This document shows positions 1-64,000 of a stretch of DNA of 64,000 bases, in pieces (the stretch's first letter is position 1; each line of letters begins with the position of its first letter). This stretch comes from a bacterium (lineage in GTDB: Bacteria > Krumholzibacteriota > Krumholzibacteriia > LZORAL124-64-63), in the NCBI GenBank assembly GCA_024231905.1, contig JAAEQC010000092.1, positions 88,726 to 152,725 on the forward strand, in the 5' to 3' direction. The notes under the pieces are model-generated. The model was given only the letters and a program-made list of their open reading frames with translations. It was not told where the DNA came from and made no database searches. Both the position numbers and the translations under genes were made by a program.

Positions 1-1082
1 CGATCGGCGAGGTGGTGGTGGATCCCGACCGGGCCACCATCGACCGCATCCACGGCCTGGCGCGCACCGCGGCCGTGACCAACGAGAAGCTGGCGGGTCT
101 GCGCGATCTGCCGGCCCTCACCCCGGACGGGCACCGGGTCCGGCTCATGGCCAACGTGGAGATGCTGCTGGAGGTGGACGAGGCTCTGGCGCGGGGGGCC
201 GAGGGCGTGGGACTGCTGCGCACCGAGTTCTTCTTCTTCCAGCACCAGCGCATACCCACCGAGGAGGAGCAGGTCCGGGCCTACACCGAGCTCGTGAGGC
301 GCATGCAGGGCCGACCGGTGGTCTTCCGTACCCTGGACGTGGGCGGCGACAAGGTGTCCGATTACCTGGGGGCCAAGCGGGAGTACAATCCCTTCCTCGG
401 CTGGCGGGGCATCCGCTTCCTGCTGGCCAACCGGGCCCTCTTCAAGACCCAGGTGCGGGCGATCCTCCGCGCCGCTGCCGTGGGCCAGGCCAAGCTCATG
501 TTCCCCATGATCTCCGGCGTGCAGGAACTGCGGGACGCCCGGGAAGTGTGCGAGGAGGCCGCGGCCGAGTTGGAGCGCGAGGGGATCGAGCACGATCCCG
601 ATCTCGAGATCGGGGTCATGGTGGAGACGCCTTCGGCGGTGCTGGCCGCGGATCTGCTGGCCGCTGAGTGCGACTTCTTCAGTATCGGCACCAACGATCT
701 CATCCAGTACATGCTGGCCATGGACCGGGGCAACAGCCGCGTCTCCTATCTCTACCAGCCCCTGCATCCGGCCGTGCTGCGGGCCATCGACCGCACGGTG
801 AAGGCCGCCCATGCGGCGGGCCGCTGGGTGGGCCTCTGCGGCGAGATGGGAGCCGAGACCCGCCTGGCCGAGGTGCTGCTCGGCCTGGGTCTGGACGAGA
901 TCAGCCTGCACGGTCCGGCCCTGCCCAAGATCAAGCAGGTCATCCGCTGGACGAATCTCTCGGAGGCCCGTAGCATCGTCGACACCTTGCTGGACATGCC
1001 CACGGCCGAGGACGCCAACGCCTGGCTGGCCGACTACATCGCGCGCCGGAAACGCGACCGGGTCGAGGAGGGAACCCCGTGA
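1..1082 (+). CDS. ptsI: phosphoenolpyruvate-protein phosphotransferase (PTS enzyme I), C-terminal part; 5' end outside window
   Basis: Reading frame is open from base 3. PEP-utilising-enzyme TIM-barrel signatures GLLRTEFFF, FFSIGTNDLIQY and LCGEMG. Stop TGA 1080-1082. Confidence 0.8.
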   Translation, partial: IGEVVVDPDRATIDRIHGLARTAAVTNEKLAGLRDLPALTPDGHRVRLMANVEMLLEVDEALARGAEGVGLLRTEFFFFQHQRIPTEEEQVRAYTELVRRMQGRPVVFRTLDVGGDKVSDYLGAKREYNPFLGWRGIRFLLANRALFKTQVRAILRAAAVGQAKLMFPMISGVQELRDAREVCEEAAAELEREGIEHDPDLEIGVMVETPSAVLAADLLAAECDFFSIGTNDLIQYMLAMDRGNSRVSYLYQPLHPAVLRAIDRTVKAAHAAGRWVGLCGEMGAETRLAEVLLGLGLDEISLHGPALPKIKQVIRWTNLSEARSIVDTLLDMPTAEDANAWLADYIARRKRDRVEEGTP

Positions 1083-2107
1083 ACGCCGACAACCAGGGCT
1101 CGAATACCATGCGCCGGCTCATCCTGGAACTGCCGGACCAGTTGCGGACGGTAGCCGGGGGGTTGGACCGCTTGGACGTTGGCTCGCCGCCCCACGTGGT
1201 GCTGGCCGGCATGGGCGGGTCGGCCATCGCCGGCGATCTGGCGCGTCCGCTGCTCGCCGGCACGGGGCTCCACGTCCACCGGGACTATGGCCTGCCCGCC
1301 TGGGTGGGCGCCGGCGATCTGGTCGTGGCCGCCAGCTATTCCGGAGATACGGAGGAGACCCTGTCGGCCTGGGAGGAAGCCGCCCGGCGCGGTTGCACCC
1401 TGCTGGCCATAACCTCCGGAGGCGATCTGGCGGACCGTGCGGCCCGGCGCCATGTACCGGTTCTCACGCTGCCCGGGGGCCTGCCGCCCCGGGCGGCCCT
1501 GGGCCACGCCCTGGGTACCCTGGTGCGGGCCCTGGGCCGGTTGGGCGCTCTGGCCGGCGAAGCGGAGACGGAGATCGCCGCTGCCGCCGACCTGCTTGCG
1601 GACCGGGGCGAGGCCCTGTTCACCGCAGCGGCGGACGCTCCGGATGGATGGCCCCACCCGGCCGCAGTGGCGGAGGACCTGCGGAATCGACTGCCGGTGA
1701 TCCACAGCGCGGGGACGGCAGCCCATGGTGCCGCCCGGCGTCTGGCGGCCCAACTCAACGAGAACGCCAAAGTGCCGGCCCTGCTCGCGGCCTACCCCGA
1801 ACTGGACCACAACGACATCGTGGGCTGGGGGGAGGACGGCGAGCCCGGGCCCTTCGCCCTGGTCGTGCTACGCGACGCCGATCTGGATGATCGCACCGCG
1901 CGGCGCGTGGACATCACCGTCGAGACGACAGCGGCGGCCTTCGCCGCCCGGCACGAGATCGTCGCATCGCCGGGCCCGGTCCTGGCCCGAACCATGGCCC
2001 TGGTCCAGTACGGCGACGCGCTGAGCTGGCACCTGGCCCGCGTGCGGGGTGTCGATCCGGTGCCCGTGGAACGCATCCAGGAACTGAAGCGCCGGCTCGA
2101 TCCCTGA
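1079..2107 (+). CDS. bifunctional phosphoglucose/phosphomannose isomerase family protein (SIS domain)
   Basis: GTG 1079 overlaps the ptsI stop (GTGA). SIS-type motifs VVLAGMGGSAIAGD and ASYSGDTEETL. 342 aa, typical size for the PGI/PMI family. Confidence 0.65.
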   Translation: MNADNQGSNTMRRLILELPDQLRTVAGGLDRLDVGSPPHVVLAGMGGSAIAGDLARPLLAGTGLHVHRDYGLPAWVGAGDLVVAASYSGDTEETLSAWEEAARRGCTLLAITSGGDLADRAARRHVPVLTLPGGLPPRAALGHALGTLVRALGRLGALAGEAETEIAAAADLLADRGEALFTAAADAPDGWPHPAAVAEDLRNRLPVIHSAGTAAHGAARRLAAQLNENAKVPALLAAYPELDHNDIVGWGEDGEPGPFALVVLRDADLDDRTARRVDITVETTAAAFAARHEIVASPGPVLARTMALVQYGDALSWHLARVRGVDPVPVERIQELKRRLDP

Positions 2108-2150
2108 CCCATCACCCGCGCCCGTGATCGGGCGGACAGGAGACGACCAC

Positions 2151-3155
2151 GTGAAGGCACTCATTCCCGCTGCGGGCGTCGGCGCGCGCCTGCGTCCCCA
2201 CACCCTGAACAAGCCCAAGGCCCTGCTGCCGGTGGCGGGCAAGCCCATCCTCGCCCACATCATGGACGACCTGACCGCGGCCGGCATCGACGGCTTCGTG
2301 CTCATCGTCGGCTACCACGGCGACGAAGTGCGGGAGTGGTTCGCCAGGGAGCGTCCGGACCTGGACATCACCTTCGTGGAGCAGACCGAGCGCCTGGGCC
2401 TGGGCCACGCCGTGTGGACGGCTCGCGACATCCTGGGCCAGGATCCGTTCTTCTGCATCCTGGGCGACACCATCCTCAAGGCGGACTACGACAAGCTGCT
2501 GGCTTCGACCGCCAGCATGATCGCCGTGCGCGAGGTGGCGGACCCCCGCCGCTTCGGCGTGGTCGAGATGGACGGCGCCCAGGTGCGCCGCTTCGTGGAG
2601 AAACCCGACGTACCGCCCAGCAACCTGGCCATCGTCGGGGCCTACCTCTTCAGGGATCCGGCCGCCCTCTGGCGCAGCCTGGACCGGGTCGTGGCCGAGG
2701 ACATCCGCACCAAGAACGAGTACCAGCTCACGGACGCTCTGCAGATGATGGTGGAGGAAGGCGTGCCCTTCGTCACCGAAACCGTGACCGACTGGTACGA
2801 TTGCGGCAAGGATGACACCTGGTTGCAGACCAACCGGGTGCTCCTGGAGCGGGCGCCGGATACCGCCGCGGGCGAGGGCATCGTGGCGCCGGTCGACCTG
2901 GCTCCCGGCGTGCAGTTGCGCGACTCCACCGTGGGTCCCAACGTCACCCTGGGCCCGGGCGCCGTCCTGGAGAACTGCGTCCTGTCCGATTGCGTCGTCG
3001 GCGCCGGCACGCGCCTGATCGGCTGCCGCCTGCGGGACAGCTTGGTGGGAGAGTCTTGTGAGCTGCGTGGGGTTGACGGACGGGTGAATGTTGGCGATTT
3101 TAGCGTGATCGATCTGCAGACTGATCCGGCGGATAAGCCGGCCCGAAAGGACTGA
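2151..3155 (+). CDS. sugar-phosphate nucleotidyltransferase (NTP-transferase fold plus C-terminal hexapeptide-repeat region)
   Basis: GTG 2151 is preceded by GGAGA. N-terminus [28 protein letters not shown] (GxGxRLxPxT signature) and LGLGHAV. C-terminal left-handed-beta-helix-like repeats. The longer ORF-track start at 2124 has no RBS. Confidence 0.7.
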
Positions 3156-3159
3156 ATAC

Positions 3160-4305
3160 ATGAGTGAGCGTTTTCTCTTCACCAGCGAATCGGTGACGGA
3201 AGGTCACCCGGACAAGGTGGCGGACCAGATCTCCGACTCGGTGGTGGATGCCATCCTGAACGACGATCCCGATGGTCGCGTGGCCTGCGAGACCCTCGTC
3301 AACACGGGCGTCGCCATGCTGGCGGGCGAGATCACCACGAAGACCTACGTGGACATCCCCGAGATCGTCCGCGGCACGATCCGCGACATCGGCTACACCT
3401 CGGCCGATTTCGGCTTCGACGCCGACAGTTGCGCCGTGTTGACGTCCATCGACAAGCAGTCGCCGGATATCGCCCAGGGCGTCGACCCGGGCGGCGCGGG
3501 GGACCAGGGCCTCATGTTCGGCTACGCCTGCCGCGAGACCGACGTGCTCATGCCCCTGCCCATCACCGTGGCCCACCGCCTGGCCCAGCAGCTGGCGGCG
3601 GTGCGAAAGGACGGCACCCTGCCCTGGGTGCGGCCCGACGGCAAGACCCAGGTGACGGCCGTGTACGAGGACGGCCGTCCCGTGCGCATCGATACGGTGG
3701 TCGTCTCCACCCAGCACGGCCCCGACGTGAGCAACGATGACATCCGCGACGGCATCGCCAACCACGTCATCGCGCCGGTGCTGGCGAAGTTCGACGTGGA
3801 CCACGCCGGTTATACCGCCCACATCAATCCCACCGGACGCTTCGTCATCGGCGGTCCCCAGGGCGATTGCGGCCTCACCGGCCGCAAGATCATCGTCGAC
3901 ACCTACGGGGGCAGCGCCGCCCACGGCGGCGGCGCCTTCAGCGGCAAGGACTCCACCAAGGTGGACCGTTCCGGGGCCTACGCGGCGCGCCACCTGGCGC
4001 GCAACGTTGTCGCCGCCGAGCTGGCTGACCGCTGTCAGGTGCAGGTGGCCTACGCCATCGGCGTCGCCGAGCCGGTGAGCATCAACATCGAGACCTATGG
4101 AACTGGGCGCGTGCCCGACGCGGTCATCACCGAGGCCGTACGCACGGTGGTGGACCTGACGCCCCGCGGCATCATCGAGCGTCTGAAGCTGCGCGAGCCG
4201 GTCTTCCGGCAGACGGCGGCCTACGGCCACTTCGGCCGGGACGACGCGGATTTTACCTGGGAACGGGGCGATCTCGTGGCCGAGCTCAAGCGGGCGGCCG
4301 GCTAG
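3160..4305 (+). CDS. metK: S-adenosylmethionine synthetase
   Basis: [32 protein letters not shown] and GGGAFSGKD signatures. 381 aa. Confidence 0.95.
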
Positions 4306-4345
4306 GGATCGGGGACAGGCGCTCCCGCGCGCCGGAGGGAAAAGC

Positions 4346-4374
4346 AAGGAGGCTCCCCGACGGGGAGCCTCCTT
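4346..4374. terminator. bidirectional hairpin between convergent metK and lipoprotein gene
   Basis: Perfect 13-bp inverted repeat aaggaggctcccc / ggggagcctcctt with a 3-nt loop (gac), flanked by A-run and T-rich sequence. Confidence 0.6.
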
Positions 4375-4403
4375 CTATTCAAACCAGAGCTGTCGGCCGC
4401 GGA

Positions 4404-5060
4404 TCAGTTCGCCTCGATGGTGAGCACGTCGCGGCGGGTCACGGACCAGGCCGGATAGGCCACCGACAGCCGGACCTCGTAGGTGCCGGCGGCGGTGAAT
4501 GTGTGGTTCGGTGACTTGCCCGCATAACGGCCGACCCTGACTCCGTCCGAGATACGGATGATTTCCCAGGTCTGGACCAGGTTGCGGTAGTCGCCCGCCA
4601 CGTCCGGGTCGATCTCGCATGACATGGCCCGGTAGTCCAGGTTGACCGGCTCGCCGAGAACGGCCGCGGCCGGCGCGGCCTCGGCCGCGATGGTCATGGA
4701 GTCGGCGATGATCGTGACTACGCGTTCGGCGACGGCAGTCTTGCCGCCGGGATCCTCCACCTTCAGGCTGACGGCGAAGTCGCCGGCCGTATCGTAGATG
4801 TGGTAGGCGAGGGACGTGGTCGACGTGGCACCATCGCCGAAGTTCCAGGTGTACTTCAGGTTGTTGGCGCCGCCGGTGGCCGGGCCGGACTCGTCGCCGC
4901 CGGAGGCCGCTCCGTAGACATCGACCCTCACGGGCAGCACCCCGCACTCGGGGGCCACGTGGATACGGGTGATCACGGGCTCGCTCTCATCTTCGCTGCA
5001 GCCCACACACACGGCGAGCATCGTCAGCAGGGCCAACATAGGCAGGATCAGACGTTTCAT
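4404..5060 (-). CDS. PKD-domain lipoprotein (exported)
   Basis: ATG at 5060 (MKRLILPMLALLTMLAVCVGC, signal peptide with lipobox-like Cys). PKD-like modules YTWNFGDGATSTTSLAYHIYDTAGDFAVSLKVEDPGG and HTFTAAGTYEVRLSV. Confidence 0.6.
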   Translation of the reverse strand: MKRLILPMLALLTMLAVCVGCSEDESEPVITRIHVAPECGVLPVRVDVYGAASGGDESGPATGGANNLKYTWNFGDGATSTTSLAYHIYDTAGDFAVSLKVEDPGGKTAVAERVVTIIADSMTIAAEAAPAAAVLGEPVNLDYRAMSCEIDPDVAGDYRNLVQTWEIIRISDGVRVGRYAGKSPNHTFTAAGTYEVRLSVAYPAWSVTRRDVLTIEAN

Positions 5061-5186
5061 CGGTACGTGATTCTCCCTGTGGGGTGGCAAGCATCCAGGA
5101 GTACCGGAACCCCGTTCCGATCCCCTCCCGCCTGGTCGCAATCAATGTATGAAGCTACGTCGCCCGGATCAAGGAGTCCAGTCAAA

Positions 5187-6260
5187 TCACCGCCGCGCGC
5201 GGACGAACATGACCAGGCAGATGAGGGCGTAAACGGCGTTTCCGGACCAGCCTGCGGCCAGGGGCGGCACCGTGCCGCTGTGGCCCAGGGATTTGCCGAA
5301 GTTCATGAACAGGTAATACCCGAAGCTCACGGCCAGGGTGAGGCCGAATCCCGAGGCGATGGTCGTCTTGCGGGGCCCGGAGGCCAGGACCACGCCCATG
5401 AAGACGACGATGAAGTTGACCACGGGAAAGGCCAGGTTCCAGTGGATGTCCACCAGGGCGCCGGTGGGATCGCCGCCGCTCTGCCGGATCAACGAGGCGT
5501 GTTTCAGCAACTGGCGGATGCTCATGTCCTCCTGGCGGATCCGGTCCCGGTAGAGGCTCTTGGGATCCACCGTGAGGTCCCGCGCCGTGAGGCGGTCGAA
5601 GGGTGTGACTACCTCCTGGTCACCGGTGAAGACCCGGCGTGTGCCGTCCACCAGGGTCCAGTGGCGTCCGTCCCATTCGGCCCGGACAGCGTCGATGCGC
5701 TCGGTGACCACGGCACCGTCATGGGCGATGACCCGCAGGCCGGTCACGAGCCCGGTGTTGGGATCGAAGCGGCGGACGAAGTAGAGACGGCCGTCGGGCC
5801 CGGTCAACGCGATGCGCTGGGTGGGACGGATGCGGTCGGGGTTGCCGTGGATTTCCACTTCCCACACCCGGTGCCGCTGCAGGTTGGCTTCGGGCAGCAC
5901 GTACTCCCGCCAGGCCAGGGACAGGATCATCGTCAGGGCGGCCAGCACCAGCAGGGGGCCCGTGATCCGCATGAGGGACCAGCCGGCGGCGAAGAGAGCG
6001 GTCAATTCCAGGTAGCGCGCCATGGTGCCGACGGTGAAGAGCGTGGCCATGAGCATGGCGATGGGCAGCACGATGTCCACGATCCAGGCGGCCTTGTACA
6101 GGTAGTAGCGGCCCACCTGGGAGATGGTGGCCTCGTTGTCCACCAGGCTGCCCACGTGCTCCAGCAGGTCCATGAGCGTAAACAGCACCAGGGCCCCGGC
6201 CATGGTGTAACCCAGGTTGCGCAGGAAGGTCGCCAGGATATGCCGGTGGAGGATGCGCAT
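5187..6260 (-). CDS. lptG: LPS export ABC permease, LptF/LptG (YjgP/YjgQ) family, second gene of pair
   Basis: ATG 6260 (MRILHRHILATFLRNLG...). Hydrophobic N- and C-terminal segments flank a soluble middle domain. The start shares 1 nt with the upstream stop (TGATG). Confidence 0.65.
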   Translation of the reverse strand: MRILHRHILATFLRNLGYTMAGALVLFTLMDLLEHVGSLVDNEATISQVGRYYLYKAAWIVDIVLPIAMLMATLFTVGTMARYLELTALFAAGWSLMRITGPLLVLAALTMILSLAWREYVLPEANLQRHRVWEVEIHGNPDRIRPTQRIALTGPDGRLYFVRRFDPNTGLVTGLRVIAHDGAVVTERIDAVRAEWDGRHWTLVDGTRRVFTGDQEVVTPFDRLTARDLTVDPKSLYRDRIRQEDMSIRQLLKHASLIRQSGGDPTGALVDIHWNLAFPVVNFIVVFMGVVLASGPRKTTIASGFGLTLAVSFGYYLFMNFGKSLGHSGTVPPLAAGWSGNAVYALICLVMFVRARR

Positions 6261-7690
6261 CAGGCGGCCGCCCCGTCCGGGTCCGCGGATTCTCCTGCCG
6301 GGGGCGGGACGGCGCCGGGCTTGAGAGTGATGCTCAGCAGCGTGGATTCCCGCACGGTCTTCAGGAATACGGGGATCCCCACCGCCGTCAGCACGATGTT
6401 GGCCGACCACATGGCCAGCATGGGGTTCAACAGGCCGCGGTCGGCGAACTTCTCGCCCCCCACCAGGAACAGGTAGTAGACGGCGAAGACGGCGATGGCC
6501 AGGCTCACGCTCACGCCCTTGCCGCTGCGCGAGGTCGTCACCGCCATGGGCACTCCCAGCAGGGCGAAGACCACGCAGGCAAAGGGGATGGCGAACTTCT
6601 TGTGGAACTCGACCATGTACTTGTTCCGGCGCACCTCATAGCTGGCGGCGATCTTCCCCTGGTATTCGGACTGTTCGACCGTGCGCTCCACCTTCAGGCG
6701 CGTGGCCCGGAAGCGGGGTTCCACCACGCTGCGCCGCTGCGGGGTGCCGGCCGGGGGCACGGCCCGGGTGCCGAGGACGTCCCCGCGCCGGTCGGGATCC
6801 AGCAGCTGCCAGTGCCAGCTCAGCAGGTTGTGGGCCTGGCTGGCCACGTGCTTCCGCGATTCCAGTTGCTTGCCGCGCTCCTCGGCGGCGGCCGCCCACA
6901 GGGACGTCAGGTTCATCTCCCGATCGCCGCGGGCCTTGCGCCCCGACTCCCGGAAGTCCCGCTCCACGTTGTTCACGTACACGTTCTGCTGCTTGAAACG
7001 GATGACTTGGTACTTGTCCGGCGCCTCCTTGTCAGGGCGCTCGTGGACCTCGCCGTCGTGCAACTCGATGAGCATGGAGTCGGTCTCGTGGTCGGGAATG
7101 ATGCGGCCCCAGGTGGCGACGGTCAGGCGCGGCGCCACGTCGTTGGGCTTCTCGCGCTCGATGATCTGCACGTCCTCGATGCGCCCGGTGAGATCGTCCT
7201 TGGCCGAGACCCGGATGGTCATGCGGTCGTTCAGTTCATTGAACCGGCGCGGCTGGATCTCGAGCATGGGCTTCTTGCGATTGATGTCGTAGACCAGGTT
7301 GGCCAGGGTGTGGTTGGACTCGGGAAAGACCCAGTGGTTGTAGGCTGTCAGGCCGATGGCCACCACCGTGGCCGCGCCGAGCAGCGGGCGCAGGATCGAC
7401 CACAGGCTGATGCCGCTGGCCTTGAAGGCCGTAATTTCATGATCGGCAGCCAGTTGCCCGACGGCCATCAGTATGGCCACCAGCACCGCCATGGGCACGG
7501 AAAGTGCAAATGTGTGCCCCAGGCTGAGGCCCAGGACCTTGGTGGCCAGCAGGAAGGGAACACCTTTGCTGACAAAGAGATCGACGTACTTGTAGAGGAT
7601 CTCTATCATCAGCAGGAAGGTGATGACGAACAGCCCGAAGAAGAACGGGCCGACCGTCGAGCGTAGCAAGTATCTGTAGATCAGGTACAT
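6260..7690 (-). CDS. lptF: LPS export ABC permease, LptF/LptG (YjgP/YjgQ) family, first gene of pair, with long soluble insert
   Basis: ATG 7690 (MYLIYRYLLRSTVGPFFFGLFVITFLL...). 476 aa. The C-terminal TM block FAIPFACVVFALLGVPMAV is typical of the family. Confidence 0.65.
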   Translation of the reverse strand: MYLIYRYLLRSTVGPFFFGLFVITFLLMIEILYKYVDLFVSKGVPFLLATKVLGLSLGHTFALSVPMAVLVAILMAVGQLAADHEITAFKASGISLWSILRPLLGAATVVAIGLTAYNHWVFPESNHTLANLVYDINRKKPMLEIQPRRFNELNDRMTIRVSAKDDLTGRIEDVQIIEREKPNDVAPRLTVATWGRIIPDHETDSMLIELHDGEVHERPDKEAPDKYQVIRFKQQNVYVNNVERDFRESGRKARGDREMNLTSLWAAAAEERGKQLESRKHVASQAHNLLSWHWQLLDPDRRGDVLGTRAVPPAGTPQRRSVVEPRFRATRLKVERTVEQSEYQGKIAASYEVRRNKYMVEFHKKFAIPFACVVFALLGVPMAVTTSRSGKGVSVSLAIAVFAVYYLFLVGGEKFADRGLLNPMLAMWSANIVLTAVGIPVFLKTVRESTLLSITLKPGAVPPPAGESADPDGAAA

Positions 7691-7955
7691 AGCTCCATGT
7701 TTCCGTTGCCTGCGGCCCGGATACAATCCAACCTGGACAAGGTTCCCGCCCCTCCGGGAGGCCGGAGATTCAGCGGGCGCCGGACTCGGACCGGCGGTCA
7801 TCGCCCCACCGGACCGCGCCCGGATGACTCGCCGGGCGAGGTCGGGTACCGGTAGCGGCTTGGCCGGTCCCGGGGCCAGCTTGACCATTTTCGTGGACGA
7901 TCCCCGTCCCGGCCAGGAAAAAAGCCGGCGGCGTACCCCAGAAGGAGCATCGAGG

Positions 7956-10900
7956 TTGAGCAGAGGCCGTCCGGAACATGGCTCCGCCGGGAACCGGGTT
8001 TCCCGTAATCGCCCTTGTGGCGGCGGCGGCCTCCTGCTCCTGACCCTCCTGCTGCCGTTGCTGTTGACCGCCGCTCCGGTCGCCGCGGACCCCGTCTACC
8101 AGGGCCCGATCCTCTACGGTTTCGATCCGGTGATCCGCACCACCCGCGACCCGCGCCTGCTGGGCGTGGAGCGCCAGATCATGCGGCAGCGCTTGGAGGC
8201 CGCCGGCGTGCGGCCCACCGAAGTGGGACGCGACCGCCCGGGCCTGACCCATACCATGCGCCGGCTGTGGCTCGAACGGGCCCGCGTGGACCTGGAGCGC
8301 CTGGAACGTCTGGTGGAGTTCGACGGCCGGCGGGGCACCTACGTGGAGATCGAATACCACCGGTACCTGATCCTGTTCCCGCCCCGGGAAACCCTGCCGG
8401 GGGGCTTCGTCTACTACCCACCCCGGCGGTTAGACAACCCGGACGTGACGATCTTCGTGGACGAACTGGGGGCGGGCATCGCCCGGCGGCACGCGGTGGC
8501 CGGCCGTGAGCACTGGACCACCTCCCTGGACCTGGCCGGCGGCGGCAAACGGGCCCGGGACGCAGGCGGCCTCATCAACCTCACGATCCCCATCAAGCTG
8601 CCACGCACCCTCGAGCGCATCATCGGCAAGGGCGAGAAGACGAGCATTCGCATCAGCGGCCGCGAGCGTATCGCCATCACCGGCGAAAGCACCGTCACCA
8701 AGCCCTTCCTGGGGAACGAACGCATCCAGAGCCAGTCCCTGTTCCCGTCCCTGGACATGGAGCAGGAACTGCAGGTCAACCTCTCGGGCACCATCGGCGA
8801 GAAGATCATCCTGGAGGTGGACCACAACAGCGCCGCCATCGGTCCGGACGCCACCAAGATCAAGCTGATGTACCGGGGCGACGAGGACGACATCATCCAG
8901 ACCATCGAGACCGGCGACGTGGGCCTGACCCTGCCCGGCGGCGGTCTCATGAACTACAGTTCCAGCAAGACCGGACTGTTCGGCATCAAGGTCAAAGGCC
9001 AGGTGGGCCCGGCCGACTTCACCGTGCTGGCCACCAAGCAGAAGGCCGAGAGCTCGAGCCAGAATTTCAACGCCAAGGGCGGGCAGCTTACCTCCCACGA
9101 GATCCTGTCCCACAACTACTTCCGGAACCGCTTCTTCCGCCTGACGAGTACCGAAGAGGCGAACCGCATCTCCATGGCCGCCATCGATCCGGCGACGATT
9201 TTCGTCTACAGGCTAATCGGCGGCGGGGAGGTCGTCGGCGACGAGGTCCGACAGCTAGCCGTCTACCCGGACTCCACGGGATCGTTCTACACCAACGATC
9301 TGACAGTGACCCCGGCATTCCGGGCCGACCGCTGGGCTCCGGTGCCCATCAATACGGACCCGGCGAGCCCCGGCTATTCGCTCCTGGTGGACAAGGACAA
9401 CTTCCTGTGGGGGGTGGATCTCGGTTCTGACCAGGGGGACGACACGGTGTTGGGTGTCACCTACGCACTGAGAGATGGCACGCGGTTCGGCGACTATCCG
9501 GGGGATCCGGCGCCCGGCACCGTTTTTCAGGACGGCGCACCGGTGGAGGGGGAATGGTGGCGGCTGAAGCTGCTCAAGGCGCCTGCCTCGGACGACAATC
9601 GATTCGCCCATGCCCTGATGATCCGGCAGATCTATTCGTTGGGCGGCGCCAACATCGATCCGGGCAGTTTCTCGCTCCGCATCGAAAATACGGATCTTCG
9701 GGACGATACACCCCAGTACGATGAGAACGGTGTCCCCTACCTGCAGATCTTCGGTCTGGACAACGGCGACGACTACGGACTGGGATCCCGGGACGAGGAG
9801 CCGGACCTGACGCGGGACACCCTGTTCGATCTCGACAAGGGTCTGCTCAAGTTCCCCGAGGACTTCGCCCAACCCTTCGCTGCCGATTCGACCACCTACA
9901 AGAACAATGCCTCGGGTACGGCATTCGCTTGGGACGATACGTCCTATCTGGCCACGAACCTCGTTCCCGATCTGTACTCACTTGATGCCCAGGTTTCGTT
10001 GTTGCCCCAGTACGGCAAGTTCCGTTTCGTGGCCGAACACGCCTCGGCCAGCAACACCCTCTCCCTGGGCTCGAGCAACATCGAGGAGAACTCGGAGGTG
10101 GTGAAGGTCGACGGCAAGACCCTCAAGCGGGGCGAGGACTACGACATCGACTACGTCTTCGGCGAGATCGTTCTCAAGGAGGGGAACTTCACACTCACGG
10201 CCGAGAGCCAGATATCGGTGACCTACGGTTACTCGCCCTTCATCGGCGGAGGCTCCACGAGCCTCTTGGGCGGCAACCTCGGTTATCAGATCGGTCGCGA
10301 CAGCCGCTTGTCCACCACCTGGTTGTACAAGTCCGAGGTCATCGTCGGGGACAAGGCCAAGCTGGGGGAAGAGCCGTCCAAGAATCTGGTGGGCACGGTG
10401 AACCTGCAACACACGATGCGGCCCAAGTTCCTGACCAGCGTCGCCAACCTGCTCAGCCGGCACGACACCGAGAAGGAGAGCTCGGTGCAGCTCCAGGGGG
10501 AGGTCGCCGTGAGCATCCCCAACCCCAACACCAAGGGCCAGGTCTACCTGGAGGACTTCGAAGGCATCGATGCCTCCAACGTGATCTCCCTGGTGCGGAC
10601 CGCCTGGACGCTGCCGGCCTTCCCTATCCAGGATGCCGACGGTTTCGTCGGCGCCTTGCCGCAATTCGGATCCACCGAGCGCGTCGGCACCACCCGCTGG
10701 TACCGCCCCAACGATCGTGTGCCGCGCTGGTATCTCAACCCGTCCTTGGAGAGCCAGGAACTGGACGAAGCCCAGTCGGTCATGGAGCTCTACCTGAAGG
10801 ACGAGGCCGGAGATGTCTGGAACACCGGCAGTTGGGGCGGGATCTCCCGCGGTGTCAGCGCTTCCGGCCTCGACCTGACCCAGGCCCAGTTCATCGAAAT

Positions 10901-13900
10901 CTGGCTCAACGACGGCCAGACGGATCGTCTTGGGCGCACGGGGCGGCTGCACATCGATTTCGGTGAGATCAGCGAGGACGGCTACTGGCCCGACGGTGAA
11001 GTCGGGAGCCCGCAGAACGAGGACGCCAACAACAACGGCAGTTTCGAGCAGAAGGATGATTACAACGAGGATACCGGCTTGGTCGGTGACGCCGAACCGG
11101 AGTGGTCCGCCGAATTCGATGAAGGCTCGAAGACCTTCAGCCGCATCAACAGCACGAGGAACAACAGGACCTGGGATCGGGAGGATGGCAACAAGAACGG
11201 GTTCTTCGATACGAAGAACGAGTATTTTACGGCCGTCATCGATCTTGGGGAAACTCCAACCGAGGTGGATGTCGTCTATGATTACACCGCCGCGAACGGC
11301 TTTTCGGGTGGAACCGTCGAACGTGCCGATGAACTCCGGAACAAAGGCAAGGCCTGGCGAAAGTACCGCATCCCGCTGAGCGATATCGTTCCCGTCGCTG
11401 CCTCGGGCGATCCGGATCTGCTCCGTATCAAGCATGTGCGCCTGTGGTTCGAGGACGAGGAACGGTCGAACGATGTCGTCCGCCTGCAGCTCTCCGAGTT
11501 GCGTTTCCTCGGCTCCCGCTGGGAGCGCAACGGCATCCGTCGCGTGGAGGACGAGCGCATCCTCGAACCGGCGGACCTGCTGCCGGATGAGGGTTTTTTC
11601 CTGGGGGAGATGAACAACAAGGAGAACCCGGAATACGTGCCGCCCTACCAGCCCAAGCGCGAACTGAACATCACCGAGAAGGAGCAGGCACTCCTCATCG
11701 ACTACACGGACCTGGCCCAGGGTCACCAGCTCGGGACCTCGCGCCAGGTCTCGGTCCAGGGTGACGACTACACGGGCTACGAGGAGTTGAGCTGGTTCTG
11801 GAACAACACCGACTTCCGGACCGCCGACCTGGATCTCTTCTTCCGCGTGGGCGCCGACACCCTCAACTACTACGAGGTCGCCTACAGTTTCGCCGACGAC
11901 AATCCCAAGACCGGCTGGAAGCAGATCACCCTGGACCTGGTCGAACTGTCCCAGGTGAAGAACGGCGAACTGGGTGAGGACGGCGCCCGCCACGCCCTGG
12001 TCGGCGATAGCCGGACCGACGACGTGTACCGCGTGCGCGTGGTCGGCCGCCCCGACCTGCGGCGCATCAAGCGCTACTACTTCATCATCGCCAACAACGA
12101 TCTCGCCCAGCCTGCCAGCGGCCGCCTCTATCTGAACGACGTGCGCCTGCTGGGGGTGAAGCGGGAGAAGGGCATGGCCGAACGCGGCGGCGTGCGCTTG
12201 AACATGGCCGATGTCTACAAGCTCGACTTCGACTGGTCCCATACGGACCAGGAGTATCACGGCCTGAACGCCGACAAGGGCAGCGGCATCGACCAGCGGC
12301 AGTGGAACCTGTCCATGAACTTCAAGGTCGAGGATTTCGTGCCGCTCCTGGGCTTCCGTCTGCCGGTAGGCCTGAGCCGCCGCCAGACCATCAAGCGACC
12401 CAAGTACGAACTGAACAGCGACATCGAGATCATCGACGACGACGTGCGCAACGAGCTGTCGACCATCGAACGCTCCGAGTCCTTCTCGGTGCGCCTCAGC
12501 CACCCGGGATCCAAGAACCCGATCCTCCGCTACGCCGTGGATCCCTGGTCCTTCAACCTCAACGGGTCGCAGAGCAATCACTCGGATCCCCTGGTGCGCA
12601 ATTTCAACAAGAGCTTACAGGGGGGCGTGAAGTACGACCTGCGGATCCAGGGTCGTTACCGCCTGAGCGCCTATCCGGTGCTGAAACACATCCCCCTGCT
12701 CAGGGCCGTGGACGTGGTGCCGGATCACTTCAGTTTCAATGCGGGCTTCACGAGCACCTACCGTTCCGGCGTGAACATCCTCACCGACGGCACCGAGTCG
12801 CCACGGGCGCCGTCCCGCACCCGGCCGCTGCAGATGGATGCGAGCCTGGACTACTCGCCCCTGAACGTACTCGACATCAACGTTTCGGGCCGTTCGGAGC
12901 GCGACCTGCTGCGGGAATCGGAACAGTTCGGCGTGAACATCGGCCAGGAGAACCGACGCACCTACGGGACACGCCTGACCATCAAACCACCCCTGGCCAA
13001 GGAACTGCCGCACAACGTGTTCTTCAAACCGGTGCGGACCGCGGCCCGGGCCCTGACGGCCCTGCGCCCGAGCGTCCAGTTCAAGGGAGGGTTCTCGGAT
13101 AACCATGGCCCCGAGGTTCGCAAGGGGGATGACCCACCGGGTACGAAGACCGTGGGCAACAACGGCCTGTGGGAGCTCCGCTTCAGCCTGCCCATAGGGG
13201 ACACGACCAAGAAGCTCTTCCCCAAGAAGCGCTACTCGGCCCAGCAGCAGGAGCAGATCCTCGCCCAGGAGGAGGCGCGCCTCAACCAGCTCAACCGCCA
13301 GGGGCTGCAGGATTCCACCGTGGTGCTCACGCCCGCGGAAACCCGGGGACTGACCCCCGACGAGATCAACGAGCTGCGCCAGGAACGTCTTCTGGAGGCG
13401 GTCGAGCGCCGGGAGCAGGCGGAGGCCGACCAGCGGAGCGGCCGGTCCCTGTCCAGCGGCGAACCGGGCTTCCCCAATCCCTTGGACATCGTGCTGGAGT
13501 CCATGCGCAACCTGACTCCGGTGAAGTTCACCTTCAGCAACAAACGTTCGTCGCGCTTCACGCGCTACACCAGCGACGTGTCCTTCTGGTACCGGACCGG
13601 ACTGGTCAAGACCCTGAACCGGGCGGACAGCCTCTACATCACCCATTCGCTCAACAGCACGAGCAGCGTGAACGTGACCACGTCGACGAAGATGCACCGC
13701 AACGTGTCGGTGGACCTGAAATTCAACCAGTCCACCGGGGAGACCGACGGCACCAACTCCACCACCACCGACTACAAGCAGGACTGGCCCGACGTCCGCA
13801 TCAACCTGTCGGGCCTCGAGCGATGGCCGGTGCTGGGGGCCAAGGAGAACCGGGACGACAGCTGGTTCAAAACCTCGTCCCTGACTTTCAGCTATCGCAA

Positions 13901-14399
13901 GAGCAAATACGCCAACGGCAGCACGGCGACCTTCTACACGCCCACGACCCAGACCAGCCTGATGCCCCGCTGGCAGGCCACCCTGCAGAACGGCATGACC
14001 GTTTCCACTTCGGTGACCATGACCGGTGACCGCCGGGTGTCTGTGGGCTCGGTGACCGAGAACAACGGCCTGAGCGTCAGTGTCCAGCTCCGCCACCAAT
14101 TCCGGGCCCAGGGCCTCCTGGCGCGCATGGGACTCTACCGCCCCGGCAACAACCCCACCGTCACCATGGACGTGGACATGTCCTATGGCCGGGATCGCAA
14201 CACGCGGACCGACCAGACCGGTGCGGAGCCCTCGGTCTCGGGCATCAACCGCATGAGCGTCAATCCGCGCTTCAGCTATAATATCACCCGGAACCTCACG
14301 GGCTCCATGCGGCTGATCTACAGCCGGAACAACAACATCCAGAGCGGCCAGACGACCACGACTCTCGGCATGGGACTGGAGGCCACCTTTGTGTTCTAG
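7956..14399 (+). CDS. giant SprA-like outer-membrane protein (candidate type IX secretion translocon)
   Basis: Uninterrupted ORF. The likely start is TTG 7956 with AAGGAG 8 nt upstream (the ORF-track start 7824 has no RBS and precedes the signal peptide by about 70 aa). Signal peptide LLLLTLLLPLLLTAAPVAA|DP. 2147 aa. The C-terminus alternates like beta-strands and ends LGMGLEATFVF (terminal Phe, as in OM barrels). Confidence 0.6.
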   Translation: MSRGRPEHGSAGNRVSRNRPCGGGGLLLLTLLLPLLLTAAPVAADPVYQGPILYGFDPVIRTTRDPRLLGVERQIMRQRLEAAGVRPTEVGRDRPGLTHTMRRLWLERARVDLERLERLVEFDGRRGTYVEIEYHRYLILFPPRETLPGGFVYYPPRRLDNPDVTIFVDELGAGIARRHAVAGREHWTTSLDLAGGGKRARDAGGLINLTIPIKLPRTLERIIGKGEKTSIRISGRERIAITGESTVTKPFLGNERIQSQSLFPSLDMEQELQVNLSGTIGEKIILEVDHNSAAIGPDATKIKLMYRGDEDDIIQTIETGDVGLTLPGGGLMNYSSSKTGLFGIKVKGQVGPADFTVLATKQKAESSSQNFNAKGGQLTSHEILSHNYFRNRFFRLTSTEEANRISMAAIDPATIFVYRLIGGGEVVGDEVRQLAVYPDSTGSFYTNDLTVTPAFRADRWAPVPINTDPASPGYSLLVDKDNFLWGVDLGSDQGDDTVLGVTYALRDGTRFGDYPGDPAPGTVFQDGAPVEGEWWRLKLLKAPASDDNRFAHALMIRQIYSLGGANIDPGSFSLRIENTDLRDDTPQYDENGVPYLQIFGLDNGDDYGLGSRDEEPDLTRDTLFDLDKGLLKFPEDFAQPFAADSTTYKNNASGTAFAWDDTSYLATNLVPDLYSLDAQVSLLPQYGKFRFVAEHASASNTLSLGSSNIEENSEVVKVDGKTLKRGEDYDIDYVFGEIVLKEGNFTLTAESQISVTYGYSPFIGGGSTSLLGGNLGYQIGRDSRLSTTWLYKSEVIVGDKAKLGEEPSKNLVGTVNLQHTMRPKFLTSVANLLSRHDTEKESSVQLQGEVAVSIPNPNTKGQVYLEDFEGIDASNVISLVRTAWTLPAFPIQDADGFVGALPQFGSTERVGTTRWYRPNDRVPRWYLNPSLESQELDEAQSVMELYLKDEAGDVWNTGSWGGISRGVSASGLDLTQAQFIEIWLNDGQTDRLGRTGRLHIDFGEISEDGYWPDGEVGSPQNEDANNNGSFEQKDDYNEDTGLVGDAEPEWSAEFDEGSKTFSRINSTRNNRTWDREDGNKNGFFDTKNEYFTAVIDLGETPTEVDVVYDYTAANGFSGGTVERADELRNKGKAWRKYRIPLSDIVPVAASGDPDLLRIKHVRLWFEDEERSNDVVRLQLSELRFLGSRWERNGIRRVEDERILEPADLLPDEGFFLGEMNNKENPEYVPPYQPKRELNITEKEQALLIDYTDLAQGHQLGTSRQVSVQGDDYTGYEELSWFWNNTDFRTADLDLFFRVGADTLNYYEVAYSFADDNPKTGWKQITLDLVELSQVKNGELGEDGARHALVGDSRTDDVYRVRVVGRPDLRRIKRYYFIIANNDLAQPASGRLYLNDVRLLGVKREKGMAERGGVRLNMADVYKLDFDWSHTDQEYHGLNADKGSGIDQRQWNLSMNFKVEDFVPLLGFRLPVGLSRRQTIKRPKYELNSDIEIIDDDVRNELSTIERSESFSVRLSHPGSKNPILRYAVDPWSFNLNGSQSNHSDPLVRNFNKSLQGGVKYDLRIQGRYRLSAYPVLKHIPLLRAVDVVPDHFSFNAGFTSTYRSGVNILTDGTESPRAPSRTRPLQMDASLDYSPLNVLDINVSGRSERDLLRESEQFGVNIGQENRRTYGTRLTIKPPLAKELPHNVFFKPVRTAARALTALRPSVQFKGGFSDNHGPEVRKGDDPPGTKTVGNNGLWELRFSLPIGDTTKKLFPKKRYSAQQQEQILAQEEARLNQLNRQGLQDSTVVLTPAETRGLTPDEINELRQERLLEAVERREQAEADQRSGRSLSSGEPGFPNPLDIVLESMRNLTPVKFTFSNKRSSRFTRYTSDVSFWYRTGLVKTLNRADSLYITHSLNSTSSVNVTTSTKMHRNVSVDLKFNQSTGETDGTNSTTTDYKQDWPDVRINLSGLERWPVLGAKENRDDSWFKTSSLTFSYRKSKYANGSTATFYTPTTQTSLMPRWQATLQNGMTVSTSVTMTGDRRVSVGSVTENNGLSVSVQLRHQFRAQGLLARMGLYRPGNNPTVTMDVDMSYGRDRNTRTDQTGAEPSVSGINRMSVNPRFSYNITRNLTGSMRLIYSRNNNIQSGQTTTTLGMGLEATFVF

Positions 14400-15324
14400 G
14401 AACGGTATCCGCGGCGCGGCCCTGGCGTTGGCACTGGCCCTGTCCGGCATGGCGATCCCGGCCGCCGCCGAGGTGCCGGATTTCGATGCCGACCGGGCCT
14501 TCGGCCTCCTGCGCGCCCAGTGCGAAATGGGCACGCGCAAGCCGGGTTCGCCTGGCCTGGAGGAACTGCGGCAGCTGATCGAGTCCACGGCCGAGGAACA
14601 CGGCCTGGCGTGCGTCCGTCTCTGCTTCACGGCCACCGACCCTCTGGGCGGGGGCGAGATCCAGGTGTGCAACATGGTGGTCAGCGCGGGCCCGTCCGGC
14701 GGCGAACGCCTGTGGCTGGGTGCCCACTACGACACCCGCCCCGTGTGCGACCGGGATCCGGATCCCGCCCGCAGGTCCGAGCCCCTGGTGGGAGCCAACG
14801 ACGGGGCCAGCGGCGTGGCGGTCTTGCTGCACCTCATGGAGATCCTGGGCCGCACGCCGCCCTCCGCGGGCGTGGATTTCATCTTCTTCGATGGAGAGGA
14901 CTCGGGTACGACGGGGGCGCCGGGCACCTATTGCCTGGGCAGCCAGCACCTGGCCCGTACCTGGCAGGACATGGGCAGCCCCCTGGCCGCGGGAGAGCCC
15001 CGGGGCCTGATCCTCCTGGACATGGTGGGGGAGAAGGATCTGCGCATCCCCATGGAACGCTACTCGTTGGCCTGGGCCGCGGCCTGGACCCGCCAGGTCT
15101 TCGATCGGGCCGGGCAACTGGGCCTGCACGCCTTCGTTCCCGTGCCGGGCCAGCCTGTCATCGACGATCACGAGCCTTTCCTGCGGGCGGGGATCCCGGC
15201 GGTGGATCTCATCGATTTCGATTTTCCCCAGTGGCATACGACGGCTGATACGCCCGAGGTGTGTGCCCCGGAGAGCCTGGACCAGGTGGGCCGGCTCCTG
15301 CTCTCGCTGATCTACGAGCCGTGA
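14389..15324 (+). CDS. M28-family zinc enzyme, glutaminyl-peptide cyclotransferase-like (exported)
   Basis: TTG 14389 overlaps the SprA-like stop by 11 nt. Signal peptide RGAALALALALSGMAIPAAA. Motifs GAHYDTRPVCDRDPDP, VGANDGASGVAVLLHLMEIL, FIFFDGEDSG, LLDMVG, DDHEPF and WHTTADT. Confidence 0.65.
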   Translation: MCSRNGIRGAALALALALSGMAIPAAAEVPDFDADRAFGLLRAQCEMGTRKPGSPGLEELRQLIESTAEEHGLACVRLCFTATDPLGGGEIQVCNMVVSAGPSGGERLWLGAHYDTRPVCDRDPDPARRSEPLVGANDGASGVAVLLHLMEILGRTPPSAGVDFIFFDGEDSGTTGAPGTYCLGSQHLARTWQDMGSPLAAGEPRGLILLDMVGEKDLRIPMERYSLAWAAAWTRQVFDRAGQLGLHAFVPVPGQPVIDDHEPFLRAGIPAVDLIDFDFPQWHTTADTPEVCAPESLDQVGRLLLSLIYEP

Positions 15325-15416
15325 AGCGCATTCCGCGCTAAATTTCCGCTGATCCGGGCCGATGAATGCCGCAGACGTATTCGTTCGTATCCCCGGAAGC
15401 TGAAAAGGAGCGGGGC

Positions 15417-16085
15417 ATGATCACCACCTGCACCGTTTGCCAGGCCCGTTACCGACTCGAAGCCGCCAAGGTCCCGCCGCGCGTCCTGCGCGTCCGTTGC
15501 CCGGACTGCGGGGGCGTCTTCGTCCTCGACGGCACGGCGCCCGTCGCGCCGGAGGAGACCCCCGTGGCCGGTCTGGAAACCGGTTACAGCGCGCCCGCCC
15601 CGGCCGCCCAGGTCGAACAGCCGGCGCCGCCGGTGAGTGCCTACGACGACGTGCCGGTGGCAACTCCGGCGACCGTCGAGCCCCCTGCGCCCGAGCCCGT
15701 CCCGGAGGACGAGCCCGCTGTCGCCGCCACCCCGCCTGCGTCCGCCCCGGTGGAAAGCCCGGTCTCCGAGGCCCCGGCTGCTGTGGTCGATACCGCCCCC
15801 GCCGCGGTGGCCACCGCCGAAGCCGAACCGGCCGCCCCGACGCGCCGCCGCCGCTCCAAGGAGGAGATGCTGGCCCGGGCTCTGGTGTCGGACATCCTGG
15901 TCTACAACCGCGAATTGCGGGATACGGCCCTGGCCGAGGGGAACCTCCTGGAGGCCCTGGGCGCCGAGATCAAGAAGTCCTGGGAATTGTACAAGGAGAA
16001 GGTTACGCCCGAAGTGGCCAACAGCACCAACCACTTCCGCGAGGCCTTGAACGAGATCCTGGCCGAAGGCGAGAAGGTCTTCTAG
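15417..16085 (+). CDS. MJ0042-type zinc-ribbon protein with Pro/Ala-rich linker and conserved-looking C-terminal helical domain
   Basis: ATG 15417 with AAGGAG upstream. CTVC...CPDC zinc ribbon in the first 35 aa. A low-complexity P/A/E linker of about 120 aa. C-terminal EEMLARALVSDILVYNRELRD... Confidence 0.6.
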   Translation: MITTCTVCQARYRLEAAKVPPRVLRVRCPDCGGVFVLDGTAPVAPEETPVAGLETGYSAPAPAAQVEQPAPPVSAYDDVPVATPATVEPPAPEPVPEDEPAVAATPPASAPVESPVSEAPAAVVDTAPAAVATAEAEPAAPTRRRRSKEEMLARALVSDILVYNRELRDTALAEGNLLEALGAEIKKSWELYKEKVTPEVANSTNHFREALNEILAEGEKVF

Positions 16086-16175
16086 GCCGGAACCGCCGGC
16101 CTGCCGGTGGACTGAAAGACGAAGCGCGGCTCCTGAGGGGCCGCGCTTCGCATTTTCGAGGGACAGGGGCGCCGG

Positions 16176-16619
16176 TCAGTCGGACCACTTGCCCTTGCTG
16201 ATCTCGCCCAGGACATCGTCGATCTGCTGCCGCACCCTCTCGTTGTGATCGGGCTCGAAGAGGGCCTGCTTCACGCGCCCCTGATCGTCCTTCTTCACGT
16301 AGCGCAGGGACTGCAGATCGGTCATGGACATGAGAATGTCCTTGCTGACCCGGACCTCGATGGGGTTGCCGTCCTGGTTCTCGGCCGGGTTGTGGTAGGG
16401 GTGCATGCCGTTGCCCCAGCCGTGGACGACCATGGAGCACAGGAGGGCCCGGAAGGTGTTCTGCCCCTGGACCGTCTCCAGGTCGAAATTGCCGCCGACC
16501 TTGCCGGTGACGCTGTCGATGACGGCCGCCAGCTTGGCGGACATCTCGTCGGTCACCTCGATCTGCAGCAGGCGCGAGAACATGGTGCGGAGGATGCGTT
16601 CGGTGTTGGAGGTCGTCAT
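16176..16619 (-). CDS. hypothetical protein (147 aa), no family recognised
   Basis: ATG 16619 (MTTSNTERILRTMFSRLLQIEV...). Balanced, globular-looking composition. Divergent from the MglA-like gene. Confidence 0.5.
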   Translation of the reverse strand: MTTSNTERILRTMFSRLLQIEVTDEMSAKLAAVIDSVTGKVGGNFDLETVQGQNTFRALLCSMVVHGWGNGMHPYHNPAENQDGNPIEVRVSKDILMSMTDLQSLRYVKKDDQGRVKQALFEPDHNERVRQQIDDVLGEISKGKWSD

Positions 16620-16849
16620 GGATCCGCTCCCGGCGGTGTCGTGGCCATGGATAGCGCCGGACGGCCTGCGCGGACCGTCGGCGGGAACATCTTCGTGAGC
16701 ACGTCCCTTATGCAAGATGCTTGCCGTTTCCACGCTTCCGTGGGAATACCGGTCCAGTTTCGCAGAGGTGGCACGCGCTTTGCAGAAATGTTCGCACAAG
16801 GCGCGGAAACGCGCAATGCGCAGTCTGGAACGGGAATCGAGGGACCACG

Positions 16850-17713
16850 GTGGCGGAAATCGCGACGACAGCGGTCAGGACTTGCCGCCTGCTCTACTAC
16901 GGAGCCACGGGCGTGGGCAAGCGTGAGAACCTCAGCCTGATCCATCGGACCATCCCGCCCGAGTCCCAGCTCAGCCTGGCCGTGGAGGATCCGGAGCGGC
17001 AGATCGCCTTCCGGTTCAACCAGCCCGAGGGCGACTCCTGGCAGGTGCTCGTGCAGGCGATCGACGCCGGGCGCGAGCGTCCGCGAGCCGCGGGCATGGT
17101 CGAAAGGCCTCCATTCGACGCCGTGGTGTTCGCCGTGGATTCCGGTGCGGCCCACCTGGACCAGAGCCTGTCGGCCTTCGAGGCCCTCAAGAACTACCTG
17201 GACAGCTGGGGCCGGGACCTCTTGGAAGTGCCCGTCGTCCTCCAGTACAACCGTCGCGCGGCGTCCGATGCCCTGCCGGTCGACCGTCTCGAGAGCCTGC
17301 TCAACCCCTGGGGACTCCTGTCCTTCCCGGCCGATTCGGCCAAGGGGGAGGGCGTACGCGAGACCCTCAAGTCCATCCTGGGATTGGCCATCAATCATCT
17401 CAAGGCCCAGCCCGAGCCCGAACCCGAACCGGCCCCTGCGGCCAAGGAAGCTTCGCCGACGCCACCGCAGCCCGCGGCGGCCCCGCCGGAGCCCGTGGTC
17501 GAGCCCGTGGAGAACATGGGTCTGGACTACGGCCCGCCGGTTCCGGGCAACGAAGTGACCGCTGCCGCGGCCGAACGTGGCGACGCTATTCTCGACGAGT
17601 TGCGGCCGCCGGTGGTCATTCCGGTGAAGATCCCGCGTCGGCTCCTGGAAGGGGACCGGCCCGTACGGATCCTGCTCGAGGCCCGCATCGTCGACGACGA
17701 CGAAGCCTACTGA
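16850..17713 (+). CDS. MglA-like small Ras-superfamily GTPase homologue with degenerate G motifs and C-terminal extension
   Basis: GTG 16850 places the P-loop at the same distance from the N-terminus as in MglA. RLLYYGATGVGKRENL, FDAVVFAVDS, VPVVLQYNRRA and GEGVRETLKSILGLAI are collinear with remembered MglA blocks. A PEPEPEPAP linker is followed by a tail of about 70 aa. Confidence 0.65.
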   Translation: MAEIATTAVRTCRLLYYGATGVGKRENLSLIHRTIPPESQLSLAVEDPERQIAFRFNQPEGDSWQVLVQAIDAGRERPRAAGMVERPPFDAVVFAVDSGAAHLDQSLSAFEALKNYLDSWGRDLLEVPVVLQYNRRAASDALPVDRLESLLNPWGLLSFPADSAKGEGVRETLKSILGLAINHLKAQPEPEPEPAPAAKEASPTPPQPAAAPPEPVVEPVENMGLDYGPPVPGNEVTAAAAERGDAILDELRPPVVIPVKIPRRLLEGDRPVRILLEARIVDDDEAY

Positions 17714-17807
17714 TCGACCGGCACGAATCGTGCCCGGGCAGCCTCTCTCCGCTCGACTTGCCCAGACCCTTGTTTACTTGCCCATGCCCTTGCGGTAGAG
17801 TTCCCCC

Positions 17808-18674
17808 ATGGAAACAGGACACCTTGCCGAGAGCAGCGAAAACCCTCATGGCTCCGCTTGGGCGGAGCTTTTTGACAGAGGGCGCCGTGCCGAACTGGAC
17901 GGTCGCCTGGACGAGGCACGGACGTCTTACGCGTCGGCCCTGGAGTCCGGTGGCGAGCGGGCCGATTGGCGGTACCGCCTGGGCTGCGTGTGCCTGAAGC
18001 AGGACGATCCCGCGGCGGCAGTGCCCTGCTTCGAGGCGGCGGCGGGCGACGAGGCTACCGCGGTCAAGGCCCTGACCAATCTCGGCGTGTGTTACGACCG
18101 TCTGGGACGCCGCACGGATGCCGTTCGAGCCTACCGGCTGGCCATCCGTCGCGGAGGGTCTGCCGTAGCCCACCACAATCTGGGCTCGATCCATGCGGAG
18201 GAGGGGCGCCCGGGAGAGGCGATTCGGTCCTTCGAGGCGGCCATTGCCCTGGAACCGGATGCGGAGGCGTTCCTCAACCTGGGTCTCGTCCACCTGGCCC
18301 GGGAGGATTTCGTCCTGGCCCGGGAAGCCTTCGACCGCAGCGTGGACCAGCAACCGCGCTTCGCCCTGGGGCACTACCACGCCGCCCTGTGCCACATGAA
18401 AACCGGGTGCTACGCCGACGCTTGCACGCGCTTCGACCGGGCCTGGGAGCTGGACCCGCGCCTGGCTCGCACGCCGTACCACCTTGGTGTGTGCTGCCAT
18501 AAGCTGCAGCGCTACGAGGAGGCGCGAGCCCAATTCGAACAGGCGCTGGAGGCCTTCCCCGAGGACGGCCGGATCCATTACCAACTCGCCCTGACCTGCG
18601 ACGCTCTGGGTCTGCACCAGGAAGCCCGTACCCACTACGGACGCGCCCGGGCCCACGACGCCGCCGGCCGCTGA
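17808..18674 (+). CDS. tetratricopeptide-repeat protein (cytoplasmic)
   Basis: Repeated approximately 34-aa TPR units (e.g. ALTNLGVCYDRLGRRTDAVRAYRLAI, AHHNLGSIHAEEGRPGEAIRSFEAAIALEP). Confidence 0.75.
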   Translation: METGHLAESSENPHGSAWAELFDRGRRAELDGRLDEARTSYASALESGGERADWRYRLGCVCLKQDDPAAAVPCFEAAAGDEATAVKALTNLGVCYDRLGRRTDAVRAYRLAIRRGGSAVAHHNLGSIHAEEGRPGEAIRSFEAAIALEPDAEAFLNLGLVHLAREDFVLAREAFDRSVDQQPRFALGHYHAALCHMKTGCYADACTRFDRAWELDPRLARTPYHLGVCCHKLQRYEEARAQFEQALEAFPEDGRIHYQLALTCDALGLHQEARTHYGRARAHDAAGR

Positions 18675-18711
18675 CCGACTCCGCACCTCTATTCCCGGGA
18701 GCCCATGACCC

Positions 18712-19509
18712 ATGATCGATCTGCTGAATATGCTGCTGCTGGCGGTGGTCCAGGGTTTCACCGAATTCCTGCCCATCAGCAGTTCCGGCCATCTGGTCCT
18801 GTTGCAGCGGGTGCTCGGCGCCCACGAGGGTGACCTCTTCTTCGACGTGGTCCTGCACGTGGGCACCCTGGGGTCGGTGTTGGTGGTTTACCGGGCCGAG
18901 GTGCGGCGCCTGTTGCGTCTGGACGCGGCGGCCCGGGCCTACGTGATGGCCCTGGTGGTGGGCACCCTGCCGGCGGTAGTGGTGGGCCTGGTGGCCAAGG
19001 ACGCCGTGGAGGCCGTATTCAGCCGGCCGATCTTCGCCGCGGGCGGACTGCTCCTGACCGCCGTTGTGCTCTTCTCGACGCGGGCCGCCTACCGGTCAGG
19101 CCAGGCGGCGGCGGGGGCGTGGGAGCCCCGGGCGCCCCGTCCCTGGCGGGCCCTGGTGGTGGGGACGGCCCAGGCCCTGGCCATCCTGCCGGGGGTGAGC
19201 CGCTCGGGCTCTACCATCGCTGCCTGTCTGTGGTTGGGTGTGGAACGAACCGAGGCGGCGCGCTTCAGCTTCCTGCTCTCGGTGCCGGCCATCGCCGGCG
19301 CGCTGGTGCTGCAGCTGGCCGATGGCGCCGTCGGTACGGGTCTCGACGCCCGCACGGCGGCGTCCTTCCTCCTGGCGGCGGCGGCGGCCTTCGGAGTGGG
19401 CCTGCTGGCTATTCGCTGGACGGCCCTGGCGGTGGTACGGGCGCACTTCTGGAAGTTCAGCTTCTATTGCCTGGCGGTGGGCGCCGTCGCCCTGGGAGTG
19501 CTGCTCTGA
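18712..19509 (+). CDS. uppP: undecaprenyl-diphosphate phosphatase
   Basis: VVQGFTEFLPISSSGHLVL and PGVSRSGSTI signatures. Polytopic membrane protein, 265 aa. Confidence 0.9.
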   Translation: MIDLLNMLLLAVVQGFTEFLPISSSGHLVLLQRVLGAHEGDLFFDVVLHVGTLGSVLVVYRAEVRRLLRLDAAARAYVMALVVGTLPAVVVGLVAKDAVEAVFSRPIFAAGGLLLTAVVLFSTRAAYRSGQAAAGAWEPRAPRPWRALVVGTAQALAILPGVSRSGSTIAACLWLGVERTEAARFSFLLSVPAIAGALVLQLADGAVGTGLDARTAASFLLAAAAAFGVGLLAIRWTALAVVRAHFWKFSFYCLAVGAVALGVLL

Positions 19510-19515
19510 GGTGGA

Positions 19516-19893
19516 TCAGCGGGGGGCGCCGGAAGGCACGAGCCTGGTCAGCGTTTCCTGGACCCGCTCGTGGTCGAAGGGCTTGATGATGAAGTCGCGG
19601 GCGCCGGCCTTGATGGCCGCCAGTACCTGGTCCTTCTGGCCGAGGGCCGAGATCATGACCACCAGGGCGTCCGCGTCCTCGTGGAGGATGGCCTCCAGGG
19701 CCTCGGTCCCGTCCAGGTTGGGCATGGTGATGTCCATGAGGACCACTTCCGGCCGGGTCTGACGCCAGGCCGCCAGAGCCTCGAAACCGTCCACCGCTTC
19801 GGCCACCACGCGCCAGCCCATGTCCTCGACGATCTCTTTGAGCATCACCCGCATGAAGTCGGCGTCATCGACGATGAGGACGGTATGGGCCAA
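19516..19893 (-). CDS. single-domain response regulator (CheY-like)
   Basis: TTG 19893 with GGAGG 6 nt upstream gives (M)AHTVLIVDDADFMR. Phospho-acceptor context VVLMDITMPNLDG, then ISALG and KPF. Confidence 0.85.
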   Translation of the reverse strand: MAHTVLIVDDADFMRVMLKEIVEDMGWRVVAEAVDGFEALAAWRQTRPEVVLMDITMPNLDGTEALEAILHEDADALVVMISALGQKDQVLAAIKAGARDFIIKPFDHERVQETLTRLVPSGAPR

Positions 19894-20006
19894 GGTGCAC
19901 CTCCGTGCGGATCGTAGGGGTGTCGGGCCACCGGCGGCGCGTTCGGGGGCGCCGGGGGACGGTTCTGCCTCGTACACCTAATTGATCGACATGGGGGGCA
20001 TGGACT

Positions 20007-22148
20007 TTAGCGGCGCCGGACCTCGGATCGCAGACGGTCCCGGGCGGCCCGCAGACGGGGGTCATCGGGCCGCAGTTCGAGGGCGCGGGAGACGGCTTCG
20101 AGGGCTTCGGCGCTGTCGCCCCGGCGGGCCAGGAGACCGCCCAGGTTGGCCCAGGCCTGGAAGAGCCGTGGGTTGATGGCGACCGCACGCCGGAAGGCCC
20201 GTTCGGCCGCCTCGGTGTCGCCGAGGGTAACCGCGCACACGCCCGCATTTACGGCGGCTTCGGCCAGACGGGGATTGGCGGCCAGGGCGGCCTGGAACTC
20301 TTCGCGGGCGGCCGCGGCCTCCCGGCGGCCCAGCAGGGCGGTGCCCAGGTTGTGGCGCAGGATGGCATGGTCGGGTCGCACGGCGGCGCCGCGGCGCAGG
20401 GCGGCCAGGGCGCCGTCCTCGTCGCCGGCGAGACCCAGGAAGCGGCTTGCGGCCAGATAGAAGTCCGCCCGACGGGCGGTGCCCAGGTCGTCGCGCTCGG
20501 CCCTGCGTAGGAGCCCCGCGGCACGCGCGTCCGGAGCGGTGCCGGCGGACGGATCCGTGGCGGAGATGAAGACGACTGCAGCCTGGCCGGCATGGGCCAG
20601 GCGCCAGGAGGGGGAAGCGGCCAGATCGTCGATGAGAGGCCCGAAGACGCTGCCGACGGTCAGGCAGATCGCGTCGGGACCGGTCCGTTGCAGCAGTTCG
20701 AGGGCTGGGGCGCCGCCCCGGCGCAGGATGTCGTAGCCCTGCCAGGCACGGGGCGGGTAGGCTTCCGTGCGGCCGTCGATCCACAGTCGCGCGCGGGTGA
20801 CCGCCAGGAGGCAACCGGCGGCGTCCACGTTGGCCGCCACACGTCCGGCGCCGTGGCCCCGCAACCAGAGGGCCGCGTTGCCGGGAGCGTGGGACGGGGT
20901 CAGTCCGCCGCCGAAGCGGCGCGCCACGCCTTCCCGCAGATAGAAGTCGTCGTTCACCAGGCGGGGCCAGAGCAGCCCGACCACCACGGCGAACAACATG
21001 ACCGAGGCCACGGCGGCCGGAAGACGGCGGGCCGGGCCGGGCCACCAACGGGACCAGGGAGTGCGGGGGCCGGTCACGGGCGCCGTATGCAGCAGCATGA
21101 GAGCGACCGCGTAGGGTCCGAGACCCCGCTGACCCGCCAGCGCCACACCGACCGCGGCCAGCCATACCAGCACTCGCAGCAAGGGGATCCGGCCCCACTG
21201 GGCAACGATCCACAGGGCTCCCCAGACGAGGCTCAGGCGGAACAGGATCAGGGTGAACCCGAGGGCGTTGGTGGTTTCCAGGAGCGGTACCAATTCGGCG
21301 ATCATGCTGCTCAGGTTCGGTCCATCGGCACCGAACTGTCCCAAGGCCCGCAGGGGATAGGTCCAGCCTGCGGATCCATTGGGTGAGATTCCCAGGGCCG
21401 CCAGTGCCAGGACCGCGCCACCGAGGCCCACGGCCAGGATCCGGCCTGCCGACGGTCTCGGCGAGGTGGTTGCCGTCTCCGACCGTAGCCAGGGGGCCAG
21501 CAGCGCTCCGACCGTACCCAGCACCCACAGCACCGGCGCGGCAGCAGCGAAACCGTGGAACTGGACCCAGGCGAGGGTGATGACCAGGGCTTGTCCACCC
21601 GGACAGCGGGGATCCAACCAGGTACGCCAGCCCGGCGCGGACGCCAGGGAATCCGGACCGAGGGCCCGTTCGACCGTTCGCACCATCAACACGAGGCAGA
21701 CGAAGGAGATCAGCTCGGGGCGCAGGATGAGGCGCGTCCAGAGGAGTCCGAGGCCCAGGAGTAGTCCCAGACCCACTCCGAGCAGCGCTCCTGCTCCCGT
21801 GGTGCCCCGCAGGCGGTCGCGACCGCCGTCGCCCAGCAGCAGCACGCCCACCAGGGCCAGGGCCAGGACCGTCCGCAGACCGTGCCAGCCGGCTACGGCG
21901 TCCGGATTCCCTTCCGGGGGACCCAGCGCGGCCACCAGCACCTGGAAGGCCCATTCGTGGTTCACCCAGGGTTCGTCCGGAAAGGTGAAGCTGTAGGTAT
22001 TCGTGCCGGTGAAGCCGTCTCCGGCGAGGATGTCCCGTCCCGCACGAGCGTGGAGCCACACGTCCCGGTCCGAGAGACTGTGCCAGGCCAGAAGCCCGGT
22101 GGTGATAACCAGAACGGCGAGCCAACTCCAGGCCAGCAGGAGGTGCAT
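20007..22148 (-). CDS. polytopic membrane protein (GT-C-like N-terminal domain) fused to C-terminal TPR repeats
   Basis: ATG 22148 (MHLLLAWSWLAVLVITTGLL; an alternative ATG lies at 22217). Many hydrophobic segments, with an early loop FPDEPWVNHEW. The C-terminal approximately 200 aa are TPR repeats (AEAAVNAGVCAVTLGDTEAAERAFRRAVAINP...). Confidence 0.6.
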   Translation of the reverse strand: MHLLLAWSWLAVLVITTGLLAWHSLSDRDVWLHARAGRDILAGDGFTGTNTYSFTFPDEPWVNHEWAFQVLVAALGPPEGNPDAVAGWHGLRTVLALALVGVLLLGDGGRDRLRGTTGAGALLGVGLGLLLGLGLLWTRLILRPELISFVCLVLMVRTVERALGPDSLASAPGWRTWLDPRCPGGQALVITLAWVQFHGFAAAAPVLWVLGTVGALLAPWLRSETATTSPRPSAGRILAVGLGGAVLALAALGISPNGSAGWTYPLRALGQFGADGPNLSSMIAELVPLLETTNALGFTLILFRLSLVWGALWIVAQWGRIPLLRVLVWLAAVGVALAGQRGLGPYAVALMLLHTAPVTGPRTPWSRWWPGPARRLPAAVASVMLFAVVVGLLWPRLVNDDFYLREGVARRFGGGLTPSHAPGNAALWLRGHGAGRVAANVDAAGCLLAVTRARLWIDGRTEAYPPRAWQGYDILRRGGAPALELLQRTGPDAICLTVGSVFGPLIDDLAASPSWRLAHAGQAAVVFISATDPSAGTAPDARAAGLLRRAERDDLGTARRADFYLAASRFLGLAGDEDGALAALRRGAAVRPDHAILRHNLGTALLGRREAAAAREEFQAALAANPRLAEAAVNAGVCAVTLGDTEAAERAFRRAVAINPRLFQAWANLGGLLARRGDSAEALEAVSRALELRPDDPRLRAARDRLRSEVRRR

Positions 22149-22497
22149 GCGGCGCGCGGACGAAGCGGTCAAGAGCGGCTCCGGGGTTGATGTGGACGTC
22201 CCGCAAAAACCTAACATCGGGCCCTGCGGCGGGACAGCATTTCGTTTGACAAACTGGCTCGAGGAACAGGTGGTGCCTTGACAAAATGTCAAGACCGCGA
22301 CCGGTTTTGATCTCAAGCGACCCTCATTATCGATGTTCAAATTTGTAAAGTCAACAGAAGCAAGACGTTATTCGACCGTGAAAAAGTTAAGGAATTCCTA
22401 AGATGTGGTACGTGAATTGTAATAGGACGAGTGAAATCACGGCAGCCCCCGCCCCGAATACACTGACCAGGGGGACCCGGACGCAGAGGAGAGAAGC

Positions 22498-23475
22498 ATG
22501 GCGAAGACGATGAGAACGGCCAAGAAGACCAAGACGGCCAAGGCCCGCAAGACCACCAAGGCCGCCAAGACGACCAGGGCGAGCAAGGCCCGCTCCGCCA
22601 AGACGCGGCGCAGCACTTCCCCCGCCGCGGCCCAGCTCATGAGCAACCTGGATCTGTATTTCCAGGAGGTCAAGGCATACAACCTGCTGACCCGGGACGA
22701 GGAATGCGAACTCGCGCGGGGCATCCACGCCAACGACAGCGAGAGCCTGCACAAACTGGTCAAGGCCAACCTGCGCTTCGTGGTGTCCATCGCCAAGGAA
22801 TACGCCCACTACGGTGTGCCCCTGGAGGACCTCATCAACGAGGGCAACCTGGGCCTGCTGAAGGCGGCCCAGCGTTTCGACGAGACGCGCGGCTACAAGT
22901 TCATCTCCTACGCGGTGTGGTGGATCCGGCAGTCGATCCTGGCGGCCCTGGCCAACCACAGCAAGATCGTGCGCATGCCCCTGAACCGGGCGCGTGTACT
23001 GAATCAGATCAAGCGAGCGAGCGGCGAACTCCAGCAGAAGCTCCGGCGCAAGCCCGAGCCCGAGGAAATCGCGGCGAAGCTCGGCCTATCCCTCGAGGAA
23101 GTCAAGGACACCCTGCCCCTCATGCAGGACAACTTCTTTCTGGACGACTACGTGGGCAATGACGAAGACAGCACGTACCTGGACTTCCTCGAGGACACCA
23201 ATGGCGTAGGTCCCGACAACAAGGTCATGGAGGACGATCTGCACACGTCCATTGGCCGCATGCTCGGCGACCTCAAGGAGCGCGAGGCCAAGGTACTCCG
23301 CATGTACTACGGCCTCGGCACGGATCACGAAATGACGCTGGAGGAGATCGGCCAGAAAATGGGGCTGACCCGCGAGCGTATCCGGCAGATCAAGGAAGAG
23401 GCCTTCGACAAGATTCGGTCGAGCAAGGCCTTCAAGTATATGCACGACTATGCCGAGGAGCAGCAGCGTACCTGA
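22498..23475 (+). CDS. RNA polymerase sigma factor, sigma-70 family (group 1/2-like, short form) with highly basic N-terminal tail
   Basis: Regions 1.2-4.2 are recognisable: LYFQEVKAYNLLTRDEE, LVKANLRFVVSIAKEY, DLINEGNLGLLKAAQRFD, YAVWWIRQSI and TLEEIGQKMGLTRERIRQIKEEA. 325 aa. Confidence 0.9.
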   Translation: MAKTMRTAKKTKTAKARKTTKAAKTTRASKARSAKTRRSTSPAAAQLMSNLDLYFQEVKAYNLLTRDEECELARGIHANDSESLHKLVKANLRFVVSIAKEYAHYGVPLEDLINEGNLGLLKAAQRFDETRGYKFISYAVWWIRQSILAALANHSKIVRMPLNRARVLNQIKRASGELQQKLRRKPEPEEIAAKLGLSLEEVKDTLPLMQDNFFLDDYVGNDEDSTYLDFLEDTNGVGPDNKVMEDDLHTSIGRMLGDLKEREAKVLRMYYGLGTDHEMTLEEIGQKMGLTRERIRQIKEEAFDKIRSSKAFKYMHDYAEEQQRT

Positions 23476-23517
23476 CGCTCGGCAACCAGCGGAACGATCC
23501 TATCACTTGGGAGAAGG

Positions 23518-23552
23518 ACAGGGCCCCGACGGCAACGGGGCCCTGTTTCTTT
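23518..23552 (+). terminator. rho-independent terminator after sigma factor gene
   Basis: 11-bp stem acagggccccg / cggggccctgt with a 7-nt loop, followed by ttcttt. Confidence 0.6.
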
Positions 23553-23565
23553 GGTCGAGCTCTGT

Positions 23566-24204
23566 TCAGACGGCCGATTCACCCAGGTCGCGCCAGGCCA
23601 GGGCGTCGGCGCTCGCTTCCACGAGACGTTCACGGAGTTCGCCCGCCCGTCCACGGGGCAACCAGACCGTCCAGCGGACCTCCGCCCCGTATTCCTCTGA
23701 CTCGATCCGGCCTTCGTGACCGTCCAGATGGTGACGAACGGTCTTCTGCAGGGCGTAGGGGAAGACCAGTTCCGCCCGCACGCCCAGCAGGACGGTGCGC
23801 CGCGCGGCCGCGGCGACGGCCAGGGCGGCGGCTTCCCCGTAGGCCCGGCCCAGGCCGCCCGTACCCAGCTTCACCCCGCCGAACCAGCGCACGACCACGC
23901 CCACGCAGTCGGTGATGCCCGCCTGGCGCAGGGCCCGCAGGATGGGTTCGCCGGCGGTGCCGGCCGGTTCGCCGCTGTCGGCGCGGATCTCCCGGGGGTC
24001 GTCAACCAGGCCGAACCGAGCGGCCCAGCACACATGGCGGGCGTCGTGGTGGCGGCGGCCGATTTCGTCCACGTAGGCCCGGGCGGCCGCTTCGTCGGCC
24101 ACCGGAGCGGCGTAGGCCACGAAGCGGGACCGCTGGACGCGGGTCTCTGCCTGGCCCGGAGTACCGAGGGTGTCGAAGGACCCTGGAGGGGGGGCGGCGG
24201 TCAT
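23566..24204 (-). CDS. yigZ: YigZ / IMPACT-family protein (UPF0029)
   Basis: RSRFVAYAAPV..., HHDARHVCWA, GEPAGTAGEPIL and VVRWFGGVKLGTGGLGRAY signatures. Confidence 0.8.
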   Translation of the reverse strand: MTAAPPPGSFDTLGTPGQAETRVQRSRFVAYAAPVADEAAARAYVDEIGRRHHDARHVCWAARFGLVDDPREIRADSGEPAGTAGEPILRALRQAGITDCVGVVVRWFGGVKLGTGGLGRAYGEAAALAVAAAARRTVLLGVRAELVFPYALQKTVRHHLDGHEGRIESEEYGAEVRWTVWLPRGRAGELRERLVEASADALAWRDLGESAV

Positions 24205-24436
24205 GGAGCGGATCCTCCCGCGGTGTCCGGATTCCGTCCGGCCGGGTTCTGGGGACGGCGCGACCTGTGTTTCCGGCCACTACTCCAAAGAGCCTAAACC
24301 ATGGCGCCGCAGGCGGCAACGACCATGGCACCGGGTTTGGGAAACTGGCACCCGGCTTGCATTTGCGGTCCTGTCGGCGGCCTTCCGGCCGTCGCGAGGT
24401 CTTGGTCGTTCCAGCCGGGAGGCGCGTGTGGCAATC

Positions 24437-25126
24437 ATGAGAGACAGGTTCGGCAACGGGGTGCGGACGGGGCTGCAGTCCATCCTCGCGGTGCTGCTGC
24501 TGGCGGTACTCGTCCTGCCGGTGGCCGCCCAGGAGAAGGCCCCCGGCGACGATCCGGCGGCGGATGCCGAACCCAGGACCTATCCCAATCCGCGTCTCTC
24601 GCTGCCGCGCAGCAGTCTGCATGACCCCTTCGACGATCACGTCCTGGTGGCCGGCTATGCGGCGGTGGGCGGCGGCATCCACAGCGCGTGGGAGTCCGGC
24701 CGCATCGGGTACGGCGGCGCTCTCGTCTTCCGCCCCGGCGCTGCCAACAGTTTTTTGGACTTCCTCTACGACTGGAATGCGGGCGCCGTCCTCCAGATCG
24801 ATCACCAGAACCTGGGCGGCAACGACGAAGTCCTGTCCGGCGACGGCATCGTCCGTCGCTACTTCAGGAACCGCGGCGACGACAACACCGAGGTGAGGAT
24901 CTTCGCCGGCGTCGGCGTCGGCGCCACGCGTTTCAGCGTGCCCGGAACCGGCGGCCTGGCGTCGGACAAGTACTTCAGCGCCGTGGGCGAAGTGGGCCAG
25001 GAGTGGCTTGTGGACCGCCGCGGCTACTTCTTCGTCAAAGCCCAGTTCCGCTACCATCTCCAGCAGGGGCGCAACTACCGGGTCTGGTCCGTGCAAGCGG
25101 GCGCCGGACTGCCCTGGCCGTTCTAG
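24437..25126 (+). CDS. putative small outer-membrane beta-barrel protein
   Basis: ATG 24437. Signal peptide ILAVLLLAVLVLPVAA|QEK. Gly/aromatic-rich alternating segments. C-terminal ...GAGLPWPF (terminal Phe). Confidence 0.45.
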   Translation: MRDRFGNGVRTGLQSILAVLLLAVLVLPVAAQEKAPGDDPAADAEPRTYPNPRLSLPRSSLHDPFDDHVLVAGYAAVGGGIHSAWESGRIGYGGALVFRPGAANSFLDFLYDWNAGAVLQIDHQNLGGNDEVLSGDGIVRRYFRNRGDDNTEVRIFAGVGVGATRFSVPGTGGLASDKYFSAVGEVGQEWLVDRRGYFFVKAQFRYHLQQGRNYRVWSVQAGAGLPWPF

Positions 25127-25245
25127 ATCGCTCCTGACCGGGGGTGACCGCCGCCTCCGGATCCGCTATATTGGCATGGTCACCCCGCCTGCTACCGGCA
25201 CCCGGCGGCCCCCGGCCGCCGGCGCCACATCCCTGCGAGGTTGAG

Positions 25246-26052
25246 ATGATTCGCCTGCGACACCTGTCCGTGCCCGGGTCCGTGTTCCTGTTGGCCTGCA
25301 GCCTGCTCCTGGCCGCGGCCCCGGCGTCGGCCCAGCCCGAACTCTCCTACGCCCAATATCGGGCCATGTCCTGGGCGGCCGACCGCATCGACCACATGAC
25401 GACCTTCGAGCCCATGGCCGGGGAGCCGGGGATGTTCCTGGCCGTGGCTGAACGCTTCGGCACGATCCTGGTTTACCGGTCCACGGCCCAGGGAATCCGG
25501 CGGGAGTGGAAGAGCGCGCACCTGGGCGGGATCCCCGAGGAACTGCTGGTGGCTGATCTGGACGGGGATGGCTTCGACGACTCGCTCGTCTGCCGGACGT
25601 CTGCCGGCAAGATCTACGTTTGGAGCCTGGAGAACTACGCCCAGACCTGGGAATCCCTCCAGGGCGAGTACGAGCGGATCAGCTGCTTCACCACCGCCAA
25701 CGTGGACCAGGACGAGGCCAGAGAAATCATCCTGCTGGGGGATGAGAAGATCCACTACGTGGACGGGACGAGCTTCGCCAAGGAGTTCACGAGCATCGCC
25801 GACTACTCGGCCACCATGATGCGTTGCGGGGACGTGGACGGCGACGGACGCCCGGAGATAGTCCTGAATTCGGGCCAGATCGTGGACACTGGTACGGGCG
25901 AAGTGGAGTGGGACGAGGAGCAGTTCTTCAGCCGCATCGAACTGCTGGACATCGACGGCGACGGCACGCCGGAGATCTTCACCGAGAACGAGATCGGCGG
26001 CGGTCTCAAGGTCTTCAACGCCGGTTACCGTTCAGAGGTGCGCTTCCAGTAG
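25246..26052 (+). CDS. exported FG-GAP/VCBS-repeat protein
   Basis: ATG 25246. Signal peptide ...LLLAAAPASA|QPE. Repeated Ca-binding-like DxDxDG motifs: VADLDGDGFDD, CGDVDGDGRPE and LLDIDGDGTPE. Confidence 0.65.
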   Translation: MIRLRHLSVPGSVFLLACSLLLAAAPASAQPELSYAQYRAMSWAADRIDHMTTFEPMAGEPGMFLAVAERFGTILVYRSTAQGIRREWKSAHLGGIPEELLVADLDGDGFDDSLVCRTSAGKIYVWSLENYAQTWESLQGEYERISCFTTANVDQDEAREIILLGDEKIHYVDGTSFAKEFTSIADYSATMMRCGDVDGDGRPEIVLNSGQIVDTGTGEVEWDEEQFFSRIELLDIDGDGTPEIFTENEIGGGLKVFNAGYRSEVRFQ

Positions 26053-26062
26053 GTGGCGCTGC

Positions 26063-27847
26063 CTAGCGAATGCCCCGCATGACCTCGAGCATCTCGGCGG
26101 CGGGCTTGAAGGCCGACGTGCGTCCGTGGAGCACTTCGCCGCGGCTGTCGATGAAGACCACCCGCGGCAGGCCGGGCACCCGCAGTTCCGTCTTGATGGC
26201 TTCCATCTCCGCGTCGTCCGGATCGGTGGCGTCGACCTTGATCCGCACGAAGCGCTCGCTCTCGGCCACCACGTCCGGCACGTTCCACACGTCCTTGTCC
26301 AGCTTCTTGCAGTAGATGCACCACTCGGCCCAGAAGTCGATCATCACGGGTTGGCCGGCAGCCTTGGCCACGGCGCGTTGCTCGTCCAGGAAGGCCTGCA
26401 CGTTCTCGCCCGTGTGGATCTTCGTCCACTGGACCTTGGCGGGTAGCGCCGCCACTGTCTGCGCCGACGCGGCAGCCGGGGACTGGACCCGGGCCGGGGC
26501 GGAGGCGGCCACGGTGGATCCGTTGGCCGCGGGCTCCGGCAGGAACACGCCCTGCCGCACGAAGGATCCCACCAGGACATAGAGGCCCACCGCCAGGACG
26601 ATCAGACCGATTCCCTTGCGGGCGCGGTCCCACCAATGGGCGCCCTGGACCACCGGGTCGAAGGCGCCGATGAAGACCGCCACCAGCACCGTCGTGCCGC
26701 CCACCAGGGGGTAGAAGAGTTTGGCGGACAGCAGCACCGGCGGGCGCACGAACCAGAAGGCCATGACCAGCAGGAGCAGGCCCATGGCTTTCTTCACCGT
26801 GTCCATCCAGCCGCCGCTACGGGGCATGCTGCCCAGGAGGGCGGGGAAGGTGCCGACGCCGATGAGCAGCAGGCCCATGCCGATGCCGAAGGTGAAGAGG
26901 GCGAAGAAGCCCAGGACCCAGTTGCCCGTCGTGCCCACCCACACCAGCAGCGCGGCCAGGAAGGGGCCGACGCAGGGGCTGGCCACCAGGCCGGCGACCA
27001 TACCCATGGCGAAGACGCCGACGACGCCGCCGCGGCCCTGGCCGCCCGGTCCACCCAGGCGGTCGCGCAGGAAAGCGGGGGCCTGGAGTTCGAAGGCTCC
27101 GAACATGCTGAAGGCCAGCACCACCAGCAGGACGGCGATGGGTCCGACCACGGCCGGGCTCTGCATGTAGGCGGTGATGCCGCTGAAGACCGTGGCGCTC
27201 AGTGCGCCCAGCACGGCGTAGACCAGGGCCATGCCCAGCACGTAGGTCACGGACATGACCAGTCCGTGCCCGACGCCCTTCTCCTGGCTCTGGGCGCCGA
27301 TCACCGCCAGGGTGATGGGGATCATGGGGTAGATGCAGGGCGATAGGCTCATGAGGATGCCGAAACCGAACACCAACACCAGAAACAAGGGCAGGCCGCG
27401 GCGCTCGATGAAGGCGCTGATCCGGTCGGCCGACCATTCCTGGCCGTAGTCCACGGCGACTTCGCCACGCCATGCCGACACGGCGCCGGCCTCGCCGGCG
27501 AAGAGGGTGAAGGTCAGATCGCGCGGGCCGGGGGTCGCGTCCTCGGCCACGGGGGCGGCCCATTCCAGGCGCACTTGGCCGCCGGCGGCCGGATCACCCG
27601 CCGTCACGCGTAGGGGGTAGGCCGCACCCAGAACGTCCTGGCCTCCGGCGACTTCCAGGCGCAGGGCATCCGCCGCCACCGGACCGTCCAGTCCCACGGA
27701 GAATTCGATGACCAGGTCGCGACCGATCTCCGCCGCCGGCGGCGCCGCCGGTTCGAGGGTCGCGGCCCGGGCCGTGGCGGCCAGGAGCAGGATCGTGGCC
27801 AGGATCGCCAGGTGTTTCCCGGCGCCTGAAACGTGCTTCGTGGTCAT
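26063..27847 (-). CDS. dsbD: thiol:disulfide interchange protein DsbD (N-terminal periplasmic domain, DsbD-type TM core, C-terminal thioredoxin)
   Basis: ATG 27847 (MTTKHVSGAGKHLAILATILLLAA). TM-core motifs SPCIYPMIPIT and SPCVGPFLAA. C-terminal thioredoxin IDFWAEWCIYCKKLD. Confidence 0.8.
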   Translation of the reverse strand: MTTKHVSGAGKHLAILATILLLAATARAATLEPAAPPAAEIGRDLVIEFSVGLDGPVAADALRLEVAGGQDVLGAAYPLRVTAGDPAAGGQVRLEWAAPVAEDATPGPRDLTFTLFAGEAGAVSAWRGEVAVDYGQEWSADRISAFIERRGLPLFLVLVFGFGILMSLSPCIYPMIPITLAVIGAQSQEKGVGHGLVMSVTYVLGMALVYAVLGALSATVFSGITAYMQSPAVVGPIAVLLVVLAFSMFGAFELQAPAFLRDRLGGPGGQGRGGVVGVFAMGMVAGLVASPCVGPFLAALLVWVGTTGNWVLGFFALFTFGIGMGLLLIGVGTFPALLGSMPRSGGWMDTVKKAMGLLLLVMAFWFVRPPVLLSAKLFYPLVGGTTVLVAVFIGAFDPVVQGAHWWDRARKGIGLIVLAVGLYVLVGSFVRQGVFLPEPAANGSTVAASAPARVQSPAAASAQTVAALPAKVQWTKIHTGENVQAFLDEQRAVAKAAGQPVMIDFWAEWCIYCKKLDKDVWNVPDVVAESERFVRIKVDATDPDDAEMEAIKTELRVPGLPRVVFIDSRGEVLHGRTSAFKPAAEMLEVMRGIR

Positions 27848-28096
27848 CTTGAGCCGCACCTCTGGACAGGGAAGGCGGCGCCAACCGGGGCGCCGCGTCA
27901 CGTTCGTCATGGGAAAGCATACGACGAATACCCGTTTGCACAAGCCCCGGTTCCCGATGATCGATAAGAGTTGCGAAGGTTTGCATTCTATACCAAATTG
28001 ACCCGTGAGAGCGCATATCCGGCGTTGACGCCAAGCACCCGCGCTGTTCCCGACGAAATCGCACGGCACACGGATTCCCACTATTGGAGTGACACC

Positions 28097-28654
28097 ATGG
28101 TCCGCCTGTCCGCCCTTTTGATCTTCATTCTCGTCCTGGCCGGATGTGGCTCCGGGGACGGCACAGCCCAAGGCACCACCAAAGTGGTGGAGGGCGTACC
28201 CGCGTCGTCGACCCAGTCCGCCCTGGCCCTGCCCGATTTCAACCTGGAGCGGATCGGCGGCGGCCACGTGCGCCTCTCGAGTCTGCGGGGCAAGATCGTG
28301 GTCCTCGACTTCTGGGACACCTGGTGCCCGCCCTGCCGCCAGGCCATGCCGCACCTGCAGCAGCTGAGCAACGAGTTCCCGGACGACGTGGTGGTCGTGG
28401 GCGTGGCCATGGGGCGCAACGGCAAACCGGCCGTGGAGACCTTCGTCAAGCAATACGGCCTGACCTTCCCGGTGGTCCTGATGGACGAGAAGTTCGACGC
28501 GGTCCGGGCCTTCGCGCCCTACGGCGGCGTCAACAGCCTGCCCACGACCTTCATCATCGACACCGAGGGCGTGGTGAAGCAGCAGATCGTGGGTTTCAAT
28601 CCCCGTGAGACGGATGTCTACGAGACGGCCGTTCGCCAGCTCATCGGCGCCTGA
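28097..28654 (+). CDS. TlpA-like thioredoxin-fold lipoprotein (AhpC/TSA/redoxin family)
   Basis: ATG 28097. Lipobox LVLAGC. VVLDFWDTWCPPCRQAMPHL active site. Confidence 0.8.
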   Translation: MVRLSALLIFILVLAGCGSGDGTAQGTTKVVEGVPASSTQSALALPDFNLERIGGGHVRLSSLRGKIVVLDFWDTWCPPCRQAMPHLQQLSNEFPDDVVVVGVAMGRNGKPAVETFVKQYGLTFPVVLMDEKFDAVRAFAPYGGVNSLPTTFIIDTEGVVKQQIVGFNPRETDVYETAVRQLIGA

Positions 28655-28670
28655 GGGCGGGAGGTATCCA

Positions 28671-29054
28671 GTGCGCAACCTCCTGCTCGTAGGTCTGGCC
28701 GGCGGCGCCGGCGCCATGAGCCGCTATGCCGTGGGGCTGTTGGCGGTGCGTGCCCTCGGCGACCGCTTCGCCTACGGTACTTTGGCGGTGAACGTGGTGG
28801 GCTGTCTCCTGCTGGGGGTCCTCCTGGAGATCGACCGCCACACGGGCGCGGTGGGCCACCCGTTGCGACTCCTGGCGGCCGTCGGCTTTCTCGGCGCTTT
28901 CACCACCTTCTCGACCTTCGGCTACGAGACCTTTCGCTACGTAGCGGACGGGTCCACGGACCTGGCGCTGCTGAACGTCACGGCCAATCTGGTACTGGGG
29001 CTGGGGGGCGTTTGGCTGGGTTGGTGGCTGGCGCGGGGGCTGGTGGTTTCCTGA
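28671..29054 (+). CDS. crcB: fluoride ion channel CrcB/FluC
   Basis: GTG 28671 after GGGCGGGAGG. GGAGAMSRY, YGTLAVNVVGCLLLG and GFLGAFTTFSTF signatures. 127 aa. Confidence 0.85.
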   Translation: MRNLLLVGLAGGAGAMSRYAVGLLAVRALGDRFAYGTLAVNVVGCLLLGVLLEIDRHTGAVGHPLRLLAAVGFLGAFTTFSTFGYETFRYVADGSTDLALLNVTANLVLGLGGVWLGWWLARGLVVS

Positions 29055-29281
29055 TCGATCCTACTGGACAGAGAACGACCCCCGGCCTGGTGCGAACCTT
29101 GGAGCCGGGGGCCTAGACACTCGTAATCATTTACGCAGCCACCAAAAGAGATCAACAAGCGTCATGACCATCAAGATCGCGACTTCCGTGCCCATGCTGA
29201 CCCCCCCTTTCCGCCGTTGAGGTGATCGGTCGTGCGGACTGTTCAGGCATCGGCCGATCGTTCCCCTGCTTGAGGAAATCT

Positions 29282-31858
29282 TCAGTCGCGGGGCAACCCG
29301 CGATGATCGACACGATCCCTCCCTGCTTGAGCAAGAAGAGGACCGTTGGTCGTTTTTTCTTTCAACTCTTTGATATGTAACAACATGGCGGTCATGTCGT
29401 CACCCTCGCCACCCTGCCCGAAGTGTCTGACCTCGGTAAAAATCGCGTCGAGGAGATCCTGTGGAGCGACATCTGCGCGGCTGGACACGGCGGCCATGAG
29501 GCGTTCCTCGTCGTAGAATTCACCCGCGTCGTTGCGCTGATCGGCCAAACCGTCCGTGCGCAGGAAGAGGCGGTCGCCCCCCTGGAGGGTGAGCGCTCCT
29601 TCCCGGTACGCATGATCCGCCACGGCTCCCAGGACGGGCCCCCCTTTTCGCAGGATGTCGTACCAATCCTGGCCCTGCCGGAAGAGGACCGGTGGATCCA
29701 TGCCCGCGTTGCAGTAGCGCAAGAGGCCCGATTCAGGTTCCCAGATGGCGCAGAAGAAGCAAACGAAACGACCCGGCGCGATGTGGGCGCCCAGGGCGGC
29801 GTTGAGGCGGTTCGCCACCGCCGCCGGGCGCAGGCGCGCCTCGGCCTCCCGGCGGAAGCCGGTGCAGAGGGAGGTCATGAGCAGGGCCGCGGGGATGCCC
29901 TTGCCCGCCACGTCCGCGATGGCCAGGACCAGGCTGCCGTCCTCGCGCAGGAAGAAGTCGAAGAAGTCGCCGCCCACGCGCCGGCTGGGCTCGTGCCGGC
30001 CGGCCACCACGAAGCGGGGCGTTTCCAGCGGACCCACGGGCAACAGGCTCGACTGGATACCCCGGGCCACCTCGATCTCCGTCTCGAGCTTCTGGCGCTG
30101 CAAGCTGTCGTGGTAGAAGTGCCGGCTCTCCAGGACCGAAGCGGCCTGGACCGCCAGAACCCTCAGGTTGGCCAGGTCCTCCTGGGTGTAGAGGATGTCG
30201 CCCCGCTTGGGACCGAAGGCCAGGAAACCCACCAGCCGGTTGCCGCCCACCAAGGGGACGGCCAGAAGGGCGCCGGAGCGGGTCAACGTGGCCAGGGAAT
30301 CGGCGTCACTGCCGGTGCCCAGGAGCAGGTCTTCCAATTCCTCGGTGAAGACGGGTCGGCGCAGGCGGTGGAGCAGGCGGGCCAGGGCGCTGGCCGGAGA
30401 CAGGGCGTCCTGGCCGCCGTTCGTGCCCAGGACCTGCAGCGGTTGGTCCGGCCCCTCGCTCAGGTAGAGCGCGAGTCGTTGCGGGCGGTAGAGCTCCGTG
30501 AGGCTGTCCAGCAATTCGGTGGCCATGTCCTCGGTGGCAACCAGGCTGCTGAGCCGGTCGGCGAGGGCGACCATGGCTCGACGGTGAACCTGCCGTTCCG
30601 GGTAGAAGGCGCGGTCGATCCAGCCCTGGACCGCCTGGCGCAGGGGCTGGATGACCAGTCCGCCACCGGCGGCGATGGCCAGGAGCACGGGGAAGGTCGA
30701 GACGTTGAAGGTCCGCGCCAGGGCTGTGCCCAGGACGACCACCCCGGCGAAGTAGCCAGCCAGCAGCAGGAGCGTCAGGGCGCCGTAGACCAGGCCGGTA
30801 CGGACGATGAACGTGCGGTCGATGGCGCCGTAGCGCAGGATGGCCAGGGCGAAGCTGCTGGGCACGAGGATCACCGATAGGCTCAGATACTGCACGGGAC
30901 CGGCGATGCGCACGGGGGTGGCCTCGCCCACCAGCACCACGCCCAGGAAGGGGACCAGGCCCAGCAGGAGCCCGCCGAACACCACCAGCAGCTTGGTACG
31001 CTGGATCGGGCGATCCTTGCGCACGGCGTGACGGGCGAAGATGACGAGCCCGGTGAGCACGAAGGTGAGCATGTAGAAGAGGATCACCGTCCCCAGGATC
31101 ATCTCCACCGGGCTGCCGGCCGGGGCCGGGTGCCAGATCTCGTTGGCGGCGGAGGCCAGCAAGAGTACGGCCGCGGGCAGGAAGAGCAGCGGCGCGCGCG
31201 GCCCCGCCCAGCGCGGTCCCAGGCGGCGGCCCCCGCCCGGGAACCCCAGGAAGAAGCGCAGGAAGAAGGCAGGCAGCAGCAGTTGCAGCAGGAGACGCAG
31301 GTACTCCTTGGCATACATGTAGACCGTGTCGTCCAGGTCGGGCACGTCCACCAGGAAGAACGCGAAGATGAAGCAGAGAGAGAAGAAGGTGCGCGTCACC
31401 GGATCGTCGCGCCTCCACAGCACCCACCAGCCGATGGCCAGGAAGCTCAAGCCCACGGTCCACAGGCAGTAGTGGCGGATCATGGTGGGCTGGTCCGGGG
31501 AACCCTGCGGCACGGAGATTTCGACCACCTCCACCGCGCGGGTCAATACCAGACCCAGGGCCACGGCTTGCCGGTCATTGGCCATGGCCGAATAGTATTC
31601 CCGCATGTCGGCCACGGGGCGGTCGCCGACGGTGGCGATGCGATCACCCACCTGCATGCCGGCCTGATCGGCAGGGCCGCCCGGTCGAACCGTCACGACC
31701 TCGAGCCGATGAACGGCAAAGCCGCGGTCCTGGCGTTCGGCGATGTGGATGGCCACGGGCAGGGAGAGGGCTACGAGCGCCGGGGCCAGGAGAAACAGGC
31801 CCAGGCGGCGCAGGAGCGCGCGATGGGGGCGGGCGGTCTGGTGAAGCGATCGGTTCAT
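29282..31858 (-). CDS. membrane-bound PP2C/SpoIIE-family phosphatase with periplasmic PDZ, multi-TM block and GAF domain
   Basis: PDZ-like VVTVRPGGPADQAGMQVGDRIATVGDRPV after the first TM. About 8 hydrophobic segments. GAF-like LLAVPLVGGNRLVGFLAFGPK. SpoIIE motifs RVGGDFFDF, IADVAGKGIPAALLM and LRTDGL. Confidence 0.8.
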   Translation of the reverse strand: MNRSLHQTARPHRALLRRLGLFLLAPALVALSLPVAIHIAERQDRGFAVHRLEVVTVRPGGPADQAGMQVGDRIATVGDRPVADMREYYSAMANDRQAVALGLVLTRAVEVVEISVPQGSPDQPTMIRHYCLWTVGLSFLAIGWWVLWRRDDPVTRTFFSLCFIFAFFLVDVPDLDDTVYMYAKEYLRLLLQLLLPAFFLRFFLGFPGGGRRLGPRWAGPRAPLLFLPAAVLLLASAANEIWHPAPAGSPVEMILGTVILFYMLTFVLTGLVIFARHAVRKDRPIQRTKLLVVFGGLLLGLVPFLGVVLVGEATPVRIAGPVQYLSLSVILVPSSFALAILRYGAIDRTFIVRTGLVYGALTLLLLAGYFAGVVVLGTALARTFNVSTFPVLLAIAAGGGLVIQPLRQAVQGWIDRAFYPERQVHRRAMVALADRLSSLVATEDMATELLDSLTELYRPQRLALYLSEGPDQPLQVLGTNGGQDALSPASALARLLHRLRRPVFTEELEDLLLGTGSDADSLATLTRSGALLAVPLVGGNRLVGFLAFGPKRGDILYTQEDLANLRVLAVQAASVLESRHFYHDSLQRQKLETEIEVARGIQSSLLPVGPLETPRFVVAGRHEPSRRVGGDFFDFFLREDGSLVLAIADVAGKGIPAALLMTSLCTGFRREAEARLRPAAVANRLNAALGAHIAPGRFVCFFCAIWEPESGLLRYCNAGMDPPVLFRQGQDWYDILRKGGPVLGAVADHAYREGALTLQGGDRLFLRTDGLADQRNDAGEFYDEERLMAAVSSRADVAPQDLLDAIFTEVRHFGQGGEGDDMTAMLLHIKELKEKTTNGPLLAQAGRDRVDHRGLPRD

Positions 31859-31935
31859 GGGAACCTTTCGACTGGCGAATGCTCCCGGATGCTACCACGG
31901 CCCGGCAGCAGGAGCCACTGCTGACGGGAGAGACG

Positions 31936-31968
31936 AAAAAGAGCGCCGCCCGGCGGGCGGCGCTCTTT
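31936..31968 (-). terminator. rho-independent terminator after exported hypothetical gene
   Basis: GC-rich stem gagcgccgcc(c) / (g)ggcggcgctc with a short loop. On the minus strand it is followed by TTTTT. Confidence 0.7.
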
Positions 31969-31988
31969 CAGATATCTCCTGCGACTGA

Positions 31989-32585
31989 TCAGCGGTACAA
32001 CGACTTCACCGAGCCCCAGGTCATGTCTTCGACAGGCACGGCGCAGTCACCGTTGATGGTGGCCACCGGAATGTCGGGACCGCCGGTGGGCTGCTGCAGG
32101 GCCTTGATGATGTTGTAGTCGTCGCCGTCCAGATAGGCGGGATAGCCACTTTCCAGGGACGGGTTGAAGATACCGTCGATGTAGAAGTTCACCGGCTCGG
32201 TCTCGCTGGTCAGCACGAGTTGGAAGCGGGCGGCGATGACCGCAGGGTAGGTGAACGGATTGTAGATCGGCGTGCCGATGCCCACATAGAACTGGGGCGG
32301 CGTCAGGAAGTTGACCGAATCGCCCATGACTTCCCAGCTACCGACGATGGCGGGCCCGTCATAGGTGACGTGAGCTTCCCAACCGCCGACGGCGGCGCTC
32401 GTCGGGTGCGTGATGACCACGTAGCCCCACTGGGGAGTCGGGCTCGCATCCATGGGAATGCAATTCACGCAAGCGCAGGGATCGAAGTACACTCCGATAC
32501 CGTCCCTATCGGGATCGATCGGGTCCGCAAGGACAGAACCGGCGCAGAGGACGCTAGTGAGGACCAAGACGGCGAGAACTTTCAT
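31989..32585 (-). CDS. exported hypothetical protein ending in TWGSVKSLYR
   Basis: ATG 32585 with GGGGGG 6 nt upstream (the ORF-track TTG 32591 is less likely). Signal peptide MKVLAVLVLTSVLCAGSVLA|DP. No family recognised. Confidence 0.55.
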   Translation of the reverse strand: MKVLAVLVLTSVLCAGSVLADPIDPDRDGIGVYFDPCACVNCIPMDASPTPQWGYVVITHPTSAAVGGWEAHVTYDGPAIVGSWEVMGDSVNFLTPPQFYVGIGTPIYNPFTYPAVIAARFQLVLTSETEPVNFYIDGIFNPSLESGYPAYLDGDDYNIIKALQQPTGGPDIPVATINGDCAVPVEDMTWGSVKSLYR

Positions 32586-32918
32586 GTGCAACCCCCCTAA
32601 AAATCAGTCGATACGCACGAATCGAATTCGTTCATCCGCGAACGTACCGCAAATGGATGGACGTGAAAAGCCTTTTTTTGAAAAAAACAAGCGAAATTCA
32701 AGGGTTTTGGTTGGAAATCCCCGGTTCGGAACCGGGGATGTTGCAGTTTGGTGACGGGAGCACGCCCACGAGGAGTCATGGGGAACGAAAGGACCTTCTG
32801 CGCTGCGAGAGGGAGGGCTACCGGCCGTTGCCCACGTCCCTGCCAGGTGTTAGATTCTCCGTTCGCAACGATCTCGACGACCCGAGCCGGTCCTGACGAC
32901 CAGTGAGCGAGCGGATCC

Positions 32919-35687
32919 GTGGACGAAATCAGGAATCTGGCCCAGTACAGTCCCGAGGGGATCGAGCAGAAGTGGTACAAGGCGTGGGACGAGGCCGGGC
33001 TCTTCGCGCCGGCGGACGACGCCGACAGTGAACCCTTCGTCATCACCCTGCCGCCGCCCAATGTGACGGGCATCCTGCACATGGGCCACTGCCTGGGCAA
33101 TTCCATCCAGGACACTCTCATCCGCTGGGCGCGCATGCGCGGCTACGCCACCCTGTGGGTGCCGGGCACCGATCATGCCAGCATCGCCACCGAACAGGTG
33201 GTTTCGCGTCAGATGGCCGCCGAAGGCCTGGACAAGCGGCAACTGGGCCGGGAAGCCTTCCTGGAGCGGGCATGGACCTGGAAGGAGCACACCCACGGGC
33301 GCATCACCCGCCAGGTCAAGCGCCTCGGCTGCTCCCTGGACTGGTCCTGCGAGGCCTTCACCATGGACGCGGCCCGAAACCGGGCCGTCACCGAAGCTTT
33401 CGTGGCCCTCAAGGAGAAAGGTCTCATCTACCGGGATGTCTACCTGGTGAACTGGTGCCCCCACTGTCTGACGGCCATCAGTGACGACGAGGTGGAGCAC
33501 GTGGAGAAGCAAGGCACCATGTGGCGCCTGCGCTATCCCCTGGCTGACGGCGACGGCCACGTGACCGTAGCCACCACCCGTCCGGAGACCATGTTCGGCG
33601 ACACGGCCGTGGCAGTGCATCCGGAGGACCCGGAGCGCAAGCACCTCATCGGCCGTATGGTCAGCCTGCCCCTGGTGGACCGGGAGATCCCCGTCATCGG
33701 CGACCATCACGCCGACCCCGAGAAGGGCACGGGTTTCGTGAAGATCACCCCGGCCCACGATCCCAACGACTTCGAGGTAGGCCGCCGCCAGGACCTGCCG
33801 CAGGTCATCTGCATGGACGAGCACGGGGTCATGAACGAGAACGCGGGCCCGGTGCAGGGACTGGACCGTTTCGCCGCCCGCAAGGAGACCCTGCGCCTGC
33901 TGGAGGAGGCCGGTCTCTTCGACGGCAAAGAGAAGAACGTCCACCAGGTGGGTCACCACGATCGCTGCGGCAACATCATCGAGCCGTACCTGTCCAAGCA
34001 GTGGTTCCTGAAGATGGATGACCTGGCCAAGCCCGCGGTCAGGGCGGTGGAGGACGGGGAGATCACCCTCTTTCCCGAACGCTGGGTGGGGGTGTACCAC
34101 AACTGGATGCGCAACATCCGCGACTGGTGCATCAGCCGCCAGCTCTGGTGGGGACACCGTATTCCCGTCTGGTACTGCGGCGGCTGCGGCGAGGAGATCG
34201 CTGCCACGGCTGCGCCCGAGGTCTGCCCGTCCTGTGGCGGCACCGAACTGACCCAGGACGAGGATGTCCTCGACACCTGGTTCAGCAGCTGGTTGTGGAC
34301 CTTCTCGCCCCTGGGCTGGCCCGATCGCACCGGCGACCTGGAGCGCTTCCATCCCACGACGGTCATGGTCACCGCGGCGGACATCATCTTCTTCTGGGTC
34401 GCCCGCATGATCATGGCGAGCTACGAATTTCTGGGGGAGAAGCCCTTCGGCGAAGTGCTCTTCACGGGTATCGTACGCGACGGCGAGGGCCGCAAGATGA
34501 GTAAGTCCCTGGGCAACAGTCCTGACCCCGTCGACCTCATGGACCAGTACGGCGCCGACGCCCTGCGCTGCTCCCTGGTCATGCTCACGCCCACGGGACA
34601 GGACATCTTCTTCGACGAGACCACCCTCGAAGTGGGTCGGAACTTCTGCAACAAGATCTTCCAGGCCACAAAACTCGTGCTCGGTTCCTGGGACGAGGCC
34701 GGCCTCGAAGCCGCGGTCGGACAGGCGCCGCGCACCCTGGACCTGGCCGAAGTGGCGCCGGCGACGGACTTCGCCGAGCGTCCGGCTCTGGCCTTCGCCG
34801 CTGCCTGGCGAGGGGTCTTCGGAGGCGATCTCCCGGTGGCCGTTACCGATGAGGACCTGCACCTGGAGGACCGCTGGATCCTGGCGCGCCTGTTCGCTAC
34901 CGCTGCGGCCGCCGATGGGAACCTGGAGAAACGCCGGCTCAACGACGCCGCCTACGGCGCCTTCAACTTTTTCCGCCACGAATTCTGTGACTGGTATCTG
35001 GAAGCGGCCAAGCCGCGCATGCGTGACGAGGAGCGCCGCGGACCGGCCCTCTGTGTGGCCCTGCTGAACCTGGGTGTGGCCTACAAGCTGTTGCACCCGG
35101 TCATGCCGTTCATCACAGAGGAACTGTGGAGCTGGCTCCCGCCGGCGAACGGCCACCTCATGACGTCCTCCTTTCCGCGATGCACCGGCGCGGTGCCCTT
35201 CGCCGCGGAAGCGGCCGAATTCGCCTCCGTCATGGAAGTGGTGACGGTGGTGAGGAACCTCCGCAACGAACTGGGCGTACAGCCGGGCAAGCGCGGCCGG
35301 GCCGTGCTGCGGGTGCCGTCGGCGGCCGAGGTGGACCCGCTGGCTGCCGGTGGGCCGCTGATCGCCCTGCTGGCCAAGCTGGAGGACGTGGCTGTCGTGT
35401 GCGGCGGTGCGGATCCCGAGCCGGCCGGCGCCGGACTGGCCGGCACGGTGGAGGTCTTCCTGCCCATGGCCGGGTTGATCGACCTGGACAAGGAGCGGGC
35501 GCGCCTGGAGAAGGAACTGGCCCGGATCGAGGGCTGGCTCAAGGGGTGCCGGGCTAAACTGGCCAACGAGAAGTTCACGGCCAACGCCCCCGATCACGTG
35601 GTGCAAAAGCAACGGGACCTGCTGGCGGATAACGAGGATGCGGCGGCCAAGCTCAGGGAACGCCTGGCAAGCCTGGCGAACGGTTGA
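32919..35687 (+). CDS. valS: valine-tRNA ligase
   Basis: PPPNVTGILHMGH (HIGH), GRKMSKSLGNS (KMSKS) and a coiled-coil C-terminus. 922 aa. Confidence 0.95.
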   Translation: MDEIRNLAQYSPEGIEQKWYKAWDEAGLFAPADDADSEPFVITLPPPNVTGILHMGHCLGNSIQDTLIRWARMRGYATLWVPGTDHASIATEQVVSRQMAAEGLDKRQLGREAFLERAWTWKEHTHGRITRQVKRLGCSLDWSCEAFTMDAARNRAVTEAFVALKEKGLIYRDVYLVNWCPHCLTAISDDEVEHVEKQGTMWRLRYPLADGDGHVTVATTRPETMFGDTAVAVHPEDPERKHLIGRMVSLPLVDREIPVIGDHHADPEKGTGFVKITPAHDPNDFEVGRRQDLPQVICMDEHGVMNENAGPVQGLDRFAARKETLRLLEEAGLFDGKEKNVHQVGHHDRCGNIIEPYLSKQWFLKMDDLAKPAVRAVEDGEITLFPERWVGVYHNWMRNIRDWCISRQLWWGHRIPVWYCGGCGEEIAATAAPEVCPSCGGTELTQDEDVLDTWFSSWLWTFSPLGWPDRTGDLERFHPTTVMVTAADIIFFWVARMIMASYEFLGEKPFGEVLFTGIVRDGEGRKMSKSLGNSPDPVDLMDQYGADALRCSLVMLTPTGQDIFFDETTLEVGRNFCNKIFQATKLVLGSWDEAGLEAAVGQAPRTLDLAEVAPATDFAERPALAFAAAWRGVFGGDLPVAVTDEDLHLEDRWILARLFATAAAADGNLEKRRLNDAAYGAFNFFRHEFCDWYLEAAKPRMRDEERRGPALCVALLNLGVAYKLLHPVMPFITEELWSWLPPANGHLMTSSFPRCTGAVPFAAEAAEFASVMEVVTVVRNLRNELGVQPGKRGRAVLRVPSAAEVDPLAAGGPLIALLAKLEDVAVVCGGADPEPAGAGLAGTVEVFLPMAGLIDLDKERARLEKELARIEGWLKGCRAKLANEKFTANAPDHVVQKQRDLLADNEDAAAKLRERLASLANG

Positions 35688-35754
35688 ACCGCCGTTGCAG
35701 CCGGGCTGGCTACCGCCGGCTGAACAGGACATGGAATCCGGATAGGAGTCTGCC

Positions 35755-36771
35755 ATGACCGCCGATGACCTCCTGCGCACGCCGGGCGAGATCCTGGTGG
35801 CGGCCCGCAAGAAAACGGGCCTGTCCCTGGACGAACTGGCCGAGCGCACCAAGATCGCTCCGCCCATGCTCGAAGCCATTGAGCGGGACGAGTACCACCG
35901 TCTGTCCGATCCCCTCTACGTGAAAAGCTTCTTGCGAGCCTACGCCGTCGAGGTGGGTCTCGATCCTAACGAGGTGCTGGATCTGCACACGCGGTCCACC
36001 GGCGGGGGATCGCCGGCTCCCGGTCCCGACGGCGTTTGGGTGGAAAAGACGGTTACCATCAACCGGGTCGGCCTGCCCTGGGGGCGGATCGTACCCTTGG
36101 CGGCGGGGGTTGTGTTGGGTGTGGTGGTCATCGCCCTGCTGATCCGTGGTTGCGGGGGCGATTCCCCCGATTCCGGAGCAGCTGTGGACCAGCCTCTGGA
36201 TCCGGCTGCCGGTGCGGTGGCTCAGCGTGAATCTCTGCTGGCCCCGACGGCGGAATCCGTGGCGGATGCCGGGGAATTGCCGGCGAGCGACCAGGATTCC
36301 GCGCCCGGGGACCCGGGCGCCGAAGAGCCTGCCGCCATGCGGGTGGAAGCCGACCCGCAGCCCGTGGCGACGACGCCCGCGCCGCTGCCGGCCCGCCAGC
36401 TGCCGACGGCTCTGGCCGGCGACCCGGACCTGAACATGGCCGGCCCCTACCGCGGCGACCTGGTGTTGCGCGTCCTGGCCACCGGCCCGGCGCGAGTGCG
36501 GGTGCGGCGGGACGGCGAGCACGTCTACCGCACCGTGGACCTGGCCGGCGACGGCACGGATGAGGACCCCCTGCCCGCGCAGGGCGTGGTGCCGGGCCGC
36601 GCGTACGCGGTGCGGGAGGGCAGCGTTGTTTACTGGCGGGCCCGCGACCATTTCAGCCTGAAACTGGATCCCATCGACGGTGTGTCCGTGGCCGTGAACG
36701 GCCGCGAGCGGGACCTGAGCCGGCTGCGTCCTGGCCAGGAGATGATCCTCGACGCCCACGCGGCCGATTAG
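35755..36771 (+). CDS. RodZ-like cytoskeleton/shape protein (HTH, single TM, DUF4115-like C-terminus)
   Basis: N-terminal [52 protein letters not shown] segment [19 protein letters not shown]. Beta-rich C-terminal domain. Confidence 0.7.
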
Positions 36772-36773
36772 CC

Positions 36774-38783
36774 ATGGGACGTTTCCGGCTCGTCGCACCA
36801 TTCTCGCCTGCAGGCGACCAGCCCACGGCCATCCGCAGCCTGGTGGACGAGGCGCGGCGCGGCACCCGCCACCAGACCCTGCTGGGCGTCACCGGCTCGG
36901 GCAAGACCTTCACCATGGCCAACGTAATTGCCGAGCTCGACCGGCCGGCCCTGGTCTTCAGCCACAACAAGACCCTGGCAGCCCAGCTCTACGGCGAACT
37001 CAAGGGCTTCTTCCCCGACAACGCCGTCGAGTATTTCATCTCCTACTACGACTACTACCAGCCCGAGGCCTACATCCCCTCCACGAACACGTACATCGAG
37101 AAGGACACGTCCATCAACGACGAGATCGAACGCCTGCGGCTGCGGGCCACCAGCAGCCTGCTCGCGCGGGAGGACGTCATCGTCGTGGCAAGCGTCTCGG
37201 CCATCTACGGGCTGGGCAATCCGGCCACGTTCAAGGAGAGCCGCATCAGCCTACGGGAAGGCATGGAGCTGGACCGGGACGACTTGCTGGCGGATCTGAT
37301 CCGCGTCCAGTACCGGCGCAACGATATCGAGCCCGACCACGGCACCTTCCGCGCCCGGGGCGACACGGTGGAGATCCGTTCGGCCATCGAGGACCGGGTG
37401 TTACGAGTGGAGTTCTTCGGCGACGAGGTGGAAACCCTGACCTGGGTCGAGCCCCTCACCGGCCGCGGGCTGGGGCGGGCGCCGGACGCGGTCATCTATC
37501 CGGCCGCCCAGTTCGTCACCGCTCCTGGCGGGGTGGACGGTATCTTGGACGCCATCGGGCTCGACCTTGAGATTCGACTGGGCGAACTGGACGAGCAGGG
37601 CCGCAACCTGGAGGCCCAACGCCTGGCTTCGCGCACCCGATACGACATGGAGATGATCCGTCAGGTGGGGCACTGCGCCGGCGTGGAGAACTATTCGCGC
37701 TACTTCGACCAGCGCGCGGAAGGGGAACGTCCCGCCTGCCTGCTGGACTATTTTCCCGACGACTACCTCATGATCATCGACGAATCCCACGCCACCGTTT
37801 CCCAGATCGGCGCCATGTACCACGGGGACCGTTCCCGCAAGTTGAACCTGGTGGAACACGGCTTCCGCCTGCCCAGCGCCCTGGACAACCGGCCCCTGAA
37901 ATTCGACGAGTTCGAGGGACTGGTGCCGACGACGGTGTACGTCTCGGCCACCCCGGCGGACTACGAGTTGGAGAAGTCCGGCGGCGTCGTGGTGGAGCAG
38001 GTCATCCGGCCCACGGGACTGGTGGATCCGCCCGTCTCAGTCCTGCCAGTCCGGCACCAGGTGGACGACCTGCTGGAGCGGATCCGCGTGGTCGCCGCCC
38101 GCAGTGAGCGCGTGTTGGTGACGACCCTCACCAAGAAGATGTCCGAGGATCTGACCGGCTACCTGGCCCAGGCGGGCGTGAAGGTCACCTACCTGCACAG
38201 TGACATCACGGCCCTGGACCGCATCGAGATCCTGCGCAACCTGCGCCTGGGTGAGACCGACGTGCTGGTGGGCGTGAACCTGCTGCGCGAGGGTCTGGAC
38301 TTGCCGGAGGTCTCCCTGGTAGCGATCCTGGATGCGGACCGTGAGGGTTTCCTGCGCTCGGCCCGCAGCCTCATCCAGACCTCGGGGCGGGCGGCGCGCA
38401 ACGTCCGGGGCGAAGTCGTCATGTACGCCGACCGGGTGACGCGTTCCATGCAGGCGGCCCTGGACGAGACGAACCGGCGCCGGGCCCGACAGCTGGCCTG
38501 GAACGAAGAGCACGGCATCGAGCCGCGGACGATTTTCAAGAGCCGCGAGGAGATCCTCCAATCCACCGTGGCGGCGGGTGACCGCAGCGAGACGCCGCGG
38601 ACCGACGCGGAAGAACGGCCCTGGGAGGCGATTATCGGCGGGGGCGGCACGCCACAGGAGATCGTGATCATGCTCGAGATCGAGATGGAGAAGGCGGCCG
38701 AGACCCTGGAGTTCGAGACGGCGGCCCGGATCCGGGACCGCCTGGAGGAACTCAAGGCCCAGTGGGGCATCGGAGGACGATGA
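36774..38783 (+). CDS. uvrB: excinuclease ABC subunit B
   Basis: [35 protein letters not shown] and a C-terminal UVR motif ([15 protein letters not shown]). Confidence 0.95.
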
Positions 38784-39676
38784 TGGCCAGCGACGTCGAA
38801 ACCACTTTTCCCGCCGGACCGGCCACGACCGCCCTGGTGCGCGCGGCCCTGGCCGAGGACGTGGGCTTCGGCGACGTGTCCACGGCCGTGACCGTCCGCG
38901 TGGGGACCCGGGCCACGGCGAGCCTGCGGGCCCGACAGCCCGGTACGGTGGCGGGGTTGCCGCTGCTGGACCTGGTCTTCGGTGAACTCGATCCGGCGGT
39001 CCGGGTCGAACGCCTGGTGCCCGACGGGACGATCGTGGCGCCCGGCGACCCGGTGGCGCGCCTGGACGGCCCGGCCGCCGCCGTGCTTACGGGCGAGCGC
39101 ACGGCCCTGAATTTCCTGCAGCACCTGGGTGGCATCGCCAGCCTCACGTCCCGCTACGTGGCGGCCGTGGCGGGCACCGACTGCTTGGTCCTGGACACCC
39201 GTAAGACCCTGCCCGGGTGGCGCGCCCTGGCCAAGTACGCCGTGCGCTGCGGCGGTGGACACAATCACCGGATGGGCCTCTACGACCGGGTCATGCTCAA
39301 GGACAACCACTGGGCTGCCGGCGGCGGCCGGGTAGCCGAGTTGGTGGCCCGGGCCCGTCGGGACCACCCCCGCCTGGCGGTGGAAGTGGAAGTGGACGAC
39401 ATGGACCAGTTCGACCGGGTGCTGCCCCTGGACGTGGAGTGGATCCTTCTGGACAATTTCCCGGTCGAGGGAGTGGTCGAGGCCGTGGCCCGACGCGATG
39501 CCGTCGGCAGCTCCACCCGCCTGGAGGCCTCGGGCAACGTGGACCTGGACACCATCGGCGCCTACGCCCGGGCCGGCGCGGATGCGGCCTCGGTGGGGCG
39601 CTTGACCCACTCGGCGCCGGCGCTGGACCTGGGCCTGGATTTCGGACTGGACGAAGCCCCGGAGTCCCGGTCGTGA
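38780..39676 (+). CDS. nadC: nicotinate-nucleotide diphosphorylase (carboxylating)
   Basis: ATG 38780 overlaps the uvrB stop (ATGA); the next ATG at 38783 is equally possible. [24 protein letters not shown] and [14 protein letters not shown] signatures. Confidence 0.9.
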
Positions 39677-40587
39677 AGGCCCCGAGCGGCGGCGGTCCGA
39701 TCCACCGGGACTGGTTTGGTCTGGATGTGTTCCGTCCGGGTCCCCGCTTCACGCGTCACGGCGCGGTCCTCTATCTGCTGGACGAGGTGGGTAGCACCAA
39801 CGCCTTCCTGCTCGGCCGCGGAGACGCCGCCGAGGGGCGACTTTGCGAGTGGGACGGCTGGGGCTGGCAGGCCAGGGAACGGGCGCACCAGGATCCGCCG
39901 GGGCTTCCGCGGCCCGGGACGGTGGTCGTGGCCCGGCGCCAGATCGCGGGCCGGGGTCGGCAGGGCCGCCAGTGGTTCGACTGCGGCGGTCTGAACCTTT
40001 CGGTGCTCGTGCCCGAACACCGGGCCTCCTTCGCCCGCGGTTTTTCCGTGTGGCTGGGGCTGATCACCGTGCTCACGCTGCGGGAGGAGTTCGACCTGGA
40101 CGTCCGTCTCAAGTGGCCCAACGATCTCCTGGTCCAGGGCCGCAAGCTGGGGGGCATTCTGGTTGAAGCCGTCACCGGGGACGGTCCGGCCGTAGTGGCG
40201 GCCGGTTTGGGACTGAACACGGAAGTCGGACCGGCTGGTTTTCCGCCCGAATTGCAGGGCAACGCCACAAGCATCCGTTGCGAGACGGGCCGCACGCCGC
40301 GCCTGGGGGAACTGGCCGGACGCATCCTGGCCCGGGTGGAGGAGGGCCTCGACGCCTTCGCCGCCGAAGGCTGGCAGCCCTTCCGCCCGGCCCTGGCCTG
40401 CCTGGACTGCCTGCTCGGGCAACCGGTGCGGCTGGTATCAGGCGACCGGATCTGGGAGGGGCGCGCCGCGGGGCTCGACGATGGCGGACGGTTGCTGCTG
40501 AAGGATGCCGCCGGCAAGGTCGAGGCCCACCCGGTGGGCGACGTCCACCTGGTGCCCACCACCGGCGACGGAGAGGAAACACCGTGA
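39673..40587 (+). CDS. birA: biotin-[acetyl-CoA-carboxylase] ligase (no N-terminal HTH)
   Basis: GTG 39673 overlaps the nadC stop (GTGA). LDEVGSTNAF, GRGRQGRQW and KWPNDLLVQGRKLGGIL signatures. Confidence 0.85.
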   Translation: MKAPSGGGPIHRDWFGLDVFRPGPRFTRHGAVLYLLDEVGSTNAFLLGRGDAAEGRLCEWDGWGWQARERAHQDPPGLPRPGTVVVARRQIAGRGRQGRQWFDCGGLNLSVLVPEHRASFARGFSVWLGLITVLTLREEFDLDVRLKWPNDLLVQGRKLGGILVEAVTGDGPAVVAAGLGLNTEVGPAGFPPELQGNATSIRCETGRTPRLGELAGRILARVEEGLDAFAAEGWQPFRPALACLDCLLGQPVRLVSGDRIWEGRAAGLDDGGRLLLKDAAGKVEAHPVGDVHLVPTTGDGEETP

Positions 40588-41357
40588 AGGCCCTGGTCAT
40601 CGATGCAGGAAACACGCGCCTGGCCTTGCGGGGGCTGGACGGCGAGGACCAGCTTCCGCGGTTGTGCGCGGCGCCGGGGACGCTCCGTCCTCTGACGGAC
40701 CTGGGCCATGTTCCGACACCTCACTCGAAGGACGAACTGGAGCGCCTTCCCCAGATCCTGGGACCGCTCCTGGACGCCGCCGGCTCGGGGCCAGTGGTCC
40801 TGTCGAGTGTCGTGCCCGCGGTGACCGCCGTGGTCCGGTCCCTGCGCCCCGGCGTGACGGTCATCGATCACCGGACCGACTTGCCCTTCGCCCTGGCCGT
40901 GGGCGACCCGGCCGCCGTGGGTGCCGACCGCTACTGCAACGTGGCCGCCGCCGTGGCGGCGGGCCTGGACTCGGCCATGGTCATCGACGCAGGCACGGCC
41001 ACCACCTTCGACGTGCTGTCCGGCGGCAAGCATCTGGGCGGGATCATCGCTCCAGGCATGGCCTTGGCCGCCGAAGCTCTGGGCATACGGGCGGCGCGCC
41101 TGCCGGAGGAACCCTTCGCCGAGGCGCCCCTGATCGCCGCCACCACCACGGCCGCGGCCATGCGGGCGGGCGCGTGGCACGCCGGACGGGGCGGAGTCGC
41201 CGCCGTGGCCGGTGGTCTGCTGGCTGCCCACGGTCCCCTGCAGGTGGTCGTCACCGGCGGCCTGGGTTCGCATCTGGTGGACCTGGGATTCCATGATGGG
41301 GACTGGACCCTGCGGGGCGCCGCCTGGCTGGCCCTCGGCCGTCCCGCTGCCGGCTGA
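40584..41357 (+). CDS. coaX: type III pantothenate kinase
   Basis: GTG 40584 overlaps the birA stop (GTGA). LVIDAGNTR, GADRYCN, VIDAGTATTFD and GGIIAPG signatures. Confidence 0.85.
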   Translation: MKALVIDAGNTRLALRGLDGEDQLPRLCAAPGTLRPLTDLGHVPTPHSKDELERLPQILGPLLDAAGSGPVVLSSVVPAVTAVVRSLRPGVTVIDHRTDLPFALAVGDPAAVGADRYCNVAAAVAAGLDSAMVIDAGTATTFDVLSGGKHLGGIIAPGMALAAEALGIRAARLPEEPFAEAPLIAATTTAAAMRAGAWHAGRGGVAAVAGGLLAAHGPLQVVVTGGLGSHLVDLGFHDGDWTLRGAAWLALGRPAAG

Positions 41358-41495
41358 CGATTCCGCAATTGATCCTGCCATAAGTCACCGCCGGCCCTGT
41401 CATGTTGGCAGATCGTGTCCCCTAACGCTGTTTCCCCCGAATTTTGCCGCTTTTTGCTTGCGGCTCTTGTCTCTCTTCTTACTTTACGCTCCTGA

Positions 41496-41522
41496 TTAGC
41501 ACTCAAGGGCTGAGACTGCCAG
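41496..41522 (+). promoter_or_regulatory. CIRCE-like (HrcA-type) operator upstream of groES, right arm degenerate
   Basis: TTAGCACTC-N9-GACTGCCAG versus consensus TTAGCACTC-N9-GAGTGCTAA. The left arm matches 9/9 and the right arm 6/9. It lies 46 nt upstream of the groES ATG. Confidence 0.5.
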
Positions 41523-41567
41523 ACCGGCGGCGGCCCGGATCAATGGACCCCGGATGGAGGTAGCAGA

Positions 41568-43569
<2,002 letters not shown>

Positions 43570-43592
43570 CCCGCTTCCATGGACTGGGACGA

Positions 43593-43626
43593 CGGCGGCC
43601 CCTCGACGGAGGGGCCGCCGTTTTTT
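43593..43626 (+). terminator. rho-independent terminator after groEL
   Basis: Perfect 12-bp stem cggcggcccctc / gaggggccgccg with a 4-nt loop, followed by TTTTTT. Confidence 0.85.
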
Positions 43627-43674
43627 GTCCATCCTTCCTTGGACCCATCGTCGAAACGGCTTAGACTGCCGCCC

Positions 43675-44790
43675 ATGCGAATTCTTCATCTGGGCAAGTA
43701 CTACCACCCCCGCCGGGGCGGCATGGAGACCGTGTTGCGGCACCTGGCCGAGGGCACGGCCGCGCGAGGCCACCGGGTGGACGTGCTGGTGGCGGGTCAC
43801 GCTGCCGATAGCACCAGCGAAGCCGTGGCCGGTGGCGGCGTCCGTGTCACCCGGGCCCTCACCTGGGGCGAAGTCGCTTCCCAACCCGTCACACCCACCC
43901 TGGCGGGACTGGTCCGCCGGATTCTCACCCAGGACCGGCCGGACCTGGTCCACCTACACCTGCCCAATCCCCTGGCCTGTGCGGCCTGGCTCATGGCGAC
44001 CGCCGGCGGCCCGGCGCCACCCCTGGCCGTGTGGCACCACGCGGACATCCGCCGCCAACGCCTGGGGCGGTTTTTCGTTCGGCCGTTACAGCGGTTGTGC
44101 CTGGAACGGGCGGCGGGCGTTTGTGTGTCTTCCCAGGCGTTGCGGGTGGCTTCGCAAGAGCTGAAAGGCCTGGAGGAAGGCGTGCGGGTGGTGCCTTTCG
44201 GCCTGCCGGAAGAGCCCTGGTCTGCGCTGCAGCCGCGGCGCGACGGGCCGTTTCTCTTCGTGGGACGCCTCGTGCCCTACAAGGGGCTGCGGGTGCTGCT
44301 GGACGCTCTGGCCAGGACGCCGGCGGGCCGGCTGGTGGTGGTGGGCGACGGACCCTTGCGGCGACAGCTCTGCGAACTGGCGACCCAGCCCACGCTATCC
44401 GGCCGGGTCGAACTGACGGGTGAGCTGGACGAGCCGGACCTGCTGGCCCGGCTGGAAGAGGCGCGCGCCCTGGTCCTGCCCAGCCTCGACACCAGCGAGA
44501 CCTTCGGCCTGGCGCAACTCGAGGCCATGGCCGCCGGCGTGCCGGTGGTGGCCAGCGACCTGCCCACGGGCGTGCGCGAGTTGGGCGTGGAGGGGGAGAG
44601 CCACCTCTACGTGCCGCCGGGCGACGCGGCGGCCCTGGCGGCGGCCCTGGACCGTCTCCAGGGCGATGACGAACTCACGGCGCGGCTGGGCGAAGGCGCC
44701 CGCCGCCGCGCCGCCGCCTACGGCCGTGACCGTATGGTGGACGAACTGCTGGACTGGTACGGGACCCTCCTGGGTCCCACGGAGGCATGA
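43675..44790 (+). CDS. glycosyltransferase, GT4-like (GT-B fold)
   Basis: ATG 43675 (MRILHLGKYYHPRRGGMETV). C-terminal donor-binding block LPSLDTSETFGLAQLEAMAAGVPVVASD. Confidence 0.8.
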   Translation: MRILHLGKYYHPRRGGMETVLRHLAEGTAARGHRVDVLVAGHAADSTSEAVAGGGVRVTRALTWGEVASQPVTPTLAGLVRRILTQDRPDLVHLHLPNPLACAAWLMATAGGPAPPLAVWHHADIRRQRLGRFFVRPLQRLCLERAAGVCVSSQALRVASQELKGLEEGVRVVPFGLPEEPWSALQPRRDGPFLFVGRLVPYKGLRVLLDALARTPAGRLVVVGDGPLRRQLCELATQPTLSGRVELTGELDEPDLLARLEEARALVLPSLDTSETFGLAQLEAMAAGVPVVASDLPTGVRELGVEGESHLYVPPGDAAALAAALDRLQGDDELTARLGEGARRRAAAYGRDRMVDELLDWYGTLLGPTEA

Positions 44791-45422
44791 CGGTGGAGTT
44801 CCGCTTCTTCGATCCCTGGCATGGATTCCTGCCCCGGGAATGCGGGCACGTGGTGTCCTGCGCCGGCGCGGGGGCCAAGACCGGTCTGCTGGCGGCGTGT
44901 GCCGAGGTCCTGGCGTCGAACGGCGCTCCGGTGGCCGCCCCCGGGCATCCTGAGACGGACCATGAGCGCCTGGTCATGGTCCTGGCCGATGCCGAGGTCG
45001 GCCTGCCGGCCGCCGTGCCGGAAGCATCGCCGCCGGTCTGGCCCACGCGAACCTCCCTGGCGCTCCTGGTCATGGGTGCGGACGCGGTGGGGTCCCGTGC
45101 GGGTGAGGTGGTGGCCGGTTTCGGCGCCGGGTCGCCGCTGTTGCCGGGGCTCGGTCCCGACGATCTGCTGGAGTGGGACCATCTTGCGGCCCTGGTCCTG
45201 GAACCCGGCGGCTATTTGGACGGCGTGCCTCCTGAAGTACCGGTGGCCCTGGTACTCACTGGCCTGTCCGAACAACCGGACTCCATCGGCCTCTTCGCCT
45301 GCGTGGACCGGTTCATGGCCCATCCCCGGTTGCCCATCGTGGTCCTGGGAGATCCCGATGCCGAACCGCCGGTCCTGCGCGCGGCCTACCGTGCCGACGA
45401 AGGGGAACCGGACGTCGATTGA
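44787..45422 (+). CDS. hypothetical protein, weak resemblance to YqeC-type accessory proteins
   Basis: ATG 44787 overlaps the glycosyltransferase stop (ATGA). VVSCAGAGAKTGLL (imperfect P-loop-like), LLVMGADAVG and LVLTGLSE blocks. Confidence 0.4.
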   Translation: MTVEFRFFDPWHGFLPRECGHVVSCAGAGAKTGLLAACAEVLASNGAPVAAPGHPETDHERLVMVLADAEVGLPAAVPEASPPVWPTRTSLALLVMGADAVGSRAGEVVAGFGAGSPLLPGLGPDDLLEWDHLAALVLEPGGYLDGVPPEVPVALVLTGLSEQPDSIGLFACVDRFMAHPRLPIVVLGDPDAEPPVLRAAYRADEGEPDVD

Positions 45423-45460
45423 ACGGTTTACCGGGCAGGATCCCGCTGAACCGCGCGTTG

Positions 45461-45489
45461 ATTGACACCCCGCTGGGGCGCGCGTATAT
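45461..45489 (+). promoter_or_regulatory. near-consensus sigma-70-type promoter upstream of exported TPR gene
   Basis: TTGACA (45461-45466), 17-nt spacer, TATATT (45484-45489). Confidence 0.55.
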
Positions 45490-45586
45490 TCATCGGGATC
45501 CCGGAATCTCCGGGCATTTTTGTGTTTCCCGGACCCAGCGCCCCCATGGAGGTAACCCCGTGGCCCCGACGAGGCAAAAAACCAGT

Positions 45587-46741
45587 ATGGCCGTGCGTGC
45601 GGCTCTCCTTTCGCTTTCGCTCCTGCTGATTCCGGGCCTTGCCGCCGCCCAATGCCTGCCGGGCCAGATGCAGGAGGCCAACCTGGCCTACCAGTCGGCG
45701 GCCCAGTTCCTGTCCCAGCAGCAATGGGACCAGGCCATCGCACGCCTGCAGTCCATCGTGTCCGTGTGCCCGGAGCACGTGGACGCCACTCGCGGCCTGG
45801 GGACGGCGTTCTTCGCCAAGAAGGACTTCGCCACTGCAGCGGAGCACTACGCCACGGTCATTGACCTGCGCAGCGACGAGGTGGAGGCCGGCGACTTCGC
45901 GAACCTGGCCAAATCCCTGGCCCAGCAGAAGCTCTACAAGGAGGCTCGCGCCGAGTTCATGAAGGCCGAGGTGCTGGCGCCGGACGACTGCGGCGTGCTG
46001 TTCAACCTAGGCGTCATGCATTACGCCTCCGGGTTCTACACCCAGAGCGTGGACGTCCTTGAGCACGTGCTCAACGTGGACGCTTGCGAGCGCGCCAAGG
46101 CACCGGCTTTGAAGCAACTGTCCAAGTCCGCCACCAAGGCTGCCGAGCAGCAGCGCCGGGCGGGCAACAACACCAAGGCCACCTACTACACGGACCTCGC
46201 TTCCCAGTACGGGGGCCAGGCCGGTGGGTCGACCACCTACGACATGGTCAAGCAGAAGATGCGCGCGCAGGATTACGCCGGAGCCATCGACCTGCTCGAG
46301 CAGATGCTGGCCCAGAATCCGGACCAGCCCAACGCGCTGCTCACCCTGGCCCGCGCCCGGGACGCAGCCGGTCAGGAAGCGGCCAGCGTCGGGTCCTACC
46401 GGAAGTATCTGGCCCTGAAGCCCGACAACACCGCGGAGATCGGCGCCATGATCCAGGTCATGGTTGAGGCGGGCCAGTGCGCCGATGCCAAGGCGGCCGC
46501 CACCCAGGCCCACGCGGATCACGCGGCCATGGGCCGCCAGGCCCTGGCGCCCATCCTCTACTCCTGGGGACTGGCCCTGGAATGCACCGGTGAGTTTGAT
46601 ACGGCCAAGGCCAAGTTCGGCCAATGCGCGGCCAGCGGTCACCAGAAGTACGCCTCCTCGGCCCGCCAGCAGGTGGGGCGCATGGACGACTTCCTGGCCA
46701 TGGAGGAAGCCGAGCGGAAAAAAGCCCGCCAGGGTGGATGA
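45587..46741 (+). CDS. exported tetratricopeptide-repeat protein
   Basis: ATG 45587. Signal peptide LLSLSLLLIPGLAAA|QCL. Multiple TPR-like units (e.g. ATRGLGTAFFAKKDFATAAEHYATVIDL). Confidence 0.7.
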   Translation: MAVRAALLSLSLLLIPGLAAAQCLPGQMQEANLAYQSAAQFLSQQQWDQAIARLQSIVSVCPEHVDATRGLGTAFFAKKDFATAAEHYATVIDLRSDEVEAGDFANLAKSLAQQKLYKEARAEFMKAEVLAPDDCGVLFNLGVMHYASGFYTQSVDVLEHVLNVDACERAKAPALKQLSKSATKAAEQQRRAGNNTKATYYTDLASQYGGQAGGSTTYDMVKQKMRAQDYAGAIDLLEQMLAQNPDQPNALLTLARARDAAGQEAASVGSYRKYLALKPDNTAEIGAMIQVMVEAGQCADAKAAATQAHADHAAMGRQALAPILYSWGLALECTGEFDTAKAKFGQCAASGHQKYASSARQQVGRMDDFLAMEEAERKKARQGG

Positions 46742-46766
46742 TCCGCCGCAGATGTGGCATATTGCA

Positions 46767-46801
46767 CCGCGGACCGGTTGAGCCGGTCCGCGGCTCTTTT
46801 T
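46767..46801 (+). terminator. rho-independent terminator after TPR gene
   Basis: 11-bp stem ccgcggaccgg / ccggtccgcgg with a 5-nt loop, followed by ctcttttt. Confidence 0.75.
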
Positions 46802-46834
46802 GGCCCTCTGACGCGACCCTGGAGGATCCCTGAC

Positions 46835-47989
46835 GTGGCCCGACCCGATCGCCTCCCGCCCTATCTCTTCTCCGCCATCGACGCTGCCAAGAACGCCGCG
46901 CGGGCGGCTGGTCGTCCGATCGTCGACCTGGGCGTAGGCGACCCGGACCTGCCCACACCGCGACCCCTGGTGGAGGCTCTGGCCGCCGCCGTGGCCGACC
47001 CGGCCGGCCACCGCTATCCCGCCCAGCGGGGAGCGGAGATCCTGCGTAGCGCTGTGGCGGATTTCATGGGCAAGCGCTATGGCGTGACCGTGGATCCGGC
47101 TACCGAGGTCCTGGTGCTCATCGGTTCCAAGGAAGGCCTGGGCCACTTGCCGCTGACCTGCGTGGAGGAGGGCGACAACGTTCTCGTCCCGGACCTGGGC
47201 TATCCCGTGTACGGCCAAGCGACCATCCTTGCCGGCGGCGAGCCGCGGCCGTTTAAGCTGCGCGAGGAACGGGGCTTCCTGCCCGAGGCGGCCGAACTGT
47301 CGGACCTGGCCGACGAACGCACACGCCTGCTCTTCCTGAACTATCCCAACAATCCCACCGGTGCCGTGGCTGAGGCGGACCACTGGCGGGCCTGGGCCCG
47401 GGTGGCGCAGGAACGGAACCTGGTCATGGTCAACGATGCGGCCTACCTGGAGGTGACCCTGGACGGCAGCCGGCCGGCCAGCATGTTGGCGGCGGTGGAC
47501 CACCGCGCCGACCGGGTCGTCGAACTGCACAGCTTCTCCAAGCTCTTCAATATGACGGGCTGGCGCATCGCCTTCGCCGTGGGCCACGCCGACGTGGTCG
47601 GTGCCCTGGGCCGGGTCAAGGAGAGCATGGACAGCGGCGTCTTCACGCCCATCCAGGAGGTGGCCGCCAAGGCCCTGGGACCGGATTTCGACGACCTCCG
47701 CGCCGGCGTCATGGCGCCTTACGCCCGCCGCCGGGAGATGATCGTGCCGGCGCTGGAAGAGGTGGGCTTCGAGGTCTTCCCCTCTCGGGCGACCTTCTAC
47801 GTATGGGCCCGCGTACCGGTGGGCGAGACCTCCACGGATTTCTGCGCCCGTGCCCTGGCCGAGTGCGATCTGGTGGTCACTCCCGGCACGGGATTCGGCA
47901 CTGGGGGCGAGGGCTGGTTCCGCATCAGTCTCACCGCCGCCGACGAGGACGTGGCCACGGCGGCCGAACGCTTCCGGGGGTGGCGGTGA
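46835..47989 (+). CDS. class I/II aminotransferase, LL-diaminopimelate aminotransferase-like
   Basis: GTG 46835 with GGAGGA 8 nt upstream (the ORF-track start 46754 would run through the terminator). LPPYLFSAID, VDLGVGDPDLPTP, NYPNNPTG and SFSKLFNMTGWR. Confidence 0.75.
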   Translation: MARPDRLPPYLFSAIDAAKNAARAAGRPIVDLGVGDPDLPTPRPLVEALAAAVADPAGHRYPAQRGAEILRSAVADFMGKRYGVTVDPATEVLVLIGSKEGLGHLPLTCVEEGDNVLVPDLGYPVYGQATILAGGEPRPFKLREERGFLPEAAELSDLADERTRLLFLNYPNNPTGAVAEADHWRAWARVAQERNLVMVNDAAYLEVTLDGSRPASMLAAVDHRADRVVELHSFSKLFNMTGWRIAFAVGHADVVGALGRVKESMDSGVFTPIQEVAAKALGPDFDDLRAGVMAPYARRREMIVPALEEVGFEVFPSRATFYVWARVPVGETSTDFCARALAECDLVVTPGTGFGTGGEGWFRISLTAADEDVATAAERFRGWR

Positions 47990-48375
47990 TGGACCGGATC
48001 CGCCTGCAGGGCATCGACGTCTACGCCCATCACGGCGTGCATCCGGCCGAGCGCGAACTGGGCCAGCGCTTCGTCATCGACGTGGATCTGTGGGCCGACT
48101 GCGAGGAGGCGGTTCGCAGTGACGATCTGGCCCGGGCTCTGGACTACACGGCCGTGCACCGCCTGGTCTGCGAGACAGCGGCCGGGACCAGTTGCCAGCT
48201 CATCGAGGCCGTGGCCGGCCGCATCTGCCGCGACCTGTTGCGGGCCTTCGCCGTGGAGCACGTGGAGGTCACTGTCCACAAGCCCAATCCGCCCATCGCC
48301 AATTTCCTCGGCCGCGCATCGGTGACCGTAGCCCGCGACCGTGCCTGGCTCGCCGCCCGGGAGAGCGGGTCGTGA
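47989..48375 (+). CDS. folB: dihydroneopterin aldolase
   Basis: ATG 47989 shares 1 nt with the upstream stop (TGATG). IRLQGIDVYAHHGVHPAERELGQRFVIDVDL, DYTAV and VTVHKPNPP. Confidence 0.85.
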   Translation: MDRIRLQGIDVYAHHGVHPAERELGQRFVIDVDLWADCEEAVRSDDLARALDYTAVHRLVCETAAGTSCQLIEAVAGRICRDLLRAFAVEHVEVTVHKPNPPIANFLGRASVTVARDRAWLAARESGS

Positions 48376-48953
48376 CCCACGCCGCGAAGAAGACCAGGGC
48401 CTGGCTGGGGCTGGGTGCCAACCAGGGGGACCGGCGTTCGTGTCTGCGAGCCGCCGTGCTCGACCTGGCCGCCGAGCCGGGGCTGCGCGTAACGGCCGTG
48501 AGCGGTCTGTGGGAGTCGGAGTATGTGGGACCGGGGGAGCAGGACCCCTATCTGAACGCCTGTGTCGAAGTGGAGACCTACCTCGCCCCGCCGGTGCTGC
48601 TGGGGCTGTGCAAGGCCCTTGAACGGGCCTATGGCCGGACACCGGACACCCACCTGCAGCCCCGTCCCCTGGACCTGGACGTGCTGCTCTACGGCGACCT
48701 GCACCAGTCGGATGCCGATCCGCTGCTGCCCCATCCGCGACTGGCCGCCCGGGCCTTCGTGCTGGAGCCCCTGGCCCAGATCGCACCGGCGCGCGTGTTG
48801 CCGGATTCGGGGAAGACAGTGAACGCGGCGTGTGCGAAGATTCGCCGCGAAGGAGGTTCGTGGGTCCGGTTCCTGCCGGATCCCGCATGGCCGCCGCGCG
48901 TGGCCGACACGGAGGAGGACGGGCGTGCTGCCCTGGAGCTACATCGTCGTTGA
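48372..48953 (+). CDS. folK: 2-amino-4-hydroxy-6-hydroxymethyldihydropteridine diphosphokinase
   Basis: GTG 48372 overlaps the folB stop (GTGA). AWLGLGANQGD, PRPLDLDVLLYGD and PHPRLAARAFVLEPL. Confidence 0.85.
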   Translation: MTHAAKKTRAWLGLGANQGDRRSCLRAAVLDLAAEPGLRVTAVSGLWESEYVGPGEQDPYLNACVEVETYLAPPVLLGLCKALERAYGRTPDTHLQPRPLDLDVLLYGDLHQSDADPLLPHPRLAARAFVLEPLAQIAPARVLPDSGKTVNAACAKIRREGGSWVRFLPDPAWPPRVADTEEDGRAALELHRR

Positions 48954-49569
48954 AGGGGTCATCGGGGTCGGCAAAACGAGCCTCACCAAGCTGCTCACCA
49001 CCCGCACTTCGGGCCGGCTGAACCTGGAGGTTGTCGAGGAGAACCCATTCCTGGGCAGCTTCTACCAGGACCGGTCGAGCTACGCTTTCCAGACCCAGAT
49101 ATTCTTTCTGCTCAGCCGCTACCGGCAGCAGCAGAATCTCTTCCAGCAGGAGCTCTTTACCGAGACCCTCGTCTCGGATTATCTCTTCGCCAAAGACAAG
49201 ATCTTCGCGAACCTGAACCTGAGCGACGACGAACTGGTCCTCTACAACCAGCTGGCCGTCATCCTCGAGCAGCGCGTGCGTCCGCCGGACCTGGTCATCT
49301 ACCTGCAGGCCCGCACCGAGATGCTCCTGCAGCGCATCCACTGGCGGGGGCGGGCCTTCGAACAGGACATGGATCCTGACTATCTGGAGGCGCTCAACGA
49401 CGCCTACAGCTATTTTTTCCACCACTACAAGGACTCGCCCCTCTTGGTGGTGAACACCGACAAGCTGGACTTCGTGAACGTGCCCGGGGATTTCGAGTTG
49501 CTCTTCGAACAACTCACCGAACACTTCGCCGGGACCCGGTACTTCGCACCGGACACCCGGAGTTCCTGA
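48925..49569 (+). CDS. deoxynucleoside kinase
   Basis: GTG 48925 with GGAGGAGGA upstream; overlaps the folK 3' end by 29 nt. IVVEGVIGVGKTSL, ENPFLGSFY and FQTQIFFLLSRY. Confidence 0.8.
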   Translation: MLPWSYIVVEGVIGVGKTSLTKLLTTRTSGRLNLEVVEENPFLGSFYQDRSSYAFQTQIFFLLSRYRQQQNLFQQELFTETLVSDYLFAKDKIFANLNLSDDELVLYNQLAVILEQRVRPPDLVIYLQARTEMLLQRIHWRGRAFEQDMDPDYLEALNDAYSYFFHHYKDSPLLVVNTDKLDFVNVPGDFELLFEQLTEHFAGTRYFAPDTRSS

Positions 49570-49609
49570 AGCGCGAGGCCGGCCCGGCCGGCCCGGAAAG
49601 GACGGGGAC

Positions 49610-50491
49610 ATGGTAGCGAAGCGTCGGCCGCGCACCCTGGACATCTTCGCCCGCCGCAAACGGCGCGGCGAGAAGCTGGCCCTGCTCACGGCCTACGACC
49701 TGACGAGCGCGCGCATCGCCGCGTCCGCCGGCGTGGACGCGATCCTGGTGGGCGACTCGTTGGGCATGGTCGTCCTGGGCCATGAGAATACCCTGCCGGT
49801 AACGGTGGATGACGTGCTCCATCACAGCGCTGCGGTAGTCCGGGCGCGCCCGGGCGTGCCGGTCATCGCGGACATGCCCTACGGCAGCTTCCACCTGGAC
49901 CCGGCGCTCACCGTCGAGTCGGCCCTGCGCCTGGTAAAGGAGGCCGGTGTCCAGGCGGTGAAGCTCGAGGGTGGCCGCAACCGCGCCGAGCATATCGCCG
50001 CCCTGCTGGACGCGGAGATCCCGGTCATGGGCCACCTGGGCTTGACGCCCCAGTCCATCCATCGCTTCGGCGGCTACAAGGTGCAGGGGCGGGGGGGGGA
50101 AGCCGCGCGCATCCTGGCGGACGAGGCGGCATTCCTGGCCGACGCTGGCTGTTTCTCCCTGGTGCTGGAGTGCATTCCGGCGCCCCTGGCCCAGGCCGTG
50201 AGCGAGGCCTCGCCCATCCCCACCATCGGCATCGGCGCCGGCCAGGGCTGCGACGGCCAGGTGCTCGTCTTCCACGACTTGCTGGGTCTCTTCGACGGTC
50301 TGGCGCCCCGCTTCGTCAAGCGTTACGCCGAACTGGGGCGGGACGCCACCGCAGCGGTGACCAACTACGTGGACGAGGTGCGGTCGGGCACCTTCCCGGG
50401 ACCCGAACACGTTTACGACGACGACAAGGATCTGGGGCCCGGCATGGCCGGCTACCTGGGCGGTGGCGGGAAGGACGAGCCCGCTTCATGA
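49610..50491 (+). CDS. panB: 3-methyl-2-oxobutanoate hydroxymethyltransferase
   Basis: LTAYDLTSARIA..., ILVGDSLGMVVLGHENTLPVT, VKLEGG and GHLGLTPQS. Confidence 0.93.
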   Translation: MVAKRRPRTLDIFARRKRRGEKLALLTAYDLTSARIAASAGVDAILVGDSLGMVVLGHENTLPVTVDDVLHHSAAVVRARPGVPVIADMPYGSFHLDPALTVESALRLVKEAGVQAVKLEGGRNRAEHIAALLDAEIPVMGHLGLTPQSIHRFGGYKVQGRGGEAARILADEAAFLADAGCFSLVLECIPAPLAQAVSEASPIPTIGIGAGQGCDGQVLVFHDLLGLFDGLAPRFVKRYAELGRDATAAVTNYVDEVRSGTFPGPEHVYDDDKDLGPGMAGYLGGGGKDEPAS

Positions 50492-51366
50492 AGCTCCTGC
50501 GCACGGCAGAGGATCTGGGCACTCTGGACAGCTTGCGCGACGGGAACCTGACGGTCGTCCCCACCATGGGGGCCCTGCACGAGGGCCACCTGAGCCTGGT
50601 ACGGGCGGCGGCCTCCCACGGTCCGGTGGTAGTGACGGCCTTCGTCAACCCCACCCAGTTCGCGCCCGGCGAGGACTACGACGCCTACCCGCGTGACCTG
50701 CAGCAGGACCTGGATCTATTGGCGCCCCTGGCGCCGGCAGCGGTCTTCGCCCCGGACACGGCCACCGTGTACGGCGACGGCCGGGGCGTGACGATCCAGC
50801 CGGGTCGTTACGCGGAGGGACTGTGCGGCGCGGATCGCCCGGGCCACTTTGCGGGCGTGCTCACGGTGGTGGCGCGGCTCTTCGGACTGGTGCGGCCGGA
50901 CGTGGCCGTCTTCGGGCGGAAGGACGCCCAGCAGTGTCTGGTCATCGGCGAGATGGTGGCCGACCTACGGCTGCCGGTGCGACTGGTGGACGTGCCCACC
51001 GTGCGGGAGAACGACGGCCTGGCCATGTCCTCCCGCAATCGCTACCTGGACCATGCGGAACGGGCGCGGGCCGCCTGTCTGTGGCGCGGCTTGAGCGCCG
51101 CCCGTGCTCTGGCGCAGACGGGTGAGCGATCCGCTGCCCGATTGCGCGAGGCAGTGGCGGCGGCCCTGGCGGACGCCGACGAAATCGAGTACATCCAGGT
51201 GCGCAGTGTCGGCGACTGGACCGCCCCGGACCGGGTGACCGGCCGTACGCTCCTGGCGGTAGCGGCCCGGGTGGGCCCGGCGCGGCTCATCGACAACCTG
51301 GTTTTGGACATAACCGACGACGGAGCGGCCCCATGCGGCCTGCTCGATCACGGAGGAAACGCATGA
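50488..51366 (+). CDS. panC: pantoate-beta-alanine ligase
   Basis: ATG 50488 overlaps the panB stop (ATGA). VPTMGALHEGHLSLV, FVNPTQF, GHFAGVLTVV, FGRKDAQQ and MSSRN. Confidence 0.93.
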   Translation: MKLLRTAEDLGTLDSLRDGNLTVVPTMGALHEGHLSLVRAAASHGPVVVTAFVNPTQFAPGEDYDAYPRDLQQDLDLLAPLAPAAVFAPDTATVYGDGRGVTIQPGRYAEGLCGADRPGHFAGVLTVVARLFGLVRPDVAVFGRKDAQQCLVIGEMVADLRLPVRLVDVPTVRENDGLAMSSRNRYLDHAERARAACLWRGLSAARALAQTGERSAARLREAVAAALADADEIEYIQVRSVGDWTAPDRVTGRTLLAVAARVGPARLIDNLVLDITDDGAAPCGLLDHGGNA

Positions 51367-52118
51367 CGGCGAGCGGCGGACACGGAAGCATGGAAGCGGT
51401 GGTGCTGGCCGCGGGCAAGGGCACGCGCATGAAGTCGGACCTGCCCAAGGTGCTGCACCCCCTGGACGGTAGGCCCCTGTTGGATCACGTGCTGGACACG
51501 GTGGCGGCGGTGGGCGTAGGACACACGGTGGTGGTGGTGGGGCACATGGCGGACAAAGTGGAAGCGAACTGCGGCCGGTCCGGCCTGGACTTCGTGGTGC
51601 AGGATCCCCAGCTGGGGACCGGACACGCGGTGCAGGTGGCGGCGCCCGCCCTGCAGGGCGGCGGCCACACGGTGGTGCTGGCGGGGGATGTGCCCTTGCT
51701 GCGCCCGGAAACCCTCGCGCGGCTCCTGGATGGCGCTGCCACTGGCGGAGCGGCGGCCACGGTCCTGACCTGCGTGGTGCCCGACGCCGGCGCCTACGGA
51801 CGCATCGTCAAGGACACCGCGGGGCGTGTGCTGCGCATCGTCGAAGCCCGGGACGCCGGGCCCGAGGAACTGGCCATCGGCGAATACAACACGGGCGTCT
51901 TCTGTTACCGCACGGACCTGCTCCGGGAAGCCCTGGACCACCTGACCACCGATAATGACCAGGGCGAGTATTACTTGACCGATACGGTATCCTGGCTGGT
52001 GGAGGCCGGGCACGAGGTCACGGCCGTGGCCACCGAGGACCCGGACGAAGTGGTGGGCATCAACACCGTCGACGAACTGGCGGCAGCCGCGGCCATCCTG
52101 GCCGGGCGGCAGGAGTGA
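51363..52118 (+). CDS. GlmU-like sugar-1-phosphate uridylyltransferase domain only (no acetyltransferase beta-helix)
   Basis: ATG 51363 overlaps the panC stop (ATGA); an alternative ATG lies at 51390. VVLAAGKGTRMKSDLPKVLHPL, QLGTGHAV, GDVPLL, YNTGVFC and EYYLTD. The ORF ends after about 250 aa. Confidence 0.7.
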   Translation: MTASGGHGSMEAVVLAAGKGTRMKSDLPKVLHPLDGRPLLDHVLDTVAAVGVGHTVVVVGHMADKVEANCGRSGLDFVVQDPQLGTGHAVQVAAPALQGGGHTVVLAGDVPLLRPETLARLLDGAATGGAAATVLTCVVPDAGAYGRIVKDTAGRVLRIVEARDAGPEELAIGEYNTGVFCYRTDLLREALDHLTTDNDQGEYYLTDTVSWLVEAGHEVTAVATEDPDEVVGINTVDELAAAAAILAGRQE

Positions 52119-52618
52119 GCGTGGAGCGTCTCTGCACACCCTGGAGGTTCGATTACGTGACCGGAGCCATCAAAGAGCAAGGGTGTGTCTTCTGCAATCG
52201 GCTGGACGCTCCCGACAAGGAGCACTACGTGCTGCACCGGGGGCGCTACTGGTACGTCATCCTCAACCTTTACCCTTACAACAACGGGCACTTGCTGCTG
52301 GTGCTGAACCGCCACCTGGGCCTGCTGGGCGACTGCACTGCCGAGGAACTGGCCGAAATGGCCCAGCTCTTCGGTGTCATGGAGAAGGCGTTGACCGAGT
52401 GCTACCAACCCCACGGGGTCAACGCCGGCTACAACGGCGGCACCCCGGCCGGAGCGGGCATTCCCGAACATCTCCACCTGCACATGCTGCCCCGCTGGTC
52501 CGGGGACACGAACTTCATGACCACCATCGGTGAGACCCGGGTCATGCCCCAGACCCTGGATCAGAGTTGGGAACTGCTGCACCCGGTCATGACCCGCCTG
52601 GTGGCGGAACGGGCGTGA
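52115..52618 (+). CDS. HIT-family nucleotide hydrolase/transferase
   Basis: GTG 52115 overlaps the upstream stop (GTGA). CVFC, ILNLYPYNNGHLLLV and the histidine triad PEHLHLHMLPR. Confidence 0.8.
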   Translation: MSVERLCTPWRFDYVTGAIKEQGCVFCNRLDAPDKEHYVLHRGRYWYVILNLYPYNNGHLLLVLNRHLGLLGDCTAEELAEMAQLFGVMEKALTECYQPHGVNAGYNGGTPAGAGIPEHLHLHMLPRWSGDTNFMTTIGETRVMPQTLDQSWELLHPVMTRLVAERA

Positions 52619-53061
52619 GGCCGCGGGCGGTTACCTGGCTGATCCTGGCGGTGGCCCTGGGCGCGGCGGCGCTGGTGGCCGGCGTGCGCGGTACCGGCGG
52701 CGGTGACGGGACGACGGCCTTTCCGGCTGCCACCGAACCCGTCGGGGCGCCCCACCTGCTCGTCCTCAACGGTGCCGGCCGCTCCGGTCTGGCCCGGGAG
52801 ATCTCCCTCCTGCTCGGTCCGGCCGGTTGTGTGGCCGCGGGCGTCGACAACGCCCCGGGCCCGGCGCGCGCCGCGAGCGTGCTGGTGAACCGGCGGCTGC
52901 CAGACGTTCACGCCGACCGTCTGGCCCGGCGCCTGGGGAACCTGCCGGTCCTGCGGGAGTGGGACGGGCGGACGGCCGAGGATGCGGTGCTGGTCCTGGG
53001 CGCCGATTGGGAACGGGTCCGCACGGCCCTGGCGGCCGCGGGCGACGATCCTGCAAATTGA
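52615..53061 (+). CDS. membrane-anchored LytR_C-domain protein
   Basis: GTG 52615 overlaps the HIT stop (GTGA). N-terminal TM segment VTWLILAVALGAAALVAG. HLLVLNGAGRSGLAREISLLL and LVLGADW resemble LytR C-terminal domains. Confidence 0.55.
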   Translation: MRPRAVTWLILAVALGAAALVAGVRGTGGGDGTTAFPAATEPVGAPHLLVLNGAGRSGLAREISLLLGPAGCVAAGVDNAPGPARAASVLVNRRLPDVHADRLARRLGNLPVLREWDGRTAEDAVLVLGADWERVRTALAAAGDDPAN

Positions 53062-53148
53062 AGGTGGTTCGCCGCCCGGGCGACGGTTATCATGAAGGAT
53101 CAGGAACGGGCTTCGGTCCGCGGGAGGAACCCATCCGATAGGCGGGAC

Positions 53149-53412
53149 ATGCGCAAGTCACTAGGCACCATCATCATCTCGCTGCTGCTGGGCGTGCTGA
53201 TCGGCGCCATCTTCAGCGAGGTCATCGGCCTCTTTCTCAGCGAAGGCAGCGTCGCCGAGCAACTCTTCGTGCGCTACGTGTCCTTCGGGCCCGAGGTCAC
53301 CCACTGGAACCTGGTGATCCTCGACCTGACGTTCGGATTCCAGATCCACTTCAACCTGATGAGCGTGATCGGGGTCTTCATCGCCTCGCAGCTCCTCAGG
53401 TGGTACCGCTAG
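53149..53412 (+). CDS. small membrane protein, DUF4321-like
   Basis: ATG 53149. 87 aa. LGTIIISLLLGVLIGAIFSEVIGLFL ... LDLTFGFQIHFNLMSVIGVFIA matches my recollection of DUF4321. Confidence 0.5.
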   Translation: MRKSLGTIIISLLLGVLIGAIFSEVIGLFLSEGSVAEQLFVRYVSFGPEVTHWNLVILDLTFGFQIHFNLMSVIGVFIASQLLRWYR

Positions 53413-53445
53413 CCGGTCTTCCGGCTCGCTATCGGAGGTCTCGAC

Positions 53446-53703
53446 ATGACCACTTCCCTCGCCATTATCCCCGGTGTGACGGGTGGGTGGGAACTGCTGC
53501 TCATCCTGGCGTTGGTGCTCCTGCTCTTCGGACCCAAGCGTCTGCCTGAGATCGCCGACGCCATGGGCAAGTCCATCCGCAAGTTCAAGTCCGCCACTCG
53601 CGGTGCCACCGACGAGGTGAAGCGCGAGCTGGACGACGTGGCCCGCGAGGTCCGCGCCGACGACGCGCCGGAGGACAAGCCCAAGGAAAGCGACGCCAAG
53701 TGA
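53446..53703 (+). CDS. tatA: twin-arginine translocase subunit TatA/E
   Basis: WELLLILALVLLLFGPKRLPEIADAMGKSIRKFK, then a charged tail. 85 aa. Confidence 0.85.
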   Translation: MTTSLAIIPGVTGGWELLLILALVLLLFGPKRLPEIADAMGKSIRKFKSATRGATDEVKRELDDVAREVRADDAPEDKPKESDAK

Positions 53704-53746
53704 CGCCGGGTCGAGGGACGCGACGGTGCCGTCCGGGAGGACGGCC

Positions 53747-56029
53747 GTGAATCTCGCCCAGTTGCTGGACACCCTCAAGGCAGACGACCGCTTCATCCGT
53801 CACGTCACCCGCTGGGAACGGATCCCGGCTGCGGCGGGGCGCTACGCCGATTTTCCGGCGGGACTGGATCCGCGCCTGGAGAAAGTGCTGCGTGGCCGCG
53901 GCGTCGACCGGCTCTACAGCCACCAAGCGGCGGCGGTGAACCATGCCCTGGCGGGGGAGTCGGTGGTGGTGCCCACGCCCACGGCCTCGGGCAAGACCCT
54001 CTGCTACAACCTGCCGGTGCTGGACCGCATCCTCCGCGAGCCGTCGGCTCGCGCTCTCTACCTCTTCCCGACCAAGGCCCTGGCCCAGGACCAGATGCAC
54101 GAAGTGCACGGCCTGGTGCAGGACCTGGGCGTGGATATCAAGACCTTCACCTTCGACGGGGATACGCCTGAGACCGCTCGCCGGGCCATCCGCAGCAGCG
54201 GCCACATCGTGGTCACCAATCCGGATATGCTGCACCAGGGCATCCTGCCCCACCACACTTTGTGGGTGAAGCTCTTCGAGAACCTGCGTTACGTGGTGGT
54301 GGACGAGGTGCATCAGTACCGGGGCGTCTTCGGCAGTCACGTGGCCAACGTGCTGCGGCGTCTGCGGCGGGTGGCCGATTTCTACGGGGCGTCGCCCCAG
54401 TTCATCTGCTGTTCGGCCACCATCGCCAACCCGCGGGAACTGGCCACGCGCCTGACGGGCATGGACGTGGCCGAGGTGGCCGAGAACGGCGCACCGCGGG
54501 GTGAGAAGCACTTCGTATTCTACAACCCGCCGGTGGTGAACGCGGAGCTGGGCATTCGCCAGTCGGTGATCAAGACCACACGCCGCATCGCCGAGCGATT
54601 CATGGGCGCCGGCAGCCAGATGATCATCTTCGCCCGCAGCCGTATGCGGGTCGAACTTCTCCTGACCTACCTGGAGAAGGCGGGACGCAAGGTCGGCATC
54701 AAGAGCGGGGAAGTGCGGGGCTACCGGGGCGGCTACCTGCCCGGCGAGCGGCGAGCCATCGAACGCGGACTCCGAGACGGTTCCGTGGGTACGGTGGTCT
54801 CCACCAACGCCCTCGAACTGGGCATCGACATCGGTCGTCTGGACGTATGCGTCATGGCGGGCTACGCCGGCACCGTGGCCAGCACCTGGCAGCAGGCGGG
54901 CCGAGCAGGTCGCCGACAGGATCTGAGCGCAGTGGTCCTCGTGGCGTCCAGCAGCCCCGCCGACCAGTATGTGATCAACAATCCGGATTTCTTTTTCGGA
55001 CGCAGCCCGGAACACGCGACCCTGGATGCGGATAACCTCGTTATCCTCATGAGTCACTTGAAGTGCGCTGCCTTTGAGCTGCCCTTCCTGACCGAGGAGC
55101 GCTACGGCGGCCAGCGGGTGGACGAGATCCTCGAGTACCTGGTGGAACAACGGGTCCTGCACCGCAGCGGCGACCGCTACCACTGGATGACCGACACCTA
55201 CCCCGCCGAGGATGTCAGCCTCCGCAGCGCCGCGCCGGAGAATGTGGTCATCATCGACCAGTCGCGGCCCGGCGGGCGGATCATCGGCGAAATGGACCTC
55301 TTCAGCGCCCAGGAAATGCTCCACGACGAAGCTGTCTACATCCACGGTGCCCAGCAGTACCACGTGGACAATCTGGACTGGGAGCGACAGGAGGCCCACG
55401 TCCAGCCTGTGACAGTGGACCACTATACGGACGCCCAGCGCAAGAGCGAGTTGAAGACCCTCACCGCCGAGGAGAGCCGTCCTCTGCACACGGGAACGGC
55501 GGCCCTGGGCGAAGTGGGGCTGGTCTCCAAGGTCACGGTCTACAAGAAGATCAAGCTGGGCACCCACGAGAACGTGGGGGCTGGCCGGGTGCATCTGCCC
55601 GAGATGGAGATGCACACCACGAGCTTCTGGTGGGAACTTCCGGAGGATACGCCGGAGGATCTGGCCGCCGCGGGGCTGGACCTGGGCGACGCTCTCAAGG
55701 GCCTGGCTCATCTGCTGGGCCGAGTGGCGCCGGTCTTCGTCATGGCCGATCCTTCGGACCTCCACGCGACGGCCATGGTCCGCTCGCCGTTCACGGGCAA
55801 GCCCACGCTCTATCTCTACGACGCCTTTCCTGGTGGTGTCGGTTTCTCGCGCCGCATCTTCGACCAGTTTGAGGAAATCGCCGCCGCCGCCCGGACCCAC
55901 GGCCGGGCCTGCGGTTGCGGCGCCGGCTGTCCCGCCTGCGTGGGGCCGGCGGTGGAGTCGGGGAGCACAGCCCGCAACGGAGCGGTGCGCCTGCTGGATG
56001 CCCTCCTGGCCGACGCCGCCGAGGCCTGA
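53747..56029 (+). CDS. mrfA: DEAD/DEAH-box helicase with C-terminal Cys-rich DUF1998 domain (MrfA/YprA-like)
   Basis: GTG 53747 with GGGAGGA 5 nt upstream. VPTPTASGKTLCY (motif I), VVDEVHQYRG (DEVH), VSTNALELGIDIG, and C-terminal CGCGAGCPACVG. Confidence 0.75.
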   Translation: MNLAQLLDTLKADDRFIRHVTRWERIPAAAGRYADFPAGLDPRLEKVLRGRGVDRLYSHQAAAVNHALAGESVVVPTPTASGKTLCYNLPVLDRILREPSARALYLFPTKALAQDQMHEVHGLVQDLGVDIKTFTFDGDTPETARRAIRSSGHIVVTNPDMLHQGILPHHTLWVKLFENLRYVVVDEVHQYRGVFGSHVANVLRRLRRVADFYGASPQFICCSATIANPRELATRLTGMDVAEVAENGAPRGEKHFVFYNPPVVNAELGIRQSVIKTTRRIAERFMGAGSQMIIFARSRMRVELLLTYLEKAGRKVGIKSGEVRGYRGGYLPGERRAIERGLRDGSVGTVVSTNALELGIDIGRLDVCVMAGYAGTVASTWQQAGRAGRRQDLSAVVLVASSSPADQYVINNPDFFFGRSPEHATLDADNLVILMSHLKCAAFELPFLTEERYGGQRVDEILEYLVEQRVLHRSGDRYHWMTDTYPAEDVSLRSAAPENVVIIDQSRPGGRIIGEMDLFSAQEMLHDEAVYIHGAQQYHVDNLDWERQEAHVQPVTVDHYTDAQRKSELKTLTAEESRPLHTGTAALGEVGLVSKVTVYKKIKLGTHENVGAGRVHLPEMEMHTTSFWWELPEDTPEDLAAAGLDLGDALKGLAHLLGRVAPVFVMADPSDLHATAMVRSPFTGKPTLYLYDAFPGGVGFSRRIFDQFEEIAAAARTHGRACGCGAGCPACVGPAVESGSTARNGAVRLLDALLADAAEA

Positions 56030-56031
56030 TC

Positions 56032-57186
56032 TTGGATCTCCGCAAACGTCTTGCCCGGCTGGATCCCGGCCATAGGGAACCGGCGACCATGCCGGCGGCG
56101 GTTGAGCGCACGGCGGCGGAGTTTGGCCTGGAAGAGAAGGTCATGCCCGAGGGCACGATCTGGCGCCGGCGCTGCCCGGCTGTCCTGCCACCACCGGACC
56201 TGCCGGATCTGGCGGGCTTCCTGTCCCGCCACGAAACAGCCGCGCGTACCGCCGCGGATCTACTCTTTCTGGACACAGAGACCACCGGCCTGGCCGGCGG
56301 CACGGGCACGGTCCCCTTCCTGGTGGGGCTCGCCTGGTGGGACGGCGCCGATTTCGTAGTCGAACAGATCTTCCTGCCGGGACCGGCTCACGAGGGTGCC
56401 CTGCTGGCGGCGGTGGCCGAGGCGGCGTCCCATCGTCGCGTGGTGGTCACCTACAACGGTGCCAGTTTCGACCTGCCTTTGCTGCGGACCCGCGCCCTGC
56501 TCCAGCGGCATCCTTCTCCGGTGGCCGAGCTGGCCGGCTGGGATCTGGTGGTCCCGGCGCGGCGCCTCTGGTCCAGGAGCCTGCCCGACTGCCGGCAACA
56601 GACGGTGGAGGTGGAAGTGTACGGCCGGCCCCGGGGCGAGGGCGATATTCCCGGCGGCCGCATTCCCCAGGTATGGTTCGATTTCCTGGCCGAGGGCCGG
56701 GCGGACCTGCTGCCGGCGGTTCTGCGCCACAACCGCCGCGACATGGAGGGCATGGGACGTATCCTGGGAGCCGTGTGCGAGGCCGCGGCCGGCCTGGACC
56801 GGCCGGAAGACGTGGCCGCCTGGCGCGACGCCTGGTCCCGGGCGCGCATCTGCAGCCTGCGCGGTGACCACCACCGGGCGGCCGCTTGGTTGGCCCGCTC
56901 CCGGGAAGCAAAGCCGGCCGCGGGACACGCGCCCCTGGTGGCCGACGGCGTGCGCATGCTCAAGCGGCTCCGGCATTGGCCGTCGCTGGCTGACCTGATC
57001 ACCGCCGCCTTGGCGGCGGGCCTGGACGAGCCCTGGCTCCACGTGGAGGCCGCCATGCTCTACGAGCACCGCCTGGTCGATCTGGAGCGGGCCCTTGCGC
57101 ACGCGAGGGCGGCGGGCGATGATCGTCGGACGGCGCGGCTGGAACGCCGTTTGTCCGGGACGACACGGGAGGAGGAACGACCATGA
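56032..57186 (+). CDS. mrfB: RNase H-fold (DEDD-type) exonuclease with C-terminal TPR-like region (MrfB/YprB-like)
   Basis: Probable TTG 56032, 2 nt after the helicase stop (an alternative ATG lies at 56089). LLFLDTETTGL, VVTYNGASFDLPLL, HNRRDM and a helical repeat tail. Confidence 0.6.
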   Translation: MDLRKRLARLDPGHREPATMPAAVERTAAEFGLEEKVMPEGTIWRRRCPAVLPPPDLPDLAGFLSRHETAARTAADLLFLDTETTGLAGGTGTVPFLVGLAWWDGADFVVEQIFLPGPAHEGALLAAVAEAASHRRVVVTYNGASFDLPLLRTRALLQRHPSPVAELAGWDLVVPARRLWSRSLPDCRQQTVEVEVYGRPRGEGDIPGGRIPQVWFDFLAEGRADLLPAVLRHNRRDMEGMGRILGAVCEAAAGLDRPEDVAAWRDAWSRARICSLRGDHHRAAAWLARSREAKPAAGHAPLVADGVRMLKRLRHWPSLADLITAALAAGLDEPWLHVEAAMLYEHRLVDLERALAHARAAGDDRRTARLERRLSGTTREEERP

Positions 57187-57611
57187 GTCGCATGACCAGG
57201 GACGAGGGCCATCTCGTGGTGGCCGGGATCCGGGTGTTGGTCCACAGCCTGGGCCGGGGACCGACACCGGACGAGTTGGCTGAACTGCTGGGCCTGGCCT
57301 CGGGCTCGGTGCGCCTGCAGCTGGTGGCGCTGGCGGAGCTGGGGGCGGTGGCCATGGTCGAGAGCGCCTTCGAGACCCACGCCGAGGTGCGCGATTACGG
57401 GCGCCTGGAGGAGTTGTCCGAGGAGGGCGGTCCGGCCATCACCGACGACCTCAAGGCCTTCGACGAGAAGAAGCGCCAGGAGACCGAGCGCATGTCCCAG
57501 CTATTCGAGTCCGGCGAGCAGGAAGATCGGCTCAAGGAGAAACACCGGCAGATGGACCAGGAATTAGAGTCGTTCCGGAAGCAGAAACCGGAGAACCCCT
57601 TCGGGGACTGA
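57183..57611 (+). CDS. hypothetical protein, winged-helix-like N-terminus and charged coiled-coil C-terminus
   Basis: ATG 57183 overlaps the upstream stop (ATGA). PTPDELAELLGLASGSVRLQLVALAELGAV, then a K/E/Q-rich tail. Confidence 0.5.
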   Translation: MSRMTRDEGHLVVAGIRVLVHSLGRGPTPDELAELLGLASGSVRLQLVALAELGAVAMVESAFETHAEVRDYGRLEELSEEGGPAITDDLKAFDEKKRQETERMSQLFESGEQEDRLKEKHRQMDQELESFRKQKPENPFGD

Positions 57612-57634
57612 AACCGGTGACCGCTATAAGAAAA

Positions 57635-57658
57635 GGCCCGGCGCCGCAGCGCCGGGCC
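57635..57658. terminator. bidirectional hairpin between convergent genes
   Basis: Perfect 10-bp stem ggcccggcgc / gcgccgggcc with a 4-nt loop. AAAA lies 5' on the plus strand (TTTT on the minus strand). Confidence 0.7.
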
Positions 57659-57680
57659 CTCGTGTTCGTAGCGGGCTGGA

Positions 57681-59501
57681 TCAGATGATGCCGGGTACCG
57701 AGTAGCGGAAGTCGTCGATGTCGGCCGCCTCGGTCCGCTCCTGGAGCCACTCGCCGAAACGCTCGGTCTGGGCGCGGTTCAACAAGGCGGCGCGCAGGCC
57801 CTCGCGGCGAACCGCGAAGTCCATCTCGTCGAAGCCGCTGGTCCACACGGGGACCAGAGCAAAGAGCCCCCGCAGGGTTTCCACCTCGGGGACGATCTGT
57901 CCCACGGCGCCTTCCACGGCCAGCTTGTTGAAATCGGTGCCGTAGCCCACGTCGGCGATGTTGTCGTTCACGCCGAAGGTGTCGGAGACAGCGTGCATGA
58001 GGCCGTGGGCCGCCGCCGCTTCGGCCAGGGGTGTGCCCATCTGCACTTCGCCCACCGCGGGCGAGAGCAGGGCACGGCTGCGGGCCAGGTCACGGTCCTG
58101 GCGTACAGCCAGGGCCACGCGGCCGCGCACCGTTTCGAGAGGTGACGGGCCCTCGGGCAGGTTGTCCAGGGCCAGGACCACGTACATGAACTGGTCGTTC
58201 TCGAAGACGGGGCTCACGGAGCCGGCGTCGGTGCCCAGGGCCCAGTTGGCGCCGCCCATGGTCTGACGCAGCCCGGGGATGTCGCGGCCGGCGGCGAAGG
58301 GGCCGGGCTCGACCAGATCGTGGGCCTCGGCTTGGGCGGTGGTCACGAAGCTGCCGCCGTCCACCCGGTCGCGGAAGTCCCCGGCGAAATCGCGCAGGGC
58401 GTCCATGGTGGCCGGACCGGGGGTGACCTTCAGCAGGATGTGCCGTGCGTGGACCTGCGTAACCTCGTCGCTCTCCGGCGCCGTGAACTGCTCGAGCACC
58501 TCGATGAGGTGGTAGCCGAAAGACGTGCGCACCGGTTCGCTCAGTTGGCCCACCGGCAGGGAGAAGGCTGCGGCGGTGAACTCGTCGACCATGCGGTTGC
58601 GGTCGAAGGTGCCTAGGTCGCCGCCGGCCTCTGCGGTGCCGTCCTCGCCGAAGTCGCGGGCGGCGTCCTCGAAGGTGCGGGTGCCGGCCAGGATGTCGTC
58701 ACGCAGTTCGGTGATGAAGCTGAGCACCTCGGCCCAGTCGCCGTCACCGGCTTCCTTGGCGAAGCGCACGACCTTGCACTGGCCGCGGACGGGCTCCTGG
58801 TAGTCCGCCAGGTTGGCGTCGTACCAGGCCTGGATCTCCTGGTCGGTGGGATCGCCCACGTCCTCGAGGTCGTTGAAGCGCATACCCATGTACTCGGCCA
58901 CGGCGCGGCCGGACTGGCGCACATATTCCTCGCGGATCTCCAGGTCGGACACGACCACGTCGGCGGTGATCTCCTCGATGAGCTTCAGCCGGGGCAGGTA
59001 GTTCCGGCGCACGTAGGACTCGGCGAGACTCCAGTCCGCATCGGGATTGTTCAGGTCGGCGAAGTAGCGGTCGAGATCGACCCCGCCCTCCTCGGTGCGA
59101 TAGGCCGACAGGAGTTCCGGCGGGGGATTGGTCTGGAAGGCCTCGAGGACTTCGGCGTCGGTGACGTCGATGTCGCGCTCGTCCACCGCGGACTGGATGA
59201 CCGCGTCCTGCACCAGTGCGTTCCAGGCGCGATCGCGGGCCATGGCGTACTGGTTGGAAGTCAGTTCGTTGCCGGCGGCCTGCTGGCGCATGGCGCCGGT
59301 CTGCTGGCGCACCATGTTGTCGTAGGCCTGGGCCGGGATGTCGACGCCGTTCACCGTGCCGACCACGCCCTGCGCCATCCGCCGGGCCCCGGGGCCTTCG
59401 CAACTGCCGCTGCCGAAACTGGCGAAGGTGCCGAAGCCGATGAAGGATATGGCGATCACCCAGTAGAAGATCTTGGCCCGGGAACGCAGGAACTTGAACA
59501 T
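57681..59501 (-). CDS. PpiD/SurA-like periplasmic chaperone with parvulin PPIase domain
   Basis: ATG 59501 (MFKFLRSRAKIFYWVIAISFIGFGTFA, N-terminal anchor). Parvulin block ARHILLKV ... GGDLGTFDRNRMVDEFTAAAFSL ... SFGYHLIEV. Confidence 0.75.
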   Translation of the reverse strand: MFKFLRSRAKIFYWVIAISFIGFGTFASFGSGSCEGPGARRMAQGVVGTVNGVDIPAQAYDNMVRQQTGAMRQQAAGNELTSNQYAMARDRAWNALVQDAVIQSAVDERDIDVTDAEVLEAFQTNPPPELLSAYRTEEGGVDLDRYFADLNNPDADWSLAESYVRRNYLPRLKLIEEITADVVVSDLEIREEYVRQSGRAVAEYMGMRFNDLEDVGDPTDQEIQAWYDANLADYQEPVRGQCKVVRFAKEAGDGDWAEVLSFITELRDDILAGTRTFEDAARDFGEDGTAEAGGDLGTFDRNRMVDEFTAAAFSLPVGQLSEPVRTSFGYHLIEVLEQFTAPESDEVTQVHARHILLKVTPGPATMDALRDFAGDFRDRVDGGSFVTTAQAEAHDLVEPGPFAAGRDIPGLRQTMGGANWALGTDAGSVSPVFENDQFMYVVLALDNLPEGPSPLETVRGRVALAVRQDRDLARSRALLSPAVGEVQMGTPLAEAAAAHGLMHAVSDTFGVNDNIADVGYGTDFNKLAVEGAVGQIVPEVETLRGLFALVPVWTSGFDEMDFAVRREGLRAALLNRAQTERFGEWLQERTEAADIDDFRYSVPGII

Positions 59502-59759
59502 GACTGACGACCTCTCGGCAGGTTGGCGGTACGACATACGTGGGCGACAGGGGTTGCGGCCGACCGACCCCGACGCGGAGACAGTCCCCCAAAATGGTGC
59601 AAAAGGCGGCAATCCACAAGTTCGCCGTTGCTCCGGTAGACAGAAACCCCGGATGGGAATGTCCATGTAGCCCGACCGGGCCATGGTGTAGAATGGGGCA
59701 CCGCGGTAGCCCGGCATCCGGCCGGGCCGCGCGGATCATGGCCAGGAGGTCCCGTCCCC

Positions 59760-60188
59760 ATGCTCCATCCCGGTATCATGGCCCTGGCCGCGGGACTCGC
59801 CGCCCAGGTGGCGAAGGTCCCGGTGGAACTGGTTTTGCGCCGCCGCTGGCGACCCCTGGCGGTCCTCGAGAACGGGGGCATGCCCAGTTCTCACACGGCC
59901 ACCGTCACGACCCTGACGCTGGCGGTCCAGCGGGCCGAAGGCTGGGATTCGTCCATCTTCAGCCTCGTGCTCGTATTCTCCTTCTTCGTCATTCTCGAGG
60001 CCACCGGCCTGCGCCAGGAGATCGGGCACCAGGCCCAGATCCTTAACGAGATGATGGACCGGGCTCTGGCCGGCGGCGGTGTGGACCGGAAGCGCCTACG
60101 TGAACTGGTGGGCCATACCTGGACCGAGGTGGCCGGCGGACTTGCCTTCGGTGTGCTCTTCACATTGATCTGGTGGCGTCTCGAGTAG
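59760..60188 (+). CDS. divergent PAP2-family membrane protein (DUF212)
   Basis: GGMPSSHTATVTTL, EATGLRQEIGHQA and VGHTWTEVAGG signatures. 142 aa. Confidence 0.8.
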   Translation: MLHPGIMALAAGLAAQVAKVPVELVLRRRWRPLAVLENGGMPSSHTATVTTLTLAVQRAEGWDSSIFSLVLVFSFFVILEATGLRQEIGHQAQILNEMMDRALAGGGVDRKRLRELVGHTWTEVAGGLAFGVLFTLIWWRLE

Positions 60189-60226
60189 GTATTCGAATAA
60201 AATAATGAATTCATTAAAACCAGGGG

Positions 60227-60254
60227 TTGACAGAGGGGTTTCATCGCGTATGAT
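60227..60254 (+). promoter_or_regulatory. near-consensus sigma-70-type promoter upstream of ParA-CBM gene
   Basis: TTGACA (60227-60232), 16-nt spacer, TATGAT (60249-60254). About 110 nt upstream of ATG 60364. Confidence 0.55.
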
Positions 60255-60363
60255 CCGTCCAACAGGGTCGTCGGGCAGGAGGCCCAGACGCCTTTCGACA
60301 TAGATTCCGCAGTCCGGCCGCGAGCCGGATCGAGGGTTCCCTCATGCGTCGAAAGGATTCGAT

Positions 60364-61437
60364 ATGAGGATCATCGCCCTGGCCAACCAGAAAGGTGGAT
60401 GCGCGAAGACCACGACGGCCACCAACCTCGCCGCCGCTCTCGCCGCCGCCGACAAGAGAGTCCTGCTCGTCGACAACGATCCGCAGGGACATGCCACCCT
60501 GGCCTTCGGTTTCAGGGAACGCGACTTCTCCCTTTCCACATACGATCTCTACCTCACGTCGGACATCCTCGTGGAAGACGCGTTCCTGGAGGCAGGCGAC
60601 AACCTGCAACTGGTGCCGGCCGGCGTCGAGTTGTCGGCCGTCGAACAGGCCCTGGCCCGCGAGGAGGACAAGGAACTGCGCCTGCGGAATAAGCTGCGGC
60701 GGAGTGCCATGCCCTTCGACTACGTGCTCATCGACTGTCCGCCGGCGGTGGGTCTGCTCACCTTCAATGCGCTCCTGGCGGCGGGGGAGGTGATGATCCC
60801 GGTGGATCCGAGCTACTACGGCCTGCAGGCCGTGCGCAAGATGCGGGAGACCCTGACGCTGTTGCGCGAACGGCGCGGCCACGACGCCATTCCCCACATC
60901 CTCATGGCCGACTTCGACACGCGGCCACGCTTCGTGCGGTCGCTCATGGCCGAGCTCGAGGAGCTGTACGAGGGCGACCTGATGGACACGATCATCCACC
61001 ACACGGTCCGCTTCAAGGAGGCGGCCGGAGCGGGCGTGCCGTTGCTCCATTACGACGCCGAGTCTCGGGGCGCCGTGGATTTCCGGCTCCTGGCGCGGGA
61101 ACTGCTGGCCGAGGAGCAGGACGTGAGTGTCACGGCAGTGGACCGCTGGGCGACCTTGCTCCACGGTCCGCGCACCACCGAGGGTGGCCTGGCCTTCGAG
61201 GCCGACTTCCCCCGGGCCAAGACCGTGCGCATCACCGGATCGTTCTGCGACTGGTCTGCCCAGGGGATCCCCCTGGAGCGACGCGAGGACGGCATCTGGT
61301 CCTGTCGCCTGCAACTGGATCGCGGCGACCACGAGTACCGCTACATCGTGGACGGGGCCTGGTTGCCGGATCCGCACAACGAGGCCACGGCTCCCAACGA
61401 GTTCGGCGGCGCCAACAGCGTTTGCGTCGTGCCTTGA
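60364..61437 (+). CDS. ParA/MinD-family ATPase fused to C-terminal CBM48/AMPK-beta-like glycan-binding (E_set) domain
   Basis: AAGGA RBS. Deviant Walker A NQKGGCAKTTTATNLAAAL, then VLLVDNDPQG and VLIDCPP. The C-terminal approximately 85 aa read VRITGSFCDWSAQGIPLERREDGIWSCRLQLDRGDHEYRYIVDGAWLPDPHN...GGANSV. Confidence 0.8.
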   Translation: MRIIALANQKGGCAKTTTATNLAAALAAADKRVLLVDNDPQGHATLAFGFRERDFSLSTYDLYLTSDILVEDAFLEAGDNLQLVPAGVELSAVEQALAREEDKELRLRNKLRRSAMPFDYVLIDCPPAVGLLTFNALLAAGEVMIPVDPSYYGLQAVRKMRETLTLLRERRGHDAIPHILMADFDTRPRFVRSLMAELEELYEGDLMDTIIHHTVRFKEAAGAGVPLLHYDAESRGAVDFRLLARELLAEEQDVSVTAVDRWATLLHGPRTTEGGLAFEADFPRAKTVRITGSFCDWSAQGIPLERREDGIWSCRLQLDRGDHEYRYIVDGAWLPDPHNEATAPNEFGGANSVCVVP

Positions 61438-62132
61438 ACCGGGATCCGCTACGCAACGCGGCGGGAGGACGGCAGACCTCCCGCCGCGGACCTCACGAAC
61501 GTTCCCACCACATCGCCGACGTGGCCCACCATTTCCTGGCCGACGCCCGGACCGAAGCGCCGTGCATCTTCGTGGCCGGACCGGCGGCGGGGACCGGATT
61601 GGCCCTGGAACTGGCGGCGGGTTGGGCCCGGGCCGCCGGCGGGACGGTCGGATTCGTGGATTCGGCTCCGGCGGCGGCGGAAATCGAGGCCGAACGGTTG
61701 ACCGGTGTCGTGCGCCGGGCTCCGGATGATCCCGACCGGCCCGGGGAGAGCGCCCTCTTCTGGCACCTGGGCCATCCGGACCGCCGACGCCTGGACGATC
61801 TGGACGCCGTGGGCCGCGTACCCGGCGCCGGACTGCCGGGCCTCGGACGGCGGCGTCGGATCCTCTGGTGCGTGGCACCAGGTGTCGCGGATGCGTGGCA
61901 CCCGCTCATCGGTCTGGGACGACTGACGGGTGCCCTGCACACCGGCGGTACGGCACTGGTTGTCGGACCGGGCAACCGGGCGGCGACCGAACTCGAAAGT
62001 ATCCGTGCCCGGGCCGGCGCCGCCATCGGCGATGATGCGAGTCTCGTGATCCTACCGGAAGCGGCGCGACCAGGGGCCCGGGCGGCGACCCTCGCTGGTC
62101 TGCCGGCACTGCTGTTTCCCGCGACACCTTGA
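61422..62132 (+). CDS. hypothetical protein, possibly a ParA/MinD-fold paralogue with lysine-less P-loop
   Basis: High GC3 in this frame. Overlaps the ParA-CBM 3' end by 16 nt (start uncertain). CIFVAGPAAGTGLALELAAGWARAAGGTVGFVDS is collinear with IIALANQKGGCAKTTTATNLAAALAAADKRVLLVDND. Confidence 0.4.
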   Translation: MRRALNRDPLRNAAGGRQTSRRGPHERSHHIADVAHHFLADARTEAPCIFVAGPAAGTGLALELAAGWARAAGGTVGFVDSAPAAAEIEAERLTGVVRRAPDDPDRPGESALFWHLGHPDRRRLDDLDAVGRVPGAGLPGLGRRRRILWCVAPGVADAWHPLIGLGRLTGALHTGGTALVVGPGNRAATELESIRARAGAAIGDDASLVILPEAARPGARAATLAGLPALLFPATP

Positions 62133-62249
62133 AGCTTTTTGCTGTGGACCGGTCTCCCCGGAGAGCCTAGGCTCCATCCGTTGTTCCGGTCCCGGCGCCA
62201 CTGACGGCGCCGGGCCGCACCCGGCCTTCTTCCGTACTCCGGGAGGACC

Positions 62250-62807
62250 ATGTTCCGCGCGACCCTGCCGAGACTTGTCGCCCTGGCATTGATTCCAGCC
62301 TGCGTCCTGGTTGCCGTCGCCGCCGCCGACGACGAACCGCTGCGTTACACCCTGGGCGAGCCGGGCTATCTCGTCCTGGCGGGCGCGGCCGACAGCACCG
62401 ACGTCTACATCTGGCAGGACGGACCGGGCGAGGGGCGCCGGTCCCTGGTCTGGGACGAGGGCATGCTCACGGTCCCGGCCGATCTGGTGGGCGAGACCTA
62501 TGGCCGCCACGACCTGGGCTTCCCCTGCGGCGCGACCCTGGCGGGCAACGGACGCGGCGGACGCCTCGTCTTCGAACCCGGCACCTTCCCCATCGACGAA
62601 CCGCTGCGCCTGGGCGACGGTTCGCTCGACTTCTACGCCGCCGACGGGGAACTGGAGATCCGCGCCGGCCGCATCCGCTACAGCCGCGCGGCCAGCCGCC
62701 AAAAGGACCCGCGGGCCTCGTTCATCATGCTGGCCGGTATGGTGGTGCTGACGGTGGTGCTCCTGCGCCGGGCGCGCCGGACACGAGAGTCGGGCAGAGG
62801 ACGTTGA
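62250..62807 (+). CDS. exported hypothetical protein with C-terminal TM segment plus Arg-rich tail
   Basis: Signal peptide LVALALIPACVLVAVAAA|DDE. C-terminus DPRASFIMLAGMVVLTVVLLRRARRTRESGRGR. Confidence 0.5.
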   Translation: MFRATLPRLVALALIPACVLVAVAAADDEPLRYTLGEPGYLVLAGAADSTDVYIWQDGPGEGRRSLVWDEGMLTVPADLVGETYGRHDLGFPCGATLAGNGRGGRLVFEPGTFPIDEPLRLGDGSLDFYAADGELEIRAGRIRYSRAASRQKDPRASFIMLAGMVVLTVVLLRRARRTRESGRGR

Positions 62808-64000
62808 ACACCCCAGCGATCGTCCGCCGGCTGTTGGCCGGGATGCTCTTGACCCTGCCCTGGGTGGGGATGGGAGTGGGGCGGCTTGTCACCGGCCGCG
62901 ACCTGGGCTTCGGACTACAACCCGCCTGGTTCCTTCTCGGCGCCGCGGCGGTGCCGCTGCTGTTCGCCGTGCGCCCAGAAGACATCCGCTCCTGCCTGCC
63001 CCGGTCCTGGCTGGTTTTTGCCGGCGCGGCGGTGGCCGCCCTGGCCCTGTCGGCCCTGGGATTGCGCATCGCTCCGGTCCAGGAGGAGTCGGCCGTGGTG
63101 GCCGGGCGTTTTCTGCGGCAGGTCGTCCAGCTGGGACTCATGGCCGCCTTCCTCGTCCTGCCGGCCTGCTGGGTGCGGGGGACTGCGCGCTGGCGCTTCA
63201 CGGCCCGCTGGCTGGTGGCGGGCGCCTGGCTGCAGGTGGCCTATGCGGGCCTCCAGTATCTCCACTGGCACCACCCGGGAACGCTCCTGCCTGCCCTGGA
63301 GCAGATCTTCACTTCCAACCCGGCCATCCTCAGCGGATCGGAGCAGCTCCACGTGGGTGACGGCTTCCGGGACATGCCCCGTCTGCGGGGGACCATGTGC
63401 GAGCCCCTGTACCTGGGAAACTACCTGCTGGCGGTACTGCCGCTGGTGTCGCTCGCCGGGTGGAACCGCTGGCTCTCCCGGGCCACGACCCTCCTGCTGG
63501 CGGTGGTGCTGCTGCTGACCTGGTCCCGCGGCGCATGGGCGGCCGGAGCGGTGGCGGGCCTGGTCGCACTGGTCTTGGCCCGTGGTCGCTGGCGTCGGCC
63601 GGGTCGGTCGGTGCTTCTGGGATCCGTGGCGGCGGTGGTGGTGCTGGCGGTGGCCCTGGGTCCGGACCGCTTGCTGCTGCCCTGGGAACGACTGATCCAG
63701 AGCCTCAGCACCCGCGACTGGTCCAATCTCACCCGGCTCTACAGTTTCCAGGCGGCTTGGCGGGCCTTCCAGCTCAGCCCTGCCGTGGGTGTGGGTTGGG
63801 GGCAATTTGCCTGGCATTTTCCGGTGCTGGTGGACCCCATGGGACTGCAGAGCCAGTTCACCTGGCCGGTGGTCAACAGTTTCCCCCTGCGGGTCCTCTG
63901 CGAAACCGGACTGGTGGGCTTCGGTGTGTTCGCCGGGGCGGCGGCCGCGATTGTGCGGCAGGTGGCAAGGGCGGTGCGCCGGCCGGACGTGGATCCGGAG
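62804..64000 (+). CDS. O-antigen ligase / polymerase family (Wzy_C-like) membrane protein, 3' end outside window
   Basis: Not in the ORF track because no stop is reached. I translated frame 2 by hand and found it open from TTG 62804 (TTGA overlap; alternative ATG 62843) to base 64000. Motifs LLLTWSRGAW, GVGWGQF and VNSFPLRVLCETGLVG. Many TM segments. Confidence 0.7.
   Translation, partial: MNTPAIVRRLLAGMLLTLPWVGMGVGRLVTGRDLGFGLQPAWFLLGAAAVPLLFAVRPEDIRSCLPRSWLVFAGAAVAALALSALGLRIAPVQEESAVVAGRFLRQVVQLGLMAAFLVLPACWVRGTARWRFTARWLVAGAWLQVAYAGLQYLHWHHPGTLLPALEQIFTSNPAILSGSEQLHVGDGFRDMPRLRGTMCEPLYLGNYLLAVLPLVSLAGWNRWLSRATTLLLAVVLLLTWSRGAWAAGAVAGLVALVLARGRWRRPGRSVLLGSVAAVVVLAVALGPDRLLLPWERLIQSLSTRDWSNLTRLYSFQAAWRAFQLSPAVGVGWGQFAWHFPVLVDPMGLQSQFTWPVVNSFPLRVLCETGLVGFGVFAGAAAAIVRQVARAVRRPDVDPE

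Follow-up and report, generated by a model that had tools for sequence, protein, structure and literature searches.

The window, the whole stretch of 64,000 nucleotides that was analysed, contains a gene for an MglA-like protein, named MglAL here (Table 1). In the same region lie genes coding for a protein that combines a zinc ribbon with a RomX-like domain, for an orphan protein, p146, for a TPR protein and for a receiver of the CheY type. Among bacterial polarity switches of the Ras type MglA is the model, with a logic that rests on GTP hydrolysis driven by MglB and on nucleotide exchange promoted by RomR/RomX. The neighbour genes for RomX-like, TPR and CheY-type proteins are, in our reading, the main clues to the pathway in which MglAL may act; the preliminary description of the locus had missed all three. 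The GTG start of MglAL follows GAGGGA by a few bases, its stop codon is at 17711-17713 and GC3 over the reading frame is 0.80. Rfam and tRNA scans found no RNA element or tRNA, and a scan for promoters and terminators stayed at background level.

Table 1. Features of the MglAL locus, with positions counted from the first nucleotide of the window.
Feature	Position	Strand	Description
Zinc ribbon and RomX-like gene	15366..16085	+	MJ0042-type zinc ribbon, Pro/Ala-rich linker, three-helix domain (residues 162-234)
p146	16176..16619	-	147 aa; divergent from MglAL across a 230-bp gap; orphan, lineage-restricted family
MglAL, MglA-like gene	16850..17713	+	287 aa, GTG start
G domain of MglAL	16877..17407	+	Residues 10-186; AF2 pLDDT 89-98; Foldseek MglA matches
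P-loop GATGVGKR	16901..16924	+	Lys kept; Mg2+-binding Thr (MglA T26) replaced by Arg
Switch I DPERQIAF	16988..17011	+	Arginine finger kept (R50); T54 replaced by Gln
Switch II DAGRE	17063..17077	+	New invariant D72 and E76; G74 kept; Q82 replaced by Arg
G4 remnant NRRA	17249..17260	+	K142 replaced by Arg, D144 by Ala
Pro/Ala/Glu-rich linker (PEPEPEPAP)	17408..17515	+	Variable in length and sequence; unconserved, gappy alignment
C-terminal module	17516..17710	+	About 65 aa; LGLDYGPPxPG, helix, RPPVVIPVxIPRRLLxG..PVRILLEVxIxDD
TPR protein	17808..18674	+	Cytoplasmic, 288 aa; 95 bp downstream of MglAL; Pfam TPR_2 E 3e-41
Single-domain CheY-type receiver	19516..19977	-	Pfam Response_reg E 1.1e-27; PDB CheY E 2.3e-32

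Read by eye, the protein had been described as collinear with MglA, and it is. HMMER aligns residues 11-185 with MglA of Myxococcus xanthus and of Thermus thermophilus (E 3.2e-13 to 3.8e-13), and in a phmmer search of PDB sequences the only significant matches are MglA chains (E about 3e-13). With the predicted structure as query, the top 14 Foldseek matches are all MglA, the best of them 6izw_A (E 2.8e-15, TM 0.79 on the target). MglAL keeps the YYG-P-loop, the VVFVxDS and QYN blocks and the C-terminal helix of MglA. Since the flanking YYG, VVFVADS/VVFAVDS and QYN anchor the alignment in register, the motif calls discussed below do not come from a shifted one; a different P-loop family is ruled out by the same HMMER and Foldseek comparisons. 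These results support a derivation of MglAL from MglA of Group 1 (Wuichet and Sogaard-Andersen 2015, PMC4316618), of which it has the predicted fold and the hallmark Arg of the arginine finger, though not the Thr that adjoins it. Searches of Pfam, NCBIfam and PADLOC with the protein gave no family match. The reading frame is conserved across the phylum: it has 288 homologues, of which the 120 listed share 55-81% identity, and the family consists of proteins of about 280 residues, of conserved length, found in 57 GTDB species, essentially all of them Candidatus Krumholzibacteriota. It is very improbable, then, that MglAL is either a conventional GTPase made to look strange by a by-eye alignment or a decaying paralogue devoid of function: HMMER and Foldseek place the motifs in register between conserved flanks, and the substitutions are invariant in the 120 homologues and the 57 species. 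Nothing that would favour either of these two readings came to light. In what follows residue conservation is counted over these 120 listed of 288 homologues, and variability is ranked over 176 columns.

In its G motifs MglAL departs from Group 1 MglA: GKT has become GKR, RT has become RQ, TVPGQ has become V-D-A-G-x-E and NKxD is degenerate. GATGVGKR deviates from the Group 1 G1 motif GxxxxGK[T/S] (PMC4316618). The Arg noted early on in place of the Mg2+-binding Ser/Thr is a trait of the family, since all 120 homologues have GKR, as does each family member in the GTDB species loci. The Ras-G12 equivalent (MglA G21) is substituted as well, by Thr in the window copy and by Ala in most relatives, a change that had gone unnoticed. 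In switch I the window copy does read ERQIAF where MglA has DRTLFF; in 117 of the 120 homologues Gln (Q51) stands where MglA has the Thr in contact with Mg2+ and the gamma-phosphate, adjacent to R50, the invariant counterpart of the MglA arginine finger R53, and D47, P48, E49, I52 and F54 are equally invariant. Switch II has retained only the Gly of TVPGQ: the window reads I-D-A-G-R-E and the family pattern is D-x-G-x-E. Loss of the catalytic Gln, claimed from the window copy, is correct for that copy, and in the family the position (75) accepts R/K/Q/E/T/S/M/H/N, with an entropy of 1.92. As for G4, the window copy has NRRA, as first read, where the Group 1 motif is [N/T]KxD (PMC4316618). The family pattern is N-[R/G/N/H/Q..]-R-[D/E/G/A/P/S], where N134 is invariant and the Lys never present. 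The loss of the Asp, however, is not a family trait: Asp occupies its position in 59% of the 120 relatives, the others having mainly E or G, and the Ala of the window copy is rare.

The claim that every G motif is substituted was thus overstated, since all 120 relatives have the glycines and Lys of the P-loop GxxxxGK, the Arg of the arginine finger, the Gly of switch II and the Asn of NKxD. What MglAL has lost, in MglA numbering, are residues of the Mg2+ site and of catalysis: besides T26R and T54Q, the G12 equivalent is not Gly and position Q82 is unconstrained. The variability ranks, among the 176 columns, are 23 for the G12 equivalent, 31 for the Q61 equivalent, 30 for the Lys of NKxD and 37 for its Asp. 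That the altered residues of the Mg2+ site are invariant while these four positions vary freely is a supported observation, and it fits a protein that would not hydrolyse GTP. The companion suggestion of an altered nucleotide specificity met with no positive evidence.

By prediction the fold of the G domain is retained. The AF2 model of MglAL is slightly nearer to MglA bound to GTP analogues, at TM 0.77-0.79, than to the majority of GDP-bound structures, at 0.70-0.76, which is weak evidence. Beyond the G domain, the PEPEPEPAP linker and the tail described at the outset are both present, and neither belongs to Group 1 MglA. The linker is modelled mostly with pLDDT below 70. In the C-terminal module P229, P258, P262, L265 and E277 are invariant, and the model has a helix at 238-249 and pLDDT of 86-88 over residues 261-280. 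Pfam and PDB sequence searches returned no match to this module, and the Foldseek matches of the protein cover the G domain only.

The nearest canonical relatives of MglAL keep GKT/DRTLFF/TVPGQ/NKRD; among these, P0135 has as neighbours three Roadblock genes, a PatA_N gene and pilB/T/C-type genes. Two sister forms, P0127 and P0130, have the C-terminal module in common with MglAL and an intact GK[TS], while they are devoid of the switch-I Thr and of the catalytic Gln; P0130 also keeps NKRD, and P0127 has the gene order MglAL-TPR-REC. The absence of the switch-I Thr and the catalytic Gln from these sister forms indicates that the hydrolysis residues are dispensable across the wider group.

Two genes upstream of MglAL comes the protein whose zinc-ribbon part matches Pfam Zn_ribbon_4 (E 1.1e-11), TIGR02098 (E 1.1e-8) and the zinc ribbon of GltJ (7zok, E 0.015); its true start is probably M18 (15417). 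In having an MJ0042-type zinc ribbon followed by a flexible linker it recalls the ZnR-linker-GYF switch of GltJ (PMC11135422), of which the GYF domain and the membrane part are absent here. The three-helix domain aligns with RomX of PDB 8zna over 73 residues (E 4.6e-9), and in this respect MglAL resembles Group 1 MglA, with a putative RomX-type regulator encoded nearby. Residues R14 and D19 of RomX, reported to be necessary for RomX to bind MglA and to promote exchange (bioRxiv 10.1101/2024.02.20.581209), are kept in 53/54 and 54/54 orthologues, respectively; RomX R11 is Met. On the MglA side, E111, which lies in the modelled RomX interface (bioRxiv 10.1101/2024.02.20.581209), corresponds to invariant D104 of MglAL. 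There are differences with M. xanthus RomX, which is a stand-alone protein of about 95 residues that binds the receiver of RomR: here the domain is fused to a zinc ribbon, and the receiver encoded nearby is of the CheY type and not RomR-like. Its closest matches are chemotaxis CheY proteins (E 2e-32) and it gives no specific RomR signal, so that a RomR-like REC was rejected. This receiver is kept in the MglAL locus.

Between the RomX-like gene and MglAL, p146 shows 74-83% identity throughout the phylum. Searches of Pfam, NCBIfam, PADLOC and PDB gave no match for it, and Foldseek finds nothing below E 0.3 with a model of low confidence (pLDDT 58) that predicts three helices, four strands and one helix. 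We considered p146 as a hidden MglB or GAP and rejected it for want of any Roadblock match in sequence or fold, a weak negative given the low confidence of the model. On the other side of MglAL, the TPR gene follows directly in every locus long enough to cover it, and in P0129 it forms a read-through fusion; the two genes are probably co-transcribed. TPR proteins are known MglA partners, as is Bd2492 in Bdellovibrio (PMC3983030) and SgmX in M. xanthus (PMC7519303).

How much should be made of this neighbourhood? The order ZnR-RomX, p146, MglAL, TPR, REC recurs wherever a locus is long enough to cover all five. Yet MglAL could have been inserted, or simply sit, in a block of housekeeping genes passed on vertically (SprA, M28 peptidase, BacA, sigma-70) and work independently of the RomX-like, TPR and CheY-type proteins, an explanation that bears solely on the choice of partners and that we hold to be somewhat unlikely. 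The surrounding genes are indeed housekeeping ones (LptF/G, SprA, UppP, a sigma-70-type factor, valS, groES/EL), and BacA comes and goes inside the block. A more distant lineage, L069, has ZnR-RomX, p146, TPR, BacA, REC and sigma-70 in the same order without MglAL; the link of context is thus not obligate, and the idea of an obligate operon-level module is weakened. Stand-alone RomX-like genes without an MglA neighbour, in genomes labelled Gemmatimonadales, also count against the proposed partners. Against mere coincidence, RomX is a specific regulator of MglA, and its homologous domain lies within about 0.8 kb of MglAL in all 54 loci, which would be unlikely by chance; furthermore, the adjacency of MglAL and TPR is kept in the divergent P0127/P0129 lineage.

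Another difference with Group 1 MglA is that MglAL has no MglB/Roadblock gene as a neighbour. The lack of an adjacent one, remarked upon from the start, extends to the ORFs of the window covered by Pfam scans, up to about 56 kb, to a tblastn search of the entire 64 kb with an MglB sequence as query, which gave no match, and to 57 MglAL loci of up to +/-10 kb from GTDB species representatives, where no Roadblock neighbour was found. Nor did the scans of the window show a canonical mglA or mglB elsewhere in it. In the MglA family coupling to mglB is typical and not universal, as 390 of 449 members have mglB within four genes (PMC4316618). A case in point is MglA of Bdellovibrio bacteriovorus (PMC3983030), an orphan without an mglB gene in which the equivalent of Ras G12 is naturally replaced (S21), as it is in MglAL. 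This protein, which works with the TPR protein Bd2492 and with RomR, was proposed to be GTP-locked, in one state rather than oscillating (PMC3983030). None of its nucleotide- and Mg2+-binding residues has been lost and it presumably has GTP bound, whereas in MglAL both Mg2+ ligands are gone and the residue at the position of the catalytic Gln is not fixed. SofG, an MglA paralogue of M. xanthus, resembles MglAL in its independence of regulation by MglB, in its arginine finger and in having additional sequence outside the G domain (PMC4316618); it is set apart by its description as an active GTPase that needs this arginine finger for hydrolysis.

With both Mg2+-binding residues replaced, and with the catalytic and guanine-reading positions drifting, MglAL is probably a fixed adaptor rather than a GTP-driven switch. 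In its full form this reading makes MglAL a hydrolysis-dead derivative of MglA, a pseudo-GTPase acting as a constitutive adaptor, and we give it about an even chance. Replacement of both Mg2+ ligands (an invariant Arg for the P-loop Thr, Gln for the switch-I Thr) and the gain in switch II of two invariant acidic residues, D72 and E76, would have turned the former site of Mg2+ and of the gamma-phosphate into a fixed charged network made of K24, R25, R50, Q51, D47, E49, D72 and E76. This network may hold the switch regions in a single conformation, hence a constitutive adaptor. The positions used for catalysis and for guanine reading (the G12 and Q61 equivalents, the Lys and Asp of NKxD) have been released from selection. 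MglAL would most likely no longer depend on a guanine nucleotide. Gene context, together with what is known of MglA, designates the RomX-like domain and the downstream TPR protein as candidate partners, and the nearby CheY-type receiver may provide input. The C-terminal module, on its flexible linker, might fold back on the G domain or bind another partner.

To be sure, several facts sit uneasily with a hydrolysis-dead protein. Loss of the catalytic Gln alone does not stop GAP-assisted hydrolysis, as in Rap. The invariance of GxxxxGK, G74 and N134 fits retained binding of phosphate or nucleotide just as well, the G4 Asp is present in about 60% of orthologues, and a RomX-like neighbour that keeps its exchange residues would be easiest to understand if a nucleotide were exchanged. 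All but the first of these facts also speak for another account, less probable though far from negligible, in which MglAL binds a nucleotide without Mg2+, the P-loop Arg taking the place of the metal on the beta and gamma phosphates; the protein would be either permanently loaded (a class ii/iii-type pseudo-GTPase) or cycling by way of exchange that the RomX-like neighbour promotes, with a GAP that might be p146. An abandoned pocket would be expected to decay, and here R50 is invariant along with the residues just listed, while the sister forms keep GK[TS] and, in P0130, NKRD. Conversely, no member of the family has either of the Mg2+ ligands, the Asp and Lys that specify guanine belong to the most variable columns and the Q61-equivalent position is unconstrained. 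Nor are we aware of any Ras-like GTPase that has Arg at this place in the P-loop.

As a constitutive adaptor, MglAL would join the pseudo-GTPases that keep the G fold for protein-protein interaction, such as AAGAB psGD, p190RhoGAP pG1/pG2 and CENP-M in eukaryotes (PMC12490416, PMC5593906). These belong to unrelated lineages and have had their G motifs mostly erased, whereas in MglAL the residues on the phosphate side have been remodelled and then frozen; MglAL is, besides, bacterial, and adjoins a homologue of its ancestor's exchange factor. The family has the value of a natural experiment, a whole phylum keeping an MglA derivative with a rebuilt Mg2+ site and with its catalytic and guanine-reading positions left to drift, still next to an exchange-factor homologue and a TPR protein of the kind that serves MglA. 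A bolder proposal, to which we lend little credence, sees in MglAL the first bacterial small G protein where a protein side chain, the P-loop Arg, replaces Mg2+; as a metal-independent switch served by a RomX-type factor, or as a self-liganded, permanently on mimic of MglA, it would be the organiser of a polarity or envelope module peculiar to the phylum, together with ZnR-RomX, TPR, p146 and CheY in putatively MglB-free bacteria. Should MglAL prove to be a pseudo-GTPase, it would provide a well-conserved bacterial example of a group known mostly from eukaryotes, and one would then have to ask what role is left for a RomX-type domain where no nucleotide is cycled. If it binds a nucleotide without Mg2+, this would be unusual chemistry for a Ras-like protein.

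The gene for the MglA-like protein, MglAL in what follows, is genuine, with a GTG start preceded by GAGGGA, 287 codons and a GC3 of 0.80 in frame. No family was recognised in its product by Pfam and NCBIfam, and when all PDB sequences were searched with phmmer, only MglA chains matched significantly (M. xanthus, T. thermophilus; E 3.2e-13 to 3.8e-13, residues 11–185). The alignment with MglA, which the preliminary description had called for, is collinear and anchored by the blocks YYG, VVF(V/A)xDS and QYN, so that the motif positions are in register. The substitutions proposed there are accordingly correct for the window copy, where a re-check confirmed the motif coordinates: the P-loop reads GATGVGKR (T26 of MglA becoming R), switch I DPERQIAF (T54 to Q), switch II DAGRE (Q82 to R) and G4 NRRA (K142 to R, D144 to A). 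To say that every G motif is substituted was nevertheless an overstatement: key residues are replaced, but the GxxxxGK backbone, the switch-II glycine, the G4 asparagine and the arginine finger of Group-1 MglA are retained. The proline-rich linker, of PEPEPEPAP type, is indeed present after the G domain, followed by an extra C-terminal tail of about 65 residues.

A protein search returned 288 homologues. Among the 120 listed, length is about 280 residues and identity 55–81%; they are unnamed or termed 'hypothetical', those with a label coming from Candidatus Krumholzibacteria MAGs. The survey of lineages that had been advised, carried out on GTDB species representatives, places the degenerate form in 57 loci, essentially all Krumholzibacteriota; literature searches on MglA, pseudoGTPase and Krumholzibacteria turned up no description of the family. 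MglAL is a real, conserved, phylum-wide protein derived from MglA, with a rebuilt nucleotide site.

Conservation was counted over the 120 homologues and the GTDB loci, and variability ranked over the 176 columns of the G domain. Invariant or nearly so are G18, G23, K24 and R25 in the P-loop, D47, P48, E49, R50, I52 and F54 in switch I (with Q51 in 117 of 120), D72, G74 and E76 in switch II, and N134 in G4, where R136 reaches 95%. By contrast, four columns stand out for their variability: position 20 (Ras G12, MglA G21) ranks 23rd, position 75 (Ras Q61, MglA Q82) 31st, and positions 135 and 137, the Lys and Asp of NKxD, 30th and 37th; that Asp is present in 59% of the 120 relatives, the alanine of the window being a minority state. 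In this pattern, then, the Mg2+ site carries fixed changes, and the catalytic and guanine-reading positions vary freely. Such a signature is expected once selection for GTP hydrolysis and guanine recognition has gone and the former phosphate and Mg2+ site is under strong selection for another role.

An AlphaFold2 model built with the 120-sequence alignment is confident for residues 10–186 (pLDDT 89–98) and mostly below 70 in the linker; in the tail it predicts a helix (238–249) and a segment with little regular secondary structure (261–280, pLDDT 86–88). The top 14 Foldseek matches in PDB are MglA, the best being the MglA-GTPgammaS-MglB complex 6izw_A (E 2.8e-15, TM 0.79). GDP forms mostly score TM 0.70–0.76, a weak hint that the modelled shape may be 'on-like'.

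When a profile was run against 1.84 billion representatives, only 18 proteins, the family itself, scored at E 1e-30 or better. Beyond them, scores fall to canonical MglA of Group-1 type, a very numerous set keeping GKT, DRTLFF, TVPGQ and NKRD. Many of these (P0135 to P0269) are 'long' forms of 300–900 residues, extended at the C-terminus by a long Pro-rich stretch. The neighbourhood of the P0135 gene (L062, 2023–11939) contains three Roadblock genes, one for a TPR-Roadblock fusion, a PatA_N gene and genes of pilB/T/C type, a classical MglA context that MglAL lacks: as had been noticed, no Roadblock (MglB) gene is adjacent, none being found in the Pfam-scanned ORFs of the window or by tblastn across it. 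Two sister forms have the C-terminal module in common with MglAL, and their P-loop Ser/Thr is intact. P0127 displays GKT, EGGERFSF, ADAAAV and NRQD, with the same MglAL-TPR-REC gene order (REC being a CheY-type receiver), and judging by these neighbours it belongs within Krumholzibacteriota diversity. P0130, on a contig too short for its context to be visible, keeps GKS and NKRD without the switch-I Thr or Arg or the catalytic Gln. Loss of hydrolysis residues is therefore common to a wider group, in the main clade of which the P-loop Arg became fixed. Isolated GKR P-loops in different contexts, in P0196 (199 aa) and P0268 (353 aa; L065, 6001–7062, flanked by genes for an unknown 362-aa protein and a GAF-GGDEF protein), were acquired independently, NRRD or NKRD being kept. 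In P0129 (639 aa; compare L061), a GKT-type MglAL reads through into the downstream TPR protein; be this a true fusion or the product of a frameshift or misassembly, it bears out that MglAL and TPR are neighbours in a divergent lineage too.

Features of the window, with the MglA-like gene and its surroundings
Feature	Position	Strand	Remarks
LptF/LptG permease genes (two)	5187–8095	opposite to SprA/Sov	
SprA/Sov	7824–14399	+	2191 aa; TIGR04189, E 8e-141
ZnR-RomX	15366–16085	+	MJ0042-type zinc ribbon, Pro/Ala-rich linker, C-terminal RomX-like domain
p146	16176–16619	−	between ZnR-RomX and MglAL; divergent from MglAL across 230 bp
Antisense shadow ORF	16616–17398	−	260 aa, opposite MglAL
MglAL	16850–17713	+	287 aa
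REC	19516–19977	−	153 aa from GTG
Large signalling protein	29282–31891	−	PDZ, 7TM region, GAF, SpoIIE-type phosphatase domain

The order ZnR-RomX, p146, MglAL, TPR, REC is kept in every locus long enough to display all of it. The 147-aa p146 product exceeds MglAL in conservation, with 74–83% identity throughout the phylum, and has 454 homologues, all of the same lineage; no family could be recognised for it, PDB gave no match, and its predicted model is not a confident one. The gene for the cytoplasmic TPR protein starts 95 bp 3' of MglAL, followed in most genomes by UppP/BacA and then by the convergent receiver, while SprA and an M28 peptidase precede the block in only part of the phylum. In a more distant lineage (L069, ERZ23498658 scaffold_179, 6001–9064), ZnR-RomX (137 aa, short linker), p146, TPR, BacA, REC and sigma-70 follow in the same order with no MglA-like gene between p146 and TPR, and stand-alone RomX-like genes exist elsewhere without an MglA neighbour. 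In part, therefore, the block is synteny kept by descent, and it can do without MglAL.

The zinc ribbon of ZnR-RomX (Pfam E 1.1e-11, TIGR02098 E 1.1e-8) bears a weak resemblance to the GltJ zinc ribbon (7zok, E 0.015); in M. xanthus, the ZnR-linker unit of GltJ is a switch in its own right, operated by MglA and MglB (PMC11135422). Its C-terminal domain matches RomX, the MglA exchange-factor subunit (8zna, E 4.6e-9). R14 and D19 of RomX, reported necessary for MglA-GTP binding and exchange activity (bioRxiv 10.1101/2024.02.20.581209), are kept in 53/54 and 54/54 orthologues, R11 becoming Met. Retention of these residues, together with the invariant P-loop, leaves room for the main rival explanation, that MglAL binds nucleotide without Mg2+, the P-loop Arg substituting for the metal. 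MglA ancestry, the predicted fold, the selection pattern and the context are established by the analysis. In our preferred reading, of a protein that has left the GTPase cycle, we infer that MglAL does not hydrolyse GTP, and it is probably independent of guanine nucleotide. Cationic K24, R25 and R50, anionic D47, E49, D72 and E76, and Q51 would fill the old Mg2+/gamma-phosphate site, the fixed charges locking the switch regions in one state and making of MglAL a constitutive adaptor, while the tethered C-terminal module might regulate the G domain or bind a further partner. As partners, the TPR protein and the RomX-like domain are the likeliest candidates, by analogy with RomX-MglA in M. xanthus, with Bdellovibrio MglA and its TPR protein Bd2492 (PMC3983030), and with M. 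xanthus MglA and SgmX (PMC7519303).

In its proposed working, MglAL most resembles an orphan MglA with one state, such as that of Bdellovibrio, although it departs much further. Its sequence features are those of a pseudo-GTPase. It keeps the arginine finger but does not fit what Group-1 MglA is defined by (PMC4316618) at G1, G3 and G4, and is better described as derived from MglA than as a full member.

Long antisense ORFs similar to that opposite MglAL overlap many real genes, as is typical of DNA with 66–70% GC; as genes they were rejected by the GC3 test. ZnR-RomX orthologues begin at MITTC, so that its true start is probably M18 (15417). REC orthologues have 117–128 residues, and translation of REC probably begins inside the ORF; flagellar and chemotaxis genes are reported from at least one Krumholzibacteriota MAG (PMC10936416). 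The T9SS translocon gene SprA/Sov, which gave no match in the Pfam scan, lies directly 5' of the M28 peptidase in most, not all, Krumholzibacteriota loci.

Follow-up and report, generated by a model that had tools for sequence, protein, structure and literature searches.

A ParA-type ATPase fused to a CBM48 module and encoded beside a variable partner gene: a candidate system for organizing alpha-glucan granules

Within the 64-kb window considered here (that is, the whole stretch of DNA that was analyzed), a single gene encodes a deviant Walker-A ATPase, and that same gene contains the only CBM48-like segment of the window (Table 1). The fusion of a ParA-type ATPase to a CBM48 domain, noted from the sequence in a preliminary description, is thereby confirmed. 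Examination of the ORF revealed the motifs NQKGGCAKTT (residues 8-17), DNDPQG (residues 37-42) and VLIDCPP (residues 121-127), as well as a C-terminus ending in GGANSVCVVP. As such, the complete deviant Walker-A ATPase described earlier for residues 1-250 was recovered, together with the sequence quoted for it and all three motifs. The codon bias of the ORF (GC1/2/3 of 0.69/0.44/0.87) indicates this to be a real gene. Upstream, an AT-rich intergenic island includes a promoter-like site some 110 nt 5' of the ATPase start that agrees with the consensus at 11 of 12 hexamer positions and is the sole match in 4.4 kb (shuffled sequences gave a mean of 0.3). A GC hairpin found 3' of the ATPase stop was considered as a conserved regulatory element and rejected, since it is not kept in related loci.

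Table 1. Features of the locus that holds the fusion gene (positions are those of the window).
Feature	Position	Strand	Description and basis
Sigma70-like promoter, TTGACA-16-TATGAT	60227..60254	+	Predicted; consensus match only
ParA-CBM48 fusion gene	60364..61437	+	357 aa, ATG start; Pfam/NCBIfam, AF2 model, PDB matches
Soj/ParA-type ATPase domain, residues 1-250	60364..61113	+	Pfam, Foldseek, residue mapping
Flexible interdomain linker, residues 251-269	61114..61170	+	AlphaFold pLDDT <50 at 253-266
CBM48/AMPK-beta-type beta-sandwich, residues 270-356	61171..61431	+	Pfam, AlphaFold model, PDB alignment
Partner gene	61422..62132	+	236 aa from TTG 61422; open frame, conserved motif; no known family
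Partner N-terminal peptide HHIADVAHHFL, residues 29-39	61506..61538	+	Motif conservation; putative role
Conserved small membrane protein	62250..62807	+	185 aa, signal/TM at both ends; no Pfam match; operon membership uncertain
Wzy_C (O-antigen-ligase-like) membrane protein	62804..64000	+	Cut by window end; membership uncertain

Two of the checks proposed in the preliminary description, namely a profile scan of both domains and a structure prediction, bore out the two-domain architecture. AAA_31, CbiA, AMPK1_CBM and CBM_48 all scored above the curated Pfam cut-offs, at levels well outside what chance would give, and the AlphaFold model (pLDDT 87.8) presents two well-folded domains separated by a low-confidence linker (residues 253-266). 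The C-terminal module, earlier said to begin at about residue 273, is indeed a genuine domain, although its start lies at about residue 270 when judged by structure. In an alignment of 78 family members, from which all conservation counts given below were taken, the spacer between reference residues 249 and 285, a longer stretch than the linker listed in Table 1, ranges from 25 to 62 residues. In all 78 members, the chain ends 0-8 residues past the CBM, and thus lacks a C-terminal membrane helix of the MinD type.

In the ATPase portion, AAA_31 was matched over residues 1-170 (E 6.9e-47) and CbiA over residues 4-226 (E 2.8e-16), with the CBP_BcsQ model covering the whole domain (E 2.8e-14). A PDB sequence search with residues 2-249 returned Myxococcus xanthus ParA (8RAY; E 6e-50, 36% identity) along with Soj, and a Foldseek comparison of the domain with 8RAY gave a target TM-score of 0.93 and an rmsd of 1.8 A. 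McdA and BcsRQ structures were also found among the Foldseek neighbors; in sequence, the similarity of McdA to the fusion over the N-terminal part is modest (E about 1e-13). The signature lysine K10, as well as K15, T16, D37, D39 and the Walker B aspartate D124 (of VLID), are kept in 78/78 members, with D37 and D39 (Motif 2, Walker A') aligning with D58 and D60 of M. xanthus ParA. By motifs and fold, the fusion thus belongs to the ParA/MinD deviant Walker A superfamily. The family also bears marks of its own, namely an invariant His43 where M. xanthus ParA presents the Motif-2 asparagine N64, and a near-invariant Cys13 that yields KGGCAKT rather than KGGVGKT. With these motifs intact, the protein may be expected to form an ATP-bound sandwich dimer.

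R216 and K218 occupy the canonical DNA-binding position. R216 is the equivalent of M. xanthus R238, replacement of which (R238E) abolished non-specific DNA binding (PMC12462528). Position 218 is K/R in 76 of the 78 members and position 216 in 64, so that a basic patch formed by the two residues would be predicted to mediate binding to DNA or the nucleoid. Position 216 is alanine in 13 members, however, and DNA binding may therefore not be universal in the family. Residues Y81/E82/D110 of the ParB-peptide pocket in M. xanthus ParA correspond to Y60/D61/E89 of the fusion; the latter, like R216, are kept in the Krumholzibacteriota members.

The pattern of a glycogen-binding E_set/CBM48 module, recognized early on in the C-terminal part, was upheld by profiles and PDB matches alike. 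AMPK1_CBM matched residues 285-356 (E 2.3e-12; 47.4 bits against a cut-off of 26.8) and CBM_48 matched residues 282-336 (E 4.7e-7; 30.5 bits against a cut-off of 22.4), and a PDB sequence search with residues 285-354 returned the CBMs of AMPK beta1/beta2 (E about 2e-8), SEX4, a pullulanase and GlgB. All solved relatives of the module are alpha-glucan binders. In a library of 1.8 billion proteins, the nearest CBMs belonged to AMPK1_CBM/CBM48 arrays, in one case joined to GH57. To our knowledge, every characterized module of the CAZy family CBM48 binds alpha-glucans. The preliminary description had also pointed to the sugar-binding residues as deserving inspection. Residues W100/K126/W133/G147/N150 of AMPK-beta1 align with W297/R326/W333/G348/N351 of the fusion; W297, W333 and G348 are found in 78/78 members, as is R/K at position 326, and N/D occupies position 351 in 76/78. 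In AMPK-beta1, glycogen binding is lost in the W100G and K126Q variants and persists in weaker form in W133L and G147R (PMC6274970). By profile and sugar-contact residues, the domain is accordingly a CBM48/AMPK1_CBM module, for which alpha-glucan binding is predicted.

The fusion is not peculiar to this assembly. Rather, it recurs in over 200 protein clusters, which come from Krumholzibacteriota (the phylum of the window), Omnitrophota, Myxococcota, Acidobacteriota and other phyla, with members from different phyla sharing 33-44% overall identity. Given that full-length fusions of the same length are present in hundreds of independent assemblies, an origin as a chimera or through a frameshift was rejected. 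In a rough neighbor-joining tree, which included two canonical Soj/ParA sequences, the fusions stood apart from these and from all but one CBM-less relative. Current annotations of family members go no further than 'AAA family ATPase' or 'chromosome partitioning protein', and a search of the literature for ParA together with glycogen, CBM48 or AMPK1_CBM yielded nothing relevant. The earlier remark that no ParA system for glycogen granules had been described thus stands, and the fusion and its partner appear to be uncharacterized so far.

In five lineage groups, the fusion gene is adjacent to a partner gene, otherwise poorly conserved, whose product contains a strongly conserved basic/amphipathic N-terminal peptide; in two Thermodesulfobacteriota-type contexts examined, no adjacent partner was present. 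As such, the system would comprise at least two components, and the proposal that cargo recognition is built into the ATPase holds in part, the CBM being real but the account incomplete. In the window, the partner gene has an alternative TTG start at 61434 that shares the sequence TTGA with the ATPase stop. The codon bias of this gene is weaker (GC3 of 0.74), although the frame is open nonetheless. In its product, a basic tail at the N-terminus leads into a conserved helix, predicted at residues 31-40. A regular-expression search detected motifs of the HHIADVAHHFL type directly 3' of the fusion gene in 18 loci, with a QHIS variant in three loci (L001, L002 and L005). The motif is kept in nearly all Krumholzibacteriota loci checked, and its columns show a top-residue frequency of 0.76, as compared to 0.41 elsewhere in the partner.

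Outside the peptide, the partners vary by lineage, being soluble and possibly NTPase-like in some cases and consisting of a TM segment and a beta-domain in others. The Omnitrophota partner is a predicted membrane protein, the bulk of which is probably periplasmic, an odd arrangement for the adaptor of a cytoplasmic granule and one that counts against the granule reading developed below. The window partner found no match in Pfam, NCBIfam or a PDB profile search. The idea, formed by eye, that it is a degenerate ParA was abandoned when hhalign against a ParA profile gave a probability of 1%. An AF2 model of the partner (pLDDT 72) resembled the SIMIBI NTPases SRP54/FtsY, HypB, Get3 and MinD (TM 0.45-0.52; E about 5e-4), yet because 56 of the 61 aligned sequences were of the Myxococcota type, for which homology to the window partner is unproven, a SIMIBI-like fold is tentative. 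A single motif common to all phyla, suggestive by eye, was likewise rejected, since an HMM built from Krumholzibacteriota and Myxococcota partners did not recover those of other lineages and leave-one-lineage-out tests succeeded in only two of five lineages; similarity of the peptide between phyla is thus not statistically established. By analogy, the peptide is proposed to resemble ParA-activating peptides and to interact with and activate the ATPase.

The genomic surroundings of the pair differ between lineages. In Omnitrophota, the gene order is Alginate_exp porin, GH57, TM partner, ParA-CBM, small membrane proteins and epimerase; in four contigs GH57 lies upstream of the fusion with only the partner gene between them, and in a fifth contig GlgC, scoring above its curated cut-off, lies 3.5 kb from the pair. 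In Krumholzibacteriota, the fusion and partner genes are followed by genes for the small membrane protein, Wzy_C (with which a glycan cluster begins), GT4, a WecA-like transferase and a methyltransferase, all on one strand and with short gaps or overlaps. No glycogen genes were detected in the 64-kb window, which counts against the granule reading. In its favor, starch/glycogen hydrolases are reported to abound in a Krumholzibacteriota genome (PMC10936416).

It is proposed that the pair forms a two-gene orphan ParA module, in which a tether switched by ATP would join alpha-glucan to the nucleoid and thereby organize glycogen granules, a reading that we hold tentatively and judge to fall somewhat short of probable. 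The computational results concern the architecture, the intact catalytic and sugar-binding residues, the recurrence of the fusion, the lack of ParB/parS (see below) and the partner with its conserved peptide; from these we infer the cargo, the DNA binding and the dynamics of the module. In such a scheme, the ATP-bound ATPase would form the usual sandwich dimer, settle on the nucleoid via the R216/K218 basic patch, and display two CBM48 modules on flexible tethers of 25-62 residues. Two CBMs per ATP dimer would confer avidity for glycogen-like alpha-1,4/1,6-glucan particles, much as the MinD helix is switched by dimerization. Then, if ParB, McdB and MinE are a guide, the basic/amphipathic N-terminal peptide of the partner would stimulate hydrolysis of the bound ATP, and the tether would let go. 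Through such a cycle, the nucleoid would retain cytoplasmic granules of alpha-glucan (glycogen), which would be set out at intervals along its length and divided between the daughter cells. A wider claim is doubtful, namely that ATP-driven dimerization switches on bivalent polysaccharide binding in what would be the first dedicated partition or positioning system for glycogen-like granules, widespread in Krumholzibacteriota, Omnitrophota, Myxococcota and Acidobacteriota, with glycan serving as a third ParA/MinD surface beside DNA and membrane, and with a new, fast-evolving partner family bearing a ParB-like activating peptide.

That the cargo is an alpha-glucan granule, as first suggested from the sequence, is favored by GH57 and GlgC beside some relatives, yet here too we infer the cargo, and the pair in its own phylum heads the Wzy_C/GT4/WecA-like cluster. 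This cluster points to envelope glycans and so keeps alive a rival account, in which the ATPase would serve, in a spatial or regulatory role, a machine that assembles envelope polysaccharides, as BcsQ does in cellulose secretion and the ParA-like CpsD/Wzc kinases do in capsule synthesis of the Wzy-dependent type. Recruitment of the ATPase to a membrane complex would fall to the partner, which in Omnitrophota is anchored in the membrane, and the CBM would hold a cytoplasmic glucan primer or intermediate. The single-strand gene order in Krumholzibacteriota, the porin-to-epimerase order in Omnitrophota, the match of CBP_BcsQ over the whole ATPase and the presence of BcsRQ among the structural neighbors all agree with such a role. 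By contrast, BcsQ and BY-kinases are far more distant from the ATPase than chromosomal Soj/ParA is: the ATPase scored 81.8 bits with the BcsQ model TIGR03371 (cut-off 157.85) and 33.5 bits with the BY-kinase model TIGR01007 (cut-off 108), no bcs genes were seen in any context, and the C-terminal tyrosine cluster of BY-kinases is absent, the C-terminus being the CBM. Moreover, the whole Krumholzibacteriota region is syntenic, unrelated housekeeping genes included, such that adjacency to the glycan cluster is weak evidence, and the fusion gene has a promoter-like site of its own. Neighbors of the fusion in Myxococcota and in the L086- and L081-type loci are unrelated to envelope glycans, Wzy-type polymerization is periplasmic whereas the CBM is cytoplasmic, and the characterized CBM48 modules known to us bind alpha-glucans, with which the PDB matches are consistent. 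On balance, the envelope account is considered unlikely.

Alternatively, alpha-glucan could be a surface or a metabolic signal and not the cargo. The CBM would then station the ATPase on glycogen or regulate it there, as in AMPK, thereby linking spatial organization to carbon-storage status, and the partner would carry the real cargo or target, such as a complex in the membrane or a factor for division or segregation. A C-terminal surface-binding element of this kind mirrors the membrane helix of MinD, the partners vary between lineages outside the peptide, as cargo adaptors do, and the basic residue at position 216 is lost in some clades. The CBM of AMPK is, moreover, a documented glycogen sensor (PMC2642990; PMC6274970). 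Against this, the DNA-binding basic residues are kept in most members and no third-party cargo candidate is conserved across phyla. Bacterial glycogen particles, being small and dispersed, would also offer a poor positional matrix. Such an arrangement is thus regarded as decidedly unlikely.

It was also considered that the beta-sandwich has been co-opted for protein-protein or other non-glucan binding and that an unrelated cargo is positioned, given that glucan binding by this CBM is predicted from sequence and that E-set/CBM48-like folds sometimes serve protein contacts; residues 68-123 of AMPK-beta1, for example, bind debranching enzyme independently of glycogen binding (PMC6274970). Nonetheless, the family shows no variation at W297, W333 and G348 and has R/K throughout at position 326, in the face of the low overall identity between phyla. 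Such retention of glycogen-contact residues is hard to explain without sugar binding and leaves co-option with little chance of being correct.

The relation of the fusion to partition systems was addressed in several ways. No ParBc domain was encoded within 5-10 kb of the fusion gene in 10 Pfam-annotated contexts, no GERRxR ParB-box was seen beside it in the loci scanned, and a search for centromere-like repeats or iterons in positions 59600-62400 returned only chance-level two-copy repeats. Strict co-occurrence with a parB/parS locus, an objection that the preliminary description had raised against its own proposal, was hence not encountered. A junction-spanning query found no plasmid-borne fusion among 72,556 plasmid records, a negative result that does not extend to two unlisted records with at least 80% query cover in a full-length search, and PADLOC reported no match for the ATPase, the partner or three neighboring genes. 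As the fusion gene also lies in conserved chromosomal synteny, a plasmid or phage partition system and a defence system were rejected. Likewise, the MinD model TIGR01968 gave 51 bits against a cut-off of 213 and no min genes were found nearby, and no carboxysome (ccm/cso) genes were detected in the window or in related loci. Finally, it is very improbable that the fusion is a chromosome-segregation ParA (Soj) with an accessory domain and a ParB encoded elsewhere: the best solved homolog is a chromosomal ParA, and the equivalents of the ParB-pocket and DNA-binding residues are kept in Krumholzibacteriota, but ParB and its box are missing from the surroundings scanned, Cys13 and His43 are signatures of the family's own, the fusions part from both canonical Soj/ParA sequences in the tree, a dedicated non-ParB partner adjoins the gene, and in Myxococcota, which have canonical ParABS (PMC12462528), the fusion is an extra gene, with ParABS being presumed for the MAGs considered here.

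ParA/MinD ATPases are general agents for the placement of chromosomes, plasmids, carboxysomes, chemoreceptor arrays, flagella and the divisome in bacteria. Glycogen is among the commonest bacterial storage polymers, yet very little appears to have been described of how it is organized and inherited. A ParA with a covalent glycogen-binding module whose sugar-contact residues are intact across distant phyla is accordingly a concrete and testable candidate for a granule system, and the pair may be the first dedicated system to organize sugar-storage granules. The proposed avidity switch, relying on two CBMs per ATP dimer, is open to simple biochemistry. Should the envelope-polysaccharide reading prove true, the fusion would represent a new class of regulators of glycan assembly in poorly known phyla. 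On either reading, the ORFan partners of a family of more than 200 clusters merit family definitions of their own.

Comparison with known systems places the proposed granule tether among several precedents. With chromosomal ParA/Soj (8RAY and the Soj proteins of Thermus thermophilus and Helicobacter pylori), the fusion shares its fold, about 36-38% identity over residues 2-249, the signature lysine, the two Motif 2 aspartates, Walker B, the R238-equivalent arginine and most of the ParB-peptide pocket, but differs in having CBM48, Cys13, His43 and an unrelated ORFan partner, and in having no adjacent ParB/parS. Like McdA/McdB, the pair consists of an orphan ParA-type ATPase and an adjacent, fast-evolving and hard-to-detect partner, with a non-DNA cytoplasmic cargo (putative here). 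There, however, McdB binds the cargo, whereas here the ATPase bears the putative cargo module, outside any carboxysome context. Because the ATPase and not the partner would hold the cargo-binding element, the pair offers an instructive design variant. The classical Brownian-ratchet layout, with the activator on the cargo, is not directly applicable to an ATPase that itself binds cargo, a point against the granule tether. MinD is the proposed template for a weak C-terminal surface element that becomes effective once ATP-dependent dimerization doubles it, release being triggered by a MinE peptide; the C-terminus of the fusion is nevertheless a folded CBM on a long linker rather than a lipid-binding helix, and the sequence is nearer to Soj. 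ATPases of the ParA/MinD fold that serve polysaccharide machinery under the control of a small partner are also seen in BcsQ-BcsR and the BY-kinase CpsD, from which the fusion is set apart by the lack of bcs genes and of a tyrosine cluster, by a similarity far below that to Soj, and by a CBM of the alpha-glucan type. The CBM of AMPK-beta (1Z0M and 4YEF, among others) is the best sequence match to residues 285-354, with five aligned sugar-contact residues, yet in the fusion the module is bacterial and cytoplasmic, is borne by a P-loop positioning ATPase and not a kinase scaffold, and mostly carries arginine in place of Lys126. Finally, PhaM of Ralstonia eutropha, which links PHB granules to the nucleoid, exemplifies the outcome proposed here, namely nucleoid-attached storage granules inherited by daughter cells. 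PhaM is unrelated in sequence and is not an ATPase, whereas the system described here would be nucleotide-switched.

The ORF encoding the fusion of a ParA-type ATPase with a C-terminal CBM48/AMPK-beta-like domain lies exactly where the preliminary description had placed it, and its codon bias is typical of the 68% GC host genome (GC3 0.87). When the predicted product was compared to Pfam, AAA_31 (E 6.9e-47) and CbiA covered residues 1-226, and AMPK1_CBM (E 2.3e-12; 47.4 bits vs. a cut-off of 26.8) and CBM_48 (30.5 bits vs. a cut-off of 22.4) spanned residues 282-356. NCBIfam returned ParA, BcsQ, MinD, RepA and similar models, all sub-threshold, together with a weak GlgB N-terminal match to residues 273-330. 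PDB sequence searches matched residues 2-249 to the Myxococcus xanthus chromosomal ParA (8RAY; E 6e-50) and Soj proteins, and residues 285-354 to the carbohydrate-binding modules of AMPK beta1/beta2, the SEX4 glucan phosphatase, pullulanase and GlgB. An AlphaFold model built on 78 aligned family members was confident (pLDDT 87.8), presenting a ParA fold, a disordered linker (residues 253-266) and a beta-sandwich (residues 270-356); 8RAY and Soj occupied the top Foldseek ranks (target TM-scores 0.92-0.95). The two-domain architecture first read by eye is thus confirmed, and by every defining feature tested the fusion belongs to both the ParA/MinD superfamily and the CBM48/AMPK1_CBM family.

Features of the window considered in this analysis
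Feature	Position	Strand	Details
Giant ORF	7824..14399	+	2191 aa; strong coding bias (GC3 0.87)
Zinc-ribbon-like protein	15366..16085		Recognized by eye only
330-aa ORF	16721..17713	+	P-loop-like GATGVGKRE segment
Large membrane signalling protein	29282..31858	-	PDZ, 7TM (HisKA_7TM) region, GAF, SpoIIE-type phosphatase
Helicase and exonuclease	53726..57186	+	Overlapping genes; exonuclease of the RNase_H_2 superfamily
142-aa protein	57183..57611	+	Precedes PpiD
AT-rich island	60185..60260		Contains the candidate promoter
Candidate promoter	60227..60254		Near-consensus sigma70-like TTGACA-16-TATGAT; upstream of the fusion gene
ParA-CBM48 fusion gene	60364..61437	+	ATG start, 357 aa
Partner ORFan	61422..62132	+	Alternative TTG at 61434 overlaps the ATPase stop as TTGA
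Hairpin	61457..61488		Perfect 12-bp GC stem, 8-nt loop; 20 nt past the ATPase stop, inside the partner ORF 5' end

Alignment of the ATPase to 8RAY identified the signature Lys (K10), K15/T16, Motif-2 D37 and D39, and Walker B D124, all invariant among the 78 family members. R216 corresponds to M. xanthus ParA R238, whose replacement by Glu leads to loss of non-specific DNA binding (PMC12462528); 64 of the 78 members have K/R at position 216, and 76 keep the adjacent K/R218. Y60, D61 and E89 align to M. xanthus ParA Y81, E82 and D110, which form the pocket receiving the central Arg of the ParB peptide. Two further residues are family-specific: Walker A (KGGCAKT) has Cys13 in almost every member, and His43 invariably takes the place of the canonical ParA Motif-2 Asn. 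In the CBM, W297, R326, W333, G348 and N351 align to AMPK-beta1 W100, K126, W133, G147 and N150; glycogen binding by AMPK-beta1 is lost on W100G or K126Q substitution and reduced by W133L or G147R (PMC6274970). The sugar-contact residues on which the preliminary description had placed weight are indeed kept, with W297, W333 and G348 being invariant, position 326 always R/K, and position 351 N/D in 76 of 78 members. The spacer between reference residues 249 and 285 varies from 25 to 62 residues. Because the protein stops 0-8 residues after the CBM, there is no MinD-like membrane helix.

The window protein falls among more than 120 clusters at 66-100% identity, all of about 357 aa, with both domains present and with named sources in the Krumholzibacteriota. 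Among matches listed from one-genome-per-species contigs, full-length fusions were found in 22 Krumholzibacteriota species (57-84% identity); in the same contigs, they occur at 33-44% identity in Omnitrophota, Myxococcota, 'Deltaproteobacteria', Acidobacteriota, Thermodesulfobacteriota and a 'Spirochaetales' bin. A profile built from distant members added a further 120 clusters among the matches listed, all with PF16561 and with no annotation beyond 'AAA family ATPase' or 'chromosome partitioning protein'. In a rough (neighbor-joining, midpoint-rooted) tree of ATPase domains, the fusions cluster apart from canonical Soj and, with one exception, from CBM-less relatives having KGGCAKT. This recurrence and grouping show the fusion to be old and maintained, and recurrence in many clusters and several phyla rules out an assembly artefact. 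The exception, a Vulcanimicrobiota ParA without a CBM (locus L039, 8001..9279), is nested among the fusions and may represent an ancestral or secondarily CBM-less state. KGGCAKT is also found throughout a broad set of orphan ParA-only loci (L040-L073) in Omnitrophota, Planctomycetota, Armatimonadota, Bacillota and Poseidoniales archaea, a set chosen by search pattern and so no measure of true extent, where a regex scan detected no ParB-box motif adjoining the gene. A query across the domain junction matched no plasmid record; a full-length plasmid search gave two unlisted records covering at least 80% of the query. PADLOC gave no match. Since every fusion-bearing genome retrieved is a metagenome bin, experiments will require synthetic genes.

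Almost all of the Krumholzibacteriota loci checked have, directly downstream of the fusion, an ORFan of about 180-345 aa, which shares just 20-27% identity between loci whose ATPases are 66-90% identical. Despite this divergence, it always carries an N-terminal R-x-H-H-I-(S/A)-x-(I/V)-A-H-x-F-(L/F) motif preceded by a basic tail, with a top-residue frequency of 0.76 in the motif columns vs. 0.41 elsewhere; AlphaFold predicts a helix at this motif in the window's partner. Downstream ORFans are likewise found in Myxococcota (255-275 aa, starting MPRDL(A/G)DVLHYF) and in Acidobacteriota-type and other loci (with RGLEHVSQLF, RTLRDIAPLF, RGLSDISPMF or EDLREIAKQLF). In four Omnitrophota contigs, the partner lies upstream and has a nearly invariant N-terminus, M(D/N)KK(D/E)IYEHLA(K/N)IYLDASS, after which come a basic stretch, a single TM helix and a beta-rich domain that is divergent; this domain, probably periplasm-facing, gave only a sub-threshold CBM_17_28 hint. 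Locus L086 has an upstream gene of 287 aa with RREIHEQLADVYF, and in L039 the overlapping downstream gene begins MSEKKKLGRGLAEVMDVFF, a ParB-like peptide followed by an apparent winged-helix domain. In the two Thermodesulfobacteriota-type contexts covered (L081/L034 and L043), no comparable adjacent gene was seen.

The partners of these lineages matched no Pfam, NCBIfam or PDB family, and the 61 homologues retrieved by a partner profile are all 'hypothetical'. Inside each lineage, the N-terminal peptide is solidly conserved; similarity between lineages lacks statistical backing. An HMM built from the Krumholzibacteriota and Myxococcota motifs did not retrieve the other lineages' partners, and a Myxococcota-type partner HMM retrieved no Krumholzibacteriota ORF. 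Leave-one-lineage-out models placed the L039 partner at rank 1 and Myxococcota partners at ranks 2, 3 and 6, and recovered no partner in the other three groups; hhalign of Krumholzibacteriota vs. Myxococcota partner profiles yielded an alignment limited to the N-terminal 17 columns (P = 0.07). For the window's partner, AlphaFold gave a model (pLDDT 72), from an alignment of mostly Myxococcota-type sequences, that resembles SIMIBI-class NTPases (SRP54/FtsY, HypB, Get3, MinD; TM 0.45-0.52), tentatively suggesting a degenerate NTPase-like protein; hhalign against a ParA profile was not significant. Adjacency to the ATPase gene, rapid evolution and a short conserved peptide of basic/amphipathic character at the N-terminus together make up a pattern typical of ParA partners such as ParB, McdB and MinE. 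The hairpin at the 5' end of the window's partner ORF has an RNA free energy of -32.3 kcal/mol (z -3.1); strong hairpins occupy the equivalent place in some related loci and are absent from others.

In ParA/MinD ATPases, ATP-driven dimerization confers surface affinity and a partner peptide triggers hydrolysis and release (PMC12462528). The catalytic residues are intact in the fusion, and most members also retain the basic residues of the DNA-binding position; in addition, the C-terminus bears an alpha-glucan-binding-type module on a flexible tether. The best-supported reading, offered tentatively and with every dynamic step being one that we infer, is of an ATP-switched nucleoid-to-glycogen tether reset by the partner. 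The ATP dimer would bridge the nucleoid and glycogen-like particles by means of its two CBMs, which would act as an avidity switch analogous to the MinD membrane helix; the partner would reset the switch via its N-terminal peptide, and granules would thereby be spaced and divided among daughter cells.

The main rival, a BcsQ/CpsD-like role in an envelope-polysaccharide machine, is unlikely, yet draws on gene context. In Krumholzibacteriota, the whole region is syntenic, running PanC, NTP-transferase, HIT, TatA, DEAD/MZB helicase, RNase_H_2 exonuclease, a protein of about 140 aa, PpiD (opposite strand), DUF212, the pair, a small membrane protein, Wzy_C, GT4, a WecA-like transferase and a methyltransferase. 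The pair therefore heads an envelope-glycan cluster; however, because unrelated housekeeping genes are equally syntenic, this adjacency is weak functional evidence. The Omnitrophota context also favors the envelope role, as does membrane anchoring of the partner there; the order Alginate_exp, Glyco_hydro_57, partner, ParA-CBM, MamF/MmsF-like protein and epimerase is conserved in all four contigs (L085, L087, L088 and L089). In a fifth, GlgC, above its curated cut-off, lies 3.5 kb from the fusion. In Myxococcota, an ECF sigma factor, an esterase and a PMM/PGM-type mutase lie downstream and a MerR-family regulator gene directly upstream, 20 nt from the fusion gene (L083, 7564..7980; L084, 281..697); the L081 and L086 types have unrelated neighbors. 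The glycogen-granule cargo proposed earlier is a putative one, favored by the conserved CBM residues and by GH57 or GlgC near some relatives, and weakened by the envelope-glycan context and the lack of any glycogen gene in the window. One published bin of the Krumholzibacteriota is reported to have many starch/glycogen hydrolases (PMC10936416).

It is quite unlikely that the ATPase is parked on glycogen, or takes it as a metabolic signal, while the partner bears the real cargo. The putative cargo module is built into the ATPase as the preliminary description had it; most lineages also have an adjacent partner gene. That the CBM was co-opted to bind a non-glucan ligand is very unlikely. The closest relatives of this CBM in a library of 1.8 billion proteins are tandem AMPK1_CBM/CBM48 arrays, one fused to GH57. 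The CBM query retrieved 8970 representative proteins (E<=1e-3), the top ones (P0302-P0451) with 3-18 tandem copies; among these are many four-copy proteins of about 480 aa, forming a large group, and one 1812-aa protein with 16 Pfam copies. An ordinary chromosomal Soj plus an accessory domain is the least probable reading; no ParBc domain appears in any of ten contexts having precomputed Pfam calls, no ParB-box motif adjoins the gene in the loci scanned, and no iterons surround it in the window, such that strict parB/parS co-occurrence was not seen.

Elsewhere in the window, the giant ORF matched no Pfam family at E<=0.001, and the 330-aa ORF, preceded by the zinc-ribbon-like protein, had no Pfam match. 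The helicase-exonuclease pair is similar to described repair pairs of that composition. Most Krumholzibacteriota loci reaching that far show it in synteny, along with the 142-aa protein between exonuclease and PpiD, for which there were only weak, below cut-off winged-helix-like hints (Sigma70_r3, LexA_DNA_bind); in the related locus L091, the helicase has DEAD, Helicase_C, WHD_HRQ1 and MZB domains.

In agreement with the earlier expectation, full-text literature searches turned up no account of a ParA-CBM48 or ParA-glycogen system, absence there being no proof of absence. The fusion loci tested differ from ParABS in missing the defining ParB and parS, and the fusion lacks the tested defining features of each of MinD, McdAB, BcsQ and the BY-kinases. 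In its outcome, the proposed system would be like PhaM, which acts on PHB granules, but would instead be nucleotide-driven.
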